From an uncultured bacterium (lineage in GTDB: Bacteria; Patescibacteriota; Microgenomatia; UBA1400; CG1-02-47-37): DNA of 64,000 nucleotides. Shown here piece after piece: positions 1 to 64,000 of this stretch. The translations under genes and the position numbers were made by a program. The DNA lies in contig CAXBYZ010000001.1 in NCBI GenBank assembly GCA_963980215.1, positions 7,370 through 71,369 of the forward strand, read 5' to 3'. The notes under the pieces are model-generated. The model made no database searches, had not been told where the DNA came from, and saw only the letters and a program-made list of their open reading frames with translations. The stretch's first letter is position 1. Every line of letters starts with the position of its first letter.

Positions 1-1142
1 TTTGGATATAACTCTGGCTGAGTAATGAAGTAGGAGACGAGGTCTTTTACTTGAGATAAATGTTCAATTCTTTGGCTAATCAATGGCCATATTTTTTTGA
101 GTTTTTCTTTGGTTAGTTCTTTTGGGGTGAATTTTTCTAGTCTTTTTAGGATATCTTCTGGTGGTAGTTTTCTTATCCACTGAGAATTAAACCAGTTTAG
201 TTTGTCGATATCTGCAATTGGACCTTGGATGTGCATCTTTTTAAAAGTAAAGTGTTTGATAAATTCTTTTAGGTCAAAGATTTCTTTACCCTGAGGATGA
301 TTCCAAACTCTTGTGGCTAGAAAGTTGATAATTGCTTCTTTTAGGTAACCCTTGTCTTGATACCACTCAACAGAAGCGTGACCGTGACGTTTTGATAACT
401 TTGATTTATCTGGATTTCTTAGTAATGGAGTGTGAATAAATTTGGGTGGTTCCCAGTTGAAGTATTGGTAAAGTAAGACATGTTTGGGAGCTGAACTGAT
501 CCATTCCTCTCCCCTTAGCATATGAGTAATTTCCATTAAGTGGTCATCGATAACCACGGCTAGATGATAAGTGGGAAAGCCATCTGATTTTAGAATAACT
601 TGATCGTCGATAGTGTTTGAGTCGAACTTAATTTCTCCTCTAACCAAGTCTTTAACTGTGATAGTTTTATTTGTTGGAATTTTAAGTCTAGTAACATAAG
701 ACTCTGTTTTAATTTTTTCTTGGATTTCTTTTTTGGATAGGTTACGACAGTGTTTATCGTACATTGGCGGCTGACCTTTTTTCTGAAGATCTTTTCTAAC
801 TTGATCTAGTCTTTCTGGTGAGCAAAAGCAGTAGTAGGCGTGGCCTTTGTCGATTAACTGTTTTGAGTATTTTTGGTAAAGATCTAGTCTTTCTGATTGA
901 CGGTAGGGACCAAAATCTCCTTTTTTTAAGGGACTTTCGTCTGGAGAAAGATCAAACCACTCAAGAGTATTAAAGATAACTTCTTCGGAACCTTCGACTT
1001 GCCTTTTTTTATCGGTGTCTTCAATTCGAAGAATGAATTTGCCTTGATTTTGTTTGGCGTAGGCAAAATCTAGTAAAGCTTGAAGGATGGTAGCTATATG
1101 AGGATTACCTGTTGGTGACGGGGCAAGTCTAGTTCTAATCAT
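1..1142 (-). CDS. gltX: glutamate--tRNA ligase, N-terminal/catalytic part (3' end lies beyond the window start)
   Basis: Reverse-strand translation from ATG (complement of 1140-1142) gives MIRTRLAPSPTGNPHIATIL...GKFILRIEDTDKKR..., the class I GluRS/GlnRS core with PSPTG, HIG-like and RIEDTD motifs. No stop before the window edge, hence absent from the ORF track. Confidence 0.8.
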   Translation of the reverse strand, partial: MIRTRLAPSPTGNPHIATILQALLDFAYAKQNQGKFILRIEDTDKKRQVEGSEEVIFNTLEWFDLSPDESPLKKGDFGPYRQSERLDLYQKYSKQLIDKGHAYYCFCSPERLDQVRKDLQKKGQPPMYDKHCRNLSKKEIQEKIKTESYVTRLKIPTNKTITVKDLVRGEIKFDSNTIDDQVILKSDGFPTYHLAVVIDDHLMEITHMLRGEEWISSAPKHVLLYQYFNWEPPKFIHTPLLRNPDKSKLSKRHGHASVEWYQDKGYLKEAIINFLATRVWNHPQGKEIFDLKEFIKHFTFKKMHIQGPIADIDKLNWFNSQWIRKLPPEDILKRLEKFTPKELTKEKLKKIWPLISQRIEHLSQVKDLVSYFITQPELYP

Positions 1143-1182
1143 TTGCTTGAATTGTAACAGAGAAAACAGCTATACTCAAAGT

Positions 1183-2256
1183 ATGGCAACCTTAACGGAA
1201 ACAGCGGCGGCGGCAAGGAAAATAATTAAGGTGGGGGGATTGTTGTTGGGTGTGTTTCTATTTGTAAAATTTTCTTGGTTTATTTATGTTAATTACATCA
1301 TGGCAATTAAGCCTCCCCCAAAAGAACCGCCGACGGTGGCTTTTGGTAAACTGCCAACGATTGAGTTTCCTGAAAAACTACATCCGGAGTTAACTTTAAG
1401 ACTAGAAACACCCTCTGGTGGAACTCCCAACTTGGGTGATAGAGGCACAGTTTACTTGATGCCGACTTTCCGATCGAGTTTTCTGGCCTTACAACAAGCA
1501 AATGAGTTGGTGTCTAAAATTAATTTCTTAAAAACACCTAAAGAAATTACAGAGCGTAGATATCGCTGGGAAAATGATGAATTTTTGCCAAGTATTTTGG
1601 AGATGGATATTATTGATGGCTCTTTTACTCTAAAACGAAATTGGCAGTCTGACCCAACGATTTTATCTGAAAAACAATTGCCAGGAAAAGAGCAAGTGGT
1701 GGTGGAGACAAAAAACTTTTTGAGACAAATTGGTTTGTATACTGAAGATTTAAACGAAGCTCGAATTGAAGTGACGTATCTAACTTTTTCGGCTGGTCAG
1801 TACATTAAAGCAGTTAGTTTATCTGAAGCAGATTTTGTTCAGGCTGATTTGTATCGGCCAGATGTTGAAGAGATGGTGTCTATGCCCCAAGACCCGAATA
1901 AGGGAATTATAAGAATAATTTTTTCTGGAGCAAGAGAAGCTGAGAAAAGAATTGTAGAAGCTGAGTATAATTATTTTCCGGTTAACCTAGAACAGGAAGC
2001 TACCTACCCGATTAAGACCGCTAGTCAAGCATGGAGGGAGTTACAGACAAGACAAGGATACATCGCTAGTATTGGAGAAAACACTAGTGAAGTGATTACG
2101 ATTCGAAGAATTTATTTGGGATATTTTGATGCTGAATCTTCATCTGGATTTTTACAACCGATTATTATCTTTGAGGGTGATAATGATTTTTTTGGATATG
2201 TTCAAGCAATCTCTAGTGAGTGGCTAGAGGAACCTCTAACCAATGGTGGTTATTAA
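1183..2256 (+). CDS. hypothetical membrane-anchored protein (N-terminal TM helix)
   Basis: ORF track 1147..2256. The first ATG with a plausible upstream TTGAAT-18nt-TATACT is at 1183 (MATLTETAAAARKIIKVGGLLLGVFLF...). No recognisable family. Confidence 0.5.
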   Translation: MATLTETAAAARKIIKVGGLLLGVFLFVKFSWFIYVNYIMAIKPPPKEPPTVAFGKLPTIEFPEKLHPELTLRLETPSGGTPNLGDRGTVYLMPTFRSSFLALQQANELVSKINFLKTPKEITERRYRWENDEFLPSILEMDIIDGSFTLKRNWQSDPTILSEKQLPGKEQVVVETKNFLRQIGLYTEDLNEARIEVTYLTFSAGQYIKAVSLSEADFVQADLYRPDVEEMVSMPQDPNKGIIRIIFSGAREAEKRIVEAEYNYFPVNLEQEATYPIKTASQAWRELQTRQGYIASIGENTSEVITIRRIYLGYFDAESSSGFLQPIIIFEGDNDFFGYVQAISSEWLEEPLTNGGY

Positions 2257-3166
2257 AAGCCCACTCAATTAATTGAGTTGACTCTCCAAAACGGTCTTGA
2301 CTACCTAAAATAACGGTAATAATTTCTTGATTACCTCTTTTGGTGTAAGTGACCAAACACTCACCTGCTAACTCTGTCCAACCGGTTTTAACTCCGATTA
2401 AACCATCAAGGTTGCCCAAAAGTTCGTTAATGGTTTCTAAATCGTGAGTGATAGTATTGGTGGTGTCGCTAACCGAAATGGTTTTAGTGTTAACCATTTT
2501 TTTAAAAGTGGGGTTATCCATAGCAATGGCGGCTAGAATGGCAATATCATGAACGGTGCTGTAGTGGCCGTAAGAGTCTAGACCGGCAGGGTTTTGAAAT
2601 TGAGTATCTTTTAAGTTTAGTTCTCTAGTTTTGTCGTTCATGGCTTTAACAAAACCATTTTCTCCCTCTTTGTGAAAGTTGGCTAAAGCTGAAGCAGCGT
2701 CGTTACCCGACTGAACCAAAAGACCATAAAGCAAGTTTTTTACGGTGATTTCTTCTCCAGGTTCTAGCTCCATAATTTGACCGATGTTTTCTGGCGTGTT
2801 GATTGTGATTACTTGATCTAGTTGGTAGTTGTCTAAGACAACTAAGGCAGTCATGATCTTGGTGATTGATGCTAGGGGGAGTTTTAGATCAGGATTTTTT
2901 TGGTGCATAATTGCTTTTGAGTTTTGATCGATAACGATGATTGATTTAGCGGTTAGATATGGGGCATTGATGTTGGTGTAGTTAACTGGATAATCTGAGA
3001 TAGATAAAAATTGATGATTGGATGGTCTGACTATTGGATTGTCTTGAGATAAATTTAATGAATAGTAGTAGTTTCTGGCTGGAAGAAGAGAAAGGAAAAT
3101 AAGCCCAAGAATAAAGTTAGTTTTTAGCTTTGGAGAGGATTTAATAAACTTGAGAAAAGTCTTCAT
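2213..3166 (-). CDS. D-alanyl-D-alanine carboxypeptidase (PBP5/6, serine-type)
   Basis: Signal peptide, then SxxK (SITKIMTALVVLD), SGN (SGND) and KTG (KTGWT) active-site motifs. Confidence 0.8.
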   Translation of the reverse strand: MKTFLKFIKSSPKLKTNFILGLIFLSLLPARNYYYSLNLSQDNPIVRPSNHQFLSISDYPVNYTNINAPYLTAKSIIVIDQNSKAIMHQKNPDLKLPLASITKIMTALVVLDNYQLDQVITINTPENIGQIMELEPGEEITVKNLLYGLLVQSGNDAASALANFHKEGENGFVKAMNDKTRELNLKDTQFQNPAGLDSYGHYSTVHDIAILAAIAMDNPTFKKMVNTKTISVSDTTNTITHDLETINELLGNLDGLIGVKTGWTELAGECLVTYTKRGNQEIITVILGSQDRFGESTQLIEWAFNNHHWLEVPLATH

Positions 3167-4554
3167 TTGATAGATTTAAGGTGAAGTTCCTTTAATTGCT
3201 CTGGGGTTGGGATAGAAGGAGCATTTAGAACTGCAGTTTGGCCAGAAGAAATAGTTGGAAATGCCATGACTTCCCTTAGGTTTGGCTCACCGTATAGGAC
3301 CATTAAGAGTCTGTCTATTCCTGGAGCAATACCTCCGTGTGGAGGAACACCGTACTGGAAAGCGGTGAGCATGTGAGTAAATTCTTGTTTTTGTTCTTTG
3401 GTAAAACCAATTAGTTCAAAGATTTTTTCTTGAACTTTTGAATCGTGAATTCTAATAGATCCCCCGCCAACCTCAAAACCATTTAAAACTAAGTCATGCT
3501 GAAGGCCCCTAACTTTTAGAGGATCTTTGTCTAGCAGGTGAACGTCGTCTGGGTGAGGTGAAGTAAACATGTGATGACTGGGGGCAAATTGAGCATTACC
3601 TGAACCATGGAAGTAGTCTTCCTTTGATTGTTTGTTGAATAGAGGAAAGTCGAGTGTCCAAGCAAAAGCTAGTTCGTTTGGATCTTTTTTGTCCTTTCTT
3701 AAGTCAGGTTTATCTGAGCCGTATTTTTTTTGAGCCTCTGAGTGAGAAATTCTTGGCCAAGGTGTTTGTTGGATCTTTTTTTCTGGAAATATCTCTTTGA
3801 CTAAAGAGGTAAACATTTTTTCGGTGAGTTGGAGAATGTCTTCTTGAGTGACAAATGACATCTCGATATCTAGCTGAGTGAATTCTCCGTAGGCTCGATC
3901 GGCACGAGGGTCTTCGTCTCTAAAACATTTAGCAAATTGAAAGTAGCGCTCGAAACCGGCAACCATTAGAAGTTGTTTGTATTGTTGAGGGCTTTGAGGT
4001 AAAGCATAAAACTTACCTGCTTGAAGCCGAGATGGAACGAGAAAATCTCTGGCACCTTCTGGTGTGGTTTTGGTAAGAATAGGGGTTTCTATTTCGACAA
4101 AATCATGATTGGTTAAGTAGTCTCTGATGAACTTTACTGTCTTAGATCTGGTCTTGATGTTTCTATTCATGCGGGGTCTTCGAAGATCTAGGTAGCGATA
4201 CTTCATACGCATCTCTTCATTGATGTCGTGACCGTCTCCAGTAACGGGAATTGGTAGTTCTTTTGATTGGGTGATGATGTCTATTTTTTTGGCTTGGATT
4301 TCTACCTGACCGGTTTCTAGTTTGTCATTGGCTAATTTTCCGGGTCTTTTAACTACCTTGCCGGTAACGGCGATGACATATTCTGGTTTTAAAACAACAT
4401 CTAGGTTTTCGGCGATGACCTGAACTAGACCACTTCTATCTCGAAGGTCAAAGAAAACTAGCTTGCCATGACCCCTGACTGAGTTAACCCAACCTTTGAG
4501 TAAGATAGACTTACCGACATTTTCTGGAGTGGAAATGACTAAGGTTCTTTTCAT
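3163..4554 (-). CDS. aspS: aspartate--tRNA ligase (short archaeal/non-discriminating-type length)
   Basis: Class II aaRS motifs (FRDEDPRADR, QSPQQYKQLLMVAGFERYFQ, GGGSIRIHD). True ATG at complement 4552-4554 (MKRTLVIS); the track's longer ORF begins upstream at a non-conserved extension. Confidence 0.85.
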   Translation of the reverse strand: MKRTLVISTPENVGKSILLKGWVNSVRGHGKLVFFDLRDRSGLVQVIAENLDVVLKPEYVIAVTGKVVKRPGKLANDKLETGQVEIQAKKIDIITQSKELPIPVTGDGHDINEEMRMKYRYLDLRRPRMNRNIKTRSKTVKFIRDYLTNHDFVEIETPILTKTTPEGARDFLVPSRLQAGKFYALPQSPQQYKQLLMVAGFERYFQFAKCFRDEDPRADRAYGEFTQLDIEMSFVTQEDILQLTEKMFTSLVKEIFPEKKIQQTPWPRISHSEAQKKYGSDKPDLRKDKKDPNELAFAWTLDFPLFNKQSKEDYFHGSGNAQFAPSHHMFTSPHPDDVHLLDKDPLKVRGLQHDLVLNGFEVGGGSIRIHDSKVQEKIFELIGFTKEQKQEFTHMLTAFQYGVPPHGGIAPGIDRLLMVLYGEPNLREVMAFPTISSGQTAVLNAPSIPTPEQLKELHLKSIK

Positions 4555-4582
4555 AAAGTGATTGTATCTGTAAATCTGGTGG

Positions 4583-4617
4583 TTGACAAGAAAGAATGAT
4601 TTGCTATGATAGCAAAG
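4583..4617 (+). promoter_or_regulatory. sigma70-like promoter (TTGACA-17nt-TATGAT) facing the Cys-rich ORF at 4774
   Basis: TTGACA at 4583-4588, 17-nt spacer, TATGAT; read directly from the sequence. Confidence 0.4.
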
Positions 4618-4709
4618 AATTAATATGACAGTAAATCGAGTTTTTAACCACCTTACTATTAAGATCCGCGTTGCGGGGGCCAATTCTTGGCTCTTTATTA
4701 ACGCAGATC

Positions 4710-4766
4710 AGGAGGTGGCTTAGAAAGCTAATAAATAATTTATTAACACCTCCTTAAATAAGGAGG
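4710..4766 (+). promoter_or_regulatory. structured 5' leader with anti-SD/SD alternative pairing
   Basis: AGGAGGTG (4710-4717) ... palindrome TAATAAATAATTTATTA (4729-4745) ... CACCTCCT (4747-4754) ... SD AAGGAGG (4760-4766), ATG at 4774. CACCTCCT can pair perfectly with the upstream AGGAGGTG or 7/8 with the SD. Confidence 0.3.
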
Positions 4767-4773
4767 TTTTTTT

Positions 4774-5283
4774 ATGGTTGAATCGCAATCACGAGCAGTG
4801 TTGGTTAACCGGCAAAGAGCAACGTTAGTATCTGTGTTTGATCTAGTTGCTGATGTTGCTGGGAGTGTTGATGATCATTTAAAAGCAAGAAGTGATCCAA
4901 GAAAAAAACTTTTTATTAGAAAATGTTTTTCGGATCCATATTCCTGTAGATCTTCACTTATACAAACAAATGAATGTGGTAGGCATGGTGAGAAAAAAGT
5001 GGTGTGCCACCCAGATATAGGACCTAGAGAAATTCCAGAAATAATCGTTGAAAAACAAAGTAATGTGGTAGTATACCAAGCGACTGGGTGTCAAAATCCT
5101 CCCATTGAATGTATATATAACAAAAAAACTCCGAATTTAGGTTCAACTTGTAATCATCCAAGAATTAGAACCCCCCAGTCAGGAACACATATTATTCGAT
5201 GCACTGATCATAACGATAAAAAGCAATATTTTTCATTACAAAAGGATGGCTTAGGAGCAACAATCGATGCAATTAATAAGTAA
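4774..5283 (+). CDS. hypothetical cysteine-rich small protein (169 aa, about 8 Cys, no signal peptide)
   Basis: ORF with strong SD (AAGGAGG, 7 nt before ATG) and upstream promoter. No family recognised. Confidence 0.45.
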   Translation: MVESQSRAVLVNRQRATLVSVFDLVADVAGSVDDHLKARSDPRKKLFIRKCFSDPYSCRSSLIQTNECGRHGEKKVVCHPDIGPREIPEIIVEKQSNVVVYQATGCQNPPIECIYNKKTPNLGSTCNHPRIRTPQSGTHIIRCTDHNDKKQYFSLQKDGLGATIDAINK

Positions 5284-5341
5284 AAAATGAGTTAGAGTTG
5301 AGTTATAATTAGTTGGTATCAGCTAAGTGTTTATAGACTTT

Positions 5342-5494
5342 ATTTTTAGCTGTAAGGTTTTGTTGCCGTTCCACTCGTTTTTATCGATAGTGTAGATAAT
5401 ATCTATTTTTTGACCTGATTTTAACTTGGTGGCTTTGGCGCCGAGATTAAAAGCGATGGCGGGCAGGTTGTCCTGCAGGGAGAGTCCTTGCAGG
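5342..5494. repeat. 153-bp perfect direct repeat, copy A (orphan copy of the recJ 3' coding end)
   Basis: Identical over 153 nt to 6056-6208 by direct comparison. About 12 nt further left shows degraded similarity (9/12). Confidence 0.9.
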
Positions 5495-5737
5495 TTAGTG
5501 ATAGGCGGATTGGCGGTGGGCGATGGAAAAAATGGTGATGGTTGAGCTTTTAATTGAGTAAATTATTCGGTAAGGCCAAGCTCTGACTGAGTATAAATCT
5601 TTTAATTCACCTCTTAAAATTTTGCCGGCTTTAGGGTCGTTGGTTAGGGCTTCTAGTTTTCTGACTATTTTTTTCTTTTCAACTAAAGGAAGTTTTTTGA
5701 GTTGTTTAATTACTTGAGGTTTATAAACAATCTTCAT
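5495..5737 (-). CDS. type II toxin, RelE/ParE superfamily
   Basis: 80 aa: KIVYKPQVIKQLKKLP...DPKAGKILRGELKDLYSVRAWPYRIIYSI...IFSIAHRQSAYH. Overlaps the upstream antitoxin by 4 nt (ATGA). Confidence 0.8.
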   Translation of the reverse strand: MKIVYKPQVIKQLKKLPLVEKKKIVRKLEALTNDPKAGKILRGELKDLYSVRAWPYRIIYSIKSSTITIFSIAHRQSAYH

Positions 5738-6006
5738 GGAGTTAAACCAATGGCTTTGAGCATGTCTGAGTGAGAGATAGTATTTGTTTCTTTTTTACTT
5801 TGACGTATAGCGGATAACTCTTTTTTGTTTTGTAAGATATCGAGAGTTTCTTGCCAAGACTCAAGCTCTTTTTTACTAATTAACACTACTGGTTCCGAAC
5901 CCCTCAATTTAATAACAAAACTTTTCAAGCCAAGACTGGCTGACTTGATGATTGAGTAAAGATTTTCCCTAGTTTCGCTTGCTGTAAGAGTTGCTGAATA
6001 ATTCAT
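5734..6006 (-). CDS. type II antitoxin, Phd/YefM family
   Basis: 90 aa: ...RENLYSIIKSASLGLKSFVIKLRGSEPVVLISKKELESWQETLDIL... Upstream of and translationally coupled to the RelE-like gene. Confidence 0.75.
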   Translation of the reverse strand: MNYSATLTASETRENLYSIIKSASLGLKSFVIKLRGSEPVVLISKKELESWQETLDILQNKKELSAIRQSKKETNTISHSDMLKAIGLTP

Positions 6007-6014
6007 ATTAACAT

Positions 6015-6043
6015 ATCGTACTATTACTCGTACTAGTTGTCAA
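6015..6043 (-). promoter_or_regulatory. promoter of the phd-relE cassette (TTGACA-17nt-TACGAT on the minus strand) with CGTACT direct repeats
   Basis: Minus-strand reading: TTGACAactagtacgagtaatagTACGAT. Repeated CGTACTA motifs form a likely operator. Confidence 0.4.
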
Positions 6044-7710
6044 GTAATAGATTTGATTTTTAGCTGTAAGGTTTTGTTGCCGTTCCACTCGTTTTTATCG
6101 ATAGTGTAGATAATATCTATTTTTTGACCTGATTTTAACTTGGTGGCTTTGGCGCCGAGATTAAAAGCGATGGCGGGCAGGTTGTCCTGCAGGGAGAGTC
6201 CTTGCAGGGTGAGTTTTAAGTGTTTTTGGTCTTGGCCAACGGTACGAAAATCTACAAGCTCAACCTTTTTACTAATAAAGAGGGGTGGTTTGTTGCCAAA
6301 ACCGCTTGGTTCTAGTTTTTCTAGTTCTTCAAATAATTCCCAGTTAATATCTGAAAGGTTTAGCTGACAGTCTATGTTTATGGTTGGGGTAAGTTGGTCT
6401 TTGGTAAGTTCTTTTTCTGCTAAATCTTCTAGCCTCTTTTGAACTTCTGGTAAGTTAACGTTTTTAACAGTAAAGCCGGCGGCCATTTGGTGACCACCGT
6501 GTTCTAAGATTATGTCTTCCATGCTTCTAATAGCTTTTAAAACATTAAAACCTTTGATGGATCTAGCTGAGGCTTTTGAAAATGTTTCTCCCATGGAGAC
6601 GACAAAGGCTGGTTTGTAGTATTTTTCTACTAAACGGCTGGCAACTAGACCAACAATACCTTCATGGTAAGACTGGTGTTGAACAAAATTTAGTTTCTTC
6701 TTTGATTGGTTGTGCTCGATTATTTGATTGTTGGCATGAAAGTACATCTTCATGGTTTTGTCTTGTCTTTCTAGGTTGGTTTGGTTTAGGTTGTTGGCTA
6801 GTTTGTTGGCTTTTTCTAGACTGGTGGTGCAGAGAAGTCTTAGAGAATCTAGAGCGTGTTCGAGTCTGGCCATGGCGTTTAACCTGGGACCAATCATATA
6901 GCCAATTTGGTAAGTGGCGATGGTTGGTAACTCTATCTTTGAAACTGAAGCGAGGGCATTTAAACCAATTCTTTTGGATTGTTTTAGTGACTCTAGGCCA
7001 AATTTAACTAAGGAGCGATTGGCTTTGGTAAGAGGAACCATGTCTGCGATAGTACCAATGGCAACTAGTTCTAGTGAAGTTTCTAGGTCTTTTAACTCTC
7101 TTGCTAAAAACCAAGAAACACCAACACCAGCTAACTTTGTGGTGTGAACAACACTAACTACTTTTGGGTAGTAGGGTTTTTTGTTTTTTACTTTTGGTTG
7201 GTGGTGGTCGGTGATGATGACATCGATACCCTTTTTGGCGGCATACTCAGAGCCTTTGAAAGCTGAGATGCCGTTATCTACAGTGATGATTAACTGACAG
7301 GGTCCATCCTTGTCAGAGAGAATTTGGTCGATGCCATCTGGAGATAGACCACGGATAGTGTCGCCTCTTCCGGGAATGTAGGGCATGACCTTGGCTTTTA
7401 AAGCGTGAAGAGATTCCCATAAGACTGCTGTAGAAGTGATGCCGTCGGCATCGTAGTCTCCGTAGATATAGATTAGCTCTTTATTCTTGATGGCTTTTTT
7501 GATACGAGTGACGGCTTTTTTTAGTTGAACTTTGTTAATACCCACATCCTCTGGTTTAATTTTTTCTGGATCGATAGGGTTTAGAAAATCTTTTTGGTCT
7601 GCTTTGGTTTTTATGCCTCGATTAATTAAGATAGCAGAGATAATTTTATCTCGTCTTTTTTTGAGATCAGTATCTTTTATTTTTGATTTGATTTTTATTA
7701 TCTTATCCAT
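6040..7710 (-). CDS. recJ: single-stranded-DNA-specific exonuclease RecJ
   Basis: DHH motifs (IYIYGDYDADGITSTAVL; VIITDHHQP) and DHHA1-like region. Start taken as ATG for MDKIIKIK (7710); the track ORF extends to 7836 with alternative starts 7725/7836. Confidence 0.85.
   Translation of the reverse strand: MDKIIKIKSKIKDTDLKKRRDKIISAILINRGIKTKADQKDFLNPIDPEKIKPEDVGINKVQLKKAVTRIKKAIKNKELIYIYGDYDADGITSTAVLWESLHALKAKVMPYIPGRGDTIRGLSPDGIDQILSDKDGPCQLIITVDNGISAFKGSEYAAKKGIDVIITDHHQPKVKNKKPYYPKVVSVVHTTKLAGVGVSWFLARELKDLETSLELVAIGTIADMVPLTKANRSLVKFGLESLKQSKRIGLNALASVSKIELPTIATYQIGYMIGPRLNAMARLEHALDSLRLLCTTSLEKANKLANNLNQTNLERQDKTMKMYFHANNQIIEHNQSKKKLNFVQHQSYHEGIVGLVASRLVEKYYKPAFVVSMGETFSKASARSIKGFNVLKAIRSMEDIILEHGGHQMAAGFTVKNVNLPEVQKRLEDLAEKELTKDQLTPTINIDCQLNLSDINWELFEELEKLEPSGFGNKPPLFISKKVELVDFRTVGQDQKHLKLTLQGLSLQDNLPAIAFNLGAKATKLKSGQKIDIIYTIDKNEWNGNKTLQLKIKSIT
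6056..6208. repeat. 153-bp perfect direct repeat, copy B (functional 3' end of recJ)
   Basis: Identical to 5342-5494. Encodes the last ~51 codons of RecJ (minus the final 4 codons). Confidence 0.9.
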
Positions 7711-7730
7711 AACGGTTATAATCATAACAT

Positions 7731-9074
7731 ATGGAAGTTTTGCTACCGAAACTAGTCGTAAAAGTGATGGGGGTGCTGGAAAAGGCCGGATTTGAAGTAT
7801 ATGTGGTAGGAGGAGCGGTGAGAGATTTGCTTTCAAAAAAGAAAGTTTATGATTGGGATTTTACTACTAATGCAAAGCCTGAAGAAATTACTAAACTTTT
7901 TGAAGATAGTTTTTATGATAATGCTTTTGGAACAGTTGGAGTAGCTGAAAAACATTTGGGTGGTGATGGTGATGGTGTTTTTGAGATAACTACTTTTAGA
8001 AGTGAGGGAAAGTATAGTGATAAACGCCGACCAGATAAAGTGGTTTGGGGGAAGAGTTTGGATGAAGATTTAAAGAGAAGAGATTTTACTATTAATGCGA
8101 TGGCGATTGATAAGAATCTAAAGATTATTGATCCATTTGATGGCCAGAAAGACTTGAAAGCTAAGATTGTAAAGGCGGTGGGTGCAGCTGATGTACGATT
8201 TAATGAGGATGCATTAAGAATGATGAGAGCTATTCGAATTGCTGCTCAACTAGGATTTATTATTGAAGAAAAAACCTTGAAAGCTATTAGCAAGAACTCA
8301 AAACTGATTAATAAAATTGCACTTGAGAGAGTGAGAGATGAGTTTTTAAAGATTATTGCTTCTGACTACCCAAAAGATGGGGTTTTGATGTTGTTTAGTA
8401 GTGGTTTACTTGAACTTATTATTCCTGAGTTGATTGAGATGCGTGGAGTTGATCAAGCTGGGCACCACACAAAAGATGTGTGGAACCATAGTTTGGATGC
8501 ACTTGAAGCCTGTCCATCTAGTAATGTGATTGTGCGGCTTGCTACCCTACTTCATGATGTAGGTAAGCCAAAAGCCAATATGGATCGAGGGGTGGGTAAA
8601 GAGATTACTTTTTATAACCATGAGGTGATTGGAGCCAGAATGGTGAAGAAGATTGCCAGAAGACTTAAGATGAGCAAAAAACAGATTGATTTACTCTGGC
8701 TACTGGTACGCTGGCATATGTTTGCATATGATAGCCACATGACAGATAAATCAATTCGAAGATTTATTAAAAGAGTGGGGGTAGAGAATATTTCTAAAAT
8801 GATGGATTTGAGGGTTGGTGATCGAGTCGGGGGTGGAACTAAGGCAACTAGCTGGAGACTGGAAGAGTTGAAAAAAAGAATTGTGGAAGTTCAAAAAACG
8901 CCAATGCAAGTGAAAGACTTGAAAGTATCTGGCCATGATGTGATGGAGATTTTAGAGATTAAGGGTGGGAAAAAAGTGGGTGAGGTTTTAAATATCTTAT
9001 TTGAGGAAGTGATGGAAGATAGCGAGAAAAATGAGAGGGAGTACTTGTTAAAGAGGGTTAAGGAAGTTAAATAA
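7731..9074 (+). CDS. cca: CCA-adding tRNA nucleotidyltransferase (class II NTase head + HD domain)
   Basis: GGAVRDLL head motif; HD domain (HHTKDVWNHSLD...LLHDVGKP). Alternative start at 7767 (MGVLEKAGFEVYVVGG). Confidence 0.85.
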   Translation: MEVLLPKLVVKVMGVLEKAGFEVYVVGGAVRDLLSKKKVYDWDFTTNAKPEEITKLFEDSFYDNAFGTVGVAEKHLGGDGDGVFEITTFRSEGKYSDKRRPDKVVWGKSLDEDLKRRDFTINAMAIDKNLKIIDPFDGQKDLKAKIVKAVGAADVRFNEDALRMMRAIRIAAQLGFIIEEKTLKAISKNSKLINKIALERVRDEFLKIIASDYPKDGVLMLFSSGLLELIIPELIEMRGVDQAGHHTKDVWNHSLDALEACPSSNVIVRLATLLHDVGKPKANMDRGVGKEITFYNHEVIGARMVKKIARRLKMSKKQIDLLWLLVRWHMFAYDSHMTDKSIRRFIKRVGVENISKMMDLRVGDRVGGGTKATSWRLEELKKRIVEVQKTPMQVKDLKVSGHDVMEILEIKGGKKVGEVLNILFEEVMEDSEKNEREYLLKRVKEVK

Positions 9075-9088
9075 GACAATTACCTCTA

Positions 9089-9107
9089 TCACACCTTAGA
9101 GGTGTGA
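9089..9107. repeat. REP-like hairpin, family A (TCACACCT-TAG-AGGTGTGA)
   Basis: 8-bp stem/3-nt loop within the 21-mer ATCACACCTTAGAGGTGTGAT. Identical copies at 9819, 34731 and 47216. Confidence 0.7.
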
Positions 9108-9110
9108 TTT

Positions 9111-9785
9111 TTATTCTTCGAAGTCGAGCATGACTTTTTTGATGTTTTGAAGATTTCTTTGATGGTCGGCGTGATCGTAAACAAAATTTCGATATGAATT
9201 TTTTTGCTTAAAGTAACTTAGAACAATATCTTTTTGACAGTAGTTGGTATTGGTTAGATGTAGGTATTCAGGTAAAGATGAGTATTGATACTTATCTAAC
9301 TGATTAATATTTTCCGCCAAACCGGCACTGTAGGGATTTAAGTGGATGTAGCGAGAGAGATGTAGTAATTGTGACTCTGTCTCAACTAAAACAGATTTAA
9401 ATTTACCTTGAAAAATGGGGCCAATTCTTTTATTTTTTGTATTAAAATATCGAGTATAACTATTGGCAAATTTACTCATAAAATTAGAGATGCCGTTGTC
9501 AACTGATTGCTCTAACAGTAAGTGAAAATGGTTCGGCATAAAACAATAACTAATTATTTTTACTAAATGCTGTTTAGGTTTGTTGGGCTTTTTATCTTTA
9601 TCGAGGAATTGTTGACGAGAAAAATAGGAAAATCTAATTTTTGGAGATTCTTCTTGATAATAAAGCAGGGTATCTAGGCAGCGCCAATAGTGTCTTTCGT
9701 CTAAGAAAATTGGCATTGAAGCAACTCCGCGGTTAAAGATGTGATAAATGCTGTCTGTAATTAGAGGAGTTTTTCTCCCAGGCAT
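9111..9785 (-). mobile_element. REP-associated tyrosine transposase (RAYT; IS200/IS605-like HuH Y1 transposase), copy 1
   Basis: 224 aa with HuH motif (MPNHFHLLL) and catalytic-Tyr region (SRYIHLNPY). No tnpB partner; family-A REP hairpins sit 3 nt from its stop and 33 nt from its start. Confidence 0.8.
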
Positions 9786-9818
9786 ATTTTTATTATAACA
9801 TTCATCTACCTACCCCCA

Positions 9819-9837
9819 TCACACCTTAGAGGTGTGA
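9819..9837. repeat. REP-like hairpin, family A
   Basis: TCACACCTTAGAGGTGTGA. Overlaps the last 6 codons and the stop of secF. Confidence 0.7.
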
Positions 9838-10712
9838 TGTTTGGCCTTGAGATCCTCCCAGAGGACAAGGAGGGGGGCAGCGGTGAAGGTGGATGAGTAG
9901 GTGCCTGAGATAGTACCAATAAGTAGAGCAAAGACGAACCACTTGGTGGTGTCGCCACCCAAAAGATAGAGGGCAAGCAACATGAATATAATTGTTAAGG
10001 AGTTGTTGACTGATCGACCAAGAGTCTCGGTGACAGCTTTGTTGACTAGGTCTGTGTAGGACAGCCTGGGGTAAAGTTTGATGGATTCTCGGATACGATC
10101 GTAGACGACGATGGTGTCGTGAACTGAGAAAGAGAGAATGGTAAGGATGGCGGTGACAAAGAGAGCATCGACTTCAACTCCCCTAGTGACACCTAGGTAA
10201 CTAAAGATACCAACAGTAATAAAAGTGTCGTGAAGCATGGCCAAGATTGCACAGATACCGTACTTTTTATCTTTAAATCTAGTGGCTACGAAAACTAGGA
10301 TAAAACCGGCAGCGATAAAGACACCGATGAGAGTTTTTTTGATTAACTCTTTACCCATGGTTGGACCGACTGTCTCGAAACGAGTTTCTTCTACCTCCCC
10401 TAGCTGGTCTTCTAGGGTTTGTTTTATGGCTTGATTGGTTTCTTGATCGAACTGCTGAGCTTTAATGACAAAAATGTTGTTTTCTTGTTGTATAGCTTGA
10501 TTTAAGATAACGGTATCTTCAACAAGATTGGTAATTTTATCTAGTGACAACTCTTGGTCTTCTTTTGGAGTGATTGATATCTCTAAGATAGTTCCCCCAG
10601 TAAAGTCGACTGCTGGTTTTAGCCCGTGCTTGATTAGAAAAAAACTACTGGGAATCAGAAATAGTAAGGAGAAGAGAAAATAAAGTGTTTTGTACTTCAT
10701 GAAGTTGATCAT
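9819..10712 (-). CDS. secF: protein-export membrane protein SecF
   Basis: FTGGTILEISI and VHDTIVVYDRIRE motifs with 6 TM helices. The C-terminal HHTSKV and the stop are encoded by the REP hairpin. Confidence 0.85.
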   Translation of the reverse strand: MINFMKYKTLYFLFSLLFLIPSSFFLIKHGLKPAVDFTGGTILEISITPKEDQELSLDKITNLVEDTVILNQAIQQENNIFVIKAQQFDQETNQAIKQTLEDQLGEVEETRFETVGPTMGKELIKKTLIGVFIAAGFILVFVATRFKDKKYGICAILAMLHDTFITVGIFSYLGVTRGVEVDALFVTAILTILSFSVHDTIVVYDRIRESIKLYPRLSYTDLVNKAVTETLGRSVNNSLTIIFMLLALYLLGGDTTKWFVFALLIGTISGTYSSTFTAAPLLVLWEDLKAKHHTSKV

Positions 10713-10718
10713 AGTAGT

Positions 10719-12092
10719 TTAGGTTCGGAACCTAATTCTCCTCATTAAGGTTCTGGTGACAATAATACCGGTGAATAAACTGATAATAACTCCAACTAAT
10801 AAAGTAATGGCAAAGCCTCGAACCATTCCGGAGGTATTTAGAAAACTAAAGTTAAATGGATTAATTAAAACTAGACTAGTAATGATAGTGGCTATGTTGG
10901 CGTCTTTGATTGAGTCCCAAGCTCGACCAAAACCCAACTCTAGGGCAACTGCAAAAGGACGACCGCTTCTTAACTCTTCTTTGAGTCTCTCAAAGATTAA
11001 AATATTACTATCGACAGCCATGCCAACAGATAGAATGAAACCGGCAATACCTGGAAGTGTTAGGGTGACAGGGATGAGCTTGTAGATAGATAGGGTGATA
11101 AGACCGTAGATAAGAAGAGCAATGTTGGCCAGCAAACCATTGAGACCATATAGAAGAACCATAAATAACATAACTAGACCTAATCCAACTGAACCAGCGA
11201 TGATACTTTTTTGAATTGAGTTTTGGCCAAGAGTGGCGGAGATGTTTTTTTGTTCGATAATCTTAATTGGAACCGGAAGAGCTCCGGCGTTTAGTTGGAT
11301 GGATAGTTCTGAAGCGGCCTCTGGAGTGAAGTTACCGGAAATGACGGCTCGACCGTCTTTGATTTCTTCGTTGACAGTAGGAGCGGTGACTAACTGGTTG
11401 TCTAGAAATATGGCTACTGGTCTATTAATATTTCGTGAAGTGATGTCGGCAAATTTTTCTGAACCTTCTTTGGTAAACTCTAAGCCAACTACCGGCTGGT
11501 TAGCAGCTCCCTGACCACTAGAAAATGAGACAAGGGATTTTTTTAGATCTTTACCGGTAAGACCGGTGGACTCGAATGAAAAAACACGGGCAAAGGCTGA
11601 TGGACTAGCGTAGTTGACTTCATTGGCGTCTTGGCTAGTGTCTTCTCTAAAGTCTAGCTGAGCAGTTTGACCAATTAAATTGATAGCTTGTTCAACTTCT
11701 TGAACCCCCGGGAGTTCGACGATGATTCGATAAGAGTCTTTTACTAAAGAAGTTTTGACGATTGATTCACTAACACCGTAAAGGTCGACTCTTCTGGTAA
11801 TAATTTCTTTGGCTGATTCTAGAGCATTGGCTTTATCTAGTTCTTCGATTAGGCTCATATCTGTTTCTAAAACTAAGTGAGTGCCACCTTGAAGATCTAA
11901 GCCCTTTTTTAGGTTTAGATCCCGAGTAAAAGTTGATGAACCTAACTTTAGATTAATGCTTGGATGTGAGATGGTGGTGGAGAAATTTTTGTTGAATATG
12001 TTGATATTTATGGGGATGTTTGGAAGGTTTATGTAGATACAAATTAAAACCAATAGAAAAATTTGGAAGAGACGATTTTTGAGTAACTTCAT
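10719..12092 (-). CDS. secD: protein-export membrane protein SecD
   Basis: LDLQGGTHLVLE periplasmic-domain motif; C-terminal TM bundle. Confidence 0.85.
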   Translation of the reverse strand: MKLLKNRLFQIFLLVLICIYINLPNIPININIFNKNFSTTISHPSINLKLGSSTFTRDLNLKKGLDLQGGTHLVLETDMSLIEELDKANALESAKEIITRRVDLYGVSESIVKTSLVKDSYRIIVELPGVQEVEQAINLIGQTAQLDFREDTSQDANEVNYASPSAFARVFSFESTGLTGKDLKKSLVSFSSGQGAANQPVVGLEFTKEGSEKFADITSRNINRPVAIFLDNQLVTAPTVNEEIKDGRAVISGNFTPEAASELSIQLNAGALPVPIKIIEQKNISATLGQNSIQKSIIAGSVGLGLVMLFMVLLYGLNGLLANIALLIYGLITLSIYKLIPVTLTLPGIAGFILSVGMAVDSNILIFERLKEELRSGRPFAVALELGFGRAWDSIKDANIATIITSLVLINPFNFSFLNTSGMVRGFAITLLVGVIISLFTGIIVTRTLMRRIRFRT

Positions 12093-12277
12093 AATGTTTG
12101 AATGTTGCTTTCGATAGAAAGTTGTTTGGCACCCTTGAAGGTGTAGATAACTTGGCCAGTTTCTAGAATGGTTTTAACTTTGACTTGGTCTCCAGTTTTG
12201 ACACCAACTGATTTAACAAATTTTGAGGGAATAGTAACCCCGATACTGTTGCCGACTTTCATGACTTGTTGTTTCAT
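12089..12277 (-). CDS. AbrB/MazE/SpoVT-family small DNA-binding protein
   Basis: 62 aa with the swapped-hairpin signature MKVGNSIGVTIPSKFVK. Overlaps the secD start by 4 nt. Confidence 0.6.
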   Translation of the reverse strand: MKQQVMKVGNSIGVTIPSKFVKSVGVKTGDQVKVKTILETGQVIYTFKGAKQLSIESNIQTL

Positions 12278-12282
12278 GTGGC

Positions 12283-12867
12283 TTAACTAACCATTTCTTC
12301 TTCGTCACCGATTAACATGACTCGGCCACTTGATAGAATATTTTGGATAAAAGGATCGCGACGGGATTTTCTAAATTGAAATTCATCTATAGCCATGGGG
12401 GCGTAGTTGATTTCTTTTTCTCTAACTGATTCTGACTTTCTAACTAACTTATTTAACTCGGCCATATTGACAGCACCAACCACCAAGAGATCAATATCTT
12501 CCTCTGACTTTCTGGGCATTTGTCTAGCGTAACGACCAGAGAGCATGGCAAACTTAATGTTGCCAATTTTGTTTTTGTGCTTGATGATGTCTGCGCCTAA
12601 ACCAACAGTTTTAGCTGTCAAGCTAATTAGCTCTTGGTAGAAAGGATAGGTTTTGACAAAGAAGTAGTAAAGGCGATTACCTCGAGGTTCTTTTTTTACT
12701 AAACCTCTTTCTTCCATTCTAGCTAGTTCTCTTCGAACGGCATTGATCTCTTCATTGGTGCTTCTAACTAATTGACGAACATAGAACATTTCTGAAGGAT
12801 CTTTAAGAAAAGTTTGAATTAACTTTACTCTTACCTTTGAGACAAATAAATCTTTAAGGTTGGCCAT
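12283..12867 (-). CDS. hypothetical protein: N-terminal winged-helix domain plus nucleotidyltransferase-fold domain
   Basis: wHTH-like YVRQLVRSTNEEINAVRRELARMEERGLV; NTase-like GRYARQ...EDIDLLVVG. Confidence 0.45.
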   Translation of the reverse strand: MANLKDLFVSKVRVKLIQTFLKDPSEMFYVRQLVRSTNEEINAVRRELARMEERGLVKKEPRGNRLYYFFVKTYPFYQELISLTAKTVGLGADIIKHKNKIGNIKFAMLSGRYARQMPRKSEEDIDLLVVGAVNMAELNKLVRKSESVREKEINYAPMAIDEFQFRKSRRDPFIQNILSSGRVMLIGDEEEMVS

Positions 12868-12893
12868 GGGCCTCCTTTGTCGAGCAGATGTTA

Positions 12894-14081
12894 TTAATAA
12901 TCAACTTTTGTACCGACTGGTAGGGCGGATATCCAGATACGCCCTGGATTAAACTTAATCTCTTTACCTTTTTCGTCAAAGAAAGTAGTTCTCTTGAGAC
13001 GACTGGCTTTGGCCCATGTGCCTTCAATTAGATCACCGTCTTTGACGATGTAGGCTTTACCTTTTCCGGTAGTACCAAGTAGTAAGTGAACGTTACCTGG
13101 GTAGCCGTCGTTGGCTTTTCTTTCGGTAACAAACTGGAGAACGAGGTTTTTGGTGGAGAGTTGTTCATCTAGATTGATATCCATATGAGGCTTGGCTCCA
13201 TTGGTTCTTTTATAGGTGTTGGTTTCTTGATCATATTTCCAAGAAACGGCGTAGTTTTCGTCTTCCCAAAAGTTGTAGTCAATCGTGGTAATGGGACCGG
13301 TTTCACTTGACTCTTCTTTAACAAAGCTCCATGGTAGGTAGTCGTCTGCCCACTCTTCCTTGTCTTCGTTAATGTTAGTGTAGCCACGTTTTTCTCCGAT
13401 AGCCCAGAGTTTTTCGGTAGTGCTGTACATGGTGTGTTCGGTGGCCACGGTACGACCAAGTCTTTCGTAGTCACGCCAAAAAGTGGGGTAACCAATAGAG
13501 AATTGGTTCATATCTGTGGCTCCACCCCAACCATAAGTGTTGATCTGACCTAAAGCGTTGGCTGGTCCGGGGGTGTTGGCTCCACCGACGTGAGCGTAGA
13601 GGGGGAAGTTGTATTCTGAAGCCCAGTCTAGAAAATATGTGCGAGCACTTCTGATTGGACCTAGAATGGAGTCATAAGCTGAAGCTTGGCAGTAAAAAAC
13701 TGCCATAAATCTGGTGATACCACCCTCGGCAACGGCTTCATAAATTATGTCTGCATCGGATAAACCAGATTGAGGCCTGGACTCTAGATGGTTTTCGATC
13801 ATGACGGCTAGTGGTCTTCTTGATTCCCAGACTTTTTGTTCTGCTTTGGTGTAGCTAGCTCCATTTAGAGGACAAGTGGCTGACTTTGAACCGGAGATAT
13901 CAAAGAGGGATTTTCTGGAGGAGTTTGCCTCTTGTTCTTCACTACCAATTCCGTCTGGCAAAGGGGAGGTAAAGATAGAGCCTGATTTTGAGAGGTAGGT
14001 AAATGTAGCGTATGAGAAACCGGTTGAGAGTAAGTAAATTCCAAGACCGAGGAAGATTGCTAATGATTTTTTCTTGTTCAT
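12894..14081 (-). CDS. secreted DUF3048-family (YerB-like) protein
   Basis: Signal peptide/lipobox-like N-terminus; AVMIENH...ADIIYEAVAEGGITRF resembles the DUF3048 N-domain. Confidence 0.55.
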   Translation of the reverse strand: MNKKKSLAIFLGLGIYLLSTGFSYATFTYLSKSGSIFTSPLPDGIGSEEQEANSSRKSLFDISGSKSATCPLNGASYTKAEQKVWESRRPLAVMIENHLESRPQSGLSDADIIYEAVAEGGITRFMAVFYCQASAYDSILGPIRSARTYFLDWASEYNFPLYAHVGGANTPGPANALGQINTYGWGGATDMNQFSIGYPTFWRDYERLGRTVATEHTMYSTTEKLWAIGEKRGYTNINEDKEEWADDYLPWSFVKEESSETGPITTIDYNFWEDENYAVSWKYDQETNTYKRTNGAKPHMDINLDEQLSTKNLVLQFVTERKANDGYPGNVHLLLGTTGKGKAYIVKDGDLIEGTWAKASRLKRTTFFDEKGKEIKFNPGRIWISALPVGTKVDY

Positions 14082-14095
14082 AATAATACTTTCCT

Positions 14096-14557
14096 TTACT
14101 TTGCAGTTTGGATGGCCTTCTTCTCTTCGCTGGAGAGCTTAAAGCCATCTGATTTGCCATTTTTAATTGTTTTTGCGTAAAACCTAGTGGCATCACGCGA
14201 GTGTAGTGAGCTTAACACAAAACCGGTGTCTTTTTCATCTAGTAAACTTAGACAAAAACTTTGATCGCCTCCAGTTTGAGGGAATGGGTTAAAACGAATG
14301 AAACCAATTTTTTGGATGTGAGACTTCATCTTGGTTCTAGCAAGACTTAGTGACTTGGTTAGGGATTCTATTTCTTTTTGATTTAAGTTGGTTTGATTTA
14401 ATATTCCTGATAAAACAGTTTTTAAGTCTTTTTTGGTAATGTTCTTGGTGAGTTTATTGTAGTGGTAGATAGATCTGATTGAAAAGACAGTTAGAGTAAC
14501 GAGCCAAACAAAGAGGCCTAAAATGATCCATTGTAAGATGTAGGTTTCGAGTACCAT
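14096..14557 (-). CDS. DUF4446-like membrane-anchored protein
   Basis: N-terminal TM helix; FNPF...GGDQSF motif region. Confidence 0.5.
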   Translation of the reverse strand: MVLETYILQWIILGLFVWLVTLTVFSIRSIYHYNKLTKNITKKDLKTVLSGILNQTNLNQKEIESLTKSLSLARTKMKSHIQKIGFIRFNPFPQTGGDQSFCLSLLDEKDTGFVLSSLHSRDATRFYAKTIKNGKSDGFKLSSEEKKAIQTAK

Positions 14558-14621
14558 ATGTAATCGATTTTGAGGCTTGCAAGTAAATTTGTCAACGAGA
14601 AGATAATATAGTGATATAATT

Positions 14622-14873
14622 TTGGAGATGGCAAAAAGACGAACGAAAAAACAAAAACAAAAAATTCAAAAAAGACAAAATGAAGAAAAGGTAGTGGTAA
14701 ATAAGTATAAGTTTGAAGTGGAAAAGAGTAAAAAAAGATTGGCAACTGAAGTGAGAGAAAAGACGGAAGGGTTGGCTGATAAGAACTTGATTGTGAGAGA
14801 TTTATTAAAATCGATGATAATCTCGATAGTGATTTTGGGATTATTGGCTGGAATTTATTTTTTATTAAACTAG
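14622..14873 (+). CDS. hypothetical small basic protein with C-terminal TM anchor
   Basis: 83 aa; Lys-rich N-half, hydrophobic C-terminal helix. Extended -10 TGATATAAT upstream. Confidence 0.3.
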   Translation: MEMAKRRTKKQKQKIQKRQNEEKVVVNKYKFEVEKSKKRLATEVREKTEGLADKNLIVRDLLKSMIISIVILGLLAGIYFLLN

Positions 14874-15938
14874 AAGCTTACCGTTTGCTAGAATTGGTTT
14901 GCCGTTGACTAAAACTTTTGATTCTTTTGAAGTCATGGATTTAACTAGATCCCAGTGAATAGCTGATTTGTTGATGCCTCCCCCGTCTTTATCTTGGTAA
15001 GCACTACCTAAAGCCATGTGAATAGTGCCACCAATTTTTTCGTCAAATAGGGTGTTTAGCATTGGTTTTTTGATACCGTAATTGGTGCCGATAGCAAACT
15101 CACCTAAACGCTTGGCGCCTTTGTCTGTGTTAAGAGCGGCGTCTAGGTATTTATTGCCTTTTTTGGCTGAGGCTTTAACGACTTTACCTTTACTAAACTC
15201 AAGAGTGACCCCTTCAACGATATTGCCTGATCTTAATGATGGTAAGTCAAAGTAGACTTGACCTTCTGTTTTGTCATCTAGAGGTGCTCCAAAGACTTCT
15301 CCATCTGGCATGTTGTACTTACCGTCGGCTTTTTGAAATGTTCTATCAGTAAAACTTAAAGTGAGGTGGGTTTTTTCACCAATGACTTCTATTTTTTTGG
15401 CGTTATCGAGTTTTGCTTTTAGTTTGGTTAAAGTCTTGCCGATTTTACTCCAATCTTGGAGACAAGCTTTAAAGTAGATGTCTTCAAGTTCATCTAGAGA
15501 GATACCGGCTGATTGGGCCATGCTTTGACTAGGAAACTCGGTTAAAATCCAAGGTTTTTTGAGCATGATTTTTTTGATGGGTTCACTGGACTTGGCTGTG
15601 ATCATTAATTTCTTTGGGTCGATATTTGATAAAGACCTGCTGTTGTTGGCTGAGTAAAGTCTGATGAATTTATCTGCCCAGTTGGCTAGAAATAGAGAGA
15701 TTTCTGGCTTTTTTTGAAGCTGAGCTTGGGAGGCATTTTTGTAAAAAAAATAGTCTAGGTCTCCCGGTGAATAAACGGTGTGAGGAAAGGCGCCTTTTTT
15801 TAAACAAAGCTTGTAGACTTCTTTGGCTAAAATCCAAGCATCTTGATTGGCTGAAATTAAAACTTTATCGCCTTTTTTGACGTTGACTGAGTAGTCGGTC
15901 AAGATACTTGCTAGTTTGGAAACTTTTTTGTCTACCAT
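14865..15938 (-). CDS. aminopeptidase, M29 (AmpS/PepS, aminopeptidase T) family
   Basis: 357 aa; global similarity to thermophilic metalloprotease M29 members, judged from the whole-protein pattern rather than a single motif. Confidence 0.7.
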   Translation of the reverse strand: MVDKKVSKLASILTDYSVNVKKGDKVLISANQDAWILAKEVYKLCLKKGAFPHTVYSPGDLDYFFYKNASQAQLQKKPEISLFLANWADKFIRLYSANNSRSLSNIDPKKLMITAKSSEPIKKIMLKKPWILTEFPSQSMAQSAGISLDELEDIYFKACLQDWSKIGKTLTKLKAKLDNAKKIEVIGEKTHLTLSFTDRTFQKADGKYNMPDGEVFGAPLDDKTEGQVYFDLPSLRSGNIVEGVTLEFSKGKVVKASAKKGNKYLDAALNTDKGAKRLGEFAIGTNYGIKKPMLNTLFDEKIGGTIHMALGSAYQDKDGGGINKSAIHWDLVKSMTSKESKVLVNGKPILANGKLLV

Positions 15939-15955
15939 GGTTTGTATGGTACCAC

Positions 15956-16723
15956 TTAAAACCAGTTAAGAGAAGATATTTCTTCTGTTATTAACCTAGC
16001 TATTAATTGATGACCCAACTCACTGGGGTGAATGTGGTCTTGAGCACTGATGTATTTGAGATTACCGTCTTGGAAATTTAAACTTTGCTCGTAGGCATTT
16101 ACTAACGGAAGTTTTGAGGCAGAGACATACTTTAAAGTATTTTGGAGATACTTCTCGATTTTGTCTGCATGAAAAAGGCGTGTTTGGTTATCCCAAAAGG
16201 CTTGATTTTGGCCGAGACCAAATTTTTGTTTATTGGGAGCGATGGTGGCTAGCAAGATAATCCTAATGTTGTTTTGGGTAGCTAGTGTAGTTATTTGATT
16301 AAAGAGCTCCCACTGATGATCTAGACCCTCATCTATATCTAGATTGAAGGGATTGTAAGCAAAAGAACCGATAACAAGAATGTCTGGAGCTAGAGAGAGA
16401 ATGCTTTTGTAGGTTTTGTCTTTGTAGGTGTAGTCGTTGGTCATCCTAAAAAAACCGTAATCCATGTCAGTGGAACTAACACCATAGTTTAAAAGTGTAA
16501 ATTCTATGTGAGGGAAATTCTCTTGTAGTTCTTTTTTTAAGTATGGCAAATCTTGGCCCATGGTATCTACCATTGAGTCTCCTAGAATAGCGATGGTTAC
16601 TTTTTTTGGAATCTCTGAAGGTGGAGCGGGGTCTGGTTTATGTTGCAAAAATCGATAGAAAAAAGTTAGAGTGCTAAGTACAACTAGAAGAAAGAAGAAA
16701 AAATTAATTTTTTTTAGATTCAT
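15956..16723 (-). CDS. SGNH/GDSL-family hydrolase (secreted)
   Basis: Signal peptide; GDS block (IAILGDSMVD); C-terminal DxxH. Confidence 0.65.
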   Translation of the reverse strand: MNLKKINFFFFLLVVLSTLTFFYRFLQHKPDPAPPSEIPKKVTIAILGDSMVDTMGQDLPYLKKELQENFPHIEFTLLNYGVSSTDMDYGFFRMTNDYTYKDKTYKSILSLAPDILVIGSFAYNPFNLDIDEGLDHQWELFNQITTLATQNNIRIILLATIAPNKQKFGLGQNQAFWDNQTRLFHADKIEKYLQNTLKYVSASKLPLVNAYEQSLNFQDGNLKYISAQDHIHPSELGHQLIARLITEEISSLNWF

Positions 16724-17318
16724 CTTTATTTAATTTTTGTAAATATTTTTTTAGTTTAAACACAGCTTTAGATCTATGGCTAACTTTGTTTTTTTCTTCA
16801 TCTTTCGATTCGGCGTAAGTTTTTTTTAAGTCTAAGCTATAGAAAATAGGATCATAACCGAAGCCATTATTACCAATTTCTGTTTTAGTGATAAGACCGT
16901 GAGATTCACCGGTGAAGGTTTTTACTGTCTTGATTTTAGGGTCAAATAGAGCAATAGTGCAAACGAATTTAGCAGCTCTTTTGTGTTTTGAAACATTTTT
17001 TAGATACTTTAAGATTTTAAAGCGGGCGGATTTAAAGTCTCCTTGGGCGAAACGCCCAGAGTAAACACCAAGCTGTCCCTTTAGTTGATCTATTTCTAGA
17101 CCTGAGTCATCGGCAATGGTTAATATATTAGCTTTTTTACCGTATTGAGTGGCTTTTAAAATGGCATTTTCTTGGTAAGATTTACCTGTTTCTTCAACGT
17201 CAAAGTTTTTGTCTATAGTAGGAACGTCATTAAGACCAATTAGTTTGATTGGCAAGGTTTCAAGAATTTGTCTGTATTCTTTTAGTTTGCCTTGGTTTCT
17301 GGTGGCAAGAAGTATCAT
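16704..17318 (-). CDS. rdgB: non-canonical purine NTP pyrophosphatase (RdgB/HAM1)
   Basis: MILLATRNQGKLKEYRQIL; FGYDPIF motif. Confidence 0.8.
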   Translation of the reverse strand: MILLATRNQGKLKEYRQILETLPIKLIGLNDVPTIDKNFDVEETGKSYQENAILKATQYGKKANILTIADDSGLEIDQLKGQLGVYSGRFAQGDFKSARFKILKYLKNVSKHKRAAKFVCTIALFDPKIKTVKTFTGESHGLITKTEIGNNGFGYDPIFYSLDLKKTYAESKDEEKNKVSHRSKAVFKLKKYLQKLNKDESKKN

Positions 17319-17319
17319 A

Positions 17320-18063
17320 TTACTTTAAATAACTAAAGAATTGAGGATTGAGACCAACCATTAAACTCCAGATAATGTAGGTGACTGAGCCTGAAAGAGA
17401 AATAATAACTGACATTAAAGTCCATGGTCTTTTGGTTAATGATAGTTGATGTTTTTTAATTAACCACAAGATAATTACTAAGAAAATAATCATGGTTGGA
17501 AGACTGGTGAAGATAGAAAGATTACCTTCGCTCAAGTTTAAACCCCAAAAAACTCCAATGATTAGATTAATAATAAACATGATGTTTATTTCTAGTTTTT
17601 TTATTGCTTTTGATAGTGGTCTTTCTATCTCAAGTAGTGACATGATGAAAAATGAAGAAATGGTTGAAAGAAAGAGAAAGATGTGTGAGATGGTTTCGTC
17701 TAGTAAGTCTGCAAACTGGTAGATATCTAACCAATTAAAAGGTAAAAATAACTTAATAGAATCAAAAATTAAGTGAGCGATGACAGATAGCCAACCGAAA
17801 AATAAGACAATGTAAAGGCTAAGTTTTAGCTTTGAACCATTAATGATAGTGGGGCCTGTTTTTTTATTTTTTCTAGCAGCATTGAAAAATGTGTAGCTTA
17901 AGATAAATAAAGCGAGGAGTAGAAATGTGTCTTTGATGACATTGCCAAAGTATATTTCTTGAAAAACATTTAGAGAGATATCTGAAATACCGATAAAACG
18001 GATTAAGATGTAGCAAGAAAAAGTAAAAAGTAAAGCTATCTGTGATTTAAAGGTAGAGCTCAT
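17320..18063 (-). CDS. hypothetical polytopic membrane protein
   Basis: 247 aa with about 7 predicted TM helices; overlaps the next gene by 4 nt. Confidence 0.45.
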   Translation of the reverse strand: MSSTFKSQIALLFTFSCYILIRFIGISDISLNVFQEIYFGNVIKDTFLLLALFILSYTFFNAARKNKKTGPTIINGSKLKLSLYIVLFFGWLSVIAHLIFDSIKLFLPFNWLDIYQFADLLDETISHIFLFLSTISSFFIMSLLEIERPLSKAIKKLEINIMFIINLIIGVFWGLNLSEGNLSIFTSLPTMIIFLVIILWLIKKHQLSLTKRPWTLMSVIISLSGSVTYIIWSLMVGLNPQFFSYLK

Positions 18064-19190
18064 TTCTTTAATTTCTTGAGAGAGTTTTTAGCTAATAAAG
18101 TGATGGCTCCAAGGCCGTTTAGAAAGAGGATGAAGTAAGTCAGCCAGCCAATAATGGGGATTAGTTTTAAGGCAGTGATGATAACTAAACCTAATGATAA
18201 ATTTTTATAAGGAGTTGTCAGCTTGCTATCTTTAAGGATTTTGGTGCCAAGACTTAAAGAAATAACTAACTTGGAAGCGTAAACGGCTAAGCTAAAAATA
18301 AGAAAAACTAAAACTCCAACTGGAATGCCAATGAGGGTGAGTAGAAACATAACTCCGATAACTGGAGTAAGTAGTAGATTTAAGAAGCCCCAACCTAAAG
18401 CTAAGCCTGGATCTTTTTGACTAAGAGTGTTTAGTTGTTTGGCAACTTTGGGGAATAAGATGATTAATAGACAGCCAACGAGAATTTCTATTATAAGGAC
18501 AGTGAGTTGTTGAAGGAAAATTAGTAGAGTAAATTTATTTAATGGTTTTATTTTTTGAAAAATAGTTTGATTATTTGAGTTAACTTCTTTTTGCATCTTA
18601 GTAGTGATGAGGTCCCCACTAATAGTAGATTGGTCACTAATGTTGGAGTGGGTGTAGTAGTTAAGTTCCAAGTTTTTGGAAACTTTTGCGTTTTTACCAA
18701 TAGTGACTTTGTTGGTGGTGATAAAAACATTGTCTTCAGCTTGACCATTTAAGTAGATGTTGTCTCCCAAGATAGTTGTTTTACCTGAGGCAGTTCCACT
18801 GAAGTCTAGGATTTTGGCAACGGCAGTTAAGCTATTTTTTATTAAGGTGTCTTTGTGGATTTTCAGCTGACCGGAGACCATAGTAACGTCGTCATTGATG
18901 ATTGAGTTAATATCGGCTCGACCTGATAAAACTCGCAAGTCACCTCCTATGGTGCCTTTGATATCTGTTTGGCCGGCTATGATTATAAGATCGCCACTAA
19001 TGGTGGCGTCGACAGTAACTTCTCCTCCGACTAAAAAGACATCACCATCAATAGTGTCAGTAAAAGTGATAGATTCATCGACTTTAAAAATTGGACCAGA
19101 AATTGAGACACTTTCTTCTTGTGGTTTGGTAAAACCAGTTAGGAAAAGAAGTGAAGTTATAATTAAAGTTGTTGGTATGAATTTTTTCAT
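18060..19190 (-). CDS. hypothetical protein with signal peptide, bactofilin-like beta-helix repeats and C-terminal multi-TM domain
   Basis: Repetitive GDxxxxG beta-helical pattern (VTVDATISGDLIIIAGQTDIKGTIGGDLRVLSGRADI...) followed by 4-5 TM helices. Confidence 0.5.
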   Translation of the reverse strand: MKKFIPTTLIITSLLFLTGFTKPQEESVSISGPIFKVDESITFTDTIDGDVFLVGGEVTVDATISGDLIIIAGQTDIKGTIGGDLRVLSGRADINSIINDDVTMVSGQLKIHKDTLIKNSLTAVAKILDFSGTASGKTTILGDNIYLNGQAEDNVFITTNKVTIGKNAKVSKNLELNYYTHSNISDQSTISGDLITTKMQKEVNSNNQTIFQKIKPLNKFTLLIFLQQLTVLIIEILVGCLLIILFPKVAKQLNTLSQKDPGLALGWGFLNLLLTPVIGVMFLLTLIGIPVGVLVFLIFSLAVYASKLVISLSLGTKILKDSKLTTPYKNLSLGLVIITALKLIPIIGWLTYFILFLNGLGAITLLAKNSLKKLKK

Positions 19191-19269
19191 GATTTTTTAG
19201 GGGTAAGAATCTAGGGAGAGGTTATCAAATGTTTATCCAAAGGGCAAGTTTATATATAATAGATAAAGT

Positions 19270-19845
19270 ATGAATCATGATCACTGGAAAGCAATTGCAG
19301 TCTTTAAGATTATTTCGATTGGAATGGTGGTGGTGGTTTCTATTTTGTTGTTCTCAACTTATCGAAAAAATGCTCAAGTGAATCAACTGAATTCAAAAAC
19401 GGGATTTTCAAGTTTGATTAACCAAGGAGTTGACGGAACTATATTGTCTATCCCTTATGAACAAACTTTGTATAAGCATTTTGGAAATGCAATTAATCCT
19501 CAAGTAAAGTTGCCGGTAAAAACAATAACTGGGTATGAAGAGTATCAATTCTTGATTGATAGTGGTGCGGTGGTTTCGGCTGTGCCAAAGACTTTGGCTT
19601 ATGATTTGGGGGCTGATTTAAATGATTTACCAAGAATTACGATTGAGGGATTTGCTGGACAAAAAACATTTGCTTATAAAGGAGAGTTTGTGATTAAGAT
19701 TGGGCGTGAGGAAGTGGCTATACCGGTGGTGTTTAGTGAAAATTCTGGGGCAAATAATATTTTGGGGAGAATTGGTTTTTTTGATGAATTTAATATAAAA
19801 TTTGATGCTAGTTTACAAAAAATTATAATTAGCTATAAGGGGTAA
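19270..19845 (+). CDS. retropepsin-like aspartic protease, membrane-anchored
   Basis: N-terminal TM helix; FLIDSGAVVS aspartyl-protease (clan AA) motif. Confidence 0.55.
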   Translation: MNHDHWKAIAVFKIISIGMVVVVSILLFSTYRKNAQVNQLNSKTGFSSLINQGVDGTILSIPYEQTLYKHFGNAINPQVKLPVKTITGYEEYQFLIDSGAVVSAVPKTLAYDLGADLNDLPRITIEGFAGQKTFAYKGEFVIKIGREEVAIPVVFSENSGANNILGRIGFFDEFNIKFDASLQKIIISYKG

Positions 19846-19846
19846 T

Positions 19847-20671
19847 ATGCTAAAAAAACGAACAAAAATTTTACACTGGTTTTATAAGCTATCATGGAAA
19901 AAGATGGTTGGTTTTTCGATGTTTTTGTTGATTCTTGGGGCGATGCCTTTAGCCCGTGAGGCGGCAGTTAACCCGACAAGAACTAGATCTGAGGCGGCTT
20001 TGTTGACCCCAAAACCACAAGAGATAACAACTGAGTTTGAAACTCCAAAAGGTCCGCCTAAAATTTACTTGGTTGATCACTTTTTTGGAAGAGTTGGAGA
20101 TGCCGTTTTGATACATGGAGAAAATTTGGGAGGATTTCATCAAAGTAGCTGGGTAAATTTGGGAGGAAAGAAGGTTACCAAAGATGATATTGTAGCTTGG
20201 ACTGGGAACTATATTGAGTTTAAAGTGCCGGTAACAGCCACTTCTGGAATTGTAGAAGTGAGTATTTTAGGTCAAAGAACTAGCTCACCTGTAATGTTTT
20301 TTGTGACAGATGAGAATACTGAGACTGAACTAAGATTGGTCGAAGGACAACTAAAAGCGAAGAATTTGGGTCAAGGGAAAGAGTTGTTGGTCTGGTTTAT
20401 TAAAGTTAGGGGTGAGGGTGAGTTGAGTGTTTCTGGGGTGAGCGGGGTTGGCACAACTTTAAAGCAAATAGATACGCCGATTGGCAAGATTTATGAAGCA
20501 AAGATTCAGATAACTCCGAGTATGGCTTCTCAATCTGAAGTTGAGTTGGCTAGTTTGCTTAACTTAAGTAAACCTGAAGATCTGACTGTGGGTATTGCTA
20601 GAGGAGAACTAAGCACGAATACAAACACCCTAATCCCCCTTCAAGCCCACCCGCTTTACGTTAGTTTTTAA
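19847..20671 (+). CDS. hypothetical secreted/membrane-anchored protein, IPT/TIG-like fold
   Basis: N-terminal TM helix; Ig-like region (YIEFKVPVTATSGIVEVSI). Probably co-transcribed with 19270..19845. Confidence 0.4.
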   Translation: MLKKRTKILHWFYKLSWKKMVGFSMFLLILGAMPLAREAAVNPTRTRSEAALLTPKPQEITTEFETPKGPPKIYLVDHFFGRVGDAVLIHGENLGGFHQSSWVNLGGKKVTKDDIVAWTGNYIEFKVPVTATSGIVEVSILGQRTSSPVMFFVTDENTETELRLVEGQLKAKNLGQGKELLVWFIKVRGEGELSVSGVSGVGTTLKQIDTPIGKIYEAKIQITPSMASQSEVELASLLNLSKPEDLTVGIARGELSTNTNTLIPLQAHPLYVSF

Positions 20672-20690
20672 ATTAGTCCTTGAATGGTCC

Positions 20691-20719
20691 TTGACAAAGG
20701 TCATATTATGGACTAATAT
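20691..20719 (+). promoter_or_regulatory. promoter TTGACA-17nt-TAATAT within the palindrome CCTTGACAAAGG, upstream of the TA pair
   Basis: Read directly: TTGACA at 20691-20696, TAATAT at 20714-20719. Confidence 0.45.
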
Positions 20720-20727
20720 GTAAATAT

Positions 20728-20976
20728 ATGATGTCTACTCAATTGAAAGTGACTTTGCCACTAAACTTATTTGACTATCTTCAAGCTAAAACTGAAAAAT
20801 TTGGCTTAAGTATGTCTGCTTATTTAAAACACCTTGTTATTGAAGATGTTAAAGATATGGAGACTCCAGAATTTAAGATGAGTGATTCTACTGAAAAAAT
20901 AGGACTTAAAGCTCTTGAAGATTTTAGATCTGGCAATCTAAAAAAAGTTAAATCTATTGATGAGTTATTTGAATGA
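20728..20976 (+). CDS. ribbon-helix-helix antitoxin (RelB/ParD-like)
   Basis: KVTLPLNLFDYLQAKTEKFGLSMSAYLKHLV is an RHH pattern. Overlaps the downstream toxin by 4 nt. Confidence 0.65.
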   Translation: MMSTQLKVTLPLNLFDYLQAKTEKFGLSMSAYLKHLVIEDVKDMETPEFKMSDSTEKIGLKALEDFRSGNLKKVKSIDELFE

Positions 20977-21233
20977 ACCTATACCCCACCACCCATTTTA
21001 AACGACAACTAAAACAAAAAGCTAAGAAAAATTTCACATTAAAAAATTTAATTAAAAATAAATTAAATCTTCTCTTAGATGATTCTCGCCATCCTTCTTT
21101 AAGGTTACATAAATTAAAGGGTAAGAAAATTGATCAATACTCTATCTGGATAGAGTCTAATTTGAGAATAATTTTCTTAAAAGAAAAGGATAGCTACATT
21201 CTTACAGATTTGATAAATCACGATCAATATTAA
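20973..21233 (+). CDS. type II toxin, RelE/StbE family
   Basis: HPSLRLHKLKGKKIDQYSIWIESNLRIIFLKEKDSYILTDLINHDQY matches the RelE/StbE consensus. Confidence 0.7.
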   Translation: MNLYPTTHFKRQLKQKAKKNFTLKNLIKNKLNLLLDDSRHPSLRLHKLKGKKIDQYSIWIESNLRIIFLKEKDSYILTDLINHDQY

Positions 21234-21976
21234 AGAGATAGTAAGATTGTGAAGCCGAGGGTAAAGCAGTAGTAGCCAAAGAAGTGGAGTTTGCCGCATA
21301 CGACAAAACGTTTGAGGAGTTTTAGGGCGAAAACTCCTGAGAGAAGAGCGGTGAGGAAGCCAATAGCAAGAACGGGAAATTCTTTTGGAGATAAGCTTCC
21401 TAGTTTATTTAATTGAAGTAGTTGAGCTCCGGCAATAGCGGGAAGAGAGATGAGAAAAGAAAAATTGAAAGCGTCTTTTGGAGTTAAGCCTTGATGCAAA
21501 CCAGCAGTGATGGTGCTTCCTGATCTAGAGATACCAGGAAAGATGGCCAGGGCTTGGGCTAGGCCGATTAGAAATGAGTTTTTGGGGTTTAGCTTGGGTG
21601 TCAAGGTGTATCCCTGACGGATCTTTTTGGTTGAGAACAAGATTAAGCCAGTAAAAATTAAACTAAAACCAACTAACTTTAAAGAACCAAAGAGTTCTTC
21701 TATTTTTTGATTTAGTAGAATACCAAAAACTCCGGCTGGGATACTGGCTATTAGAATAAGCTTTATTTGATCTAGATTAATATTCTTTAGAGTTTCTCGT
21801 ATAACAATAACTACAGCTAAAGCAGTAGCTAAGTGAACAAAGACGTCAAAAACTACTGGGGGTTCTGTTAGTTTAAGTAGATTTTGAGCAATAACCAGGT
21901 GACCGGAACTACTTACCGGCAAAAATTCAGTAAGGCCTTGGATAAGACCTAATATTAATCCTTGAATTGGCGTCAT
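21230..21976 (-). CDS. uppP: undecaprenyl-diphosphatase
   Basis: GLTEFLPVSSSGHL and SRSGSTI motifs; 8 TM helices. Confidence 0.85.
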   Translation of the reverse strand: MTPIQGLILGLIQGLTEFLPVSSSGHLVIAQNLLKLTEPPVVFDVFVHLATALAVVIVIRETLKNINLDQIKLILIASIPAGVFGILLNQKIEELFGSLKLVGFSLIFTGLILFSTKKIRQGYTLTPKLNPKNSFLIGLAQALAIFPGISRSGSTITAGLHQGLTPKDAFNFSFLISLPAIAGAQLLQLNKLGSLSPKEFPVLAIGFLTALLSGVFALKLLKRFVVCGKLHFFGYYCFTLGFTILLSL

Positions 21977-21979
21977 GAT

Positions 21980-22684
21980 TTACTTTCCTTTTTTCTTAAA
22001 GTCAGTATACCAGTCAAGTAAGATTTTTGAGACGATATCCTTACCTCCAAGACCAATACTTAAACCAATGCCTAAAGTTAGAGTAGCAACTACTCCAATA
22101 AATAGGGTGTTGATAAGCGCTTGAGCGATACCTAGCTCGTTGATAGCTGCTAGAGTAGCAACAGTAACAACTAGGTAGCTAGCAATTTTGCTTAGCAATC
22201 TACTGGTTTTTGGTTCGACTTGGTTAACAGTACCTTTGACAAAGTTTTCAATTAAACCGGCAAGAAGAACTCCTGCGGTAAGAATCAAAACTGAAGAAAG
22301 AATATTTGGTAAATAACCTAAAATATTGCTTAAGACCTCGGATACTGTGGTTAAACCCAAGACGTTTACACTGGCAATAAAGAAGACAATGGTAATAAGC
22401 CAGCGAACAATTTCTCCTAGGAATGTTGAAGCTTTTTGTTTGACTTCGGCTTTAACTAAGAAAGGTTCAAGACCGCTTTTACTTAAAAGCTTATCGAATT
22501 TAATTAGGTTTAAGATTTTAACAATAAGGGCTTTACCCCATTTGGCTAAAATTAAACCAAAGATAAAGATAACAATGGCTCCAAACAGACTAGGAAGAAA
22601 AGCAAAGAATTGACTAAGTACGTTTGCTCCTGCCAATAAAATAGCTTCTTGCCAGTTTGAGATGGCGTTTAGTGAGTTTGACAT
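21980..22684 (-). CDS. hypothetical membrane protein (TM-helix-repeat type)
   Basis: 234 aa; repeated amphipathic TM segments. Confidence 0.45.
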   Translation of the reverse strand: MSNSLNAISNWQEAILLAGANVLSQFFAFLPSLFGAIVIFIFGLILAKWGKALIVKILNLIKFDKLLSKSGLEPFLVKAEVKQKASTFLGEIVRWLITIVFFIASVNVLGLTTVSEVLSNILGYLPNILSSVLILTAGVLLAGLIENFVKGTVNQVEPKTSRLLSKIASYLVVTVATLAAINELGIAQALINTLFIGVVATLTLGIGLSIGLGGKDIVSKILLDWYTDFKKKGK

Positions 22685-22776
22685 ATTATATTTTCACCTC
22701 CTTAGATTTATTCTTTAATTATGGGAAGAATAGTATAGAAAGTCAATTGAGTAGACTTTGTTTGGTATAATACAGA

Positions 22777-23117
22777 GGCTAGGAAGTGTGGTGATGCCCT
22801 GACTTTATGTCAGGGAGGAAAGTCCAGACTGCAGAAAACAGGGTGCCCAACGTAAGTTGGGGCTTGAGTAGACTTAGCTACCCAAGCCAGTGAAGCCACA
22901 GAGACGAGTTCTTTGTAAGTTAATTACTTATAAAAGAAGTGAAACGTCCTAAACCACAGTTGGTTTAGGAACTACTTTAACCTTTGGTTGAAGAGTGGTA
23001 ATTCTCCTCGCAGCAACTTCCGATCGATCCATTATGAGGATGTTTTCCCTAGGATCAAAGATTGAAGGCATTAGATAGATATCACCTTAAACAGAATCTG
23101 GCTTACTGCTTCCTAGC
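22777..23117 (+). ncRNA. rnpB: RNase P RNA (bacterial type)
   Basis: P4 halves GGAGGAAAGTCCAGAC (22815-22830) and AACAGAATCTGGCTTAC (23090-23106). P1 pairing GCTAGGAAG (22778-22786) with CTTCCTAGC (23109-23117). TATAAT at 22766-22771; T-run after the 3' end. Confidence 0.7.
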
Positions 23118-24113
23118 ACTTTTTTTAGGCTTAATTTTTAAAATTAAAATTGAGATGGCAATAACAAGCAGATAGCTTAATAAAGTTGGGGCGACCGGAA
23201 CGAGAGATAAATCAAATTTAAGTAAATGAAGTGGCATGGGGTGAGCTAGGTAAATAAGATAAGAGTTTTGGCCAAACCAAGCTAAGTATTTATTTTTAAG
23301 TAATTTAGAGGTATTGGTAAGAAAAAAGCCAATCAGACCAATTGCATAAATGAAGTTTGGTAATTTTGCAAAGCGAATAGCTTGAATAATATCCCCGCTT
23401 GAACTAACTATTTTTGAGGCTTCAAAAACTGATAAAAATAAACCTATAAATATTAGAGTGATTGAACTTCTCTTTGAGATAAACTTATCTTGACTGGCAA
23501 GGTAGATACCTAAGATGAAGTAGCCAGTCCAAACTAAAATATTACTGTGTTGAAGCTGATCTGGGATAAAAGGAATTTTTAGAGTGAAGTAGGAGTACAG
23601 ACCTAGCTTTATAACTAGAGCTAAGGAGAGAAGGGGTAGTAATAGTTTTTTGGGTAGTTTTTTTAGTAAGGCAAAGACTAGATAGAGTTTGAAGATAACC
23701 GGAACAAAGTAAAGATGGTAGTCGGCCCGACCGTTGAATATGATTTGAGAAGCTGACCAGCCACTTAAAACCTTCCACCAAGGTTTGATAAAAATTGACA
23801 AAGCTATGTAGTAGGCTGACCAAAGAATGTATAGAGGCAGGGTGGTGAAGCTTCTTTTTTTGATAAAAGATTTGAAGACAAAAGGTTTTTGTTGATAACT
23901 TAAACTTAGACCAAAACCAGACAGAAAGATAAAGATTGGGACGCAGAAACGCATGACTTGATCTAGAGATAGAAAGATTAAGTTTTGAGGGTGAGTGGTA
24001 AACTGTTCTTGAGTGGCGAGGGTAAGAAGGTGAATAGAAACAACAGCAAGAATAGATAGACCTTTGGCGGAGTTGACGGTGAGCCTGTCTTTATTAATTA
24101 AGGCGACAGACAT
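23103..24113 (-). CDS. acyltransferase family 3 (OafA-like) membrane protein
   Basis: 10-TM acyl_transf_3 architecture. 3' end overlaps rnpB by about 15 nt, antiparallel. Confidence 0.7.
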   Translation of the reverse strand: MSVALINKDRLTVNSAKGLSILAVVSIHLLTLATQEQFTTHPQNLIFLSLDQVMRFCVPIFIFLSGFGLSLSYQQKPFVFKSFIKKRSFTTLPLYILWSAYYIALSIFIKPWWKVLSGWSASQIIFNGRADYHLYFVPVIFKLYLVFALLKKLPKKLLLPLLSLALVIKLGLYSYFTLKIPFIPDQLQHSNILVWTGYFILGIYLASQDKFISKRSSITLIFIGLFLSVFEASKIVSSSGDIIQAIRFAKLPNFIYAIGLIGFFLTNTSKLLKNKYLAWFGQNSYLIYLAHPMPLHLLKFDLSLVPVAPTLLSYLLVIAISILILKIKPKKSARKQ

Positions 24114-25094
24114 TTATTGTTTTTTAAGATGAGTCTTGTAGAGGTCGTTGATGAGGATTTCTAGGAATAAAACTGTGGGGAGAGAAAGAATGGCTCCGGT
24201 AGCCCCAGCAACCCTAAAACCGATCATTAAAGAAATGATGACCACGAGCGGACTAACACCGACGGCTTTGGAAAATATCTTGGGGACAATGAGGTTGTTT
24301 TCTAGTTGTTGGATAACAAAGTAGAGAGCAAAGACTGCTAAGCCTAAAATTGGAGAAGTACCAAGAGCAACTAAAATAGCTGGAACCATAGAAAGAGTGG
24401 GGCCGATGTTGGGAATTATTTCAAGTAAACCTGCGATGAAAGCAAGTGGGACGGCAAACTCAACTCCAAGGAAAGTAAGACCAATGTATGACATAAGACC
24501 AACAATTAGCATGAGGGCTAGTTGACCACGAACCCAACTACCTAGTTTTAGTTCTAGTTTGGTGATGAATTGTTCGGCATGCTTTTCTTTATCTCCTGTC
24601 CCAAAAAGAAAGGTTAGGTATTTTTTTAGATTTTTTCTTTCAATTATTAAGTAAAAGACAACCACCATAAGGGTGAAGATTTGGATAACGTTGTTGAAAG
24701 TGCTGACAACTATCTTAAGTATTTGTTGTGGTAGAGTGGCAAAGTGTGACTCGAATACGGAGAAGTCAAACCTTCCTTGACTGAGCTGAGCTACGTCTTG
24801 GGGAAGTCTGGAAATAAACTTGGATGATTGTTCGACTAGAGGTGGAACTAGAGAGGCAACACCAAAACTGATAATTAACCACATTAGAATAAAGAAAACA
24901 GTGGTGCTTAGACCACGGGGAATTTTTCTTTTCTCTAGCTTATCGACCATGGGAGATAGAGCTGACATAAAGATGATGGCGATAAAGATGAATAAAATGA
25001 TGTGGCGAATTTGAAATAAAAACCAGATAAAGATTAAAAATAAGATGGTGAAGATGATGGTTTTGTGAGATATCTCGACTTTGGCTGGTTTCAT
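24114..25094 (-). CDS. AI-2E family transporter (PerM/YhhT-like)
   Basis: 326 aa, 8 TM helices with the UPF0118 pattern. Confidence 0.75.
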   Translation of the reverse strand: MKPAKVEISHKTIIFTILFLIFIWFLFQIRHIILFIFIAIIFMSALSPMVDKLEKRKIPRGLSTTVFFILMWLIISFGVASLVPPLVEQSSKFISRLPQDVAQLSQGRFDFSVFESHFATLPQQILKIVVSTFNNVIQIFTLMVVVFYLIIERKNLKKYLTFLFGTGDKEKHAEQFITKLELKLGSWVRGQLALMLIVGLMSYIGLTFLGVEFAVPLAFIAGLLEIIPNIGPTLSMVPAILVALGTSPILGLAVFALYFVIQQLENNLIVPKIFSKAVGVSPLVVIISLMIGFRVAGATGAILSLPTVLFLEILINDLYKTHLKKQ

Positions 25095-25095
25095 A

Positions 25096-26028
25096 TTACT
25101 TAGTATACCAAGTAGCTACTTGATTGACTATATGTTGGTAGTAATCTGGCTTGGAGATATCAAACCAGTTGATATTTTTTTGTTTATTGAACCAAGTTAG
25201 TTGACGACGAAGATATTGTTTTTCAGCTAAATTCCAAGTTTGTTCAAGTTCTTTTGTAGCTATTTCTTTATCGAAAAATAATCGCCATTGCTTGTAACCC
25301 ATGGCTGACATGGAGGGTAGATTAAAAGAGTAACCTTTTTTTATTAATGACTCTACTTCTTTTTGTGAACCGAATTTGATTCGCTTAATAACTCTTGCCT
25401 TTATATTAGCATCTAGAATTTTTTTATCTGCAGTGAGGCCGAGCCAGAGAGAATCTAGTTTTAAAGATTTTGGTTTTAATGATTTCTGGTTGTGGATAGC
25501 TACTTCGATAGCCCGTATGAGGCGACGAGGATTTAGGCTATCTGAGTTATTCAGGGAGTTAAATTTATCTGGATTTATTTTTTTTAAAGTATTTGCTAGT
25601 TTAGTTCGTGATAGTTTTTCTAGTTTTTTTCTTAGAGATGGATTGGGGGGAATGTTGATGGTGTCTATGCTTCCAGTTACGGCTTTTAAGTAAAGGCCGG
25701 TGCCACCGACTAGAATTGGGAGTTGATTTTGATGGTGAATTTTTTTGATTAATGGTTTGGTAAATTTAATAAAGTGGCCGACGGAAAAATCTTGGTTGGG
25801 ATTGATTAGATCGTAGCCCCAAACTTTTATCCCTTTAATTAAGTAGTGGCCATCTTTTTGTTGTTTGGCATTTAATGGCAAATCTTTACCGGTACCGATA
25901 TCCATACCTTTGTAGACTTGCCTGGAGTCGGCTGAGATAATTTGGCCGTTGTATTTTTTGGCTAACTTTAAACCTAAGCTAGTTTTGCCAGTAGCAGTAG
26001 GGCCGCAGATGACGAGTGCTTTTTTCAT
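25096..26028 (-). CDS. miaA: tRNA dimethylallyltransferase
   Basis: P-loop ICGPTATGKT; ...ISADSRQVYKGMDIGTGK. Confidence 0.85.
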   Translation of the reverse strand: MKKALVICGPTATGKTSLGLKLAKKYNGQIISADSRQVYKGMDIGTGKDLPLNAKQQKDGHYLIKGIKVWGYDLINPNQDFSVGHFIKFTKPLIKKIHHQNQLPILVGGTGLYLKAVTGSIDTINIPPNPSLRKKLEKLSRTKLANTLKKINPDKFNSLNNSDSLNPRRLIRAIEVAIHNQKSLKPKSLKLDSLWLGLTADKKILDANIKARVIKRIKFGSQKEVESLIKKGYSFNLPSMSAMGYKQWRLFFDKEIATKELEQTWNLAEKQYLRRQLTWFNKQKNINWFDISKPDYYQHIVNQVATWYTK

Positions 26029-27209
26029 TTAATAACTATTGGTCTTGTCTTTAGGTGGGGTTTGTTGATTAATCTCTCCAGGATTAGCCAACGATGTTTT
26101 TTTTCTTTGGGGGGGATTATGTCTTTGAATAGCTTGTCTGAAGCGGTGTTGGGCCGAGGTGAGTATTGAGCTACGAAAGCAACTTTGAAGCCTACTTTTT
26201 TGGCTAGATCGATAGTGTCATTGAAGTCTTTTTTGGTTTCTCCGGGAAAACCGACGATAATATCTGTGCCAAGTTGTATATCTGGAATTGATTTTTTTAA
26301 TTTTTTGATTAAACTCAAGTAGTCTTCTCTGGTGTATCCCCTGTTCATTTTCTTTAAAATTTTGTTTGAGCCTGATTGAACTGGAAGGTGAATGTATCGA
26401 TCGATTTTTTTGTGATCTTTAATACACTTGATTAAATGGTCTGAAAAATCCCAAGGATTGGGAGTGAGGAATCTAACTATTTTGATTTGATCGTACTGAC
26501 AAATTTTTTCTAGTAACTTAACGAAAGGTGGTTTGCCGGTAGTTTTTTTGTATTGTGATTGGTTGGTGGGAAGAGTGATATTTTTCGGGTCGTGCATTAG
26601 GAGTTTTCTTATGTTAATGCCAAGCTTTTCAAGACCGTAGGAGTTAACGTTTTGACCGACTAGAGTAATTTGGGTGTAGCCATTTTTAACTAGGTCATCG
26701 ATTTCTTTTAAAATATCTTTGATGGGACGAGATTTTTCTCGACCACGGGAAAAAGGAACAATACAGTAGGTACAAAATGAGTTGCAACCACTAGAGATAG
26801 AGATCCATGCATGTTTTTTGTCTCTTCTAATGGTGGGGAGGTTGAAACCAACTTCCATGATGGGGAGAATTTCATCTACAAACGGAAGCATTTTTAAAAG
26901 CTTTTCCTCGCCGTGGTGAATCATGCAGCCGGTGAGAATGATTTTGGGCCCCACTTTGCCAAGGCTTCGCGGGGTAAATTTTTTTTCTTGATTTTTATAT
27001 TTTTGGGAGAGATTGTAGATGAGACCGACGACGCGATCTTCGGCTCGTTGGCGAACAGCACAAGAGTTGATGATGATTTCGTCGGCTTGATTGACGGTTT
27101 TGGCGGGTTTAAATCCCCTAGCTTGATAATCACCGGCAATTCTTTCGGAGTCGGATTTATTTGCCTGACAACCGAAAGTATAGATGTAGTAAGTCTTGGT
27201 GTGAACCAT
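26025..27209 (-). CDS. miaB: tRNA methylthiotransferase, radical SAM (MiaB-like)
   Basis: N-terminal MTTase Cys triad (FGCQAN..., C...C) and radical-SAM CNSFCTYC. Adjacent to miaA. Confidence 0.8.
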   Translation of the reverse strand: MVHTKTYYIYTFGCQANKSDSERIAGDYQARGFKPAKTVNQADEIIINSCAVRQRAEDRVVGLIYNLSQKYKNQEKKFTPRSLGKVGPKIILTGCMIHHGEEKLLKMLPFVDEILPIMEVGFNLPTIRRDKKHAWISISSGCNSFCTYCIVPFSRGREKSRPIKDILKEIDDLVKNGYTQITLVGQNVNSYGLEKLGINIRKLLMHDPKNITLPTNQSQYKKTTGKPPFVKLLEKICQYDQIKIVRFLTPNPWDFSDHLIKCIKDHKKIDRYIHLPVQSGSNKILKKMNRGYTREDYLSLIKKLKKSIPDIQLGTDIIVGFPGETKKDFNDTIDLAKKVGFKVAFVAQYSPRPNTASDKLFKDIIPPKEKKHRWLILERLINKPHLKTRPIVIK

Positions 27210-27237
27210 GAAGGTATTTTAACAGATGTTTCTTTGT

Positions 27238-28023
27238 TTAACTTGAAGCTGAGGAGTATTTGGTTAGGGAGAAATGCCAGAATTTAAAAGAGAGAAAATA
27301 GACAGTTAGGGAGATGGCGAGAGCGATGAAGATGGTTGGAGAAGGAATGAGGCCATAAAGAGACTTGGCTGGGAAAGTAAAGATAACAGCAATGGGGACA
27401 ATGTAGGTAAGAAAAGTGCGGATAAATTCGACGTAGATGTCTATAGGAACTTTGGCCATTTCTGAAAGATCTCTAAAGATCCACATAGTGTGATCAACTT
27501 CGGTGGTCATGACTCCAATTGAGGCGATAACAATGTGAAGGGAAGTTAAGATAATTAGAGAGGCTAAACTTAAAATGCCAAAATGAAGAAGTTCTATTGG
27601 AGAAACTTGAGGGAATCTTTTGACTAAAAAGGTAATAACCAAAACAAGTAAAGGTAAATCTAGAAAGTCGGTGTGCTTGGTCATGATTTGAAATAAAGGG
27701 CTGATAGGTTTTAGTAAGCGGTAGTCAAAGTTACCTGAAATAATTTCTGACCTAAACCAGTAGATGCCTCGGTATAAAAATTGGCCAAGGAGGTCGAATA
27801 AGTTAAAGATTAGAAAAAAAGTGATTAGTTGGTCTATTGAGTAACCAGCGACTAGTTGGATTTTGTCTTTTAAGACTAGCAGAAAGATGATGTATAAAAA
27901 GAAACGGGCGAACTTCCCGGTAATAAATAGAATTGAAGATAGTCTGGTGGCAACCAAGGAAACGAGAGTTAACTCGCTTGATTTAATCCAGTAGTACCAG
28001 TAAGTTTTTAGTTTAGCGACCAT
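27238..28023 (-). CDS. ABC-2 type transporter permease
   Basis: 6-TM permease, overlaps the upstream permease. Confidence 0.55.
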   Translation of the reverse strand: MVAKLKTYWYYWIKSSELTLVSLVATRLSSILFITGKFARFFLYIIFLLVLKDKIQLVAGYSIDQLITFFLIFNLFDLLGQFLYRGIYWFRSEIISGNFDYRLLKPISPLFQIMTKHTDFLDLPLLVLVITFLVKRFPQVSPIELLHFGILSLASLIILTSLHIVIASIGVMTTEVDHTMWIFRDLSEMAKVPIDIYVEFIRTFLTYIVPIAVIFTFPAKSLYGLIPSPTIFIALAISLTVYFLSFKFWHFSLTKYSSASS

Positions 28024-28813
28024 AGGCTCCGTAGACTTTTAGTCCTTTTTTAAAGACTGCTGTAGATATTTTGTACAAGATAAAGACCCAAGCTAGCATG
28101 ATGATAATTGTTAGTCCGACTTGATTAGCTGGAATCCTACCTAAGTATATTTGCATGGGGTAAAACATAAAGTAACCGAAGGGTAGAATCTTGAAGATAG
28201 TTTGAGCAACTGCCGGAAAGATGTCTAGTGGAAAAGTGTCTCCTGCTAGAAAACCAATGATCATAAAGACTATGAATCTTAGAGGCCAACCATTGTGCTC
28301 GGGATACCAAAATGTAAAACAACTAACTAAGAAGCTAAAGAAGAAGTACATAAGAGTGGCTATTAATGCTGCTACTATAAAAGCAACAAAGTACCATGGG
28401 TTATTGGGAAAGATAAATGGAGGTTTGATAACTAGAAAAATAATTACCATTTCTGGGATAAAGAAAGCTAAATTCAGGGCTTTGTCGGCTATGTCACGGG
28501 CTAACCAGTTTTTTAAGTAGTTTATTGGCTTAACTAGATAGTTGTTTAAATCTCCATTGGCGATTTCCATGCCAGCTGAAACACTTCTGGAGCTTAAGAC
28601 TAAAGACCTTAGGAATGAAGTACCAATAACGTAAGTTAATAAGGTTTGAGAGTCATAGTTAAAGACCTGATCGTTTTGAGAAAGGATGGCAACCCAAAAG
28701 TAGTAGATGGTAAAAAACCAGATAATGGTTCTGACTCGCCACATAATGAAGTTGAGACGATAGACAAAACCATTAGACCAGCTAGTCTTGGTAATTTGCC
28801 AGTATTTTTTCAT
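28013..28813 (-). CDS. ABC-2 type transporter permease
   Basis: 6-TM permease. Confidence 0.55.
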   Translation of the reverse strand: MKKYWQITKTSWSNGFVYRLNFIMWRVRTIIWFFTIYYFWVAILSQNDQVFNYDSQTLLTYVIGTSFLRSLVLSSRSVSAGMEIANGDLNNYLVKPINYLKNWLARDIADKALNLAFFIPEMVIIFLVIKPPFIFPNNPWYFVAFIVAALIATLMYFFFSFLVSCFTFWYPEHNGWPLRFIVFMIIGFLAGDTFPLDIFPAVAQTIFKILPFGYFMFYPMQIYLGRIPANQVGLTIIIMLAWVFILYKISTAVFKKGLKVYGAYGR

Positions 28814-28814
28814 T

Positions 28815-29804
28815 TCAGGAAAGATCGCGACCGGTAAAAACTTCTCTGATGATGTCTTCTATTGATGATTCTAAAATATTTAAGTCAGCGACGGGGAAGC
28901 TCTCTAGTAATTTGGCAGCGACAGAGTTGGCTGATTTTCTTTTGACCGAGAAAGTGACACGAGGGGGGTCAAATTTTTTGATCTTGGCGGCTCTAATAGT
29001 TTTAAAATCTTTTTTCTCTATTGGTTTTGAGAAAGTGACTTCTAGAATCTTTCGATCGGCGTATTTTTTGATGATTTCATCTAGCAAGCCGTCGAAGAAA
29101 ACTGTGCCTTTGTCGATGATGATAACTCGGTCGCATAACTCTTTGACGTCGTCCATGTAGTGGGAGGTAAGAATTATAGTGGCTTGGTATTTTTGGTTGT
29201 ATTCTTTTAGGAACTCTCTGATTTTTTGTTGCATGACAACGTCTAAGCCAATGGTTGGTTCGTCTAAAAATAATACTTTTGGGGAATGTAGGAGAGCGGC
29301 GACAAGCTCGCACTTCATTCTTTGACCTAGGGATAGTTTTCTAACTTGGATTTTTAGAATGTCTTTTAGGTCTAACATTTTGGTTAGGTCATCTAGGGTT
29401 TTTTTAAATTGTTTTTTGTCGATCTCGTAAATTTCGCGGTTTAAAATGAACGAGTCTAGGGCTGGTAGGTCCCACCAGAGCTGATTTTTTTGACCCATGA
29501 TGAGGGAAAATTGTTTTTGGAAGGCTGGTTTTCTATCAAAGGGGGTGAAACCCAGAACACTAACGTCTCCGGCGGTGGGGTAAAGTAGTCCTGATAAAAC
29601 CTTTAGGGTGGTGGTTTTGCCAGCACCGTTTGGGCCAATGAATCCGACCAACTCACCTTCTTTGATGGAAAAAGATATGTCGTTGACGGCTTTGACACTT
29701 TGATACTCTCTTTTAAATAAAGATTTTACAGAACCTTTTAAACCCGGTTCTTTTTGGTGAACTTTGTAGTATTTCTTTAGGTTTTTGACTTTAATAACTG
29801 ACAT
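28815..29804 (-). CDS. ABC transporter ATP-binding protein
   Basis: Walker A GPNGAGKTT, signature LSLGQRMK, Walker B LFLDEP. Confidence 0.8.
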   Translation of the reverse strand: MSVIKVKNLKKYYKVHQKEPGLKGSVKSLFKREYQSVKAVNDISFSIKEGELVGFIGPNGAGKTTTLKVLSGLLYPTAGDVSVLGFTPFDRKPAFQKQFSLIMGQKNQLWWDLPALDSFILNREIYEIDKKQFKKTLDDLTKMLDLKDILKIQVRKLSLGQRMKCELVAALLHSPKVLFLDEPTIGLDVVMQQKIREFLKEYNQKYQATIILTSHYMDDVKELCDRVIIIDKGTVFFDGLLDEIIKKYADRKILEVTFSKPIEKKDFKTIRAAKIKKFDPPRVTFSVKRKSANSVAAKLLESFPVADLNILESSIEDIIREVFTGRDLS

Positions 29805-29871
29805 ATTTTTATTCTATCACGATGAAGCGGAGGTGTAGTGTTTTAAAGCAAAAAGGTAGAAGGGTGGAGAT

Positions 29872-30147
29872 TTATTTTTTAACTAATCTTTTGAGGGTTT
29901 TGCCGACCAGGAAGCGGACAACGCGGTGAGATTTGATGATTAGATCTTCTCCTGTTTGAGGATTGCGTCCTTTTTTGTCTTTAACTTTACTAACTTTGAA
30001 AGTGCCAAAACCTGAAAGAACAATTTTTTCACCTTTGTTGATTTGTCTAACAATTTCGTCTAGGAAAGCGTCGACACATTCGTGAGCGGCTTTTTTTGTA
30101 AGGTGAGATTTTTTGGCAACTATCTCTATCAATTCTGCTTTAGTCAT
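29872..30147 (-). CDS. hup: DNA-binding protein HU
   Basis: 91 aa: MTKAELIEIVA...GFGTFKVSKVKDKKGRNPQTGE. Confidence 0.85.
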   Translation of the reverse strand: MTKAELIEIVAKKSHLTKKAAHECVDAFLDEIVRQINKGEKIVLSGFGTFKVSKVKDKKGRNPQTGEDLIIKSHRVVRFLVGKTLKRLVKK

Positions 30148-30212
30148 ATAGCTAGTATATTAGCTGATATATCAGCCTGAATCAAGCGGTAATTTAAATG
30201 ATTAAAGTCTGA

Positions 30213-31748
30213 TTATGTGGTTGCTTCGGTTTTGGTTTCTCTGGTAACTGATACTTTGATCTGGCCTGGAAAATCTTTGACATCTTCTTTGATTTTATCT
30301 CTGATGTCGTTGGCTAGTTTGGTTGCCCCATCGTCATCTAACTCTTGCGGGTTAGCTATGACTCTAACTTCTCGACCGGCTTGAATAGCAAAAGCTGATT
30401 TAACCCCGTTAAAAGATTTGGCAATGTCTTCTAGCTCTGTCATTCTTTGAATGTAACCATCGTGATCTTCATATCTTGCCCCTGGCCTTGAACCGGAGAT
30501 AGCATCTGAGATGTAGACCAAGACTGATTCTGTCGAGGAAAATGGCTTGTCTTCATGGTGTTCGGCTACACAGTCGATAACTGCCTGAGGAAGCCGATGT
30601 TTCTTTAGAAACTTAACTCCAAGCTCAACGTGAGTACCTTCTTCATCGTTGATAACTTTACCAATGTCGTGAAGAAGACAAGCTAACCTGACAATGTTGA
30701 CATCTGCACCAACCTCGTGAGCTAACTTGATACCAATTTTAGTCTCTTCTAGGGTGTGAGTGATCATACTTTGACCATAAGAGAAGCGGTATTTGAAGCG
30801 ACCAAGCATGTCGATAACGGGAATTGGGAGGTTATAGACTTTGACAGCATGACAAAGCTTTTCACCTTCTTGGTGCATTAATCTTTCTAGATCTTTTTTG
30901 ACTCTTTGATAAACCTCTTCAATACGAGAAGGCTGGATTCTGCCGTCGGCTAAAAGTTTTTCTAGAGTTACTCTAGCGATTTCTCTTCTGATCGAGTCAA
31001 AGCAAGAAAGCCTGATAACTCCGGCTTCATCTAGATCGACCTCGACACCAGTAACTTTTTCAAAGGTTCTAATATTTCTACCTTCCCTACCAATAACCCG
31101 ACCCTTTATCTCTTCATCTTTGACTTTGATGAGTGAGACGGTGTACTCGGCTACATAGTCAGTGGCTCCGTGACGCATAGCTTCAACTAAAAGTTCTTTT
31201 GATTTGACTTCAGCCTCAGCTTTGGCTTTTTTCTCTGCTCCAGTAATGATCTCGGCAATATCTCTGGTCATTCTATTTTCGTAGGCCTTGATAATTAATT
31301 CTTGAGCTTCTTCTTTTTTAAGCTTGGCGATTTTTTCTAGTTTTTCAAGTTGTTTTTTCTTGGTTGCGTCAATACTTTCAAGTTTTTTGGTTATAACTTG
31401 TTCCTGACTGGAAACTGATTTTTCTCGGTGTTCAATGGCTCCTAGTTTGTGTTCTAGTTCAGCTCGTTGCCTTAAAGCTTCTTCTTTTAGTTTGCCAGCA
31501 TCTTGAACCATTCTTTGAGCATTGGCGTCGGCTTGACGCTTGATGTCAAAAGCTTTGTCTTTGGCTTCTATGATAAGCTCTCTAGCTTTGTTTTCTATCT
31601 CGGCTAAGTTGATGGTTGATTGAGGAGTTGGTTTTGCGTTTGGAGTTTTAGTTTTGGGTGGTTTTTGAGGTTTTGCTTGAGGCTTACCGGCTGATTTTTG
31701 AGCGGGTTGATTACTAACAATTTTGGTAAAGCGTGAAAAAAATGACAT
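30213..31748 (-). CDS. rny: ribonuclease Y
   Basis: Coiled-coil N-half, KH domain (GREGRNIRTFEKVTGV), HD domain (LLHDIGK). Confidence 0.85.
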   Translation of the reverse strand: MSFFSRFTKIVSNQPAQKSAGKPQAKPQKPPKTKTPNAKPTPQSTINLAEIENKARELIIEAKDKAFDIKRQADANAQRMVQDAGKLKEEALRQRAELEHKLGAIEHREKSVSSQEQVITKKLESIDATKKKQLEKLEKIAKLKKEEAQELIIKAYENRMTRDIAEIITGAEKKAKAEAEVKSKELLVEAMRHGATDYVAEYTVSLIKVKDEEIKGRVIGREGRNIRTFEKVTGVEVDLDEAGVIRLSCFDSIRREIARVTLEKLLADGRIQPSRIEEVYQRVKKDLERLMHQEGEKLCHAVKVYNLPIPVIDMLGRFKYRFSYGQSMITHTLEETKIGIKLAHEVGADVNIVRLACLLHDIGKVINDEEGTHVELGVKFLKKHRLPQAVIDCVAEHHEDKPFSSTESVLVYISDAISGSRPGARYEDHDGYIQRMTELEDIAKSFNGVKSAFAIQAGREVRVIANPQELDDDGATKLANDIRDKIKEDVKDFPGQIKVSVTRETKTEATT

Positions 31749-31972
31749 ATTTATCCTTTATTAAGAGCAGGTTACGAACCTATTTGAAGTTCCTAACAAC
31801 TGCAAGCTATATTTAGTTTTTGGATAAATGGCGAAGGAAAAACTAATTCCGATACGGACCCGGCAGTTAAGCGGGGGTTGAGGTAAAGACTGATTTAGAT
31901 TGATACAACAACATTTTTAGTTAATAATAATCGCTATTTATCGATAAGAGTATTCTACTCTTTTATACCTAG

Positions 31973-32383
31973 TCAGTCAATGCTATTAAAGGTAAATCCT
32001 CGGGAGTAGAGATATTTATATGCTTTTTGTTTGTCGGTGATTTTTTTGGATTTTAATAGCTTTTTTGCTAAGTCTTTTTCTTGCTCTGATGAGAGTAGAA
32101 CTGAATCGATAATAGATTGATCAACACCTTTTTGAAATAGTTCGCTTTTTAGAGCTATGTTACCCTTTGGTCTATGAGTGGTTCTTTGTTCAACCCACCA
32201 AGAGGCAAACTTTTGATCATCTAGCAAGCTTGCGTTGATAAAATAATCCAGAGTTTGAGTGATTAAATCTGGAGTAGCGTACTTTAATCTTGATAGCTTT
32301 TGCTTGATCTCGAAAATACTTCTAGGACGATAAGATAGTAACCTTAAGGTTTTATTTTTTAATCGCTCTAAGTCTTTTTCCAT
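31973..32383 (-). CDS. recX: recombination regulator RecX
   Basis: 136 aa with a three-helical-repeat pattern, immediately downstream of recA. Confidence 0.75.
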   Translation of the reverse strand: MEKDLERLKNKTLRLLSYRPRSIFEIKQKLSRLKYATPDLITQTLDYFINASLLDDQKFASWWVEQRTTHRPKGNIALKSELFQKGVDQSIIDSVLLSSEQEKDLAKKLLKSKKITDKQKAYKYLYSRGFTFNSID

Positions 32384-32386
32384 TGA

Positions 32387-33418
32387 TTATTTTTTGGCAG
32401 GTCGACCACGCTTCTTGGTTTCTACTTGGTCGCCTTTTACAGCTTTCCAAACTAGACCTTCAATCTCTTTGGCAACTTTTTGAGTTTCGTTTAGGTACAT
32501 ACGGACAGCTTCTTTGCCTTGACCGACTACTTCTCCTTTGTATTTGTAGAAACTACCAGATTTCTCGATGATGTTGTGCTCAACGGCTAGATCAATTAGT
32601 CCACCCATCTTGGAAATACCATCGGTATTTAAGATGTCTACTTCGGCAAGTCTAAAAGGAGGGGCAACTTTGTTTTTGACAACCTTAAAACGATGACGAG
32701 AGCCAACGATAACTTCCCTATCTTGGATGTTGCCGATTTTTCTACAATCTAATCTAACTGATGAGTAGAACTTTAATGCCTTACCACCTGGAGTAGTTTC
32801 TGGATTACCAAACATGACTCCGATCTTCATACGGAGTTGGTTGGTAAAGATAACTACTGTTTTTGACTTGGCAATGGCACTGGTGAGTTTTCTCATGGCT
32901 TGACTCATAAGTCTTGCCTGAAGACCAATAATGGAGTCACCCATCTCTCCTTCGATTTCTGCTTTTGGTACAAGAGCGGCGACGGAGTCGATACAGATAA
33001 TGTCTACAGCTCCAGAGCGGATTAAAGTTTCGGTGATTTCTAGGGCTTGTTCGCCAGTATCTGGCTGAGAAATAATAAGGTCGTCTAGCTTAACACCAAT
33101 AGCTTCGGCTCTTTGAGGGTCTAGGGCATGCTCGGCGTCTATAAAAGCGGCGGTGCCTCCAATTTTTTGAGCTTCGGCAATGACATGTAAACAAAGTGTA
33201 GTTTTACCTGAAGCTTCTGGTCCATAAATTTCAGTGATACGAGATCGAGGTAAACCACCAACACCAAGAGCGATGTCTAGAGTAATTGAACCGGTGGGAA
33301 TAACGGCAACTTCTAGGTGCTGTTTGTCACCTAGTTTCATGATTGAACCTTGGCCATATTCTTTTTGAATCTGTTCCATCGCCACTTTAATTGCTTGAAG
33401 TTTTGGATCTTGTGCCAT
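32387..33418 (-). CDS. recA: recombinase RecA
   Basis: Walker [10 protein letters not shown]; [11 protein letters not shown]; canonical RecA throughout. Confidence 0.95.
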
Positions 33419-33449
33419 GTTTTCTCCTTTTGTGATGAGCAGGTTTATT

Positions 33450-33479
33450 ATCTTAACTCATTAAACAAACTTTTACCGA
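33450..33479 (-). promoter_or_regulatory. recA promoter (TTGACA-18nt-TTTAAT on the minus strand) with downstream SD AAAAGGAG
   Basis: Read from the reverse complement of 33450-33479. Confidence 0.35.
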
Positions 33480-33505
33480 AACTGTCAATGGGTGGATTGC
33501 CAAAC

Positions 33506-33781
33506 CTAAAGACCACTAAAGCTAATCTTTAATTCTCCACCAAATGTATTTGCTAATCGTTTTAGAAAAGAGACTGAAGTTGTAGTTTGGGCGTTTTCAA
33601 TGCGAGAGATAACTGATTGTTTGGTTTTAAGTTTTTTAGCTAATTGCTCTTGAGTGAGCTGATGTTTGACTCTAGCCTTGATGACTGTTCTGGCAATTTC
33701 ATATTCAAGACAACTCTTTTTGAGAGCTTCTTTGAACTTTGGATTTTTTAACAGTTGTTTTTTGTGTGTTTGCCAGTCCAT
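33506..33781 (-). CDS. HTH XRE-family antitoxin (HigA-like)
   Basis: LTQEQLAKKLKTKQSVISRIEN is an XRE HTH. Downstream partner of the HigB-like toxin. Confidence 0.65.
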   Translation of the reverse strand: MDWQTHKKQLLKNPKFKEALKKSCLEYEIARTVIKARVKHQLTQEQLAKKLKTKQSVISRIENAQTTTSVSFLKRLANTFGGELKISFSGL

Positions 33782-33811
33782 ATGTTTTTATAATATCACA
33801 ATATTGTGATA

Positions 33812-34153
33812 TTAGTCAAGTGAGTTTTTTAATCTTTGCAAGGCTATCTTGATTTCTTTTTTAGGAGTTTTTTGAGATTTTTTGATAAAAGCATGGAGAA
33901 ATAAAAATATTTTATTTTTTTTAGTAAAGTAAAAAAACCGTATAGATTTCTTGCCAATAAGCCTTAATTCCCATAATGGCGTACCCTTAAGTTTCTTGAT
34001 ATAAGGTCTACCTAGCTTGAGGTTAAATTCTATTAACAATTCGAATGTATCGTGAACTTTTGCCTGAGAAGTTTCTGGCAAATTATTAATAAAGTCTTTA
34101 ACTGGAATTTTACCTGATGATTTAGTGTAGTATTTTATTTTCCATTTGGGCAT
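33812..34153 (-). CDS. type II toxin, HigB/Gp49 (RelE superfamily) family
   Basis: ...GTPLWELRLIGKKSIRFFYF...IFLFLHAFIKKSQKTPKKEI; toxin-first gene order typical of higBA. Confidence 0.65.
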   Translation of the reverse strand: MPKWKIKYYTKSSGKIPVKDFINNLPETSQAKVHDTFELLIEFNLKLGRPYIKKLKGTPLWELRLIGKKSIRFFYFTKKNKIFLFLHAFIKKSQKTPKKEIKIALQRLKNSLD

Positions 34154-34220
34154 TAGTTCATTAAATCAAATAAAACCCGAAGGTGTCAAGTGGGAGTTGA
34201 CGTGATAAAATAAATAAAAA

Positions 34221-34291
34221 CGGGGATTGGTTTAACGGTAGAATGCGCGGCTGGGGGTCGTGCGGCGACAGTTCAATTCTGTCATCCCCGA
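34221..34291 (+). tRNA. tRNA-Pro (anticodon GGG), no encoded CCA
   Basis: Cloverleaf built by hand. Acceptor CGGGGAT/ATCCCCG (C1:G72), discriminator A73, U8, A14, D-loop GG. Anticodon loop CUGGGGG (U33, G37). T-arm GACAG-TTCAATT-CTGTC. Confidence 0.8.
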
Positions 34292-34297
34292 CTATTT

Positions 34298-34315
34298 AGA
34301 TTGATATATCAATCT
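34298..34315 (+). terminator. perfect 18-bp palindrome AGATTGATATATCAATCT followed by TTTAT (tRNA terminator or operator)
   Basis: Self-complementary by inspection. Shares the TGATATATCA core with a palindrome at 30157-30175. Confidence 0.35.
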
Positions 34316-34318
34316 TTA

Positions 34319-34337
34319 TCACACTCCAGGAGTGTGA
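34319..34337. repeat. REP-like hairpin, family A variant (TCACACTCCAGGAGTGTGA)
   Basis: Same ATCACAC...GTGTGAT arms as the canonical copies, different centre. Confidence 0.65.
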
Positions 34338-34348
34338 TATTATAAACA

Positions 34349-34729
34349 ATGAAAATAATAAAGAAATTAATTGAACCGAAGTATAGAAAGGAAGGTGGAT
34401 TGTGGATGTTGGATATTGATAAGATTGAAGTGGGGTTTGAGGTAAAACAACGATCTATAGTACATATTCCTCCTGGCCAACTAGGAGGCAATCACAAACA
34501 CCCCAGGACTGAAGCGTTTATTGGAATTGGTAGAGAGTTAGAGTTGGTGTGGAAAGAAAATGAGAAGCTAATAAAAGAGATGATGAATCCAGGGGGACAG
34601 CTAGTATTGTTTACTATTCCTCCACAAGTGGAGCATGCGGTGAAAAATAAGTCTGAAGCTGAAAACGGGATGTTGATTGAGTTGGCTGATGCTGAACAAG
34701 ATCTGGTAGAAGTTTGTAAATTAATCTAG
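34349..34729 (+). CDS. cupin-domain protein
   Basis: Cupin motif 1 GGNHKHPRTEAFIGIG (G-x-H-x-H-x3-E-x6-G) and motif 2 PPQVEHAVKN (P-x-x-x-H-x3-N). Confidence 0.65.
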   Translation: MKIIKKLIEPKYRKEGGLWMLDIDKIEVGFEVKQRSIVHIPPGQLGGNHKHPRTEAFIGIGRELELVWKENEKLIKEMMNPGGQLVLFTIPPQVEHAVKNKSEAENGMLIELADAEQDLVEVCKLI

Positions 34730-34730
34730 A

Positions 34731-34749
34731 TCACACCTTAGAGGTGTGA
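34731..34749. repeat. REP-like hairpin, family A
   Basis: TCACACCTTAGAGGTGTGA. Sits 1 nt after the cupin stop and supplies the stop plus HTSKV to the convergent phosphoribosyltransferase gene. Confidence 0.7.
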
Positions 34750-35279
34750 TTTTGGAAATATTTGACTTGTTCGGGGGAGAAATTAAGGGATTTGAGGGAG
34801 TCGAGTTTGCCTAGTTTTTTAAGGTCGTCTATGGTCTCTCTAACATCGTAAGCAAAAACTACCCACTTGTCTGTTTTGATTTGCCAGTAATCTGGCAAGG
34901 GTTTACTCCAAGGTTTGATAATGGGAGTGAAAGTGGTAATTTTTTTGGGTTTTAGGGGCTTTAAATAATTAAAGGCGGCTTTTAGAGTAGTACCTTTATC
35001 TGTAATTTCGTCGACTAGTAAAATTGACTCGCCTTTGATATCAACAGCTAATTTTTCAACAATTTTGGGCTCGCCGGAATTGCCAACACTGGCGTAGGAA
35101 ACGAGAGTGAAATTGGATATAGGTAGCTTTAGAAAATCTGAGAGAATGCGAGAGATGACTAAACCGCCACGAGAGATACAAACAATGCGATCGAACTTTA
35201 TTTTTTTGTCGATAACCGTTTTTGAAAATTGAAAGCAGTGGTCTTGGATTTGATCCCAAGAAATGTATTGAAATTTCAT
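34731..35279 (-). CDS. phosphoribosyltransferase (type I PRTase fold)
   Basis: PRPP-binding motif ILLVDEITDKGTTL. The C-terminal NHTSKV and the stop are REP-encoded. Confidence 0.7.
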   Translation of the reverse strand: MKFQYISWDQIQDHCFQFSKTVIDKKIKFDRIVCISRGGLVISRILSDFLKLPISNFTLVSYASVGNSGEPKIVEKLAVDIKGESILLVDEITDKGTTLKAAFNYLKPLKPKKITTFTPIIKPWSKPLPDYWQIKTDKWVVFAYDVRETIDDLKKLGKLDSLKSLNFSPEQVKYFQNHTSKV

Positions 35280-35291
35280 AGGTTTACTCTA

Positions 35292-35310
35292 TCACGCTCC
35301 AGGAGTGTGA
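35292..35310. repeat. REP-like hairpin, family A variant (TCACGCTCCAGGAGTGTGA)
   Basis: One mismatch in the stem relative to the 34319 copy. Confidence 0.6.
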
Positions 35311-35327
35311 TTGGGTGGTGTATTGGC

Positions 35328-35906
35328 TTATTCGATTATTATATCAAGATTATTAAGAAGAGATAAAACTTCAGGCTGGGAAAACTTGACTTTGGTGAGC
35401 TTGTTGGTGGTTGGATCGATAGTGTAGTTGGTGGCTTTGGTAAAATTTGCCTTGGTGAGATTTGAGTTTTGGAAAACGCTTCGATTGAGATCGGAGTTGG
35501 AAAAGTTTGAACTAGTTAAATCGGTATCGATAAAAAAAGTGTCTCTGATGATACATTCTTGAAAAGAAGTATTTCTTAGGTCTAGTTTTGAGAAACTACA
35601 TTTATCTAGTAAGCATTTGCTGAAACTAATGGTAAGTAAAAAGGGGTTTAATTGAGAAAAATCTATGTCCGTTAGCTTGCAGTCTTTTAGACTAATATCT
35701 TTAAAACTAGTGGATTCTATGGAAACTTGACTAAGCTCACAATTGGTAAATTGACAGTCGGAAAAATCGGCATTGGTAAAGTTGGTTTTGGTAAAAATAC
35801 ATTTGGTAAATTGAGAGTCTAAAAATTCTTTGGCAGAAAAATCTTGATTGGAAAAATTTAAATTTTTAAAATTTTGATTTTCGTAACTTTGATGATTAAG
35901 GTTCAT
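35328..35906 (-). CDS. pentapeptide-repeat protein
   Basis: Tandem A(D/N)LxX-type pentapeptides (NFSNQDFSAKEFLDSQFTKCIFTKTNFTNADFSDCQFTNCELS...). Confidence 0.8.
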   Translation of the reverse strand: MNLNHQSYENQNFKNLNFSNQDFSAKEFLDSQFTKCIFTKTNFTNADFSDCQFTNCELSQVSIESTSFKDISLKDCKLTDIDFSQLNPFLLTISFSKCLLDKCSFSKLDLRNTSFQECIIRDTFFIDTDLTSSNFSNSDLNRSVFQNSNLTKANFTKATNYTIDPTTNKLTKVKFSQPEVLSLLNNLDIIIE

Positions 35907-35909
35907 ATT

Positions 35910-36668
35910 TTAATAGCAAAAATAACTACCAATAGGAGAAAATTCTTTGATGTAGGTTTGGGGGGTATAGAAAGCCGAGGCGGAACCGCCATCTAAATTG
36001 ATGGCCACATCAAAATCTTGATTAATTTTTTGGCCGATAATTTCTAGAACTTGTGGGGTTTCGGCTAGTAGGGGTCCGTTAAACTCCGAGTCTTTAGAAA
36101 CAATGGTGATAAATATTAGTTGATTTTGAGGGGTGAGAGTGGCGATGACTCTTCGCCTACCTTCGTCGTTGATAATTTTTAAGGGCATTAAGGCTTGATC
36201 TTTGATTAACAAGGGGCCTGACTGGAGACCAAAGTCGGCATTTGCTATTGGAGTGGTGGTGATAGAAAATTGATTGTCTTTTGAATAAATAAAGCCATTA
36301 AATAAACGGCTGGTGATTTCTCTTGACTTTTCTATTTTGTTTTCTACAAACCAACCTAAAGGTTGATTGTTTTGATCATAAAATCCACCATTGGTAAGAA
36401 ATGTACAGTTATGTTTTTTGATTAAGTCTGTGGATGAATCTGATTGAGGGAGGTTTAAAAATAATTGTAAGTTTTTTGAGTTAGGGACTAGATAGTAAGC
36501 AAAAGGGTAGGTGTGTTGGTGGTAGTTGACGGAATTGAGGGTATCGACTAATGACGGGAGTTTAACTTCTTGAGGTAAAGGTGTGACCCCTGGAGTTTTT
36601 TGGGGAGAGTTTTTGAAAAAGAGAAGATAGAGGCTGAGGATTAGGAGAAGAAAAAAGATTTTTTTCAT
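35910..36668 (-). CDS. secreted phosphodiester glycosidase-family protein (DUF2233/NAGPA-like)
   Basis: Signal peptide; NGGFY...GWFVEN and AINLDGGSAS motifs. Confidence 0.6.
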   Translation of the reverse strand: MKKIFFLLLILSLYLLFFKNSPQKTPGVTPLPQEVKLPSLVDTLNSVNYHQHTYPFAYYLVPNSKNLQLFLNLPQSDSSTDLIKKHNCTFLTNGGFYDQNNQPLGWFVENKIEKSREITSRLFNGFIYSKDNQFSITTTPIANADFGLQSGPLLIKDQALMPLKIINDEGRRRVIATLTPQNQLIFITIVSKDSEFNGPLLAETPQVLEIIGQKINQDFDVAINLDGGSASAFYTPQTYIKEFSPIGSYFCY

Positions 36669-37621
36669 AAGTTGGCGGTGACGATGGTTTGGAGTTGTTC
36701 TCTAGTGGTGGTGGCCATGAGTTGTTGGCGGAGATTTAGGGCATTAGGAAAGTCGTTGATGTAAACTTTGATAAATCTTTTTAAGACATGAATAGGTTTT
36801 TTATCTCCCCAATTTTTGATAAAGATGTTTAAGTGGTCATCTAATAATTTAAATTTTTCTTGAGGAGATAAATCTTTGATGGATTTTTGGGGATTGAAGA
36901 TAAAGGGATCGTGAAAGACTCCCCGACCGATCATGACGCCATCAACTTGATACTTTTTAACTTTTTGGTGAGCGTCTACTAATGAAGTAACGTCGCCATT
37001 GCCGATGATTAGAGTATTAGGGCTGATTTTGTCTCTTAGCTTAACCGCTTTTCCAATCTCATCCCAATGAGTGGGAACGTCGGATAATTCTTTAGTGGTG
37101 CGACCGTGAATGGTAAGGGCTGAGGGTTTGAATTTTAGTAAAAAGCTGATCCAGATTTCAGTTTGGATAGTTTTAAAACCAATTCTGGTTTTGATAGAGA
37201 CTGGGATTTTGTTGTTGGCACCTTTTATAGTAGCGGTGATAATTTTTTCGGCTAAGGAATGATTGTTGATCAAAGCAGAACAGGCACCTTTTTTGATGAC
37301 GGTTTTTTCTGGACAGCCAAAATTCAGGTCAACTCCGTTAAAACCTAAGTTATAAACTAGATCAGCTGAAGCTTCAAAAAGCTCGGGAACTAGACCCCAA
37401 AGTTGGGCGATTAAGGGTTTTTCTTTTGGGGTGTGATTTAAATATTGAAGATAGCTTGATTGATCGTGAGAAAAGATGGATTGAACGTTAACAAATTCGG
37501 TAAACATTAAGTCTGGTTTTCCGATATTAACCAACAATTGCCGAAAGGCCATGTCGGTGACCCCCTCCATGGGAGCTAAGCAAATGATGGGCTTTTTTAG
37601 GATTTGCCAAATATTTACCAT
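36665..37621 (-). CDS. dus: tRNA-dihydrouridine synthase
   Basis: ICLAPMEGVTDMAFRQL; TIM-barrel FMN site; catalytic Cys region NFGCP. Confidence 0.8.
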   Translation of the reverse strand: MVNIWQILKKPIICLAPMEGVTDMAFRQLLVNIGKPDLMFTEFVNVQSIFSHDQSSYLQYLNHTPKEKPLIAQLWGLVPELFEASADLVYNLGFNGVDLNFGCPEKTVIKKGACSALINNHSLAEKIITATIKGANNKIPVSIKTRIGFKTIQTEIWISFLLKFKPSALTIHGRTTKELSDVPTHWDEIGKAVKLRDKISPNTLIIGNGDVTSLVDAHQKVKKYQVDGVMIGRGVFHDPFIFNPQKSIKDLSPQEKFKLLDDHLNIFIKNWGDKKPIHVLKRFIKVYINDFPNALNLRQQLMATTTREQLQTIVTANL

Positions 37622-37638
37622 AGTGAGATGATTATACT

Positions 37639-38502
37639 ATGACTAAAGATAAGTACTCGGCTACTTGGGTTTCTCATTCTTCGATTAGTGATTGGTTGGC
37701 TTGTCCTCGAGCTTACTTTTTGAAAAATGTGTATAAAGATCCAAAAACTGGGCATAAAATTTCTTTAATGAGTCCACCACTAGCTTTGGGGTCGGCGGTA
37801 CATGAAGTGGTGGAGGGGTTGTCTGTGTTGCCAACCGATAAAAGATTTGATGAGTCGTTGATTAAAAAATTTGATAAAGTCTGGGGGAAATTTAGTGGTA
37901 AGAAGGGTGGGTTTGGGGATGAAGCTGAGGAGGGCCGGTATAAAGAGAGAGGAAAAAAGATGTTGAGGCGAGTGATGAAGTATCCGGGGCCTTTGAAAAA
38001 TTTGGCGGTGAAGATTCAGATGGATTTGCCTAATTATTGGCTAAGTGAAGAAGATAATATAATTCTTTGTGGAAAGATTGATTGGCTTGAATATTTGAAA
38101 GACGAGGACATGGTCCATATTATTGACTTTAAAACCGGAAAAAGGGCGGAGCAAAAGGGTTCGTTGCAACTACCGATTTATTATTTATTGGTAACTAATA
38201 CTCAAAAACGGGCGGTAAAAAAGGCAAGTTATTGGCATATTGATTTGGCCGATGAGCCGATGGAACAAAAGTTACCGGATATTAAAAAAGCTAATGAGAA
38301 GATTTTAAAAATTGCTAAGGAGATAAAGCTGGCGAGAACTTTGGAGAGGTTTAAGTGCCCGAATGATGGCTGTCGAGCTTGTAAACCAATGGAGAAAATT
38401 ATTAAAGGCGAAGGTGAGTTTGTGGGGGTGGATGAGATTCGGCGGGATATTTATATTCTACCTAGAACGAAAGAGGATAAGCCTGAGGGTAAGATATTGT
38501 GA
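37639..38502 (+). CDS. PD-(D/E)XK nuclease, Cas4/RecB-like, with 4-Cys cluster
   Basis: N-terminal Cys (WLACPRAYF), IIDFKTGKR (D...K) core, C-terminal FKCPNDGCRACKP Cys triad. Confidence 0.6.
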   Translation: MTKDKYSATWVSHSSISDWLACPRAYFLKNVYKDPKTGHKISLMSPPLALGSAVHEVVEGLSVLPTDKRFDESLIKKFDKVWGKFSGKKGGFGDEAEEGRYKERGKKMLRRVMKYPGPLKNLAVKIQMDLPNYWLSEEDNIILCGKIDWLEYLKDEDMVHIIDFKTGKRAEQKGSLQLPIYYLLVTNTQKRAVKKASYWHIDLADEPMEQKLPDIKKANEKILKIAKEIKLARTLERFKCPNDGCRACKPMEKIIKGEGEFVGVDEIRRDIYILPRTKEDKPEGKIL

Positions 38503-38513
38503 GTGAGTAAAAT

Positions 38514-39581
38514 ATGAAGAAAGTGAAATCAAAACAAATTGACGATGGTTTGAGAGAAATCATACTCTATAGAACAGCTAGTGATCAGGTTAGGGTGGAG
38601 GTTTTTTTAATCAATGAAACTTTGTGGCTGACTCAAGAGAGGATAGCTAAAGTTTTTGGGGTTCAAAGGCCGGCCATTACCAAGCATTTAAGAAATATAT
38701 TTGCTAGTGGTGAGTTAGACGAAAAAGGGGTTAGTTCCATTTTGGAACACACCACTAAGCATGGGGCTATCAAGGGAAAATCTCAGGTTGGCAAAGTTAA
38801 GTATTATAATCTTGATGTGATTATTGCCGTAGGATATAGGGTTAATAGTAAGCGTGCGACTCAATTTAGAATTTGGGCTACTAGTGTATTAAAAGAGTAT
38901 GTGGTTAAGGGTTTTGCTATGGATGATAATAGGCTTAAAGATCCTAAATATTTTTTTGGTAAAGATTACTTTGAGGAGCAGTTAGCCAGAATTAGAGATA
39001 TTCGCTCGAGCGAGCGTAGGTTTTATCAAAAAATTACTGATATCTACGCCGAGTGTAGTGCGGATTATGATTCAGATGAAGAAATAACTAGAGAATTTTT
39101 TGCCACGGTGCAAAATAAGCTTCACTTTGCCGTCTCTGGGCAAACAGCTGCCGAGATTATTAATGCTAGAGTGTCTAGTAGAAAACCCAATATGGGATTA
39201 ACTACTTGGAAAAATTCCCCTAAAGGTAAAGTTAGAGAGGCTGATGTGGAAATTGCTAAAAATTATTTAAGTGAAAAGGAATTAGACCATCTCAATAGAA
39301 TCGTATCTATGTATCTCGATTATGCTGAGCTTCAAGCAAAAAGGGGGCGAGTCATGTATATGAAGGATTGGGTAAAAAAACTTGATGCTTTTTTACATTT
39401 TAATGATCAGGATATTTTGCAAGGAAAAGGTGAGGTCAGCCATGAAGTGGCAGTGGCGCTGGCAAAAAAAGAGTATAAGGCTTTTTGTATTAAACAAGAT
39501 AAAAATTACTTGTCAGATTTTGATAAGTTTAGTGGACAATATTTGGAGCAGCTGGATAAGAAAACTAATGACAAACTGTAA
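38514..39581 (+). CDS. RhuM-family protein (virulence protein RhuM family)
   Basis: Strong similarity to the RhuM pattern from memory: IILYRT...VRVEVFLINETLWLTQERIAKVF...YYNLDVIIAVGYRVNSKRATQFRIWAT...LKEY..KGF..DD.RLK...YF.E...RIRDIRSSERRFYQKITDIYA...DY. Confidence 0.65.
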   Translation: MKKVKSKQIDDGLREIILYRTASDQVRVEVFLINETLWLTQERIAKVFGVQRPAITKHLRNIFASGELDEKGVSSILEHTTKHGAIKGKSQVGKVKYYNLDVIIAVGYRVNSKRATQFRIWATSVLKEYVVKGFAMDDNRLKDPKYFFGKDYFEEQLARIRDIRSSERRFYQKITDIYAECSADYDSDEEITREFFATVQNKLHFAVSGQTAAEIINARVSSRKPNMGLTTWKNSPKGKVREADVEIAKNYLSEKELDHLNRIVSMYLDYAELQAKRGRVMYMKDWVKKLDAFLHFNDQDILQGKGEVSHEVAVALAKKEYKAFCIKQDKNYLSDFDKFSGQYLEQLDKKTNDKL

Positions 39582-39876
39582 AGATAAAGCTTTAAAGTGG
39601 GTGGGTAAAATTCCCAAAGGGAAAGTGGCAACTTATGGGCAAATTGCTAAGTTGGCGGGAATGAAAGGGGCCAGGCCGGTGGGAAATTGGCTTCATACTC
39701 ACGGACAACCAATCACCATAGTTCCCTGCCACCGGGTGGTAAATAGTAAGGGTGGGTTGGCGAAAAATTTTGGAGCCAAAGGGAAGATTCAAACCCAAAA
39801 AAAGCGATTGGAGTCCGAGGGGGTGAAGGTTAAAAACTATAATGTTGATTTGGATAAATTTTTATGGAAGGGGTAG
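39568..39876 (+). CDS. MGMT-family DNA-binding-domain protein (retains the -PCHRV- Cys)
   Basis: 102 aa from ATG 39568 (MTNCKDKALKWVGKIPKGKVATYGQIAKLAG...IVPCHRVV). Overlaps the RhuM end by 14 nt in another frame; the track ORF 39382.. is an upstream alt-start extension. Confidence 0.65.
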   Translation: MTNCKDKALKWVGKIPKGKVATYGQIAKLAGMKGARPVGNWLHTHGQPITIVPCHRVVNSKGGLAKNFGAKGKIQTQKKRLESEGVKVKNYNVDLDKFLWKG

Positions 39877-39902
39877 CCCTACAAGGATAAACCCTGTAGA
39901 TG
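39877..39902. repeat. REP-like element, family B variant (CCCTACAAGGATAAACCCTGTAGATG)
   Basis: CTACA-AGG...CCCTGTAG imperfect inverted repeat with the GTAG/CTAC signature. Confidence 0.5.
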
Positions 39903-39912
39903 AAAATACAAA

Positions 39913-39931
39913 TCACACTCCCGGAGTGTGA
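39913..39931. repeat. REP-like hairpin, family A variant (TCACACTCCCGGAGTGTGA)
   Basis: Contains the CACTCCCGGAGTG core found in the rplM/rplQ insertions. Confidence 0.65.
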
Positions 39932-39936
39932 TTTGG

Positions 39937-40785
39937 CTAACTGTTTTTGCCGTGTTCGAGGACTTCCCCGCGACGGACAGTAAAGTTATAGTTTTTTAAT
40001 AACTTTTGAATTGTCTGGCTAAGGTCTGCTTTGTATTGGTCATTTTTGGCTTGATAGAATTTCTTGATAACTTGATCTTTTTGGCCGGAAAGTTTTTTTA
40101 ATAATCTATCTTTGATGTAGGAGGAAAGATTTAAGTGCTCTAAATAAATTTCGGTGGTGCCGGTGTTTTTGATGGCATCAAAGATACCGGTTAAGTTTCT
40201 GGGATTAGCAGAAAAATGAGGCAGTAAAGGACCAATAAAGGCGTAGGTTTTAATGCCCTCTTGATTTAGTTTTTTTAGAGCTTTTAATCTTAATGATACC
40301 GGCGGGGCGGATTTTTCTAAAAATTGACTAACCTTATCTTTGGTGGTGGTAATGGTTAAACCAACTTCAATTTTTTGGAGTTGGTTGAAAAGATCAATGT
40401 CTCGGGTGACTAAACTGGACTTGGTTAAGATACTGATTTGGCCTGGCCAATTATGCTTTATTAATAACTTTAAAACTCCTCTAGAAAGCTGGTATTTGGT
40501 CTCGATACCTTGGTAGGGGTCAGTAACCGAACTTAAAAAAATGGTTTTGGTTTTATCTTTGATTTTAGCTAATTGCTGGTCTAAAACTTCAAGGAGATTA
40601 ACTTTAACAAAGACGTAGTTACCTCAATCGTTGATACTTTTGCCAACAAAGCGACCCATAAAACTGGCATAACAATAACTACAACCAAAGGCACAACCGG
40701 TATAGGGATTGATGACGTAGTCGGCGTCTGGTAATTTGGAAGCGACTAAAGCAGTTTTGACTTTTATTTCTTTGACGATGTTCAT
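39937..40785 (-). pseudogene. radical SAM protein, SplB/spore-photoproduct-lyase-like, interrupted by one in-frame TGA
   Basis: Manual translation: [65 protein letters not shown]...EHGKNS. CxxxCxxC radical-SAM motif; TGA at complement 40624-40626; no Met downstream of the stop. Not in the ORF track. Confidence 0.6.
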
Positions 40786-40812
40786 TTTGGGTAAATTATA
40801 GCAAAGAAAGTG

Positions 40813-40839
40813 CCTACAGGGTCGGACCCTGAAGGTTGG
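40813..40839. repeat. REP-like element, family B (CCTACAGGGTCGGACCCTGAAGGTTGG)
   Basis: CTAC + palindrome CAGGGTC-G-GACCCTG + GAAGGT. Confidence 0.6.
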
Positions 40840-40885
40840 CTTGACGGTGGAGAGAATTTGGGAGAAGATTTGAATAGTAGGTTTT

Positions 40886-41563
40886 ATGAAGAAACTAAAG
40901 AAAAAGTTGTTGATATCAAAGTGGTTGGGATTAGGATTGCTGATCCCCTCTTTATTGCTGAATGCCTACTTTGTTAGTCGGCCAAAAAGTGATTATGGAA
41001 TTGAAGTGATGGAGGTGTTGGATGGAGATACTTTGCTATTGGAAGGGAAAACTCGATTGAGGTTACGGCAAGTGGATATGCCGGAACTTGATAATTGTTA
41101 TGGACAGGAAGCTAAACAATTATTGGAAGAGATGGTAAAGGGAAAGAAAATTACTATTCAAGATAAAATCTTGGATCAGCGAGGTCGAGCCATGGCTTTG
41201 GTCTATTTGGGAGATAGATTAGTCAACTTGGAGTTATTAAAGAATGGTATGGGACGGTATCATTCGGACAAAACTCGAGCGACTGAGGAGTTGAAAGCGG
41301 CCGGAGCCAAAGCGAAGGCAGAAAATTTGGGAGTGTACTCGCCGGAGTGTTACCAACAAGAAAAAAATTTGGAAAAACCGGAGTGTATTATTAAGGGAAA
41401 TATCGATTTAAATAATCAAAGTATTAAGAGATATTACTACCCGGGTTGTGCCCAGTATAAATTCGTGATTGTGGAGAAAGATAAAGGTGAAGATTGGTTT
41501 TGTAGTGAAGCGGAGGCTGAGGTGGCAGGGTATGTGAAGGCTAAATCCTGCCCGGAGGGATGA
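40886..41563 (+). CDS. secreted staphylococcal-nuclease (SNase/thermonuclease) family nuclease with C-terminal Cys-containing domain
   Basis: Signal/TM N-terminus; SNase motifs [36 protein letters not shown]-terminal KGNI...YYYPGCAQY...[13 protein letters not shown] module. Confidence 0.75.
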
Positions 41564-41581
41564 AGTTTTAAGAGAAGGTTG

Positions 41582-41604
41582 CCTACAAGGTTGGACCCTG
41601 AAGG
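41582..41604. repeat. REP-like element, family B (CCTACAAGGTTGGACCCTGAAGG)
   Basis: Same CTACA-GG...CCCTGAAGG framework as the 40813 copy. Confidence 0.6.
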
Positions 41605-41625
41605 AAAAAGATCATGGTAAAATAG

Positions 41626-42270
41626 ATGAATATGAAAAAGCGAATGTTTTTTGCGTCAAGCATAGATAGAGTGGCAAGTCATATAGTTGGGAAAATTGAA
41701 GGAGGAGTGGATGGACTAAAGTCGGTGTTTATTAATACAGCTGCGGAAGCGGAGGAAGGTGATAAAAGTTGGATGGAAATTGATAGAACTGGATTAAATG
41801 AAGCTGGAATTAAAACTTTTGATTATACTATTACCGGTAAAACTAAAAGTGATTTGGAACGAGATTTAGGTGATTGTGAGTGGATCCATGTAAATGGCGG
41901 AAATGCTTTTTATTTACTACTCCAAATGCGAAAGTCGGGGTTTGACCAATTTATTAAGAGGCAGATTAATAAAGGGGTTATTTATTCCGGTTCAAGTGCT
42001 GGCTCGATAGTGGCGGCACCGGATATTGAAATTACTAAATGTATTGAGAGTAAAGACTTTGAAAAAGAGCTTGGAAGTTTTGAAGGATTAGGATTAGTAG
42101 ATTTTATTACTCTACCTCATTGGGGTGGTGATGATTTTAGAGAATTATATTTAAATCAAAAAATTAAGTCTGCTTATAGAAAAGGGAATAAAATCATTTT
42201 GTTGAATGATGATCAGTATGTGGAAGTGGTGGATGGAAATTATAAAATTGTGGATGTAACGAAAGATTAA
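41626..42270 (+). CDS. peptidase S51 (dipeptidase E-like)
   Basis: GGNAFYLL and GSSAGSIV (Ser nucleophile) motifs. Confidence 0.7.
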   Translation: MNMKKRMFFASSIDRVASHIVGKIEGGVDGLKSVFINTAAEAEEGDKSWMEIDRTGLNEAGIKTFDYTITGKTKSDLERDLGDCEWIHVNGGNAFYLLLQMRKSGFDQFIKRQINKGVIYSGSSAGSIVAAPDIEITKCIESKDFEKELGSFEGLGLVDFITLPHWGGDDFRELYLNQKIKSAYRKGNKIILLNDDQYVEVVDGNYKIVDVTKD

Positions 42271-42273
42271 AAG

Positions 42274-42298
42274 ACCTTCAAGGACTGTCCTTGAAGGT
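42274..42298. repeat. REP-like element, family B, perfect 12-bp-arm palindrome (ACCTTCAAGGAC-T-GTCCTTGAAGGT)
   Basis: Perfect inverted repeat by inspection. Confidence 0.6.
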
Positions 42299-42351
42299 GC
42301 GGGAAAATAGTTTTCTCAAGAGAATTTTATTTGTGAATAAATTATAGGGTT

Positions 42352-42375
42352 ATACAGGGACTGTCCTTGAAGGTG
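42352..42375. repeat. REP-like element, family B (TACAGGGACTGTCCTTGAAGGTGG)
   Basis: CAGGGAC-T-GTCCTTG with one mismatch. Confidence 0.55.
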
Positions 42376-42392
42376 GAGGGCTAGAGTTTTGA

Positions 42393-42791
42393 TTAACGTT
42401 TGGGGGATTGGCGCTTACGCCTGGCGGAGCCACCCATGCCGGCTTTGCGTCGTTCTCTTTTTCGTGGGTCTCTAGTAACTAGACCTTTTTTCTTTAGAAT
42501 TGGTTTGAATTTCTCTTCATTGACTTTGATTAAGGTTCGTGCAATTCCGTGAATAGTGGCATCTAGTTGACTGGATTTGCCTGAACCTAAAACTTTGACG
42601 GTAACGTAGTATTTTTCTAGAACGTTGCAGATTTTGAATGGCTCTAGGAATAAACCTTGGTTGACTGAACCAGGAAAGTACTTACTAACTGGCAGATCAT
42701 TGACTTCGTGGTCACCTTTTCCAGTGAATAGTCTAACTCGAGCGATGGCTCTTTTTCTTCTTCCGGTTGCGTAAACGTATTTTTTTGACAT
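42393..42791 (-). CDS. rpsI: 30S ribosomal protein S9
   Basis: YATGRRKRAIARVRL...GGSARRKRQSPKR. Confidence 0.93.
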   Translation of the reverse strand: MSKKYVYATGRRKRAIARVRLFTGKGDHEVNDLPVSKYFPGSVNQGLFLEPFKICNVLEKYYVTVKVLGSGKSSQLDATIHGIARTLIKVNEEKFKPILKKKGLVTRDPRKRERRKAGMGGSARRKRQSPKR

Positions 42792-42793
42792 AT

Positions 42794-43279
42794 TTATTTA
42801 TCCTTTTTTAATTTCTTAACAGACACTCCTGGAGTGGGAACTTCTTTCACTCCGGGAGTGAGAGATTTCTTTAATTTATCAGCATAAATGTGGGTTTCTG
42901 TTTTAAATATTTTTAATCTCTTTAACCTTGGACTTCTTAGCTTGTTTTTTGGCAACATGCTGGAAACTGCTCTAGTAATAATTTTTCTTGAATCTTTTTC
43001 TAACTGACGGTCAAAGGTGATTTGTTTTAAGCCATTTGGAAAGTTGGTGTGGCGGTAGTAAATTTTATTTTGTTCTTTTCTACCAGTTACTTTGACGTCG
43101 TTGCTGTTTATGACTACTACATAGTCTCCACAATCTAGGTGGGAAGTGAAGTAGGGTTTGGTCTTGCCGATTAATTTTTGGGCAATTTGAGTAGCGACTC
43201 GACCCAAAACTTGGTCTTTGACATCTACTAGATGCCAATCTCTTTTTATATCTGATTGTTTGGTTGCGTATGTGTCCAT
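42794..43279 (-). CDS. rplM: 50S ribosomal protein L13 with REP-encoded C-terminal extension
   Basis: L13 core; after ...IYADKLKK comes SLTPGVKEVPTPGV (encoded by the 42824-42860 element) then SVKKLKKDK. Confidence 0.9.
   Translation of the reverse strand: MDTYATKQSDIKRDWHLVDVKDQVLGRVATQIAQKLIGKTKPYFTSHLDCGDYVVVINSNDVKVTGRKEQNKIYYRHTNFPNGLKQITFDRQLEKDSRKIITRAVSSMLPKNKLRSPRLKRLKIFKTETHIYADKLKKSLTPGVKEVPTPGVSVKKLKKDK
42824..42860. repeat. BIME-like inverted pair of family-A hairpins (CACTCCTGGAGTG-GGAACTTCTTT-CACTCCGGGAGTG), in frame inside the rplM 3' end
   Basis: 36/37 identical to 43297-43333. The two hairpins are reverse complements of each other. Translated on the minus strand as LTPGVKEVPTPGV. 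Confidence 0.7.
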
Positions 43280-43281
43280 AA

Positions 43282-43701
43282 TTATTTCTCCACTTTCACT
43301 CCCGGAGTGGGAACTTCTTTCACTCCGGGAGTGAGTGAAGATTCTATTTTATCGACGAATTCGATTTTGGCCATCATGGTGTTGTCTCCCCTTCTTTGAC
43401 CTAGTCTAACTATTCTAGTAAAACCAGAGTTTCTTTTTTTAGCTCTAGGAGCGATAACGTCAAAAAGATGATTGGCAGCTTTCTTGTGTGAGAGAAAAGC
43501 CATAACTTGGCGACGACAAGACAGAGAACCCTGCCTAGCTTTAGTCATTAATTTGTCAATTAATGGCTTTATTGCTTTGGCTTTGGCCTCGGTAGTCTTG
43601 ATCTGCTCTTTGAAGATCAAGTTAGTGAGCAAGCTTTTAAATAAAGCTTTTCTCTGTTTGATGTTTCTACCAAGTTTCTTGGATTTGACTCTGTGTCTCA
43701 C
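43282..43701 (-). CDS. rplQ: 50S ribosomal protein L17 with REP-encoded C-terminal extension
   Basis: L17 core (...FTRIVRLGQRRGDN); tail SLTPGVKEVPTPGVKVEK. Confidence 0.9.
   Translation of the reverse strand: MRHRVKSKKLGRNIKQRKALFKSLLTNLIFKEQIKTTEAKAKAIKPLIDKLMTKARQGSLSCRRQVMAFLSHKKAANHLFDVIAPRAKKRNSGFTRIVRLGQRRGDNTMMAKIEFVDKIESSLTPGVKEVPTPGVKVEK
43297..43333. repeat. BIME-like inverted pair of family-A hairpins, in frame inside the rplQ 3' end
   Basis: CACTCCCGGAGTGGGAACTTCTTTCACTCCGGGAGTG. Confidence 0.7.
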
Positions 43702-43703
43702 AA

Positions 43704-44621
43704 TTACTCCTTGACGATAACGTCTTTTTCTTTGAGTTTATCGATAATAATATCTATGGATTTGCCACCGAGATTTTTAACTTTAGTAATATCTGATCGA
43801 GTAGCCTTAGATAACTCCTTGACTGTAGAGTAACCACCATTGCGTAGAGCGTTGGCGATACGAGTGGGAAGATCTAACTCTTCGACTGATAGTTTTAAGG
43901 ATTCGTTTTCATCGACTGCTTCTGTCTCTTCTTCTACTTGGACTTCAAATGTTGGGTCGACAATTTGAGTGAAGGAAGAGATTAAGATAGAGGCGGCTTG
44001 CTCTAAAGCTTTTGATGGCTTGATGGTACCGTCGGTGTAGATTTCCATGACTAGTTTGTCTAGGTCAATCTTTCTACCAACGCGGGCAACCTCGACATTG
44101 TAGTTGACTCTAACAACTGGAGAGAATGATGCGTCTAGAACCATCTGGCCAAGTTTCTGGGCTTGACGATTTCTGGCTGGCAAGTAACCGTGGCCAGTTT
44201 CGACTTCCATTTTTACATCTAGTTTTGAGTTTTTGTCTGAAAGAGTGGCTAAAACTAAATCCTTGTTGGCAATCTTGACGTTGGCTGGAGTTTTGATGTC
44301 TCCGGCTTTGACTTCTCCTGGACCAACTGCGTTTAGACTTAACTCTAGAGGTTTTTCACCGGTGTAGCTTAGTCTAACTTGCTTTAGGTTTAAGAGTAGT
44401 TCAACAATATCTTCTTTGACTCCTGAAAGAGAAGTGAATTGGTGGGTAACTCCGTCTATAGATGCGTTGGTGATAGCGGCTCCAGTTAGACTTGAAAGAA
44501 GAACTCTTCTTAAAGCGTTACCGATAGTTTGACCATAACCCTTTTCTAGTGGAGTTAGTTCGAATTTACCGAAGTCTTCTGTCTCGGCAATGGCAGTTGT
44601 TTTAAAGTTTGGTTTGATCAT
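43704..44621 (-). CDS. rpoA: DNA-directed RNA polymerase subunit alpha
   Basis: N-terminal dimerisation domain plus alpha-CTD; full-length similarity. Confidence 0.92.
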   Translation of the reverse strand: MIKPNFKTTAIAETEDFGKFELTPLEKGYGQTIGNALRRVLLSSLTGAAITNASIDGVTHQFTSLSGVKEDIVELLLNLKQVRLSYTGEKPLELSLNAVGPGEVKAGDIKTPANVKIANKDLVLATLSDKNSKLDVKMEVETGHGYLPARNRQAQKLGQMVLDASFSPVVRVNYNVEVARVGRKIDLDKLVMEIYTDGTIKPSKALEQAASILISSFTQIVDPTFEVQVEEETEAVDENESLKLSVEELDLPTRIANALRNGGYSTVKELSKATRSDITKVKNLGGKSIDIIIDKLKEKDVIVKE

Positions 44622-44635
44622 AAAAATAATCTCCT

Positions 44636-45250
44636 TTATCTTGAGTAGAACTCAACGATGAGCTGCTCTTGAATATTAATATCTATTTCTTCACGTTCTG
44701 GCAGTCTTTCTAGTTTAGCAGCAACCGCTTTTCTTTTGAGCCACTTGGGAATGACCATGTCTTTTTTTGCTTTTGCTAAAAGAGCGGCTACATCTGGAAT
44801 CTTTTGACCTTTGGCGTCTAGGCTGATGACTTGGCCGATCTTGACTAGGTACGATGGAATGCTTAGTTTTTTGCCGTCTACCATGACATGGCCATGGGAA
44901 ACTAGCTGACGAGCGGCTGGCCTAGTGGCGGCAAATCCGGCTCGATAGACTAAGTTATCTAGACGAGACTCTAGGATCTGGAGAAGCTTTTCTCCGGTAG
45001 CACTTTGAGTCTTTCTAGCTACTTTGTAGTATCTTCTGAATTGTCTCTCTAGAACCCCGTAGGCAGTTTTTAGTTTCTGTTTTTCTTTTAGCTGTGAGCC
45101 GTAATCTGATAGCCTTCTTTTGAGTTTTTTACCGTGAAATCCTGGTGGATGAGGTTTTTTGGCTAGAAGTTTGTCAAACTTGGGAGAACCAAAGATGTTC
45201 TCTCCAAATTTTCTAACTAGCTTACCTCTTTTGGTTGAAACTTTTGCCAT
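44636..45250 (-). CDS. rpsD: 30S ribosomal protein S4
   Basis: Full-length similarity. Confidence 0.92.
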   Translation of the reverse strand: MAKVSTKRGKLVRKFGENIFGSPKFDKLLAKKPHPPGFHGKKLKRRLSDYGSQLKEKQKLKTAYGVLERQFRRYYKVARKTQSATGEKLLQILESRLDNLVYRAGFAATRPAARQLVSHGHVMVDGKKLSIPSYLVKIGQVISLDAKGQKIPDVAALLAKAKKDMVIPKWLKRKAVAAKLERLPEREEIDINIQEQLIVEFYSR

Positions 45251-45252
45251 AT

Positions 45253-45633
45253 TTATCCTCTACGCCTCTTTTTGGGACGACAACCATTGTGGGGAATGGG
45301 TGTAATATCTGATATTTGAGTAACTTTTACTCCACTAGATCTGATGACACCAAGAACTGCGTCTCTGCCTGAACCTGGGCCCTTGATAAAGACTTGAACG
45401 GTGGTGAGACCACGATCTTTGGCTTTGGCAAGAACGGCCTCAATAGCTGTAGAGGCGGCAAATGGAGTGGATTTTCTTGAACCCTTGAAACCTGAAGCTC
45501 CAGTGGAACCCCAAGTGATAACATTACCTTTTATGTCCGTGATGGAAATTAGGGTGTTGTTGAAGGTAGCGGTAATAAAAATTTTACCGGTGGTGATTTT
45601 GGTAGTGGATGTGGTTGGTTTATCGTTTTTCAT
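45253..45633 (-). CDS. rpsK: 30S ribosomal protein S11
   Basis: Full-length similarity. Confidence 0.92.
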   Translation of the reverse strand: MKNDKPTTSTTKITTGKIFITATFNNTLISITDIKGNVITWGSTGASGFKGSRKSTPFAASTAIEAVLAKAKDRGLTTVQVFIKGPGSGRDAVLGVIRSSGVKVTQISDITPIPHNGCRPKKRRRG

Positions 45634-46028
45634 TTTTTAGCTGCCTCCATTTTTGCGGCATCTTCTTTCTTTAGAGCTCCGACGGTCATTCTGCGACCAC
45701 GCCTGGTTCTGGCGTTGTGTCTTGTTCTTTGGCCTCGTGATGGTAACTTAGCAGCATGACGCATGCCTCTGTAGGTGCCGATTTGCCTAAGTCTTTTGAT
45801 GTTTTCGGTGATTATTTTTCGGAGTGAACCTTCGGTGGGAAGAGTTTCTAAGGACTTTTGAATTCTAACAACTTCTTCTGAGGTGAGATCTTTGGCTCTC
45901 TTATCTGGGTCGACATTGGCAAGCTTTAAAACTTTTTTGACATTTTCTCGGCCAATACCGTAGAGATAGGTTAAGGCGATGCCTGTTTTTTTGTTTTGAG
46001 GTAGGTCGATTCCTGATATTCTTGGCAT
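45630..46028 (-). CDS. rpsM: 30S ribosomal protein S13
   Basis: MPRISGIDLP...GIG. Confidence 0.92.
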   Translation of the reverse strand: MPRISGIDLPQNKKTGIALTYLYGIGRENVKKVLKLANVDPDKRAKDLTSEEVVRIQKSLETLPTEGSLRKIITENIKRLRQIGTYRGMRHAAKLPSRGQRTRHNARTRRGRRMTVGALKKEDAAKMEAAKK

Positions 46029-46032
46029 AAAT

Positions 46033-46126
46033 TATCCTTGACGCTGTTTATGGCGAGGATTCTCACAAATAACGTAGACAACCCCCTTGCGACGGACTGT
46101 CTTGCATTTTATACATCTTTTTTTGA
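46033..46126 (-). CDS. rpmJ: 50S ribosomal protein L36
   Basis: Manual translation [37 protein letters not shown]. Too short for the ORF track. Confidence 0.85.
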
Positions 46127-46198
46127 CTGATGCTTGTACTTTCATAAAAAAATCTCAAAACCATTTTATTTAAAATAGCAGGTTTTGAGGTTATTTAG

Positions 46199-46420
46199 TT
46201 ATTTTAATCTGTAAACGATGCGACCCTTGTCTTCATCGTAAGGGGATTGCTCCACTTTGACTTTATCTCCAGGAAGGACACGAATTCTGTACATTCGCAT
46301 TTTTCCACCGAGATGACAAAAAATTGTTTTGTCTGAGTTGTCAACTTTTACTTTGAAGGTGGCATTGGGAAGATTCTCAATGACTACTCCTTCTACTTCT
46401 ATAATGTCTTTCTGACTCAT
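46199..46420 (-). CDS. infA: translation initiation factor IF-1
   Basis: S1-like fold; full-length similarity. Confidence 0.92.
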
Positions 46421-46466
46421 TATTGTCCTTATTATATCAGATAATTAATAATTTTTCTATAATTTA

Positions 46467-47204
46467 CTAGGTTAGAATAACTGGGCCGTTTTTGGTGACG
46501 GCGACAGTGTGTTCAAACATGCCAGCTAGCTTACCGTCTTTGGTGGCAATTGTCCAACCGTCTTTTTTATCGGTGATGGTGTCGCTTGAACCTTGCATGT
46601 AGATAATTTCGATAGCTATGGTTAGCCCTTCTTCAATTACTGGAGTAGATTTGACGTCTTCCTCAAGGTAACAAGGAATCATGGGCTGGTGATGAAGAGT
46701 GGTGCTGATGCCATGGCCAGTTAAATTCCTAGCAACATTGTAGCCTTCTTTTTCAACAGTTTCTTGCATGGCTCTTGAGATGTGGCCAATGTGTTTGCCA
46801 ACTTTGGCTTGCTTGATAGCTAGATTTAAGGCTTTTTCTCCGGTTTCGAGAAATTTTTTCTTTTCTTGGTAGTCATCTGGTTTACCGATAATGAAAGTAA
46901 ATGAGGTGTCTGTGTGATAACCTTTAAAATAAATACCGACGTCTATAGAGACGACGTCCCCGTCTTTAATAACTTTGTCATCTGGAATGCCGTGAACTAA
47001 CCCAGAGTTTAAGTTTATACAAGTGGCCCAAGAGTAACCGGGAACCATGGCAAAGCTGGCTTGACCGCCGGCCTCTTTGATTAACTTTTGAGCTTCGGCT
47101 TCGATTTGGCTTAATTTCATCCCCACTTTAGTTGTTTGAATTAGGGTTTTTTTTATCTCTTTTAACTTAGCTCCACCGATGGCCATTATTTTGACTTTAT
47201 CCAT
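46467..47204 (-). CDS. map: methionine aminopeptidase
   Basis: Pita-bread fold metal ligands. Start taken at ATG 47204 (MDKVKIMAIG...). The track ORF start 47219 is a GTG inside the REP hairpin. Confidence 0.85.
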   Translation of the reverse strand: MDKVKIMAIGGAKLKEIKKTLIQTTKVGMKLSQIEAEAQKLIKEAGGQASFAMVPGYSWATCINLNSGLVHGIPDDKVIKDGDVVSIDVGIYFKGYHTDTSFTFIIGKPDDYQEKKKFLETGEKALNLAIKQAKVGKHIGHISRAMQETVEKEGYNVARNLTGHGISTTLHHQPMIPCYLEEDVKSTPVIEEGLTIAIEIIYMQGSSDTITDKKDGWTIATKDGKLAGMFEHTVAVTKNGPVILT

Positions 47205-47215
47205 AGTTACCTCTA

Positions 47216-47234
47216 TCACACCTTAGAGGTGTGA
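47216..47234. repeat. REP-like hairpin, family A
   Basis: TCACACCTTAGAGGTGTGA. Supplies the stop and HTSKV to cmk. Confidence 0.7.
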
Positions 47235-47938
47235 TTGATTAATTTGAGGTGGAGGAGTTTTTTGATGATTGCTTCTACAACTTGGTTGATTGTTAGTTTT
47301 GTGGTTTTTAGTAACCAAGCTCCTGGAACAATTTTAAGTGGATCTGCTTCTCTACCAGAATCTTGTTGGTCTCTTTTTTTTGTTTGTTTTAGAGTGGCTG
47401 GAAATGATTGTTTGGTTCCTTTTTTTGATAACTCAATGTGTCTACGTTTGGCTCTTGATTCAACTGAAGCTGTCATGAATATTTTAATGTCTGCCTTGGG
47501 AAGAACAACTGAAGTGATGTCCCTGCCCTCCATAACAACGCTTTGTTTTTTTGCCATTGTTTTTTGAAGATTGACCAAGTGTTTTCTTACCCTTGGAAGA
47601 GTAGCTACCGAAGAAGCTCCCCAACTGATTTTCTCTGATCGAAGTTCTTTGGTGACATCTTTGTTGTCTAACATAACAGTGCAGAAGCGACTGTTGTTTT
47701 TGGGTGGATAGAGCGAGATTTTTGATTTTTTTAGTAAAGGAATTAATTCTTTTTCATTGGTAAATTCAATTGAATTTCTTTGAGCTATTAGAGCGACTGT
47801 CCGATACATTGAACCGGTGTCGATGTAGGTAATGCTTAGTTGTTTAGATAGTAAGCGAGCGATGGTGCTTTTTCCCGCTCCAGCTGGACCGTCGATGGCA
47901 ATTTGAATATTCTTGGTAGGTTTATACTTTGGCTTCAT
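47216..47938 (-). CDS. cmk: cytidylate kinase
   Basis: IAIDGPAGAGKST P-loop and CMP-binding region. The C-terminal HTSKV and stop are REP-encoded. Confidence 0.8.
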   Translation of the reverse strand: MKPKYKPTKNIQIAIDGPAGAGKSTIARLLSKQLSITYIDTGSMYRTVALIAQRNSIEFTNEKELIPLLKKSKISLYPPKNNSRFCTVMLDNKDVTKELRSEKISWGASSVATLPRVRKHLVNLQKTMAKKQSVVMEGRDITSVVLPKADIKIFMTASVESRAKRRHIELSKKGTKQSFPATLKQTKKRDQQDSGREADPLKIVPGAWLLKTTKLTINQVVEAIIKKLLHLKLINHTSKV

Positions 47939-48503
47939 TTACTGTTTTCATAACATCTTGGTGAATGTCTTCTATGGACTGCTCGCCGTTGATGGTTTTT
48001 AGTAAACCTTCTTCTTTGTAGTACTTTAGAACATCGGCTTCTTGCCTGTGATAGATGTCTAGTCTTGATTTAACTTTTTGTTCGGAGTCGTGAAGAGAGC
48101 CATCTGGGCTTTTTCTGCCTCTTTTTAGCAATCTTTTGACTGACTCTTCATTGCTAACATCGAGGTGAAAAACAAAGTTAACTTTTTTGCCGTACTTGTC
48201 TAGTTTATCAGCTAAAAATAGAGCTTGGGTGTGGTTTCTGGGAAAACCGTCGATAACAAAACCGTCTTTGACGTCATCTTCTTTGAGTCGATATTTCCAG
48301 AGAACAAACATTTCTGAGTCAGCAACGTAGTGACCTAGAGTTAAACAATCTCGACAAACGTCGCCCATGATGCCTTGGTCTTCTTTGGCAAATTTTCTAA
48401 CTAGATCCCCTGAACCCAAGTAAGGAACGCCAATTTTTTCGGCTAACATCTTGGCTTGAGTGGATTTTCCTGAGCCTTCTGGCCCGTAAAAAATTATAAA
48501 CAT
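47922..48503 (-). CDS. adk: adenylate kinase
   Basis: MFIIFYGPEGSGKSTQAKML; LID region. Confidence 0.9.
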   Translation of the reverse strand: MFIIFYGPEGSGKSTQAKMLAEKIGVPYLGSGDLVRKFAKEDQGIMGDVCRDCLTLGHYVADSEMFVLWKYRLKEDDVKDGFVIDGFPRNHTQALFLADKLDKYGKKVNFVFHLDVSNEESVKRLLKRGRKSPDGSLHDSEQKVKSRLDIYHRQEADVLKYYKEEGLLKTINGEQSIEDIHQDVMKTVNEAKV

Positions 48504-48504
48504 T

Positions 48505-49779
48505 TTAGAGGAAACTTTCGTAGTTTCGCATAATTAATTGAGATTCAAAGTTTTTGCTGGTTTCTAGAATAACTGAGACGACGATGAGAATTCCAGTACC
48601 ACCGATAGTCATGGTGGTAATACCGGTGATGTATCTAGCAATAGATGGCAAGATAGCTATCAATCCCAAGAATAGAGCCCCGGCTAGAGTGATTCTATTA
48701 AGAACGTAAGACAGGTAGTCGGCAGTAGGTCGACCTGGCCTAATACCGGGAATAAAGCCTCCGTATTTTTTGATGTCTTCGGCAATTTTATCTGGATTAA
48801 AGGTAACGGCGGTGTAGAAGTAGGTAAAGGCAACTACTAGAAATAAATAAATAATGTGGTAGGGAGCTTTATTGGGGTCAAATAGATCGGTAACTTTAGT
48901 GGCAAAGGAGGCAACGGCTGGGTTGCTAACCCCTGATAAAAATCTACCAACTACTGATGGCATGAGGACTAGAGAAACTGCAAAGATTATAGGAATAACT
49001 CCAGCTTGATTGACTCTTAGAGGTAAGTGAGTTGATTGACCTGGCTGAGTACGACCAGAAACTCTTCTGGCATAGCGAACCTTGATTTGACGAGTGGCTT
49101 CGTTGACGTAGATGATGCCGGAGATAACTAATAAACTTAGGGCAGCAAAAGTGATGATACCAACAAAGTTTAGAGTTTGACTAATTGAAGAGGTTTGGAG
49201 AAGAGAAACAGGGAGACGACCAACGATACCTGCAAAGATAAGTAGAGAGATACCGTTGCCGATACCGTACTCTGTTAGTAACTCCCCGAGCCACATTAGC
49301 AAGACTGTGCCGGCAACCATGGTGACAACGGTGCTAACTGCAAAGAGTGGGTTTGAGATAGAGATAATCTGTTGGTTTTTTAGGAGAGCGACCATGCCAA
49401 TACTTTGAAGTGTGGCTAGGGGAATGGATAATAATCTAGTCCATTGGTTGATTTTTTCTCGACCATACTCGCCTTCTTTGCTGATCTCTTCTAGTTTGGG
49501 GAAGATGATGGTGAGCAGATTAAAGACGATTGAGGCATTAATGTAGGGACCTAAACCTAGAGCCATGATAGAGAAGTTGGCTAGGGTGCCCCCTGAAAAA
49601 ATGTCTAGAAGTCCTAGTAGTTGGTTTGAACCAAAAAGTTGTTTTAAGGCGTTGACATCAACACCTGGAACTGGAATGTGAGCAACAAAACGAAAAATGA
49701 CAAAGATAAAAAATGTTATTAATATCTTTTTTCTTAAATCTTTTATTTTAAATATATTTAAGATTGGTTTTAAGTTCAT
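48505..49779 (-). CDS. secY: preprotein translocase subunit SecY
   Basis: 10-TM SecY; full-length similarity. Confidence 0.92.
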
Positions 49780-50291
49780 TTAGTCTTAGGAGCAGCTTTT
49801 TTTGGTTTAGCTACTTTTTTAGTGGCTGGTTTTGTTTTTGGTTTGGCCTCAACTACTTTTCCACCGGCCTTTTTTATTTTAACAGCTGCGGCTTTAGAAA
49901 CTGGTAGCTTGATGGTTAAGGCTACTTTTAGGTCTCCGTCTCCTAAAACTTTCACTTTTAAGTCTTTGGCACTGGCTGGTAGAACCTTGTTTTTGATTAA
50001 AGTATCTACTGAAACTGTAGCCCCTTTCTTAAAACTTTCAAGATGTTTTAGGTTGATGATTAAGGGTTTGACCCCAACTGGTTTGTTTTTTAGTTTTCCA
50101 CGTAACATAGGAACTCTCCTTATTAATGTTTTTCTCATTGGCGCACCTTCAAAGTAGAGTGGGACTTTGCTTCTGGCCTTTTGACCTTTGGCTCCACGAC
50201 CGGAGGTGTGACCACCTTTGCCGGATCCATAACCACGACCAACTCTTTTTTTTGGTTTGTCTTTGATTTTTGTAAGTGTGTTTAGTGTCAT
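49776..50291 (-). CDS. rplO: 50S ribosomal protein L15 with Lys/Ala-rich C-terminal tail
   Basis: [24 protein letters not shown]. No L30 gene between rpsE and rplO. Confidence 0.92.
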
Positions 50292-50794
50292 TTTGTCTCC
50301 TTTTGGAGTTTAGTGTAGTTTTGAAGTTGTTTTAGAGCTTTGATAGTACAGTAGACGTTTGAAGCTTTGTTTCTGGTTCCAAGAACTTTGCTGGAGATGT
50401 TTTTGACTCCAGCGGCCTCCATAACTGATCTAACTGCTCCACCAGCAATAATACCACTACCTTTTGGAGCTGGTTTAAGCATGACTTTGGCGGCACCAAA
50501 TTTTACCAAAACATCGTAAGGAATGGTGTCTTTTTTCATGGGAACGGTGATGAGGTTTTTCTTGGCTTTTCTGATTCCTTTTTTGATTGAGGAAAGAACA
50601 TCTGGGGCTTTTCCTAGACCGACACCGACGCGACCCTTTTTGTCTCCAACCACCATTAGGACTGAGAAGCCGATTTGGTTGCCGCCTTTGGTTTTTTTGG
50701 AGACACGACTGACTTGAATGACTTTCTCGTCGAATTCTTTGTCTTGTTGGTATCTACCTTGATTTCTATTGTTGTTTTTTGGTGGTTGATTCAT
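50288..50794 (-). CDS. rpsE: 30S ribosomal protein S5
   Basis: Full-length similarity. Confidence 0.92.
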   Translation of the reverse strand: MNQPPKNNNRNQGRYQQDKEFDEKVIQVSRVSKKTKGGNQIGFSVLMVVGDKKGRVGVGLGKAPDVLSSIKKGIRKAKKNLITVPMKKDTIPYDVLVKFGAAKVMLKPAPKGSGIIAGGAVRSVMEAAGVKNISSKVLGTRNKASNVYCTIKALKQLQNYTKLQKETK

Positions 50795-50796
50795 AT

Positions 50797-51147
50797 TTAT
50801 ATTTTTAGACCAGCTTTTCTGGCTGCATCTGCTAGAGCTTTGACTCGGCCGTGGTACTTGTAGGGACCACGATCGAAAACTACTTGTTTAATTTTTTTAA
50901 GTTTGGCTTTTTTGGCGATAGCTTCACCCAAAGCAATAGCTTGGTCTAGCTTGGTTTTGGCTTTGGTGTCTAGTTTTTTGGTAGTAGCTGAAACTAGAGT
51001 AACTCCTTTGGTGTCGTCTATGATTTGAGCTGAAGTGTATTTATTTGACCTAAAGACAGTTAGTCTTGGCCTATCCTTGCTTGTGGTTAAGCTTGCTCTA
51101 GTTCTGATTTGTCTTTTGGTTTTTTTGTTTTTGTATCTATTGATCAT
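50797..51147 (-). CDS. rplR: 50S ribosomal protein L18
   Basis: Full-length similarity. Confidence 0.92.
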
Positions 51148-51149
51148 GT

Positions 51150-51698
51150 TTATGCTTCGGCTGCTTTGGCGGCTTTACCTGGTTTTAATTTAACAACTTC
51201 GCCTTGATACCTAACACCCTTACCTTTGTAAGAGTCGGGTTTTTTAAATTCTCTAATTTTGGCGGCTACTTGACCAACTAACTGTTTATCTGCCCCGGAG
51301 ACAACGATAGTTTTGTTGTCTTTGACTTCGACTTTGATTGATTCTGGTGCCTGGTAAACAACTGGGTGAGAAAACCCGAGAGAAAGTTCGATGGCTTTAC
51401 CCTTGGCTTCGACTCTAAAACCGGTGCCTTCTAGCTCTAGAGTTTTGGAGTAGCCTTTGGTAACACCTTCAACCATGTTGAAAAGAAGACTTCTGACTAG
51501 ACCGTGATAGGCTTTGGTTTGGTTTGAAGTAGTGGTAGTGGTAACTGTAGCTAGCTTATCTTTGACTTCAATGGCTATACCCTCAGGGATTTTTTGAGTA
51601 AGAGAAATGCCCTTGGAAGAGACTTTCATCTGATTGTCTTTTACCTCTAGAGTAACTTCTTCTGGGATGGTGACTGGTTGTTTTCCGATTCTAGACAT
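51150..51698 (-). CDS. rplF: 50S ribosomal protein L6
   Basis: Full-length similarity. Confidence 0.92.
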
Positions 51699-51700
51699 AT

Positions 51701-52093
51701 TTAGCTAACTTTGAGAAGAACTTCTCCTCCTAAATTTTTTTCTTGAGCTTGACGAGCACCCATAACGCCTTTTGAAGTAGAGATAATGACATAGCCTCGA
51801 CCCCTCATGTACTTGGCTAACTCTTTGACGGTGGCGTAAGTTCTGACACCTGGCTTTGAGATTCTTTTTAGTTGGCCTATGGCTGGCATTCTATCTTTGT
51901 ACTTGAGGGTAAGTTTTAAGGTTTTTAAGGGGACTTTGCCTTCAACTGAGTAGTCTTTGATGTAGCCTTTATTCTTGAGAATTCTAACTATGTCTTCTTT
52001 TAAGATAGAGTGAGGGATAGAAACGGTTTTGTGGTTAACTGATTTGGCGTTTCTAATTCTGGTGAGTAAGTCTGCAATAGGGTCTGATAGCAT
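51701..52093 (-). CDS. rpsH: 30S ribosomal protein S8
   Basis: Full-length similarity. Confidence 0.92.
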   Translation of the reverse strand: MLSDPIADLLTRIRNAKSVNHKTVSIPHSILKEDIVRILKNKGYIKDYSVEGKVPLKTLKLTLKYKDRMPAIGQLKRISKPGVRTYATVKELAKYMRGRGYVIISTSKGVMGARQAQEKNLGGEVLLKVS

Positions 52094-52102
52094 ATATATA
52101 GT

Positions 52103-52288
52103 TTACCAACTGGCTTTGGTAACTCCTGGTAATTCTCCGTTTTGGGCTAGTTTTCTAAAGCAAAGTCTGCAGATGCCAAAGAGTCTAATAAAAGCTCTTG
52201 GACGACCACAGAGTTGGCAACGATTTTTTTGCCTGGAGCTGTATTTTGGTTTTCTGGCTTGTTTTGCAAAGTATTTTATTTTTGCCAT
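52103..52288 (-). CDS. rpsZ: 30S ribosomal protein S14, zinc-binding type Z
   Basis: 61 aa with CxxC...CxxC. Confidence 0.9.
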
Positions 52289-52319
52289 AGTTTGTTAGGT
52301 TAAAGTTCAAAACTTTATG

Positions 52320-52874
52320 TTATTTTTTTGTCTCCAATTTTTCAAAAGGCATACCGAGGAGTTCTAGTAATCTTAAGGCCAGTTTGTTTTCACCAGCTGA
52401 AGTCACAAAGTTTATTTGTAATCCACGGACAGCGTCGATTGTATCATAATCTACCTCATGAAAAACAGTCTGTTCTTTTAAACCGATGGAGTAGTTGCCC
52501 CGACCGTCGAAAGATTTCCTGGCAACTCCTTGAAAGTCCCTTACTCTTGGGAGAACAATGGAGACAAATTTGTCGAAAAATTCGTACATTCTTTCGTTTC
52601 TTAGAGTAACCATGACGCCGATTGGGTCGTTTTTTCTAATTTTAAAGGCGGCTTCGGCAACACGAGCTCGGGTGATGATGGCTTTTTGACCGGCAATAAG
52701 GCTGATGTAGTCGGAAACTTTTTTGACTACGCCTTTGTCTCCAGCGCCCTCTTTGAGCCCAACGTTGATAATAATTTTTTGTAACTTGGGGACAGCTAGG
52801 TCGTTACCGAGCTTAAACTCTTCTTTTAGAGTTTTTAGGATTTCTGTTTGGTATTTTTCTTTTAGTCTATTCAT
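52320..52874 (-). CDS. rplE: 50S ribosomal protein L5
   Basis: Full-length similarity. Confidence 0.92.
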   Translation of the reverse strand: MNRLKEKYQTEILKTLKEEFKLGNDLAVPKLQKIIINVGLKEGAGDKGVVKKVSDYISLIAGQKAIITRARVAEAAFKIRKNDPIGVMVTLRNERMYEFFDKFVSIVLPRVRDFQGVARKSFDGRGNYSIGLKEQTVFHEVDYDTIDAVRGLQINFVTSAGENKLALRLLELLGMPFEKLETKK

Positions 52875-52903
52875 AGTTAATTATAAGGTTAAAGTTCGTA
52901 ACC

Positions 52904-53209
52904 TTATATTATTTTTAAGCATTTTTTACAGATTCTAACTTTCTTTTTGCCAACACCCTGGTAACCAACTCTGGTGATTTTTTTGCATTTGGGACATATT
53001 AAAGCTACTTTGGAGACGTACATTGGCTTGGTGATATCTACAATACCGCCTGGCTGAGACTCTCCTTGTGACTTTATGTGTTTTTTGTACATGTTGATGC
53101 CGTTAACTAAAACCATGTTTTTTCGTGGAAAAACTTTTTCGATTTTTCCAGTTTTACCATTGTCTTTACCTAGAGTAACTTTGACGGTGTCGTTGATTTT
53201 TAATTTCAT
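52904..53209 (-). CDS. rplX: 50S ribosomal protein L24 with C-terminal zinc-ribbon (CPKC...CKKC)
   Basis: KOW motif N-half; C4 ribbon extension. Confidence 0.9.
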
Positions 53210-53580
53210 AGTACCTCTGGTGCTTGGGAGGCAATTTTGTTGTACCCAAGTTCTTTAATTTCTCGAGCAATGGGACCAAAAATTCTGGTGCCTTTTGGCT
53301 CTTTATTTTTGACGTTTTCTAGAATAACGGCGGCGTTGTCGTCGAAACGAACGAATGAGCCGTCTTTTCTACCGGTTTCTTTTCTGGTGCGAACAATAAC
53401 AGCTTTAACAACCTCACCGGCTTTAACCTGAGCGTGAGGGTGAGCTTGGATAACGGCGGCGGTGATGATGTCTCCGATGTGACCGAAACGTTTCCTTGAA
53501 CCACCGTGCACTAGAATAGTTCTTAGTTTTTTACCTCCAGAGTTATCAGCTACCTTTAGGGTTGATCTTAGTTGAATCAT
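53206..53580 (-). CDS. rplN: 50S ribosomal protein L14
   Basis: Start at ATG 53580 ([18 protein letters not shown]); the track ORF is extended upstream into rpsQ. Confidence 0.92.
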
Positions 53581-53807
53581 ACTTTGCTCTCCACTTGCCA
53601 ACGCTTTTTCTTGCTGATTGGCTTAGTTTCCTGAATGATGACTTTGTCTCCTGGTTTTAAGTCGAATTTCTCGTTGTGGACTAGGTAGTTTCTTCTTTTG
53701 CTGATAGTTTTTTTGTAGACAGGGTGGGTCCATCTACGGACGACTTGAACCTTGGCTGATTTTTCCATCTTGGCACTGATAACGATAGCGGTTAGTTGTT
53801 TTTTCAT
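53577..53807 (-). CDS. rpsQ: 30S ribosomal protein S17
   Basis: Full-length similarity; ATGA overlap with rplN. Confidence 0.92.
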
Positions 53808-53809
53808 AT

Positions 53810-54007
53810 TTATTTAGCCTTAGATTGGATAATTGTTTTGATAAGAGCAATTTGATATCTAGTTTTTTTAATAAGAGAGGTGTCTTTTAGGGAACCTGTC
53901 TTTAACTTTAATTTTTGATCAATTAAATCTTTTTTGGATTTAATTAAATCTTGGTTTAGTTCTTTGGTGGTTTTAGCTTGAAAAGCTTTTTTGTCTTTTG
54001 ATTTCAT
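53810..54007 (-). CDS. rpmC: 50S ribosomal protein L29
   Basis: 65 aa; assigned by its position between rpsQ and rplP in the conserved operon order. Confidence 0.9.
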   Translation of the reverse strand: MKSKDKKAFQAKTTKELNQDLIKSKKDLIDQKLKLKTGSLKDTSLIKKTRYQIALIKTIIQSKAK

Positions 54008-54008
54008 G

Positions 54009-54416
54009 TTAAATTCTTTTTACAAATCTAGTTTTCATAGGTAGTTTTTGGGTAGCTAGTCTGAATGACTCTCTGGCAATACTTTCCTCTACTCCGGCTA
54101 ACTCAAATATAACTCGACCTGGCTTGATAACACAAACGTAACCCTCTATCTCCCCCTTACCGTTACCCATGCGAACACCGGCACCTTTTTTGGTGTAGGT
54201 TTTGTCTGGAAAGACTCGAATCCATAGCTTGCCAGCTCTTTTGGTGTGGTGAGTAATGGTTTTTCTGGCGGCTTCTATCTGTCTGTTGGTCATCCAGCCT
54301 CTATCCATGGCTTTTAGGCCATACTCGCCAAAAGATACTTTTGAGCCAACGTTAGCGTTTCCGTTCATAGAACCTCTAAAGTGCTTGCGGTATTTCATTC
54401 TTTTTGGTTGTAGCAT
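54009..54416 (-). CDS. rplP: 50S ribosomal protein L16
   Basis: Full-length similarity. Confidence 0.92.
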
Positions 54417-54437
54417 AATTAAGTTCGTAACCTTAGG

Positions 54438-55094
54438 TTATTTTAAGTCTTTTTCTCCTTTGTATACCCAGACCTTGATACCAACGTAGCCAAATTTGGT
54501 TAGAACTGGGTTCTCGAAGTAATCAATATCTGATCTAATGGTGCTTAGGGGAACGCTGCCCTGTGAGTATTTTTCGGTTCGACTAATTTCGGCGCCATTG
54601 ATACGACCGGCTAGAACAATCTTGACACCCTTGGCACCGGAAGTCATAGCTCTTTCTAGGGCTTGGGAGATAGCTCTTCGGTGAGGGTAGCGCTTGAGGA
54701 TTTGGTCGGCAATTCTTAGGCCAATTAATCTGGCGGAGATGTCTGGTTTTTTAACCTCTACAACTTCTAGTTCGAACTTTGGAGCTTTGCCGTCTTTTTT
54801 GTTAAAGTCTAGTTTTTTGGAAATAATCTTTTTTAGTTCCTCGATGCCTGAGCCACCGCGACCAATAACCACACCTGGCCTGGAGACGTGAAGAATAAAT
54901 TTAATGGTATTAATAGAACGTTCTATTTTGACATCGGTGATACCGGCTAAAGCAAGTTTTTCAAACAAGAACTTTCTTAGTTGAAGGTCTTGAATTAAGA
55001 ATTTTCTGTAGTCTGATTTGGTAGCAAACCAGTTACTTGACCAAGTGTATAGTGGTCCGATTCTAAATGATTTTGGATTTACTTTTTGTCCCAT
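54438..55094 (-). CDS. rpsC: 30S ribosomal protein S3
   Basis: KH domain plus S3-C domain. Confidence 0.92.
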   Translation of the reverse strand: MGQKVNPKSFRIGPLYTWSSNWFATKSDYRKFLIQDLQLRKFLFEKLALAGITDVKIERSINTIKFILHVSRPGVVIGRGGSGIEELKKIISKKLDFNKKDGKAPKFELEVVEVKKPDISARLIGLRIADQILKRYPHRRAISQALERAMTSGAKGVKIVLAGRINGAEISRTEKYSQGSVPLSTIRSDIDYFENPVLTKFGYVGIKVWVYKGEKDLK

Positions 55095-55095
55095 A

Positions 55096-55518
55096 TTACT
55101 CGCCTCGCTTTTGCTTCATCGAAGCAGATTTTTTCTTAGTAGCAACTTTTTTTGCTGATTTTTTGGTGGTTGGCTTTGGTTTTTCTTCTTGGCTTTTTAG
55201 TATAACTTTGATGTGGCTGGTTCTCTTTAGTATTGAATGGGCACGACCACGAGAAACTGGATTCCAGCGCTTGTAGGTAGAGCCTTCGTTGATTTCAATT
55301 GATTGAATTTTGAGTGAGTCTTTGGGTAAGTTTAGGTTGTTGACTGCGTTGGCAACCGCTTGTTTTAGGGTTTTTAATAGAGGAGTGGAAGCTCTTTTTC
55401 TTAAGTGAGTTAGAGTAGTTAAGGCTTCGTTTAAGCTCATGTTTCTAACTAGATTAGCAACTAATCTAATTTTTCTTGGGCTAGTTCTGATGAATTTTGA
55501 TTCTGCTTTGATTAACAT
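55096..55518 (-). CDS. rplV: 50S ribosomal protein L22
   Basis: Start at ATG 55518 (MLIKAESKFIRTSPRK); the track ORF is extended into rpsS. Confidence 0.9.
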   Translation of the reverse strand: MLIKAESKFIRTSPRKIRLVANLVRNMSLNEALTTLTHLRKRASTPLLKTLKQAVANAVNNLNLPKDSLKIQSIEINEGSTYKRWNPVSRGRAHSILKRTSHIKVILKSQEEKPKPTTKKSAKKVATKKKSASMKQKRGE

Positions 55519-55522
55519 AAGA

Positions 55523-55807
55523 TTAGGTTTTAGTAATAGTTCTCTTAACCATTTTTCCGTGACCTCTAAAGGTTCTGGTGGGGGCAAACTCCCCTAATCG
55601 ATGGCCAACCATGGATTCGTTGACGAAAACTTCTATAAATTTATTGCCGTTGTGAACAAGAAAAGTGTGGCTAACAAATTCTGGCGAGATTTGACTTGAA
55701 CGAGACCAGGTTTTGATTGGCTCTTTTTTGCCCTCGGCTTTCATTTTGTCGATCTTTTTTGATAATCTTGGATCGACGTATGGTCCTTTTTTGTTTGATC
55801 TAGACAT
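55523..55807 (-). CDS. rpsS: 30S ribosomal protein S19
   Basis: Full-length similarity. Confidence 0.92.
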
Positions 55808-56634
55808 TACTTTCTCCTGTCTTTGATAATAAATTTGGTTGAGTATTTCCTTGGTTTTCTGGTTTTCTTACCAAGAGTCTTTTTACCCCAAGGGCTTAAA
55901 GGGGATGGCATACCAATACCACTACGACCCTCACCGCCACCGTGTGGGTGTGAGCCGGGGTGTTGAGCAGTACCACGAACAGTTGGCCTGACTCCCAGGT
56001 GTCGTTTTCTTCCGGCTTTACCAAGTTTTATGTTCTTTACATCTTGGTTTCCAACCTCGCCGATTGTAGCATAACACTCCAAAGAAATTAAACGGACTTC
56101 TCCAGACGGAAGTTTGACGATGGCTTTTTTGTCTTTTCCTTGAAGAGTAGCGGCGGTACCTGCTGATCTAACCATCTGGCCACCTTTTCCTGGGGTGATT
56201 TCAAGATTGTGGATTAAACTACCAACCGGGATTGATCTTAATGGACAGGCGTTTCCGGGTTTGATTGGAGCTTTTTCACCGGAAATGATTGGTTGGTTTA
56301 CTTTTAATCCTTTGGGGGCAAGAATGTATCTTTTGGCCCCATCGATGTAGTGAAGAAGGGCAATGTTGGCACTTCTGTTTGGATCGTACTCGATGGTAGC
56401 GACTTTGGCGACGATGTCTCTTTTGTCTCTTTTAAAGTCGATAAGACGATATTGTCTTTTGTGGCGACCACCGTGATGACGAACAGAAATTTTACCTGAA
56501 CTGTCTCGGCCAGCCTTGTACTTGATAACCTTGGTGAGGCTTTTTTCTGGTTTGGTGGTGGTGATTTCATCGAAAGTAATGTCTCTTCGATGCCTTCGAC
56601 CCGGGGTGGTGGGTTTGTATGTTCTAATTGCCAT
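55807..56634 (-). CDS. rplB: 50S ribosomal protein L2
   Basis: Full-length similarity. Confidence 0.93.
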
Positions 56635-56636
56635 AT

Positions 56637-57047
56637 TTATTTATCTTGAGTCCTTTTTTCTTGTCTTTTACCTAAACCTAGTAAGCCTCTCTTTTTTGGG
56701 GCAGATTTTGGAGTGGGTTTAGCGGTTTTGGTGATAGATTTTTTTTGGGTTGATTTTTCTTCTGGAAGCTTGAAGTACTCGATCATTTGACCTGTTTTTA
56801 GAGTGACGATGGCCTTTTTTTGATCGGCGGTTCTTTTTGATATTCTGCTTTTGCCTGATCTTTTAACTTTGCCGGCTTTTTTGACAGTTTTAACCATAAT
56901 CACATCTACTTTGAAAAGCTCTTCAATAGCCTGGGCAATAGCTGGCTTAGTAGCAGTTTTTTTAACAAAAAAGGTAAACTGGCTGTTTTGAGCTAGTTGG
57001 AATGATTTTTCGGTGATTGATGGTCTTAGAATGATATCAAGAGACAT
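56637..57047 (-). CDS. rplW: 50S ribosomal protein L23 with basic C-terminal extension
   Basis: L23 core over the first ~95 aa plus a Lys-rich tail. Confidence 0.9.
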
Positions 57048-57663
57048 AGTGCTCCTCTAAGTTTTTTAAGGATTCTTTGGTAAAGATTATTTGATTGGCG
57101 TTTAGGGCGTGGTAGGTGTTTAGGCTTTTTGCTGAAGTGGTGTTGATGTAGTTTAAGTTTTTGGTAGCTCTCTTGACAGAAAGCTGACTGGTGACTAGAA
57201 GAATCTTTTTTGGCTCTTTGTTTAGAGTTGTAAAGACTTGGTTGAATTTTTTGGTTTTTGGATCTAGTTTTTCTAGACCTGAAATAGCTATGATGTTTTC
57301 GTTTTTATACTGCTTTGAGAGAGCGCTGAAGAGGCTGGCTTTTTTCATTTTTTTAGCCATTGAGAGTTTGAAGTGTTGCTCTCCGGTTGGACCATGAGCC
57401 TTGGCACCACCAACAAAGATAGGGGCATTTCGACTCCCGTGACGAGCTCGACCAGTACCTTTTTGTCTCCAAACTTTTTGTTTGGTGACTTTAACTTCTC
57501 CTCTTGATTTGGTTTTGGCTGGAGATTGGCGTTGATTGGATAGATAAACCTTGATAGCTTGAGCCATTAGTGGCTCGTTGATTTTAGCCTCAAAGATTTT
57601 TTTCTTTAGAGTAATTTTGGTGTTTTTTTTGGTGCTGATGGTGTAGAGATTTATGGATGACAT
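57037..57663 (-). CDS. rplD: 50S ribosomal protein L4
   Basis: Full-length similarity. Confidence 0.92.
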   Translation of the reverse strand: MSSINLYTISTKKNTKITLKKKIFEAKINEPLMAQAIKVYLSNQRQSPAKTKSRGEVKVTKQKVWRQKGTGRARHGSRNAPIFVGGAKAHGPTGEQHFKLSMAKKMKKASLFSALSKQYKNENIIAISGLEKLDPKTKKFNQVFTTLNKEPKKILLVTSQLSVKRATKNLNYINTTSAKSLNTYHALNANQIIFTKESLKNLEEHYVS

Positions 57664-58313
57664 ATTGTTGGGTTTTTGATTTTCTTTGATTTGGTGATTT
57701 CTAGTAAGCTAGAGTTGAAGCTAGGAACGGTACCCTTGATGGTAATGATGTTTTCTTGATCGTTAACTTCTAAGATTTGAAGGTTGGTGACGGTAACTCT
57801 GTCTGTACCCATGTGGCCTGGCATTTTTTTACCCTTCCAAACACGACCAGGGTCTGATCTTTGACCGATGGAGCCGATTGATCTTGGTCTATCTGATTGA
57901 CCGTGAGTTCTTGGTCCACCTTTAAAGCCCCAACGCTTCATGCCACCGGCAAAACCACGTCCTTTTGAGGTACCGGCAACTTTGACTCCGTCGCCAGCCT
58001 TGAAAACGTCTGAAGCTTTGATTTGGTCACCGACTTTTAGAGTAGGTTCTTCTTTGGTTCTGATTTCTTTGATAAATTTTGGAGGATTTTTTAGTTTAGA
58101 TTTTTTTAGGTGTTTTAGAAGAGGTTTGGAGAAAGATTTTTTGGATTTTTTACCAAGAGCGCATTGAATTGACCAATAACCGTCTTTTTCAAGAGATTTC
58201 ACTTGAGTGACAGTTAGGGGGGTGGCTTTGGCTTGGGTAACTACCAAACGATTACCTTTGTCATCAAAGGCTTGGGCAGTCTTTAGTTTGGTAGCAAAAA
58301 ATGTATTAATCAT
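57651..58313 (-). CDS. rplC: 50S ribosomal protein L3
   Basis: Full-length similarity. Confidence 0.92.
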   Translation of the reverse strand: MINTFFATKLKTAQAFDDKGNRLVVTQAKATPLTVTQVKSLEKDGYWSIQCALGKKSKKSFSKPLLKHLKKSKLKNPPKFIKEIRTKEEPTLKVGDQIKASDVFKAGDGVKVAGTSKGRGFAGGMKRWGFKGGPRTHGQSDRPRSIGSIGQRSDPGRVWKGKKMPGHMGTDRVTVTNLQILEVNDQENIITIKGTVPSFNSSLLEITKSKKIKNPTICHP

Positions 58314-58322
58314 GGGAATTTG

Positions 58323-58631
58323 TTACATTCGAATTTCAATACCAACTCCGGCGGGCAACTCCAGATGCATTAAACTATCGATAGTTTTGTCTGTTGAGTC
58401 CATTATGTCTACAAGTCTTTTGTGGGTGAGTAGCTGAAAGTGCTCTCTGGCGTCTTCATCGACATGTGGGCTGGTGTTGACACATACTAGTTTTCTTCTG
58501 GTAGGCAGAGGGATTGGGCCAATGACTTTAGCTCCTGTTGAAAGAGCAGTGTCTAGTATTTTTTGGCAACACTCATCTATGATCCTGTGATCATATGATT
58601 TTAGCCTGATTCTGATTCTACCTTTTGGCAT
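58323..58631 (-). CDS. rpsJ: 30S ribosomal protein S10
   Basis: Start at ATG 58631 (MPKGRIRIRL); the track start 58637 is a TTG. Confidence 0.92.
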   Translation of the reverse strand: MPKGRIRIRLKSYDHRIIDECCQKILDTALSTGAKVIGPIPLPTRRKLVCVNTSPHVDEDAREHFQLLTHKRLVDIMDSTDKTIDSLMHLELPAGVGIEIRM

Positions 58632-58641
58632 AAACAATGAT

Positions 58642-58679
58642 AAGGTTCCGAACTCGAACTTCTCAAAGTTCGGAACCTT
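58642..58679 (-). terminator. 13-bp-arm inverted repeat (AAGGTTCCGAACT...AGTTCGGAACCTT) between tuf and rpsJ: terminator/attenuator or processing hairpin
   Basis: Perfect arms by inspection, 11 nt upstream of the rpsJ ATG. Member of the GTTCGNAACCT hairpin family. Confidence 0.4.
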
Positions 58680-58702
58680 ATGTTAGATTTAATTTTAAAT
58701 TA

Positions 58703-59881
58703 TTACTTAATAATCTTGGTAATAACACCAGCTCCTACGGTAAGTCCACCTTCGCGGATAGCGAAACGAAGACCTTCTTCTAGGGCAACTGGTTGAATTA
58801 GCTTGGCAGACATATTCGCTTTGTCTCCAGGCATTACCATCTCGACTCCTTTTGGCAAGGTAACATCTCCAGTGACATCAGTAGTTCTGATGTAGAACTG
58901 AGGTTTGTACCCGGTAAAGAATGGTGTGTGGCGTCCACCTTCTTCTTTGGAAAGAATGTAGATTTCGGCTTCAAATTCTGTAAAGGCTTTTACAGAACCT
59001 GGTTTAGCAAGAACTTGACCTCTTTCGACGTCATCTTTTTCGACTCCTCGAAGCAAGATACCAACGTTATCACCGGCTTGACCGTCTTCGAGTTGTTTTC
59101 TGAACATCTCGACTCCAGTAACAGTGGTTTTTCTGGTGTCTTTTAGACCGATGACTTCGATTTCCTCACCGACGGTGATTTTACCGCGGTCGATTCTACC
59201 AGTAACAACTGTGCCTCTCCCTTTAATAGAAAAGACGTCTTCGACAGCCATTAGGAACGGTTTGTCTAGAGGTCTTTCTGGGGCGGGAATGTATTCATCT
59301 AGGGCTTTCATGAGCTCTTCGATGGATTTACCAGCTTCGGCGTCTCCCTCTAAAGCTTTTAGAGCACTGCCTCTAATTATTGGGACGTCTTTACCTGGAA
59401 AGTCGTACTTGGTTAGTAGTTCTCTAACTTCCTCTTCAACTAAGTCAATCATTTCTTTGTCATCGACCATGTCGACTTTGTTAAGAAAGACTACTAAAGC
59501 TGGAACGTTAACCTGCTTGGCCAAGAGTAGATGCTCTCTGGTTTGAGGCATTGGGCCATCGGTTGCGGCAACAACTAAAATAGCACCGTCCATTTGAGCG
59601 GCACCAGTAATCATGTTCTTGATGTAGTCTTTGTGTCCTGGACAGTCGATGTGGGCGTAGTGGCGTTTGTCTGTTTCGTACTCTAAGTGAGAGATAGAAA
59701 TAGTAATACCACGCTCTTTTTCTTCTGGAGATTTATCAATCTCGTCAAATTTTAGAGCTTGGGCTTGGTTTTTACTTGCCAAGTATTGAGTAATTGCGGC
59801 AGACAAAGTTGTCTTGCCGTGATCGACATGACCAATGGTCCCGACGTTTAGATGGGGCTTGGTTCTGTTGAATGTTGCCAT
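58703..59881 (-). CDS. tuf: elongation factor Tu
   Basis: [19 protein letters not shown] motifs. Confidence 0.97.
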
Positions 59882-59943
59882 ATGGCCTCCTTTTATTTAT
59901 TAGCTAGTTAATTGTTTTTCTAGCGTTTTGTATTTTATCATAA

Positions 59944-62100
59944 TCAACCCCCTTTTTCAGAGGTGGATGGATTTTGCTTTTTTATGATAGTTTCGGTGAT
60001 GTTTTGTGGAACTTCTTCGTAGTGAGATGGCTCCATGTAGAAGCTGGCTCGACCTTGAGTCATGGACCTTAAAATGGTAACGTATTGGGTCAACTCTGCT
60101 AGGGGTACAAGGGCGGTAATGATGGTGACTTTGCCTCGGCTAGTTGTGCCTTGAACTTGAGCTCTTTTGGCTGATAAGTCACCGATAATTTCTCCCATAA
60201 ATTCTTCTGGGGTAGAAACTTCGACCTTCATGATAGGCTCTAGTAAAATTGGATCGGCTTTTTTAACGGCAGTTTGTAGAGCCATGGAACCGGCAATTTT
60301 GAAGGCAATTTCTGAAGAGTCGACATCGTGATAAGAGCCGTCGTAGACGATGGCTTTGACGTCGACCATTGGGTAACCGGCAATACAGCCATTTTCTAAA
60401 GCTTCTTTGACACCCTTGCCGACGGCTGGAATAAATTCTTTGGGAATACGACCACCAACAACTTCTGAGACGAACTCGAAACCTTCGCCAGAATCTCTTG
60501 GCTCTATCCTTAATAAACAGTGACCGTATTGACCGCGACCGCCTGACTGTTTGATGTATTTGCCTTCGGCTTCGGCTTTCTTTTTAATGGTTTCTTTGTA
60601 AGCAACTTGAGGTTGACCAGTATTGGCTTCTACATTAAATTCTCTTTTCATACGATCGACTAAGATTTCTAGATGAAGTTCGCCCATTCCGGAAATGATG
60701 GTTTGGCCGGTTTCGGGATTACTCTTGATAGTAAAGGTTGGATCTTCTTCTGAAAGTCTGTTTAGGGCGTAACCCATTTTTTCTTGGTCGGCTTTGGTTT
60801 TTGGCTCGATAGCAAGAGAGATAACTGGGTCGGTAAAGGTAATTCCTTCTAGGACAATGGGGTGGTCTGGATCACAAAGAGTGTCTCCGGTAGTGGTTTT
60901 CTTGAGCCCAACTATAGCGACGATCTCACCTGCAAAGGCTTCTGTAATTTCCTCTCTGGTGTTGGCGTGCATTAAGAGAAGTCTGCCAGCACGCTCTTTT
61001 TCTCCTTTAGTGGAGTTGGCAATGTAACTGCCTGATTGAAGAGTGCCAGAGTAAACACGGACATAGGTAAGACGACCAACGTGTGGGTCGGTTTGAACTT
61101 TGAAAGCTAGGGCTGAGAAAGGGGCTTCTTTTTGGTTGGGTCTAATTTCTTCGGCTTCTGTCTTTGGATGAGTACCCTTAATGTCTTTGACATCGACTGG
61201 ACTTGGAAGGTAGTCGACAACTCCGTCAAGAAGTGGCTGAACACCTTTGTTTCTTAAAGATGAGCCAGCGTAAGTGGGAACTAGTTTGTAGGCAAGAGTG
61301 GCTTTTCTTAAGGCAGTTTTAAGCTCGTCTAGAGTGGGCTCTTCTCCTTCTAGAAATTTTTCTAGGAGTTTGTCGTCGTGTTCACTAATTTGCTCAATAA
61401 GGAGTTTTCGGTATTTTTCGACATCTTCTTTCATGTCTTCGGGGATACCTACGGCTTCGTACTCGGCTCCAGTTTCGTCTGATTTCCAGACCAAAGCCTT
61501 TTCATCTAGAAGAAGGACTATTCCTTTGAAAGCATTTTCAGCTCCGATTGGGAGAGTCATGATAGCTGGGTTGGCTCCTAGGCGGTCTTTGATGTCTTGA
61601 ACGGTGGCTAAAAAGTCGGCTCCTAGTTTGTCCATTTTATTGATGAAACATAGACGAGGAACGTTGTATTTATCGGCTTGATGCCAGACAGTTTCTGATT
61701 GAGATTGAACTCCTTCTTCGGCGTCTAGTACAGTAATCCCCCCATCTAAAACTCGGAGGGATCTTTCTACTTCGGCGGTGAAGTCAACGTGTCCAGGAGT
61801 GTCGATAATGTTAACACGGTGTTCAACTTGATCAACAGCTCCCTTCATTGTTGGGGTCCAGAAAGCAGTGGTGGCGGCTGACATGATAGTGATGCCTCGC
61901 TCTTTTTCCTGCTCCATCCAGTCCATCTGGGTATCGCCATCGTCAATATTGCCTATCTTGTAAGACTTGCCGGTGTAGAACAAAATACGCTCGGTAGTGG
62001 TAGTCTTACCGGCGTCGATGTGGGCAATAATGCCAATGTTCCTGATTTTATCAAGAGGCATCTTTCGCTTATTGGTGGTGTCTGTTTGTTTGTCTGCCAT
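59944..62100 (-). CDS. fusA: elongation factor G
   Basis: [24 protein letters not shown] motifs; domains II-V. Confidence 0.97.
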
Positions 62101-62106
62101 AAGGCA

Positions 62107-62134
62107 ATAAAAAAATCGCTCACAATAGGCGATT
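62107..62134 (-). promoter_or_regulatory. hairpin AATCGC-N9-GCGATT followed by U7 on the minus strand, in the fusA leader (attenuator/terminator-like)
   Basis: Stem 62114-62119/62129-62134; A-run 62107-62113 on the plus strand, which is a T/U-run on the minus strand, directly before the fusA ATG. Confidence 0.4.
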
Positions 62135-62171
62135 GCTTTGTGAAAATAGCTTTTTATAAATTAGTAGAGGT

Positions 62172-62200
62172 ATTATAGACAAGAAATGTGATTTTGTCTA
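62172..62200 (-). promoter_or_regulatory. near-consensus promoter for fusA-tuf (TAGACA-17nt-TATAAT on the minus strand)
   Basis: Complement of TGTCTA (62195-62200) and ATTATA (62172-62177). Confidence 0.45.
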
Positions 62201-62224
62201 GAGAAAGAGTGTGTGGATTGTATA

Positions 62225-62248
62225 CCTACAGGGATCATCCTTGAAGGT
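62225..62248. repeat. REP-like element, family B (CCTACAGGGATCATCCTTGAAGGT)
   Basis: CTAC + hairpin CAGGGAT-C-ATCCTTG (one G.T) + AAGGT. Sits 15 nt upstream of the RAYT-2 start. Confidence 0.65.
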
Positions 62249-62412
62249 ATATAATGATTATAGATGCCTCCCAAGAATGCTGTAAAAAAATATAAACCAA
62301 GGTCTATTTATCATGTTTATAATAGAGGTGCTGGAAAACAAAATATTTTTAAAGATGAAGAGGATTACAAAACATTATTAGGTTATTTTAAATTTTATTT
62401 AACTCCCATAGA

Positions 62413-62436
62413 CCTACAGGGATCATCCTTGAAGGT
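62413..62436. repeat. REP-like element, family B, in frame inside the RAYT-2 CDS
   Basis: CCTACAGGGATCATCCTTGAAGGT translated as (D)LQGSSLKV, in frame +2 relative to the repeat. Confidence 0.65.
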
Positions 62437-62716
62437 GGCTCCATCTAGGGTATTAAAGAATCATGCTCTAAAAATTGAGTTGATTGCCTACTGCTTAATG
62501 TCAAATCACTTCCATTTAATTCTCTATCAGGAGGAGATTGATTCAATAAATAGTTTTTTGAGGTCAGTTGCAACTAAGTATGCAATGTATTTTAACCGTA
62601 AATACAAGAGAACTGGTCATTTATTTGAAGGTATATATAAGGCTGTTTTAATGAAAACTGAAGAACAGTTATTACACTTATCTAAATATATTCATAGGAA
62701 TCCTCTAGAGATTTTA

Positions 62717-62740
62717 CCTACAGGGATGATCCTTGAAGGT
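62717..62740. repeat. REP-like element, family B, in frame inside the RAYT-2 CDS
   Basis: CCTACAGGGATGATCCTTGAAGGT translated as PTGMILEG, in frame 0. This differs from the frame of the 62413 copy. Confidence 0.65.
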
Positions 62741-62914
62741 TATAAATATTCGAGTTACGGGAATTATTTAAAACAATTTACGCAAACCTGGGTGAAATCT
62801 GAAAAGGTTATGAGTGTGTTTAACAGAGTTGATCATGAATATTCATCATATAAAGAATTTGTTGAAAAAAATGAAGAAATTATAAAATTTAAAGAAGTTT
62901 TATTGGATTATTAG

Positions 62915-62938
62915 CCTACAAGGATGATCCTTGAAGGT
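62915..62938. repeat. REP-like element, family B
   Basis: CCTACAAGGATGATCCTTGAAGGT. Sits exactly between the RAYT-2 stop (62912-62914) and the rpsG stop (62939-62941). Confidence 0.65.
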
Positions 62939-63418
62939 TTACCACCTAAAGTGGGAGAAGGCTTTGTTGCTCTCGGCAACTTTGTGGGCTTGAGTTTTTC
63001 TATCGATAGCTCCACCTTGATTCTTGAGGGCGTCTGTTAGTTCAGCGGCTAGTTTTTGGTAGAAGTGATGGTACTCTGAGTTTGATCTTTTTCTGGCAGC
63101 ATCGATAATCCAGCGAATAGCTAGGGACTCTCTTCTATCTCCCCTAACAGGCATAGGGACCTGATAAGCGGCTCCGCCGACTCTTCTGGATCTAACTTCC
63201 ATGGTGGGTTTGACGTTATCTATAGCTTGATTTAAAGCAACTATTGGATCTTCTTTGGTTTGGGTTTTTACAATCTCTAGAGCTTTGTAAACATGTTTTT
63301 GGGCGATAGATTTTTTACCACTTAACATGATTTTGTTGATTATTTTAGCTACTAGCCTATTTTCGTAGACTGAATCTGGCTTGGTAACTCTTTTGGTAAC
63401 TTTTCCTGTTCTTGGCAT
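62939..63418 (-). CDS. rpsG: 30S ribosomal protein S7
   Basis: Full-length similarity. Confidence 0.93.
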   Translation of the reverse strand: MPRTGKVTKRVTKPDSVYENRLVAKIINKIMLSGKKSIAQKHVYKALEIVKTQTKEDPIVALNQAIDNVKPTMEVRSRRVGGAAYQVPMPVRGDRRESLAIRWIIDAARKRSNSEYHHFYQKLAAELTDALKNQGGAIDRKTQAHKVAESNKAFSHFRW

Positions 63419-63423
63419 AGATA

Positions 63424-63900
63424 TTATTCTGCTGGTTTGTCGTCTGCAGGTGCGTCACTTGCACTTGAAGATGATCCGGTTGATGATTTGACTCCACCTG
63501 ATTTGGTGCCGTACTTTGATCTTGAAGATTTTCTATTTGCAACTCCTGAAGAGTCGTATTTGCCTCTAATGATGTGGTACTTAACACCGGGTAAGTCTTT
63601 GACTCTCCCCCCTCTAACTAAAACAATAGAGTGTTCGGCTAAGTCGTGACCTTCTCCTGGAATGTAGGCAGTAACTTCTTGTTTATTGCTTAGTCTAACC
63701 CTAGCAACTTTACGAAGAGCTGAGTTTGGCTTTTTTGGAGTCATGGTTTTTACAACTGTACAAACACCTCTTTTTTGAGGATTGGTGGTTGGGGTAACTC
63801 TCCTGGTGTTTAAGTTGAGAGATTTTCTTAATGCAGTGGCCTTGATCTTTTTTGGCTTAGATCTTCTTTTGTTTCTGACGAGTTGATTTATTGTTGGCAT
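63424..63900 (-). CDS. rpsL: 30S ribosomal protein S12 with ~30-aa Ser/Gly-rich acidic C-terminal extension
   Basis: [18 protein letters not shown]...; [13 protein letters not shown]; tail ...[23 protein letters not shown]. Confidence 0.93.
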
Positions 63901-63901
63901 G

Positions 63902-64000
63902 TTATTCTTTTATTTCAGCTCTTTCTTCGCTGGTGGGAATTAAACGACCGATTATAACATTTTCTTTTAGACCTAGTAAGTTGTCTACTTTTCCTTGAGC
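63902..64000 (-). CDS. rpoC: DNA-directed RNA polymerase subunit beta-prime, C-terminal end (gene continues beyond the window end)
   Basis: Manual translation ...[32 protein letters not shown]-stop, matching the conserved rpoC C-terminus (KENVIIG[KR]LIP). Confidence 0.75.

Follow-up and report, generated by a model that had tools for sequence, protein, structure and literature searches.

The interval between recA and rpsI in a 64,000-nucleotide stretch of DNA from an uncultured bacterium (the window) raises the question of why so many of its small genes appear to be set between short palindromic repeats, and whether those repeats have had a part in assembling the region. The host is Candidatus Beckwithbacteria (Patescibacteria/CPR), which has a tiny genome. 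With palindromes of two families in brackets, the region (33.5-42.4 kb) reads tRNA-Pro [A] cupin [A] PRT [A] ... [B][A] rSAM [B] SNase [B] pepE [B][B] rpsI. The gene identities confirmed by Pfam are HigA-HTH, HigB/Gp49, PRTase, pentapeptide, NAGPA, Dus, PD-(D/E)XK, RhuM, the ATL/MGMT-DNA-binding domain, SNase and peptidase S51; the cupin match is weak (24.4 bits; cut-off 27.2). The original prediction, that REP-like repeats of two families occur here in this order, is confirmed in both position and order, far above chance, but the ten copies that it counted are nine, which is also the sum of its own diagram. Its statement that each small gene is individually bracketed holds for five genes but not for higBA or for the pentapeptide-NAGPA-dus-PD-(D/E)XK-RhuM-ATL stretch (35312-39877), both of which are free of REPs.

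The nine palindromes comprise four copies of family A and five of family B. Family A is a 21-nt hairpin, ATCACAC-TCCNGGA-GTGTGAT, or its variant ATCACACCTTAGAGGTGTGAT, and has no GTAG tag; family B is a 23-nt imperfect hairpin, CCTACARGG-N5-CCYTGAAGG, that is GTAG-tagged. Across the window, the family-A core is matched seven times and the family-B pattern 11 times, versus 0.05 and 0.11 matches expected by chance. Spacers that hold REPs are concentrated in the region (7 of 10, versus 2 of 22 in the rest of the window; Fisher p = 0.001), a comparison that sets aside the spacers flanking RAYT genes and becomes 6 of 26 elsewhere, with p = 0.018, when these are counted. Stable single-stranded DNA hairpins are predicted for seven of the 11 copies folded (z -3 to -7), and in family A a compensatory change leads from CACACTCC/GGAGTGTG to CACGCTCC/GGAGCGTG, the copy at 35291 being a G-T intermediate. 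Family B shows modest covariation (14 double-change cells versus 9.6 expected, a value reached in 31 of 500 shuffles). Of the nine REPs in the region, eight are found a short way 3′ of a transcription unit.

Table 1. Features of the window (coordinates in nucleotides from its first letter) and, in the last rows, the arrangement of the corresponding variable slot in relatives.
Feature	Position	Strand	Remarks
REPtron A	9088-9838	-	RAYT-A gene 9111-9785 (Y1/HUH transposase); REP-A2 flanks 9088-9108 and 9818-9838
higA	33506-33781	-	Toxin-antitoxin pair with higB; Pfam HigA-HTH; no REPs
higB	33812-34153	-	Toxin-antitoxin pair with higA; Pfam HigB/Gp49; no REPs
tRNA-Pro(GGG)	34221-34292	+	Conserved backbone gene
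REP-A, A1 variant ATCACACTCCAGGAGTGTGAT	34318-34338	.	25 nt 3′ of tRNA-Pro, 10 nt before cupin ATG; fold -7.8 kcal/mol, z -5.0
Cupin	34349-34729	+	Pfam (weak)
REP-A, A2 variant ATCACACCTTAGAGGTGTGAT	34730-34750	.	Between convergent cupin and PRT; fold -8.3 kcal/mol, z -6.5
Phosphoribosyltransferase (PRT)	34731-35279	-	Pfam; backbone
REP-A, A1 with G-T wobble	35291-35311	.	Intermediate form; 3′ of pentapeptide gene, 5′ of PRT
Pentapeptide-repeat gene	35328-35906	-	Pfam; this species only
NAGPA	35910-36668	-	Pfam; backbone
dus	36665-37621	-	Pfam; backbone
PD-(D/E)XK nuclease	37639-38502	+	Pfam; backbone
RhuM	38514-39581	+	Pfam; this species only; PADLOC candidate PDC-S05
ATL/MGMT DNA-binding-domain protein	39592-39876	+	Pfam; backbone
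REP-B, degenerate	39878-39900	.	1 nt past ATL stop codon
REP-A, A1, 13-bp perfect stem	39912-39932	.	3′ of rSAM; fold -10.7 kcal/mol, z -7.0
Radical-SAM (SPL-like) gene, rSAM	39937-40785	-	One premature stop in this strain
REP-B	40813-40835	+	Divergent rSAM/SNase spacer; sole copy not 3′ of a gene
SNase	40886-41563	+	Pfam
REP-B	41582-41604	+	Between SNase 3′ end and pepE 5′ end
Peptidase S51/pepE	41626-42270	+	Pfam
REP-B, perfect palindrome	42275-42297	.	3′ of pepE, convergent with rpsI; fold -10.3 kcal/mol, z -4.6
REP-B, degenerate left arm	42351-42373	+	3′ of rpsI; pairs with 42275 copy
REP-A core doublet, 2 x CACTCCNGGAGTG	42824-42860	-	24-nt period; in frame as L13 C-terminal tail (…TPGVKEVPTPGV…)
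REP-A core doublet	43297-43333	-	In frame as L17 C-terminal tail
REP-A2	47215-47235	.	cmk/map junction within ribosomal cluster
REPtron B	62225-62937	+	RAYT-B gene 62264-62914 (Y1/HUH transposase), antisense between fusA and rpsG; REP-B at 62225 (5′ flank), 62413 and 62717 (in frame, intragenic), 62915 (3′ flank)
Slot in L002			rpsI [B][A][A] PDDEXK
Slot in L023			At least 12 genes, 6 REP-B copies
Slot in L025			MFS [B][B] rSAM [B] SDR cupin [B] ATL
Slot in L026			rpsI ATL PDDEXK
Slot in L030			rpsI ABC-F MFS Maf ATL

Each REP family has its own cognate RAYT gene within the window, which therefore contains two REPtrons. Both proteins exceed the Pfam Y1_Tnp cut-off (36.6 bits against 23 for RAYT-A), each gene is flanked by its own REP family, and the RAYT HUH motif (H82-F-H84) and Y142 are invariant across 73 homologues. 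Both score under the NCBIfam equivalog cut-off (the best match of RAYT-A, REP_Tyr_transpos, reaches 53 bits, with a cut-off of 80), and comparison by sequence with solved structures gave no meaningful match for either. The AF2 model of RAYT-B (pLDDT 81) has as its best PDB match 4er8, the E. coli TnpA_REP bound to REP (E 5.9e-6, TMt 0.71). RAYT genes occupy conserved chromosomal sites in related species: RAYT-A orthologues adjoin secF in L032 (with A1 flanks) and L033 (with A2 flanks), and RAYT-B is found at the same fusA/rpsG site, with the same four-hairpin layout, in L028 and L029. This layout recurs at a different locus in L027. In four species, changes in the in-frame REP-B copies inside RAYT-B are matched by changes in the flanking copies.

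The palindromes of the region are very probably genuine REP elements of REP/RAYT systems, so that the likeness to REPs noticed at the outset proved well founded. As in the REPtrons of other bacteria (E. coli TnpA_REP with REP/BIME, Pseudomonas REPINs), the palindromes are short, imperfect and numerous, and most lie outside genes, 3′ of ORFs; one family, B, has GTAG at its end; copies of each family flank a single-copy cognate Y1/HUH transposase gene that is inherited at a fixed chromosomal site; the fold is closest to 4er8; and doublets occur (the A-core doublet and the B pair 42275/42351). Unlike the known systems, this one resides in Patescibacteria (CPR), for which we found no description of REP/RAYT in the literature. 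Further departures are the untagged family A, the two extra copies of its own REP within the RAYT-B coding sequence, and the low protein identity to the E. coli-type model that is reflected in the NCBIfam scores.

It could also be supposed that the hairpins arose where they now stand, chiefly as intrinsic terminators or regulatory operators, and that they resemble one another through selection for a good terminator and not through mobility. Eight of nine copies directly follow stop codons, two intergenic sites on the minus strand, coinciding with the REPs at 39912 and 42275 (39909-39935 and 42274-42298), and an in-ORF doublet arm (42843-42865) scored as terminator-like, and the region holds 25 terminator-like sites, about twice the shuffle expectation of 13.6. 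However, most copies have no T-run, copy 40813 resides in a divergent promoter spacer, and other copies lie in frame within RAYT-B and recJ and at the ends of L13, L17, PRT and cmk. Each family also borders a Y1 transposase gene of its own, and from species to species the family sequence and these flanks change together. An origin as terminators is thus improbable, and a terminator role would in any case be compatible with REP identity and no substitute for it.

The in-frame REPs are an unusual feature of this genome. REP-A2 34730-34750 encodes the final residues of the PRT ORF (NHTSKV*), and the PRT C-terminus past residue 150 finds no match in relatives; as we read the sequence, REP-A2 47215-47235 would supply the same C-terminus (NHTSKV*) to cmk. 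The doublet tail is absent from the L13 proteins of L002 and L026 (141 aa each), and in L002 the doublet is intergenic. L17 of L002 matches that of the window at residues 1-118 only, and the relative L001 carries similar tails on L15 and L13. REPs in general are found for the most part 3′ of ORFs, where neighbouring genes converge or run in the same direction, and may supply stop codons or be intragenic (PMC3733652). Rickettsia palindromic elements (RPE) and other intragenic REPs lie in frame in functional genes, often DNA repair genes, and can supply stop codons (Di Nocera et al., 2013; PMC3733652). The copies in recJ and at the ends of L13, L17, PRT and cmk resemble these, but here the doublets form C-terminal tails of ribosomal proteins, and the other family lies inside its own transposase gene.

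Comparison with relatives reveals that the rpsI-recA interval, which begins where rpsI ends the ribosomal supercluster, is a lineage-wide hotspot of gene-content change on a conserved backbone. The backbone genes (ATL, PD-(D/E)XK, dus, NAGPA, PRT, tRNA-Pro and recA) are common, fully or partly, to six related species, and ATL adjoins PD-(D/E)XK in L023, L025, L026 and L030. The slots between them, foremost that from rpsI to ATL, differ in every species and are studded with REPs in REP-bearing relatives; the region thus varies between species, rather than keeping one gene order without repeats across the lineage. L023 also has SNase and pepE, with SNase on the opposite side of rSAM, which amounts to shuffling of modules. 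Orthologues of rSAM occur in L023 and L025; the gene was taken for a pseudogene, and it does contain a single in-frame stop in this strain, is truncated in L019, and is intact (282 aa) in L018, L020, L021 and L022, other strains of the same species. No cupin homologue was found among the relatives examined. The compositional deviation proposed as a check on the bracketed genes did not appear, since cupin, SNase and rSAM are ordinary and it is the unbracketed RhuM that is atypical; higBA has a low GC3.

The original prediction had this region anchored at tRNA-Pro, and modules could in principle have been delivered by site-specific integration there, as in a tRNA-anchored genomic island. The tRNA gene does lie inside the region with species-specific genes on either side (cupin and higBA). 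This origin is extremely unlikely, because no integrase was found by Pfam among the genes of the region, no direct repeat of the tRNA-Pro 3′ end was found anywhere in the window, and in L002, L023 and L026 tRNA-Pro is a backbone gene at the same position, between PRT (or SIMPL) and recA. In addition, the largest variable slot adjoins rpsI, 5-8 kb off, and higA, with a higB remnant, occupies the same site as the window higBA in the distant L030. The tRNA gene has no demonstrable role.

In a genome this compact, junctions necessarily land in short spacers anyway. Five inter-species junctions were examined, and four lie at, or within about 8 nt of, the outer edge of a REP. Homology with L023 stops no more than 4 nt from the outer edge of the REP-A1 at junction 34317, and exactly at the edge of REP-A 35291-35311 (orthologous to L023 11742-11762), past which lie the pentapeptide gene in the window and the NAGPA stop in L023. 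REP-B 39878-39900 is orthologous to L025 3344-3366, with homology stopping no more than 8 nt beyond 39900, and REP-B 41582-41604 is orthologous to L023 200-222, upstream of pepE, with homology stopping at the REP edge. At the fifth junction, REP-B 40813-40835 has its L023 orthologue (2462-2484) upstream of rSAM, and homology stops about 25 nt beyond 40835; L025 too has a REP-B upstream of rSAM, and the neighbour on its far side differs among all three (window, L023 and L025). That the REP and one flank are kept across species while the other flank differs implies that the REP predates the rearrangement and marks the joint.

Duplications elsewhere end at similar positions. A ParE/Phd toxin-antitoxin cassette (5495-6006) lies between direct duplicates of the recJ 3′ end (5333-5494 = 6047-6208). 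The two copies are identical over their final ~153 bp, and a REP-B-like palindrome marks the exact end of each. In L023, MFS-[B]-hyp208 is surrounded by a duplication of ~220 bp (5-223 = 2263-2485) whose end coincides exactly with a REP, and the same genome has a second copy of the 3′ end of ATL, 55 bp long, at a distance of 5 nt from a REP-B. Within 33.5-42.4 kb itself, the search for flank duplications found none. Because four of the five junctions fall near REP edges and the cassette-flanking duplications end at REPs, it is plausible, on these five junctions and three duplications, that REPs act as joints for the gain, loss and shuffling of gene modules, a proposition that we regard as evenly balanced. 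Conceivably, REP-bounded segments could be excised and inserted by a RAYT-type reaction; alternatively, RecA recombination between REP copies could loop out a circle that then re-integrates.

The bracketed look of the genes is itself likely explained by 3′-end placement, since REPs 3′ of units in a run of single-gene units give the appearance of bracketing. The same placement, usual in other bacteria (PMC3733652), is what would be expected if the REPs had no part in gene turnover and merely gathered in non-essential spacers 3′ of monocistronic genes, within an interval that is a hotspot for other reasons (the end of a long operon, convergent junctions, tolerance of insertion). No REPs were found in the variable rpsI-ATL slot of L026 or L030, so the hotspot does not need them; no REP lies on either side of RhuM or higBA, and only one side of the pentapeptide gene carries one. 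Among ~20 same-species contigs from several samples, 99.9-100% identical, no REP or gene-content polymorphism was found, and there is thus no sign of mobility today. These points weaken the proposed REP-mediated accretion or shuffling, of which the part that stands is the junctions at REP edges and the switch of SNase across rSAM. Passive colonisation of this kind is possible but rather doubtful, as it leaves aside the four junctions that keep a REP and one flank, with homology ending within 8 nt of the REP edge, and the near-perfect duplications of ~153 bp and ~220 bp, which flank cassettes in two genomes and stop precisely at a REP. We somewhat favour an account in which the rpsI-recA interval is a hotspot where RAYT-spread REPs settled 3′ of units and served as rearrangement joints. 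RAYT would spread the hairpins by cutting and ligating single-stranded DNA at the hairpin foot, and they would persist chiefly just 3′ of transcription units, probably with an extra role as terminators or 3′ mRNA stabilisers.

REPs serve as join-points of tandem duplications in Salmonella, and both REP-mediated rearrangements and REP-targeted insertions occur in enterobacteria and Pseudomonas. There are also IS elements that target REPs (PMC3733652). The present REPs resemble these cases in their putative use as duplication joints and insertion targets and in breakpoints at REP edges, but the pieces joined are not IS elements but a toxin-antitoxin cassette and modules of one gene each, and the evidence is comparative only. 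Superficially, the region also recalls integron gene-cassette arrays, in which single-gene modules each carry a 3′ imperfect hairpin recognised as folded single-stranded DNA. Unlike integrons, it has no IntI integrase, attI or attC, its genes run in both directions, and the enzyme is of the HUH/Y1 type and not a tyrosine recombinase; the likeness is one of resemblance, not membership.

The region between rpsI and higBA/tRNA-Pro (33506-42392) does contain the palindromes described for it. Two families are present, A (a 21-nt palindrome with variants A1 and A2) and B (a 23-nt palindrome), and their gene-by-gene order is exactly as first drawn; the ten copies claimed in the original prediction come to nine, which is also the sum of its own diagram. 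The window contains 7 matches to the family-A core, CACTCCNGGAGTG, where 0.05 are expected, and 11 to the family-B pattern, where 0.11 are expected. In all, 14 extragenic copies or cores and 9 within ORFs were counted in the window (expectation 0.05-0.11), and these have the character of REPs, being short (20-40 nt), imperfect, repeated and mostly extragenic palindromes. A REP is found in 7 of 10 spacers in the region, as opposed to 2 of 22 elsewhere in the window (Fisher p = 0.001; simple gene call, with spacers flanking the transposase genes set aside from the 2 of 22). When 11 copies were folded as ssDNA, 7 gave z values of -3 to -7, which points to stable hairpins, and four family-B copies folded no better than shuffles. 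A covariation test found 88% of cells paired in the family-B palindrome, with compensatory change only modestly above shuffles. CRISPR-like arrays are ruled out by the irregular spacing. Rfam identifies no known RNA family at the hairpins, its only matches being tRNA-Pro and RNase P RNA (bacterial class A, 103 bits), the latter in a 418-nt gap between ORFs.

The gene calls of the region agree with Pfam (HigA, HigB/Gp49, PRTase, pentapeptide, NAGPA, Dus, PD-(D/E)XK, RhuM, the ATL-like MGMT DNA-binding domain, SNase and peptidase S51), the match of the cupin being weak, and tRNA-Pro(GGG) is supported by both ARAGORN and Rfam. Relative to these genes, eight of the nine REPs follow a transcription unit at a distance of no more than ~30 nt from its 3′ end: after tRNA-Pro, between the converging cupin and phosphoribosyltransferase (PRT) genes, after the dus-NAGPA-pentapeptide unit, after the PD-(D/E)XK-RhuM-ATL unit, which converges with a radical-SAM gene (rSAM), after the SNase gene, and after the peptidase S51 gene pepE, which converges with rpsI. 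The copy at 40813 is the only one in a divergent spacer. Such 3′ placement, including copies that overlap stop codons, has been reported for REPs in other phyla (PMC3733652), and because the REPs sit 3′ of units, a run of single-gene units looks individually bracketed. A T-rich, terminator-like tail follows two intergenic copies only, and so a role of the REPs as terminators or 3′ stabilizers is plausible from the sequence. An integron array does not describe the region, since no tyrosine recombinase occurs among the genes scanned and the genes lie in both orientations.

The REP reading of the palindromes is right, and it is now backed by cognate REP-associated tyrosine transposases (RAYTs), one for each of the two predicted families, encoded within the window as RAYT-A and RAYT-B. 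Both ORFs encode Y1 transposases of the IS200-like type (Pfam Y1_Tnp, 33 and 36.6 bits; cut-off 23) that share 35% protein identity, and the best NCBIfam match of both is REP_Tyr_transpos (NF047646), the REP-associated tyrosine transposase. The NF047646 scores of 34.5 and 53.3 bits fall below the equivalog cut-off of 80, the two proteins being distantly related to the E. coli-type family. The HUH motif (H82-F-H84) and the catalytic Y142 are invariant across 73 homologues. Sequence searches of the PDB with both RAYTs returned nothing useful. In a PDB fold search with an AlphaFold (AF2) model of RAYT-B (pLDDT 81), the top match was 4er8 (rmsd 3.8 over 173 columns, TMt 0.71), the structure of the REP-associated transposase of E. 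coli with a REP hairpin bound; it outranked the IS200/IS605 transposases ISDra2 and IS608. The HUH motif and catalytic tyrosine are accompanied by a modelled fold of the TnpA_REP type rather than that of IS200 TnpA. A reading of the palindromes as DNA-uptake sequences is less likely, given the Y1 transposase gene that each family has between two of its copies.

A Y1 gene flanked by its own repeat family is also present at five loci of related species (L027-L029, L032 and L033). In the window, L028 and L029, RAYT-B sits between fusA and rpsG in antisense orientation, and RAYT-A adjoins secF in the window, L032 and L033; these conserved sites mark both as vertically inherited genes at fixed loci, probably in single copy. 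RAYT-B interrupts the otherwise universal rpsL-rpsG-fusA-tuf arrangement, a position that is kept in at least three species. The RAYT-A orthologue of L032 (80% identity) is flanked by A1, and the gene in L033 and the window by A2, so that both variants belong to the RAYT-A lineage. The pair CACACTCC/GGAGTGTG of the window is replaced by CACGCTCC/GGAGCGTG in L001, L023 and L032, a compensatory change of which the REP-A copy at 35291 represents the G-T intermediate. In most copies of family B, one end reads CCTAC…, which is …GTAGG on the other strand, and a GTAG tag is typical of REPs (PMC3733652); family A has the ends ATCAC/GTGAT, without GTAG. For genomes with several REP families, the literature describes repeat-specific REPtrons, in which a RAYT gene is flanked by its own REP family. 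Since each RAYT here is flanked by its own family, the window holds two of them.

Coordinates of the features discussed (window positions unless a locus is named)
Feature	Position	Strand	Remarks
RAYT-A	9111-9785	minus	flanked by A2 at 9088 and 9818
RAYT-B	62264-62914	plus	flanked by family B at 62225 and 62915
RAYT-B with four hairpins	62225-62937; L027 5949-6677; L028 5960-6677; L029 4459-5170
First internal REP-B of RAYT-B	codons 50-57		LQGSSLKV
Second internal REP-B of RAYT-B	codons 152-159		PTGMILEG
Family A in the region	34318, 34730, 35291, 39912
Family B in the region	39878, 40813, 41582, 42275, 42351
Junction at REP-A1	34318		homology ends within 4 nt
Junction at REP-A	35311		homology ends exactly at edge
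Junction at REP-B	39900		homology ends at most 8 nt beyond
Junction at REP-B	41582		homology ends at edge
Junction at REP-B	40835		homology ends ~25 nt beyond
ParE/Phd cassette	5495-6006		recJ duplication spans 5333-6208
REP-B-like palindrome within recJ	L033 9903
pepE/SNase fragment fusion	L023 1-2485
Duplicate of SNase 3′ end	L023 3942-4016
Doublet tail of L13	42811-42880
Doublet tail of L17	43284-43353
L15 with doublet tail, sister species	L001 2445-2987
L13 with doublet tail, sister species	L001 9388-9999
Doublet in L002	L002 10446-10482		intergenic
REP-A2 at end of PRT	34731-34751		supplies C-terminus
REP-A2 at end of cmk	47216-47236		supplies C-terminus
RAYT-A 3′ end and cmk-end stretch	9080-9147; 47207-47270
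rSAM (SPL-like)	39937-40785		one premature stop
In-frame strain indel	26949-26978
RNase P RNA	22778-23121
Palindrome between higB and higA	33791-33814

Relatives of the two RAYT families number 2813 and 6238 in the protein collection. The majority of those listed have no source name, and among those listed with one most are called "transposase" and come from Patescibacteria. No report of REPs or RAYTs in Patescibacteria was found in the searchable literature, and the arrangement is a known kind of system in an unexpected lineage. The usual view of Patescibacteria (CPR) genomes is one of streamlining and little mobile DNA; the window, which the relatives of its rpsI assign to Candidatus Beckwithbacteria (Microgenomates), reveals a lineage with two complete REP/RAYT systems despite this view.

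Six related loci were recovered, with dus identities of 59%-79%. They have in common, in full or in part, a backbone of ATL, PD-(D/E)XK, dus, NAGPA, PRT, tRNA-Pro, recA and recX, the exceptions being the loss of ATL in L002 and a SIMPL gene in place of PRT in L026. The slot between rpsI and ATL is different in every species compared: it contains pepE, SNase and rSAM in the window, only REPs (in the order B, A, A) in L002, neither genes nor REPs in L026, ABC-F, MFS and Maf genes without REPs in L030, at least 12 genes and six REP-B copies in L023, and, in L025, an MFS gene, two B copies, an rSAM gene, one B copy, SDR and cupin genes and a further B copy. Relative to rSAM, SNase is on one side in the window and on the other in L023. 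Among the species compared, RhuM (between ATL and PD-(D/E)XK) and the pentapeptide gene (between NAGPA and PRT) are found in the window species only. Between PRT and tRNA-Pro, the cupin gene with a REP on either side in the window contrasts with an S66 peptidase gene in L023. The site of higBA in the window is occupied in L030 by higA with a higB remnant. Conservation of the same gene order without repeats across the lineage, which had been named as the outcome that would speak against the original prediction, is not what was found; the slot varies, and the region is thus really variable. The positions of REPs also differ between species, which shows turnover over longer times.

Same-species contigs with identical proteins occur in many samples and are 99.9-100% identical over their overlap with the window. 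Among such contigs from several samples, no polymorphism of REPs or gene content, and hence no REP indel indicative of mobility, was observed at this time scale. The sole indel between strains is 30 nt long and in frame; it resides in a UPF0004/radical-SAM (MiaB-like) gene that encodes 394 aa here and 384 aa in other strains. Single-base differences between strains probably include the rSAM stop, which is shared by the same-species contig L019 and a JGI contig. The gene is intact (282 aa) in L018, L020, L021 and L022, and the coexistence of both forms among same-species contigs indicates a nonsense polymorphism within one population.

The comparison between species yields five junctions at which a REP and one of its flanks are conserved between two species and the other flank differs (Table). 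Comparable edges are seen in duplications. A direct duplication of the recJ 3′ end flanks the ParE/Phd cassette; over their last ~153 bp the two copies are identical, and both stop exactly at a REP-B-like palindrome, CCTGCAGGGAGAGTCCTTGCAGG, in frame within the recJ OB domain. A REP-B-like palindrome is also located within recJ of L033. The pepE 5′ end, its leader and a REP-B form a ~220-bp duplication in L023 (97.8% identical over 223 columns) that ends exactly at the REP and flanks an MFS-B-hyp208 insertion; 5 nt from another REP-B of L023 is a 55-bp duplicate of the ATL 3′ end. The homologous hotspot of L023 further has a duplicate of the pepE 5′ fragment that is joined to 33 nt of the SNase 3′ end, and a 75-nt duplicate of the SNase 3′ end with a degenerate REP-B, both being scars of repeated rearrangement at REPs. 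The cassette and the REP-ended duplications fit the insertion of a circle with its junction at the edge of a REP. RAYT-type excision could release such a circle, and so could RecA recombination between two REPs; the circle would re-integrate through the shared segment.

Several observations count against a necessary role of REPs in these changes: the slot varies without REPs in L026 and L030, RhuM and higBA have no REP, and the pentapeptide gene has one REP on a single side. Within 33.5-42.4 kb, no duplicated flanks are found beside any of the REPs, the search having returned only the recJ/toxin-antitoxin duplication outside the region and REP-to-REP matches. A deviating GC content or codon usage of the bracketed genes, proposed earlier as a check, failed as a marker of their acquisition, as the genes with low GC3 (pentapeptide, RhuM, higBA and pepE) do not match the set bracketed by REPs. 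The junctions are a small sample, and in a compact genome short spacers are where breakpoints have to fall in any case. The idea of accretion or shuffling of genes mediated by REPs has partial support from the comparative junctions at REP edges and falls short of proof. REP hairpins that mark joints in a hotspot beside the ribosomal supercluster provide a concrete, testable route of gene flux, which matters for organisms with few classical mobile elements. Repeats also explain some contig breaks in these assemblies.

The proposed anchoring of the region at tRNA-Pro is not supported. The tRNA gene holds the same backbone position in L002, L023 and L026, a domain search detected no integrase among the genes of the region, and the 3′ 21-mer of the tRNA occurs once in a search allowing up to 3 mismatches. 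The lack of an integrase among these genes and of a direct repeat of the tRNA 3′ end also goes against an integrative island anchored at the tRNA.

REPs also reside within genes, for which intragenic REPs and the RPEs of Rickettsia are known precedents (PMC3733652). Two extra REP-B copies lie in frame within RAYT-B, in different reading frames, and in four species all four hairpins of the gene (5′ flank, two internal, 3′ flank) have a genome-specific sequence in common, the encoded peptides changing accordingly (PTGMILEG, PTRRVLVG, PARRLLAG). The RAYT-B model is less confident at the internal REPs, with pLDDT <50 at residues 148-159 and an average of ~70 in the block covering the first. The four-copy layout may reflect autoregulation, concerted evolution, or a means of keeping enzyme and substrate matched. 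The searchable literature yielded no description of REPs that are conserved within a RAYT gene. In the window, L028 and L029, a TATAAT-like box directly adjoins the 5′ REP-B of RAYT-B.

A second form of intragenic REP is a 37-nt doublet of the REP-A core with a 24-nt period (CACTCCNGGAGTG-11 nt-CACTCCGGGAGTG), which is translated in frame as the C-terminal tails …TPGVKEVPTPGV… of L13 and L17. These tails are missing from L13 and L17 of L002 and from L13 of L026. The same-species contigs L020 and L022 terminate at window position 42860, inside the doublet of the L13 tail. As read from the sequence, REP-A2 supplies NHTSKV and the stop codon to the unrelated PRT and cmk, the cmk copy (47215) being inside the ribosomal supercluster at the cmk/map junction. 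The RAYT-B internal REPs and the ribosomal-protein tails are the unusual variant features of these systems; REP-encoded ribosomal tails and REPs conserved inside a RAYT gene have rarely or never been described, and both offer handles on RAYT/REP co-evolution. Taken with the ParE/Phd duplications, RAYT-B's four REPs and the tails of L13, L17 and L15 could be signs that REPs in this clade are more than terminator-like litter and serve as the working joints of a cassette system, driven by RAYT or RecA, which carries "gene + 3′ REP" units into hotspots and out again and writes itself into proteins, a reading that is tentative and on the doubtful side.

The REP-A2 copies have an asymmetric one-sided extension, TTACCTCT, in common. 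In addition, a stretch of ~40 nt past the cmk-end REP is similar to the RAYT-A 3′ end (81% over 68 nt), which gives the impression that adjacent DNA was copied together with the REP. Between higB and higA is a perfect 24-nt palindrome, TAATATCACAATATTGTGATATTA, that shares TATCACA…TGTGATA ends with REP family A and could be an operator or a relative of REP-A.

Follow-up and report, generated by a model that had tools for sequence, protein, structure and literature searches.

Three tightly packed genes on the plus strand encode a predicted nuclease (NUC), a RhuM-family protein (RhuM) and a short protein with an MGMT DNA-binding domain (MGMT). Do the three belong to one system, or do they only lie together? 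The initial annotation of this DNA, a stretch of 64,000 nucleotides of an uncultured bacterium of the Patescibacteria (CPR) that we call the window, took them to be a single candidate defence or DNA-damage module. The features of the locus, in coordinates of the window, are as follows.

37604 to 37632, plus strand: candidate promoter of the whole unit (TTGCCA-17-TG-GATGAT), in the region of the 17-nt divergent Dus/NUC spacer
37639 to 38502, plus strand: NUC, a stand-alone Cas4-family Fe-S PD-(D/E)XK nuclease of 287 aa (PF12705, 1.2e-23)
38499 to 38504, plus strand: dead ancestral start of MGMT, GTG AGT, the GTGA of which covers the NUC stop codon (from the junctions of relatives)
38505 to 39579, plus strand: insert of about 1,075 bp, each end placed to ± 3 nt (from comparison with L086, L006, L089 and L090)
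38514 to 39581, plus strand: RhuM-family protein (PADLOC PDC-S05) of 355 aa (PF13310, 1.5e-109; PDC-S05, 1e-141)
39568 to 39876, plus strand: short single-domain MGMT of 102 aa (PF01035, 5e-21; TIGR00589, 46.5 bits)
39909 to 39935, no strand: REP-like palindrome of family D1 (CAAATCACACTCCCGGAGTGTGATTTG) between the convergent MGMT and SPL genes

The tight packing of the trio was confirmed from the ORF coordinates. NUC and RhuM are separated by 11 nt (38503 to 38513), and RhuM and MGMT overlap by 14 nt (39568 to 39581) out of frame (offset 1054 nt, remainder 1 mod 3). The 102-aa MGMT starts at an internal ATG (39568) of the ORF ending at 39876, and gene calls on identical contigs give the same product. 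The domain assignments of the initial annotation were also correct (PF12705, PF13310 and PF01035, with the values given above). The promoter-like site is a consensus match only and constitutes weak evidence, as three such sites were seen versus 6.8 expected by chance. The sole convincing terminator-like hairpin is the palindrome at 39909 to 39935, which is likely to be a bidirectional terminator that closes the unit (family D1 has copies at 34314, 34726, 35287, 39908 and 47211). The position of this hairpin together with the promoter-like site makes co-transcription of the trio plausible, and NUC, RhuM and MGMT probably share one transcript from the NUC promoter. Such a transcript would merely reflect the place where an insertion landed, as argued below.

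RhuM matched PF13310 at 365.6 bits (gathering cutoff 33.7) over residues 82 to 330, and PDC-S05 over residues 9 to 345 (model positions 5 to 336 of 342). An NCBIfam scan gave no match, a PDB sequence search returned one insignificant HTH match only, and a structure model built from 19 homologues (pLDDT 48) was too poor to use. Its N-terminal part is an HTH/Bro-N-like DNA-binding region and its C-terminal part the helical RhuM domain. Another member of the family, a single PDC-S05 gene, lowered the plating of T7 and T5 on E. coli by a factor of about 1,000 (bioRxiv 10.1101/2024.09.26.614923), and RhuM in R-M loci has been predicted to be a toxin domain (PMC3710099). Judged by its sequence, RhuM belongs to PDC-S05, a known family of single-gene defence candidates. 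Together with the literature, this layout leads us to predict a HTH/Bro-N-like DNA-binding sensor fused to a self-sufficient toxin/effector domain.

RhuM is 66–72% identical to homologues of several phyla. The closest homologue other than itself is 71–73% identical, and matches at about 70% identity are named Patescibacteria, Bacteroidota, Deltaproteobacteria and Scalindua. Relatives occur in 127 plasmid records and in 51 phage, prophage or satellite records; RhuM adjoins TrwB-like or R-M genes in other CPR genomes, and HsdS (8), ResIII (6) and HsdM (4) are enriched among the neighbours of 80 RhuM metagenome loci. These records and neighbours bear out the expectation that RhuM is typical of mobile elements and type I R-M loci. 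The neighbours are heterogeneous, the commonest family accounting for 8 of 105 (80 homologues), which marks RhuM as a single-gene unit without an obligatory partner. Elsewhere the RhuM stop codon often overlaps the start of the next gene, the flanks being unrelated. At about 75 loci, we found no conserved ends, repeats or att-like sites beside the RhuM ORFs; the flanks diverge at the ORF borders. By tblastn, none of 80 RhuM loci contained a homologue of this NUC or MGMT, and the domain families of both were outside the 25 commonest among the immediate neighbours of RhuM at 80 loci.

In the present genome, the surroundings of the trio (about 10 kb) contain Dus, NAGPA, SPL, SNase, peptidase S51, ribosomal protein and RecA/RecX genes, RecA/RecX being about 5 kb upstream. 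The only conflict-type genes near RhuM are a Gp49/HTH pair 3.5 kb away. R-M genes were not found within about 10 kb of the trio, nor were cas genes or Piwi/Argonaute families within ± 10 kb on contigs of the same strain. RhuM here thus lacks the settings typical of its family, whether an R-M locus, a defence island or a mobile element that can be recognised as such. The DNA-related genes at the locus are NUC, MGMT, a nearby SPL-like radical-SAM gene and RecA/RecX, and a looser DNA-related functional theme may run across them. The initial annotation had placed the trio in a REP-rich accessory stretch. REP-like palindromes are indeed present, and relatives differ in what lies between MGMT and rpsI, but NUC and MGMT belong to the conserved backbone, whose synteny reads RecA ... 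NAGPA-Dus / NUC-MGMT / rpsI-rplM.

PF12705 (PDDEXK_1) matches NUC over its full length. Matches to Cas4 and Dna2 were weak, the score against PF01930 (Cas4) being 18.2 bits and thus under the gathering cutoff of 22.7. PADLOC likewise gave weak matches to Cas4, DruK and Aga_Cas4-like models, and the match to Aga_Cas4-like_Nuc (3.7e-07) covers part of the protein only. NUC contains cysteines C22, C240, C245 and C248 and the motifs D148, D163-x-K165 and Q177-x3-Y181. In an alignment of 21 sequences, these cysteines and the catalytic motifs were invariant except for C245 (at least 90%); in one of 72 sequences, D163 and C245 were conserved at 90% or above. The best fold matches of an AF2 model of NUC (pLDDT 92.5) were ACE1, AdnAB, AddB, Dna2 and Cas4, with 9iac and 9iab (ACE1) as the top Foldseek matches (E 4e-7, TM 0.57–0.65).

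We found 6,487 homologues of NUC, the best 120 listed being 63–86% identical. Relatives, mostly of about 270–295 aa and one with an inserted GIY-YIG domain, are encoded in at least 530 species genomes; matches in phages were not obtained. The identity of NUC across the 80 species loci examined was 59–83%, a conservation similar to that of RecA and ribosomal protein S9 (81%, 90% and 86%, respectively, at L007). Its immediate neighbours in these 80 species are unrelated housekeeping genes, no family occurring more than three times in 124, and the 25 commonest families among the 124 include no Cas, Piwi/Argonaute or helicase family. From these comparisons, NUC is a vertically inherited, strongly conserved chromosomal gene of the Microgenomates/Patescibacteria group. 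Its fold and conservation pattern point most likely to a housekeeping role in DNA-end or flap processing in recombination/repair. Three other identities were rejected because the defining partners are absent from the commonest immediate neighbours of NUC at the 80 loci: CRISPR Cas4 (neither cas1/cas2 nor a CRISPR array, and PF01930 below its gathering score), Argonaute-associated ACE1 (no Argonaute partner despite the similar structure) and an AddAB subunit (no helicase partner).

MGMT scored just above the cutoff of TIGR00589 (46.4 bits) and far under the cutoffs of the equivalog models. The match to PF01035 is to the MGMT DNA-binding domain. The protein has PCHRV (Cys54, in VPCHRV), Tyr23, Arg36 and the Glu of ESEG, and PCHRV is present in 114 of 120 homologues. 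Its best PDB matches were Atl1 (3gva, 1e-15) and 2kif (9e-12), presumably the Vibrio ATL, whose chain of 108 residues reads PWFRV at this motif. A PADLOC search with MGMT gave no match. Its description as an MGMT-like lesion-binding domain suits its ATL-like size and best PDB matches but passes over the catalytic PCHR cysteine, which is kept. MGMT therefore most likely acts as a suicide O6-alkylguanine alkyltransferase or, failing that, binds O6-alkylguanine.

Close relatives of the locus lack RhuM. MGMT lies directly 3' of NUC in seven related lineages (L006, L089/L090/L091, L086, L174/175, L176, L177/178 and L179/180; NUC 70–86% identical), none of which has RhuM. In these relatives NUC and MGMT overlap by 4 nt (GTGA stop/start), except in L179, where the gap is 0 nt. 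MGMT starts at the same GTG (GTG AGT/AGC) in L086, L089/L090 and L006, and the gene calls of L174, L176 and L177 have the identical 4-nt overlap. More widely, NUC is without an adjacent MGMT in 79 of 80 species loci. MGMT is 4–7 kb from NUC in L029, L043 and L077, has been lost in L007 and is a pseudogene beside an intact NUC in L006. Small ORFs that overlap the NUC stop in L011, L022 and L026 proved unrelated to MGMT. No NUC-MGMT fusions were seen among the longer relatives of NUC. RhuM was found near NUC in none of the 80 species loci, 72 of which extend at least 1.2 kb downstream of NUC.

Comparison of the junctions locates the difference to within 3 nt. The window retains GTGAGT (38499 to 38504), but the next codons, GAG TAA, end the frame at once. 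The insert comprises a 9-nt leader and the RhuM ORF, and nothing more; one MGMT codon (TTG) has been replaced, the MGMT frame resumes thereafter, and the new ATG of MGMT sits within the 3' end of RhuM. Neither flanking repeats nor a recombinase were found at the insertion. The trio is confined to contigs of this same strain, among which there is no presence/absence polymorphism: every contig with an identical NUC carries RhuM. The GC content of RhuM (0.364) and its GC3 (0.323) are within the host range, without a compositional anomaly, and hence either the insertion is not recent or the donor was of similar GC.

We consider it highly probable that the locus is a mosaic, in which a mobile single-gene RhuM candidate defence cassette lies within a clade-specific NUC-MGMT pair. 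Within the clade of this organism, the normal arrangement is NUC with a single-domain MGMT of 100 aa directly behind it and the 4-nt GTGA overlap. The junction comparison shows that ORF-sized DNA bearing RhuM alone was inserted between MGMT codons 2 and 4, in this lineage only. The old MGMT start has been left as a dead GTG-AGT-GAG-TAA stub, with the 3' end of RhuM providing a replacement ATG. Plasmids, prophages, satellites and R-M loci carry the RhuM family across phyla, and its genes are typically embedded in host operons. RhuM/PDC-S05 is a known defence-candidate family, and the locus is, on this account, an ordinary mosaic.

That the three proteins cooperate in one dedicated nucleic-acid-targeting defence or DNA-damage system, as first proposed, is very improbable. 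The tight packing and probable co-transcription, the DNA-related domains in all three proteins, the fit of RhuM to a defence-candidate HMM and the weaker fits of NUC to Cas4, DruK and Aga_Cas4-like models could all be cited for it. Yet the trio occurs in this strain only, RhuM is missing at 80 of 80 NUC loci and in seven of seven close relatives, and no homologue of NUC or MGMT accompanies RhuM at 80 of 80 loci, nor are their domain families among its commonest neighbours. NUC moreover evolves like a core gene, vertically inherited in conserved synteny and without a cas, Argonaute or helicase partner, and the junction points to a simple insertion. MGMT, furthermore, had no PADLOC match. The initial annotation had itself named two outcomes that would refute it, genes never co-located elsewhere and a housekeeping-type first gene in conserved synteny, and both were observed. 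We regard as equally improbable that RhuM serves here in the DNA-damage response, as a DinD-like factor taken into a repair operon, and not in phage defence. The conserved dinD domain also matches RhuM-domain proteins (PMC9881135), and repair genes adjoin RhuM here, with RecA/RecX some 5 kb upstream; however, the 80 RhuM loci show no recurrent association with repair genes, and members of the family usually travel on mobile elements or in R-M loci. Still less credible is an ancestral RhuM that was precisely deleted in the relatives. The host-like composition of RhuM would suit it, though nothing specific favours it, and it would require repeated deletions in seven lineages, each remaking the GTGA junction and the MS(L/K)KD N-terminus. 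It also conflicts with the dead copy of the MGMT start codon upstream of RhuM in the window and with the unrelated contexts and phyla of the closest RhuM relatives.

A narrower proposal is that NUC and MGMT are a true functional pair, in which a lesion recogniser passes O6-alkylguanine sites to the Fe-S nuclease and RhuM is a mere passenger. We consider this unlikely, albeit the best of the alternatives. The GTGA overlap (0-nt gap in L179) has been kept in the seven relatives at NUC identities of 70–86%, and the sequences nearest to that of MGMT belong to ATL proteins, which serve as damage sensors. The AGT-endonuclease V fusion of Ferroplasma is a precedent for linking an alkyltransferase to a nuclease. 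The adjacency is nevertheless little informative, as the entire neighbourhood is syntenic in that clade. Outside the clade, NUC never adjoins MGMT (non-adjacent in 79 of 80 loci, 4–7 kb apart in L029, L043 and L077). MGMT has been lost in L007 (NUC 81% identical) and disabled beside an intact NUC in L006, no fusion proteins were found, and the insertion of RhuM between both genes was tolerated. Slightly more doubtful still is the extension of this proposal to an undescribed alkylation-repair pathway of the clade, built on the conserved and apparently translationally coupled pair, with RhuM cassettes perhaps spreading as bare ORFs. In such a pathway, the minimal alkyltransferase, of ATL size but with its Cys, would bind or tag O6-alkylguanine or itself end up as a DNA-protein adduct. 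Incision or resection of the site would then fall to the stand-alone Cas4-type Fe-S nuclease, and RhuM cassettes would parasitise the transcription and translational coupling of host operons such as NUC-MGMT.

The mosaic reading counsels caution, since tightly spaced or overlapping genes in a compact CPR genome are no sign of a functional system. The locus is an unusually clean natural case of RhuM/PDC-S05 as a bare ORF in a host operon, and the displaced start fossil, with the downstream gene re-started inside the insert, informs how single-gene defence cassettes spread and are expressed. A second point of interest is the nuclease itself, a stand-alone Cas4-like Fe-S protein that is uncharacterised yet very conserved. 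Its gene behaves like part of the core genome in Microgenomates-type Patescibacteria, and one clade couples it to an ATL-sized MGMT with its cysteine kept.

Compared with known systems, NUC shares the four-cysteine cluster and the D / D-x-K / Q-x3-Y motifs with Cas4-family Fe-S nucleases, although the sequence identity to its Cas4-family fold matches is just 12–19%. It has the fold and the similar size (about 270–290 aa) of ACE1 of the Argonaute-associated Cas4 family (PDB 9iab/9iac), and the nuclease domains of AdnAB and AddB are significant fold matches. In contrast to AddB, AdnAB and RecB, NUC is a stand-alone protein of 287 aa with neither a fused UvrD-like helicase nor a recurrent helicase neighbour, and its behaviour is that of a core gene conserved in a CPR lineage, not that of a defence-island gene. 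MGMT resembles the ATLs (S. pombe Atl1, 3gva; 2kif) in having a single C-terminal MGMT domain of about 100 aa, and it shares the Tyr, the Arg finger and the C-terminal W-K motif with both ATLs and the Ogt/MGMT alkyltransferases. Like Ogt/MGMT it has the PCHR active-site cysteine, which ATLs by definition lack (PWHR, PWFR or PAHR), whereas canonical Ogt, Ada and MGMT have an extra N-terminal (ribonuclease-like) domain that is missing from this 102-aa protein, which is the C-terminal domain only.

RhuM agrees with other PDC-S05/PF13310 copies in being a single gene without a fixed partner and, as in many of them, in its place inside a host operon with overlapping start and stop codons. It differs from the known ones in lacking a DOC/Fic fusion, in lying between two housekeeping-type repair genes beside a ribosomal protein cluster, and in its idiosyncratic C-terminal tail past SDFDK, which supplies the start codon of the downstream gene. 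As in type I R-M operons with an embedded RhuM (PMC9881135, PMC3710099), the gene is situated between host genes that are probably co-transcribed and is putatively coupled in translation to its neighbours, but the host operon is NUC-MGMT instead of hsdRMS.

The three ORFs, with the gap and the overlap given in the initial annotation, were recovered when we rechecked their coordinates, and Pfam searches confirmed that all three genes had been named correctly. The window also holds the other features listed here.

37639–38502, +: NUC (Cas4-like nuclease) ORF, 287 aa; PDDEXK_1, 1.2e-23, full length (Pfam)
38514–39581, +: RhuM ORF, 355 aa; RhuM, 1.5e-109 (Pfam)
39568–39876, +: MGMT ORF, 102 aa; MGMT DNA-binding domain, 5e-21 (Pfam)
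38505–39579, +: putative inserted segment, about 1,075 bp; 9-nt leader and RhuM ORF
39936–40785, −: SPL-like radical-SAM ('DNA photolyase-like') gene, convergent with MGMT; stop codon at 40621–40623
33506–34153, −: Gp49/HigB-like toxin and HTH_3 antitoxin-like pair, just downstream of recA
34221–34291, +: tRNA gene adjoining the Gp49/HTH_3 pair, with a REP-like element
22778–23121: RNase P RNA
34314–34338, 34726–34750, 35287–35311, 39908–39932 and 47211–47235, intergenic: REP-like palindromes, ATCACACTCCNGGAGTGTGAT family
40811–40835, 41580–41604, 42273–42297 and 42349–42373, intergenic: REP-like palindromes, TGCCTACAGGGTCGGACCCTGAAGG family
42811–42880 and 43284–43353: 70-nt repeat flanking rplM

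NUC and RhuM are 11 nt apart, and RhuM overlaps MGMT by 14 nt, out of frame. A promoter-like site upstream of NUC, together with the position of the sole good terminator-like hairpin (the REP-like palindrome at 39909–39935, 3′ of MGMT), makes a single transcript plausible. The host is a Patescibacteria/CPR bacterium of the Microgenomates type with a low GC content (0.39). On 23 contigs of public samples we found this strain again, its RhuM protein identical (47 collection blocks in the index).

The proposal that the three genes form one defence or DNA-damage module was not borne out. A tblastn search with RhuM, a highly conserved protein, found it in 0 of 80 NUC loci, 72 of which had at least 1.2 kb of downstream sequence, and seven closer relatives retrieved separately had none. 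In the other direction, tblastn detected no homologue of the window NUC or MGMT in 80 metagenome RhuM loci, and the 25 commonest families of the neighbouring genes included neither of the two domain families. Thus, the trio was not co-located elsewhere in these three sets; of the at least 530 NUC loci and at least 594 RhuM loci, the neighbourhood surveys covered the best 80 each. The best-supported reading is that a known mobile single-gene defence candidate, RhuM, is inserted in a clade-specific core nuclease–MGMT pair.

In relatives whose NUC is 70–86% identical, the gene order is RecA ... NAGPA-Dus (−), NUC-MGMT (+), rpsI-rplM-rplQ-rpoA ... (−). MGMT begins where NUC stops, and the two overlap by 4 nt (a 0-nt gap in contig L179). 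NUC-MGMT without RhuM was found in L089/L090/L091, L174/175, L176, L177/178, L179/180, L006 and L086; the last is the closest relative, and its contig ends 31 nt into MGMT. At least 13 NUC and MGMT matches are located on common contigs. This appears to be the ancestral arrangement. The relatives' junction reads ...TTG TGA, and the GTG start of MGMT overlaps it as GTGA; then come AGT/AGC, TTG/AAA/TTA and AA(A/G) GAT, which yields the N-terminus M-S-(L/K)-K-D. In the window, the junction is ...TTG TGA GT, then GAGTAAAAT ATG...(RhuM)...AAA CTG T, then AAA GAT AAA GCT. This comparison identifies the GTG AGT left at 38499–38504 as a dead stub (GTG AGT GAG TAA) as the surviving MGMT start. MGMT picks up again at codon 4, 3′ of the inserted segment, and the 3′ end of RhuM provides a new ATG (39568), so that the N-terminus becomes M-T-N-C-K-D. 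Judged from these sequences, RhuM was most simply inserted into NUC-MGMT. Loss of RhuM from the relatives by repeated precise deletion is implausible because the uninterrupted junction is common to seven lineages. No repeats, recombinase or conserved ends were found with the inserted segment when flanks were compared between RhuM loci, and RhuM resembles the host in composition.

A functional partnership of NUC and MGMT is a separate possibility, and we consider it quite unlikely. It has no support outside the syntenic clade: MGMT was not seen adjacent to NUC beyond it in the 80 NUC loci. MGMT is also dispensable where NUC is kept. Contig L007 (NUC 81% identical) is without any MGMT, and in L006, from the closest GTDB species (NUC 83% identical), an in-frame TGA replaces Trp (VGN*IH; 1937–2240), so that this MGMT is probably a pseudogene.

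Host operons seem to be the habitual setting of RhuM, which is embedded there as a bare ORF. Around other RhuM genes, the flanks diverge right at the borders of the ORF and are unrelated between loci. In many unrelated loci (L093, L099, L150, L157, L162, L164, L167, L170), the RhuM stop overlaps the next gene's start as ATGA. The nearest non-self relative was only 71–73% identical, and proteins of ∼70% identity are named from Patescibacteria, Bacteroidota, Deltaproteobacteria and Planctomycetes. RhuM was found on 127 plasmids, and 51 records of phages, prophages or satellites also carry it. It matched the PADLOC PDC-S05 models along the whole length of the models (1e-141). Among the neighbours in the 80 loci, called with a crude ORF finder, type I R-M components were enriched (HsdS 8, ResIII 6, HsdM 4, HsdR N-terminus 3), and TrwB-like or R-M genes adjoin RhuM in other CPR genomes. 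RhuM has been predicted to be a toxin domain that takes the place of DOC in R-M/PrrC loci (PMC3710099). It is enriched beside hsdS genes of the invertible type, and a dinD-like domain occurs together with it (PMC9881135). In E. coli, one single gene of PDC-S05 protected about 1,000-fold against T7 and T5 (bioRxiv 10.1101/2024.09.26.614923). In our working model, the N-terminus would be an HTH/Bro-N-like DNA-binding sensor and the C-terminus a helical effector acting alone.

The initial annotation had allowed that the first gene might be a housekeeping RecB-family enzyme with conserved synteny, and NUC indeed tracks RecA and S9 in a clade of conserved synteny. Its divergence follows housekeeping markers (window versus L007: NUC 81%, RecA 90%, S9 86%, L13 79%). 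Of the 6,487 homologues that we retrieved, the best 120 have 63–86% identity; nearly all are 279–295 aa long, and they belong to Beckwith-, Shapiro-, Woese-, Roizman-bacteria and similar groups. At least 530 species encode NUC (one genome scanned per species), and 50,697 phage records held no homologue. The 124 immediate neighbours in 80 species loci, called with a crude ORF finder, span 127 Pfam families, none seen more than three times; no helicase, cas or Argonaute family was among the 25 commonest. NUC thus belongs with the core genes rather than with defence genes. C22, C240, C248, D148, K165, Q177 and Y181 are invariant in alignments, and C245 and D163 are at least 90% conserved. AlphaFold gave a confident model (pLDDT 92.5); its best matches among solved structures include the Argonaute-associated Cas4-family protein ACE1 (TM about 0.6), the nuclease domains of AdnAB and AddB, and Dna2 and Cas4. 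Cas4 and Dna2 were also weak extra Pfam matches. The 85 family representatives (50% clustering, E ≤ 1e-30) are mostly stand-alone, with no MGMT fusion among them. One relative from this search, P0367 (378 aa), carries a GIY-YIG domain at about residues 165–232 inside the PD-(D/E)XK nuclease, which suggests a homing-endonuclease-type insertion into a conserved gene.

The interval between NUC-MGMT and rpsI (window 39877–42392; L174:5294–7326) is variable in the clade. It holds SPL, SNase and peptidase S51 genes in the window and Maf, dCMP deaminase and AEP-like primase genes in L174, and is empty in L176, L177 and L179; this spot beside the ribosomal protein cluster may be a hotspot of recurrent insertion. 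In the window and in contig L003, codon 54 of the SPL-like gene is an in-frame TGA. The codon is TGG (Trp) and the gene intact (282 aa) in the same-strain contigs L001, L002, L004 and L005. The TGA does not reflect recoding; it is either a nonsense polymorphism that segregates in the strain or an error of sequencing. It is the sole base differing in 19.5 kb (99.995% identity) between the window and L001, the only contig compared in full. The REP-like palindromes are placed between genes like terminator hairpins. The Gp49/HigB-like and HTH_3 pair is kept at the same place in L174 and L177.

MGMT resembles the ATL proteins in size and in its best PDB matches, Atl1 (3gva, 1e-15) and 2kif (9e-12), a 108-residue chain with the motif PWFRV. 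Unlike ATLs, it retains the active-site cysteine (Cys54) of PCHRV, a motif present in 114 of 120 homologues, and this rules it out as an ATL by definition. The Tyr, the Arg finger and the catalytic-network Glu can also be read from the sequence, and MGMT is probably a minimal active alkyltransferase.

Follow-up and report, generated by a model that had tools for sequence, protein, structure and literature searches.

A probable young, segregating nonsense allele of a radical SAM gene in an uncultivated Patescibacterium from Saanich Inlet

A radical SAM (rSAM) gene in the 64-kb stretch of DNA analyzed here (the window) runs to 282 sense codons and a TAG stop, except that its codon 54 is TGA. Is this TGA a sequencing error, a stop codon that the organism reads through, or the mark of a gene being lost? 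A preliminary description of the locus, made from the sequence alone, had named all three. We conclude that it is very probably a real, very recent, segregating loss-of-function allele (W54*) of an SPL-family radical SAM gene, neither an error nor a case of recoding. What is found here is what is seen in nascent pseudogenes: a conserved state is disabled, the disabling change recurs in separate samples, and a functional allele is still present.

The interrupted gene

The gene is read from the minus strand, as the complement of 40785..39937 (Table 1). The TGA of codon 54, in the sequence GKSIND*GNYVFVKVN, is the sole internal stop of the frame, and the radical-SAM motif (C31-x3-C35-x2-C38) lies upstream of it. 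Both the otherwise clean 282-codon frame with its CxxxCxxC motif and the lone interruption had been described before, and translation bears them out. With the stop masked, the product matches the Pfam families Radical_SAM (PF04055; 1.1e-11, 45.6 bits against a gathering cutoff of 29.5) and SPL (PF20903; 3.4e-8, 33.2 bits against a gathering cutoff of 27).

The absence of the gene from the open reading frame (ORF) track, which had also been pointed out, has a mechanical cause: the N-terminal ORF encodes just 53 amino acids (aa), and no start codon follows codon 54, as in-frame ATG, GTG, and TTG are all lacking across the remaining 228 codons. Downstream re-initiation was rejected on the same ground, and a C-terminal fragment would in any case be without the Fe-S motif. 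The product actually encoded by the W54* allele, according to the ORF listing, is a 53-aa peptide that keeps the Fe-S cysteines and none of the barrel. With no restart codon past codon 54, no functional enzyme would be made beyond what trace misreading of UGA by tRNA-Trp might supply.

Table 1. Positions in the window of the rSAM gene, its flanking elements, and other features discussed in the text
Feature	Position	Strand	Evidence
SPL-family radical SAM gene, one internal TGA	39937..40785	-	Translation, Pfam, P0001 match, AF2 fold
Codon 54, TGA here versus ancestral TGG (Trp)	40624..40626	-	Homologue alignment, 25 contigs
Truncated 53-aa product plus TGA	40624..40785	-	ORF listing; same 53-aa call on 10 public contigs
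CxxxCxxC [4Fe-4S]/SAM motif, C31, C35, C38	40672..40695	-	Sequence, invariant columns, 4FHC alignment
Codon 62, GTT (Val) here versus GAT (Asp) in P0002 allele	40600..40602	-	Contig alignment
Intrinsic-terminator-like hairpin, 12-bp stem, T-rich tail, 2 nt past TAG	39909..39935	-	Hairpin/terminator scan
TATAAT hexamer, 9 nt upstream of rSAM ATG	40795..40800	-	Read from sequence
23-nt REP-like palindrome downstream of rSAM gene (copy 3)	39878..39900	.	Repeat scan
23-nt REP-like palindrome, divergent intergenic region upstream of rSAM gene (copy 4)	40813..40835	.	Repeat scan
REP-like copies 1 and 2	5472-5494, 6186-6208		
REP-like copies 5 to 7	41582-41604, 42275-42297, 42351-42373		
REP-like copies 8 to 11	62225-62247, 62413-62435, 62717-62739, 62915-62937		
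Cas4-like PD-(D/E)XK nuclease, adjoining RhuM-like gene	37639-38502		
RhuM-family protein, 355 aa	38514-39581	+	PADLOC candidate single-gene system PDC-S05, 470 bits
102-aa Ogt-superfamily DNA-binding domain alone, convergent with rSAM gene	39568-39876	+	TIGR00589, 46.5 bits versus 46.4
SNase-family nuclease, 225 aa, C-terminal "sunset" domain	40886-41563	+	NF051437, 31.5 bits versus cutoff 27
Gap in table-11 gene set, overlap artefact	7837-8750		
Gap in table-11 gene set, 418 bp	22685-23102		

The ancestral codon and past constraint

A search of 5.8 billion proteins returned at least 3524 relatives of the rSAM protein. The top match, P0001, is identical to it across 282 residues except at codon 54, where P0001 has Trp. 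This Trp is invariant in 120 of 120 homologues (the best 120 of at least 3524, at 50 to 100% identity), as are the following Gly55 and the three cysteines C31, C35, and C38, and the closer homologues all read DDWGNYVF in this region. The preliminary description had expected Trp or Gly at the stop, and the alignment settles on Trp, with the invariant Gly next to it. Given an invariant Trp at position 54, the ancestral codon is TGG and the change TGG>TGA, a transition at window position 40624 that reads G>A on the coding strand and C>T on the plus strand.

Before this change the gene was well kept. Against the orthologue P0003 (84% aa and 78% nucleotide identity, with dS about 1.7 and thus near saturation), dN/dS is 0.066 overall, 0.054 for codons 1 to 53 and 0.069 for codons 55 to 282. 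So low a ratio shows strong purifying selection on the gene until recently.

Three alleles in Saanich Inlet

Exact look-ups of P0001, of the 53-aa product, and of a 99% variant, P0002, yielded 24 contigs with DNA, and an exact DNA pattern scan of metagenome contigs added one more (L018). All 25 are 99.7 to 100% identical to the window, gap-free, across up to 20.8 kb. Codon 54 is TGG in 13 of them and TGA in 12, and with codon 62 it distinguishes three alleles: an intact allele with TGG and GTT (Val) on 5 contigs (L001 to L005), the W54* allele with TGA and GTT (Val) on 12 (L006 to L017), and a V62D allele of the P0002 type with TGG and GAT (Asp) on 8 (L018 and L022 to L028). The W54* and V62D single-nucleotide polymorphisms (SNPs) are 23 bp apart, and TGA is combined with Asp62 on none of the 25 contigs. 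Position 62 is mostly V, I, T, or A among homologues, but K, E, S, Q, or N occurs in about 12% and a charged residue in about 8%, so that V62D cannot be called damaging.

The background against which these alleles stand is almost uniform, with 0 to 1 SNPs per 13 to 20 kb. Across window positions 29937 to 50785, just four SNPs occur on two or more contigs: two are synonymous (rny R56R and adk L114L), and the other two, W54* and V62D, both fall in the rSAM gene. Position 40624 is all that separates the TGG contig L002 (12.9 kb) from the window, and two TGA contigs, L011 (20.2 kb of a 92.8-kb contig with 12x coverage) and L012, match the window without a difference. On the 12 TGA contigs the gene shows no added damage, just two synonymous singletons (G55G and L120L). 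Coming as it does without a linked variant, the TGA allele is very young. The earlier suggestion of a recent nonsense pseudogene is thus upheld, the TGG>TGA change being the sole difference over 12.9 kb, with the refinement that W54* is not fixed but one of three segregating alleles.

Sample dates, stations, and depths come from the supplementary tables of Hawley et al. 2017 (PMC5663217), to which we matched the sample identifiers of seven contigs, all from Saanich Inlet at 135 to 200 m between September 2009 and January 2011. The intact allele was found in September 2009 (S3, 200 m) and July 2010 (150 m), the TGA allele in July 2010 (200 m) and August 2010 (135 m), and the V62D allele in September 2009 (S2, 200 m), February 2010 (200 m), and January 2011 (150 m).

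These data bear directly on the first of the three explanations, under which the codon is really TGG and one assembly misreports it as TGA. The sequence is, after all, just one base off a full-length public protein, and some of the supporting contigs are at a low coverage of 2 to 4x. Yet the TGA is present in 12 contigs from different libraries, with three naming styles (JGI names, k141_ names, and NODE_..._cov names) and at least two dated cruises (July and August 2010), and one of them is the 92.8-kb contig at 12x. The flanks of the TGA contigs are 100% identical, which makes the base call reproducible, and recurrence across libraries, cruises, and naming styles marks a real polymorphism. 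An error, which had been proposed at the outset, therefore has a probability close to nil. The contig counts given above are not allele frequencies, since many of the ENA and Logan contigs probably go back to sequencing runs that were assembled more than once.

Some irregularities were seen elsewhere in the retrieved contigs. Outside the rSAM gene, window positions 31583 (rny R56R) and 48162 (adk L114L) are the sole shared SNPs in about 21 kb. The T at 48162 is carried by V62D contigs and also by a single TGA contig, L013, a distribution that hints at recombination or a chimeric assembly. Tight clusters of singleton SNPs at 47964-47985 (L013) and 49131-49141 (L001), in adk and near the ends of contigs that show no other differences, are probably strain-mixture assembly junctions or short recombined tracts.

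Genetic code and readthrough

A TGA that stands in for Trp invites the second explanation, in which the gene is fully functional by way of genetic code 4 or 25, selenocysteine, or programmed readthrough. Some Patescibacteria relatives (Gracilibacteria and Absconditabacteria) do reassign UGA, Trp is the residue that code 4 gives this codon, and public pipelines have called the rSAM gene full-length with code 4 on five contigs. The window itself speaks for the standard code. It has 38.8% G+C and is 90% coding under table 11, and the rSAM locus is the lone internal gene-sized gap in the table-11 gene set, apart from two others listed in Table 1. Eighteen real genes in the window terminate with TGA, including recX, dus, the SNase nuclease gene, and the genes for ribosomal proteins S13, L15, and S5, and 8 of the 18 overlap the next start as ATGA. 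Such stops and overlaps identify UGA as a stop codon in this organism, and an alternative genetic code was rejected on these grounds, in keeping with the earlier view that TGA is a genuine stop elsewhere and that code 4 or 25 is unlikely.

The full-length public calls have a simple origin. Gene calls on the short TGA contigs L006 to L010 (window about 39471 to 42472) were made with genetic code 4, and for this reason those contigs are filed under the full-length Trp54 protein P0001. The same calls extend the neighboring genes, without support, from 225 to 244 aa for the SNase and from 102 to 143 aa for the ogt-like gene, which argues against code 4. As a consequence, contigs that encode a truncated product appear in catalogues with a full-length Trp54 protein.

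Selenocysteine and a structured readthrough signal were likewise rejected. No suppressor tRNA or tRNA-Sec is encoded in the 64-kb window, where tRNA-Pro is the sole tRNA; Rfam gave zero matches across window positions 39400 to 41200 at E <= 1; and an 88-nt stretch that starts just ahead of the UGA shows no more folding than shuffled sequence (z = 0.05). The residue aligned to the UGA is Trp, not Cys, which counts against selenocysteine, and the TGA arose from TGG in a single step that brought no linked change, which leaves no way for a dedicated readthrough signal to have coevolved with it. Taken together, these results make recoding of any kind very improbable, and the programmed readthrough once entertained for this locus gained no support.

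Readthrough need not be programmed to matter. Of the bacterial stop codons UGA is the leakiest, usually through misreading by tRNA-Trp. It is conceivable that near-cognate decoding by tRNA-Trp yields low-level wild-type protein and renders the allele nearly neutral. Because the ancestral residue is Trp, such readthrough would restore the native sequence, and no change has touched the promoter-like hexamer, the terminator, or the 228 codons past the stop. However, a mutation this young would be expected to leave the downstream region intact in any case, and the +4 base after the UGA is G; weak-termination (leaky) contexts for UGA have C at +4, and G is not known to be notably leaky. We consider this hypomorph reading unlikely. 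A further step would be to regard W54* as a tolerated or selected leaky allele, with the coexistence of three alleles for at least 16 months reflecting selection on dosage or activity along the oxygen gradient. We hold this to be distinctly improbable, but if it were true the locus would offer a snapshot of the first step that lets UGA sense codons into a standard-code Patescibacterial genome. Were readthrough efficient, the tryptic peptide SINDWGNYVFVK would be expected at normal abundance from samples with the TGA allele alone.

A probable segregating loss of function

The sequence of events that we favor is short. A single coding-strand G>A turned the TGG of the invariant Trp54 into TGA; under the standard code, translation would stop after 53 residues, with the Fe-S cysteines kept and the partial TIM barrel lost. 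The resulting W54* allele segregates with the intact and V62D alleles in a near-clonal population of Patescibacteria (Microgenomates/Beckwithbacteria-like) that lives deep in Saanich Inlet, in dark and oxygen-deficient water.

From the apparently high frequency of the knockout we infer that the enzyme is currently dispensable there, or that its loss is tolerated or favored. That a knockout should be so common in a gene with a dN/dS of 0.066 is a puzzle, and it may owe its frequency to hitch-hiking in a clonal population rather than to dispensability. Dispensability in dark anoxic water, which is speculation on our part, hitch-hiking, and selection are all candidate causes.

Selection deserves a closer look. 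Inactivation could be favored in part of the habitat, for instance as streamlining or to shed an O2-sensitive Fe-S enzyme, with the alleles being kept by selection. Two of the four nonsingleton SNPs in about 21 kb lie within the rSAM gene and both change the protein, while the two outside are synonymous; the alleles are mutually exclusive, and all three were present across 2009 to 2011; and on the July 2010 cruise the intact allele came from 150 m and the TGA allele from 200 m. This pattern is subject to ascertainment bias, since it was the TGA that drew attention to the window and a search with the rSAM protein that brought up the V62D contigs. With charged residues at position 62 in some homologues, V62D may be neutral, and the counts (2 nonsynonymous plus 0 to 2 synonymous polymorphisms against a divergence of 68 plus 120) are too small for significance. 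Clonal hitch-hiking would give the same pattern. Adaptive or balanced loss thus strikes us as rather unlikely. The narrower idea that W54* and V62D represent parallel inactivation was downgraded in view of the variability of position 62 in homologues and the same ascertainment bias.

As an event, the loss of function is ordinary: a young nonsense allele in a nonessential gene. Like known segregating nonsense polymorphisms and nascent pseudogenes, it consists of a single-base knockout of a constrained gene, coexists with a functional allele, and shows no secondary decay. Nothing in it departs from those cases; only the host, which is uncultivated and has a reduced genome, and the near-clonal background are special, as is the TGG>TGA change itself, the only nonsense mutation that misreading would undo exactly. 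Its value lies in its setting. For a near-clonal Patescibacteria population that is uncultivated and comes from a well-sampled oxygen-minimum-zone time series, the W54* locus provides a clean natural marker, and because the three alleles differ by single bases, their frequencies can be tracked by depth and date. The knockout also suggests that a widespread SPL-like subfamily (at least 3524 relatives) is conditionally dispensable, a small clue to its function.

Relationship to spore photoproduct lyase

The gene had been called SplB-like, resembling the DNA repair photolyase/SplB family. It belongs to the radical SAM superfamily on three counts, namely a PF04055 score above threshold, the invariant C31, C35, and C38, and a modeled partial TIM barrel. 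The AF2 model of the repaired protein (60-sequence alignment) had a pLDDT of 89.7 and a pTM of 0.89 and includes a single predicted C-terminal strand (residues 269 to 276). Foldseek matched it to 41 PDB entries at E <= 0.001, those listed being overwhelmingly radical SAM enzymes. The best matches, ranking well above other radical SAM enzymes, were six spore photoproduct lyase (SPL) entries (4FHC/4FHG etc.; E about 1e-10, TM 0.71 to 0.72, 16 to 17% identity), of which 4FHC had an E of 6e-11 and a TM of 0.72. At the level of sequence the relationship is distant, in that a direct search of P0001 against the PDB gave no match and a profile search reached SPL at an E of 0.017 only.

The comparison with SplB (PF20903/TIGR04070; 4FHC, Geobacillus thermodenitrificans), the enzyme that repairs 5-thyminyl-5,6-dihydrothymine in DNA, shows both likeness and difference. 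The CxxxCxxC motif, the tyrosines flanking the third Cys (Y37 and Y39, aligned to SPL Tyr96 and Tyr98, with Y39 being invariant), and the partial TIM barrel are common to both. The rSAM protein is shorter, at 282 aa versus 340 aa for SplB, and the identity is low (see above). It starts 14 residues before the point aligned to chain residue 101 of the SPL structure (about SPL 73, given a 28-residue tag), and this late start leaves it without the greater part of the SPL N-terminal alpha/beta domain. Its W54-G55 segment lies, in the profile alignment, within an insertion that SPL lacks. SPL Cys140, the H-atom donor essential to the mechanism of the G. thermodenitrificans enzyme (PMC3467042), is replaced by the invariant V87, which stands opposite it in the profile alignment to 4FHC, a register confirmed by the 4FHE C140A sequence. 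The host also differs, being a nonsporulating Patescibacterium. The SplB label is therefore apt for the fold and the superfamily but not for SplB itself, whose NCBIfam model (TIGR04070) gave 34.8 bits against a cutoff of 400.

Three COG1533-type families gave the best profile matches, near full length and with E values of about 1e-40 to 1e-43 (135 to 149 bits): radical SAM mobile pair protein B (TIGR04470, 148.7 bits against a cutoff of 410), the PA0069 family (NF033668, 147 bits against 360), and the Rv2578c family (NF038135, 135.6 bits against 430). Some databases label homologues of the rSAM protein "DNA repair photolyase" or "SPL family radical SAM protein," but every score is far under the curated cutoffs (360 to 430 bits), and no "mobile pair protein A" partner, the mark of TIGR04470, was recognized among the neighbors examined (the SNase gene and the opposite-strand ogt-like gene). 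Judged by sequence profiles and the predicted fold, the gene belongs in the broad SPL-like (COG1533-type) radical SAM group and is not to be called SplB. Named members of its clade, a distinct one, are mostly Patescibacteria and DPANN archaea, although most of the at least 3524 relatives are nameless. The nearest species-representative genome is that of a "Candidatus Beckwithbacteria" metagenome-assembled genome, at 77% aa identity; the genome-contig search gave no same-species genome.

Locus context

The rSAM gene is monocistronic. A terminator-like hairpin follows it closely, and the TATAAT hexamer just upstream of its ATG is a possible -10 box of a nearly leaderless transcript, read from the sequence by eye; a consensus promoter scan upstream of the gene did not report this hexamer and gave no -35 match. 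The gene sits between the ribosomal-protein/rpoA operon and recA, on a small variable island, and the related species that carries P0003 has kept the gene with different neighbors. Its function is not constrained by any operon partner.

The preliminary description was right that the gene is flanked by REPs. The two palindromes on either side of it belong to a family of at least 11 copies in the window with the 23-nt consensus CCTWCARGG-N5-CCYTGWAGG, whose 9-nt core has 15 matches in the window versus 6.95 +/- 2.3 expected by chance. Several copies fall within intergenic gaps or on their borders, and one copy comes after the stop codon of the SNase gene. Four copies fall within window positions 62214 to 62941 at an irregular spacing of 188, 304, and 198 bp and overlap a 216-aa plus-strand ORF (62264-62914) that may be spurious; this stretch looks like a REP-like repeat cluster rather than a gene or a CRISPR array.

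An anti-phage defense role for the rSAM gene was considered and set aside, its PADLOC matches being only 26-bit. Among the neighbors, the 102-aa ogt-like protein could, from its sequence, be an alkyltransferase-like (ATL) protein or a minimal Ogt. NCBIfam places the "sunset" domain (NF051437) of the SNase-family nuclease also on a ribosomal protein L17 variant. Farther off, a Gp49/HTH toxin-antitoxin-like pair lies around 33.5 to 34.2 kb on the minus strand, and together with the RhuM-family and Cas4-like genes it makes this region look like a small variable or defense island beside the ribosomal operon.
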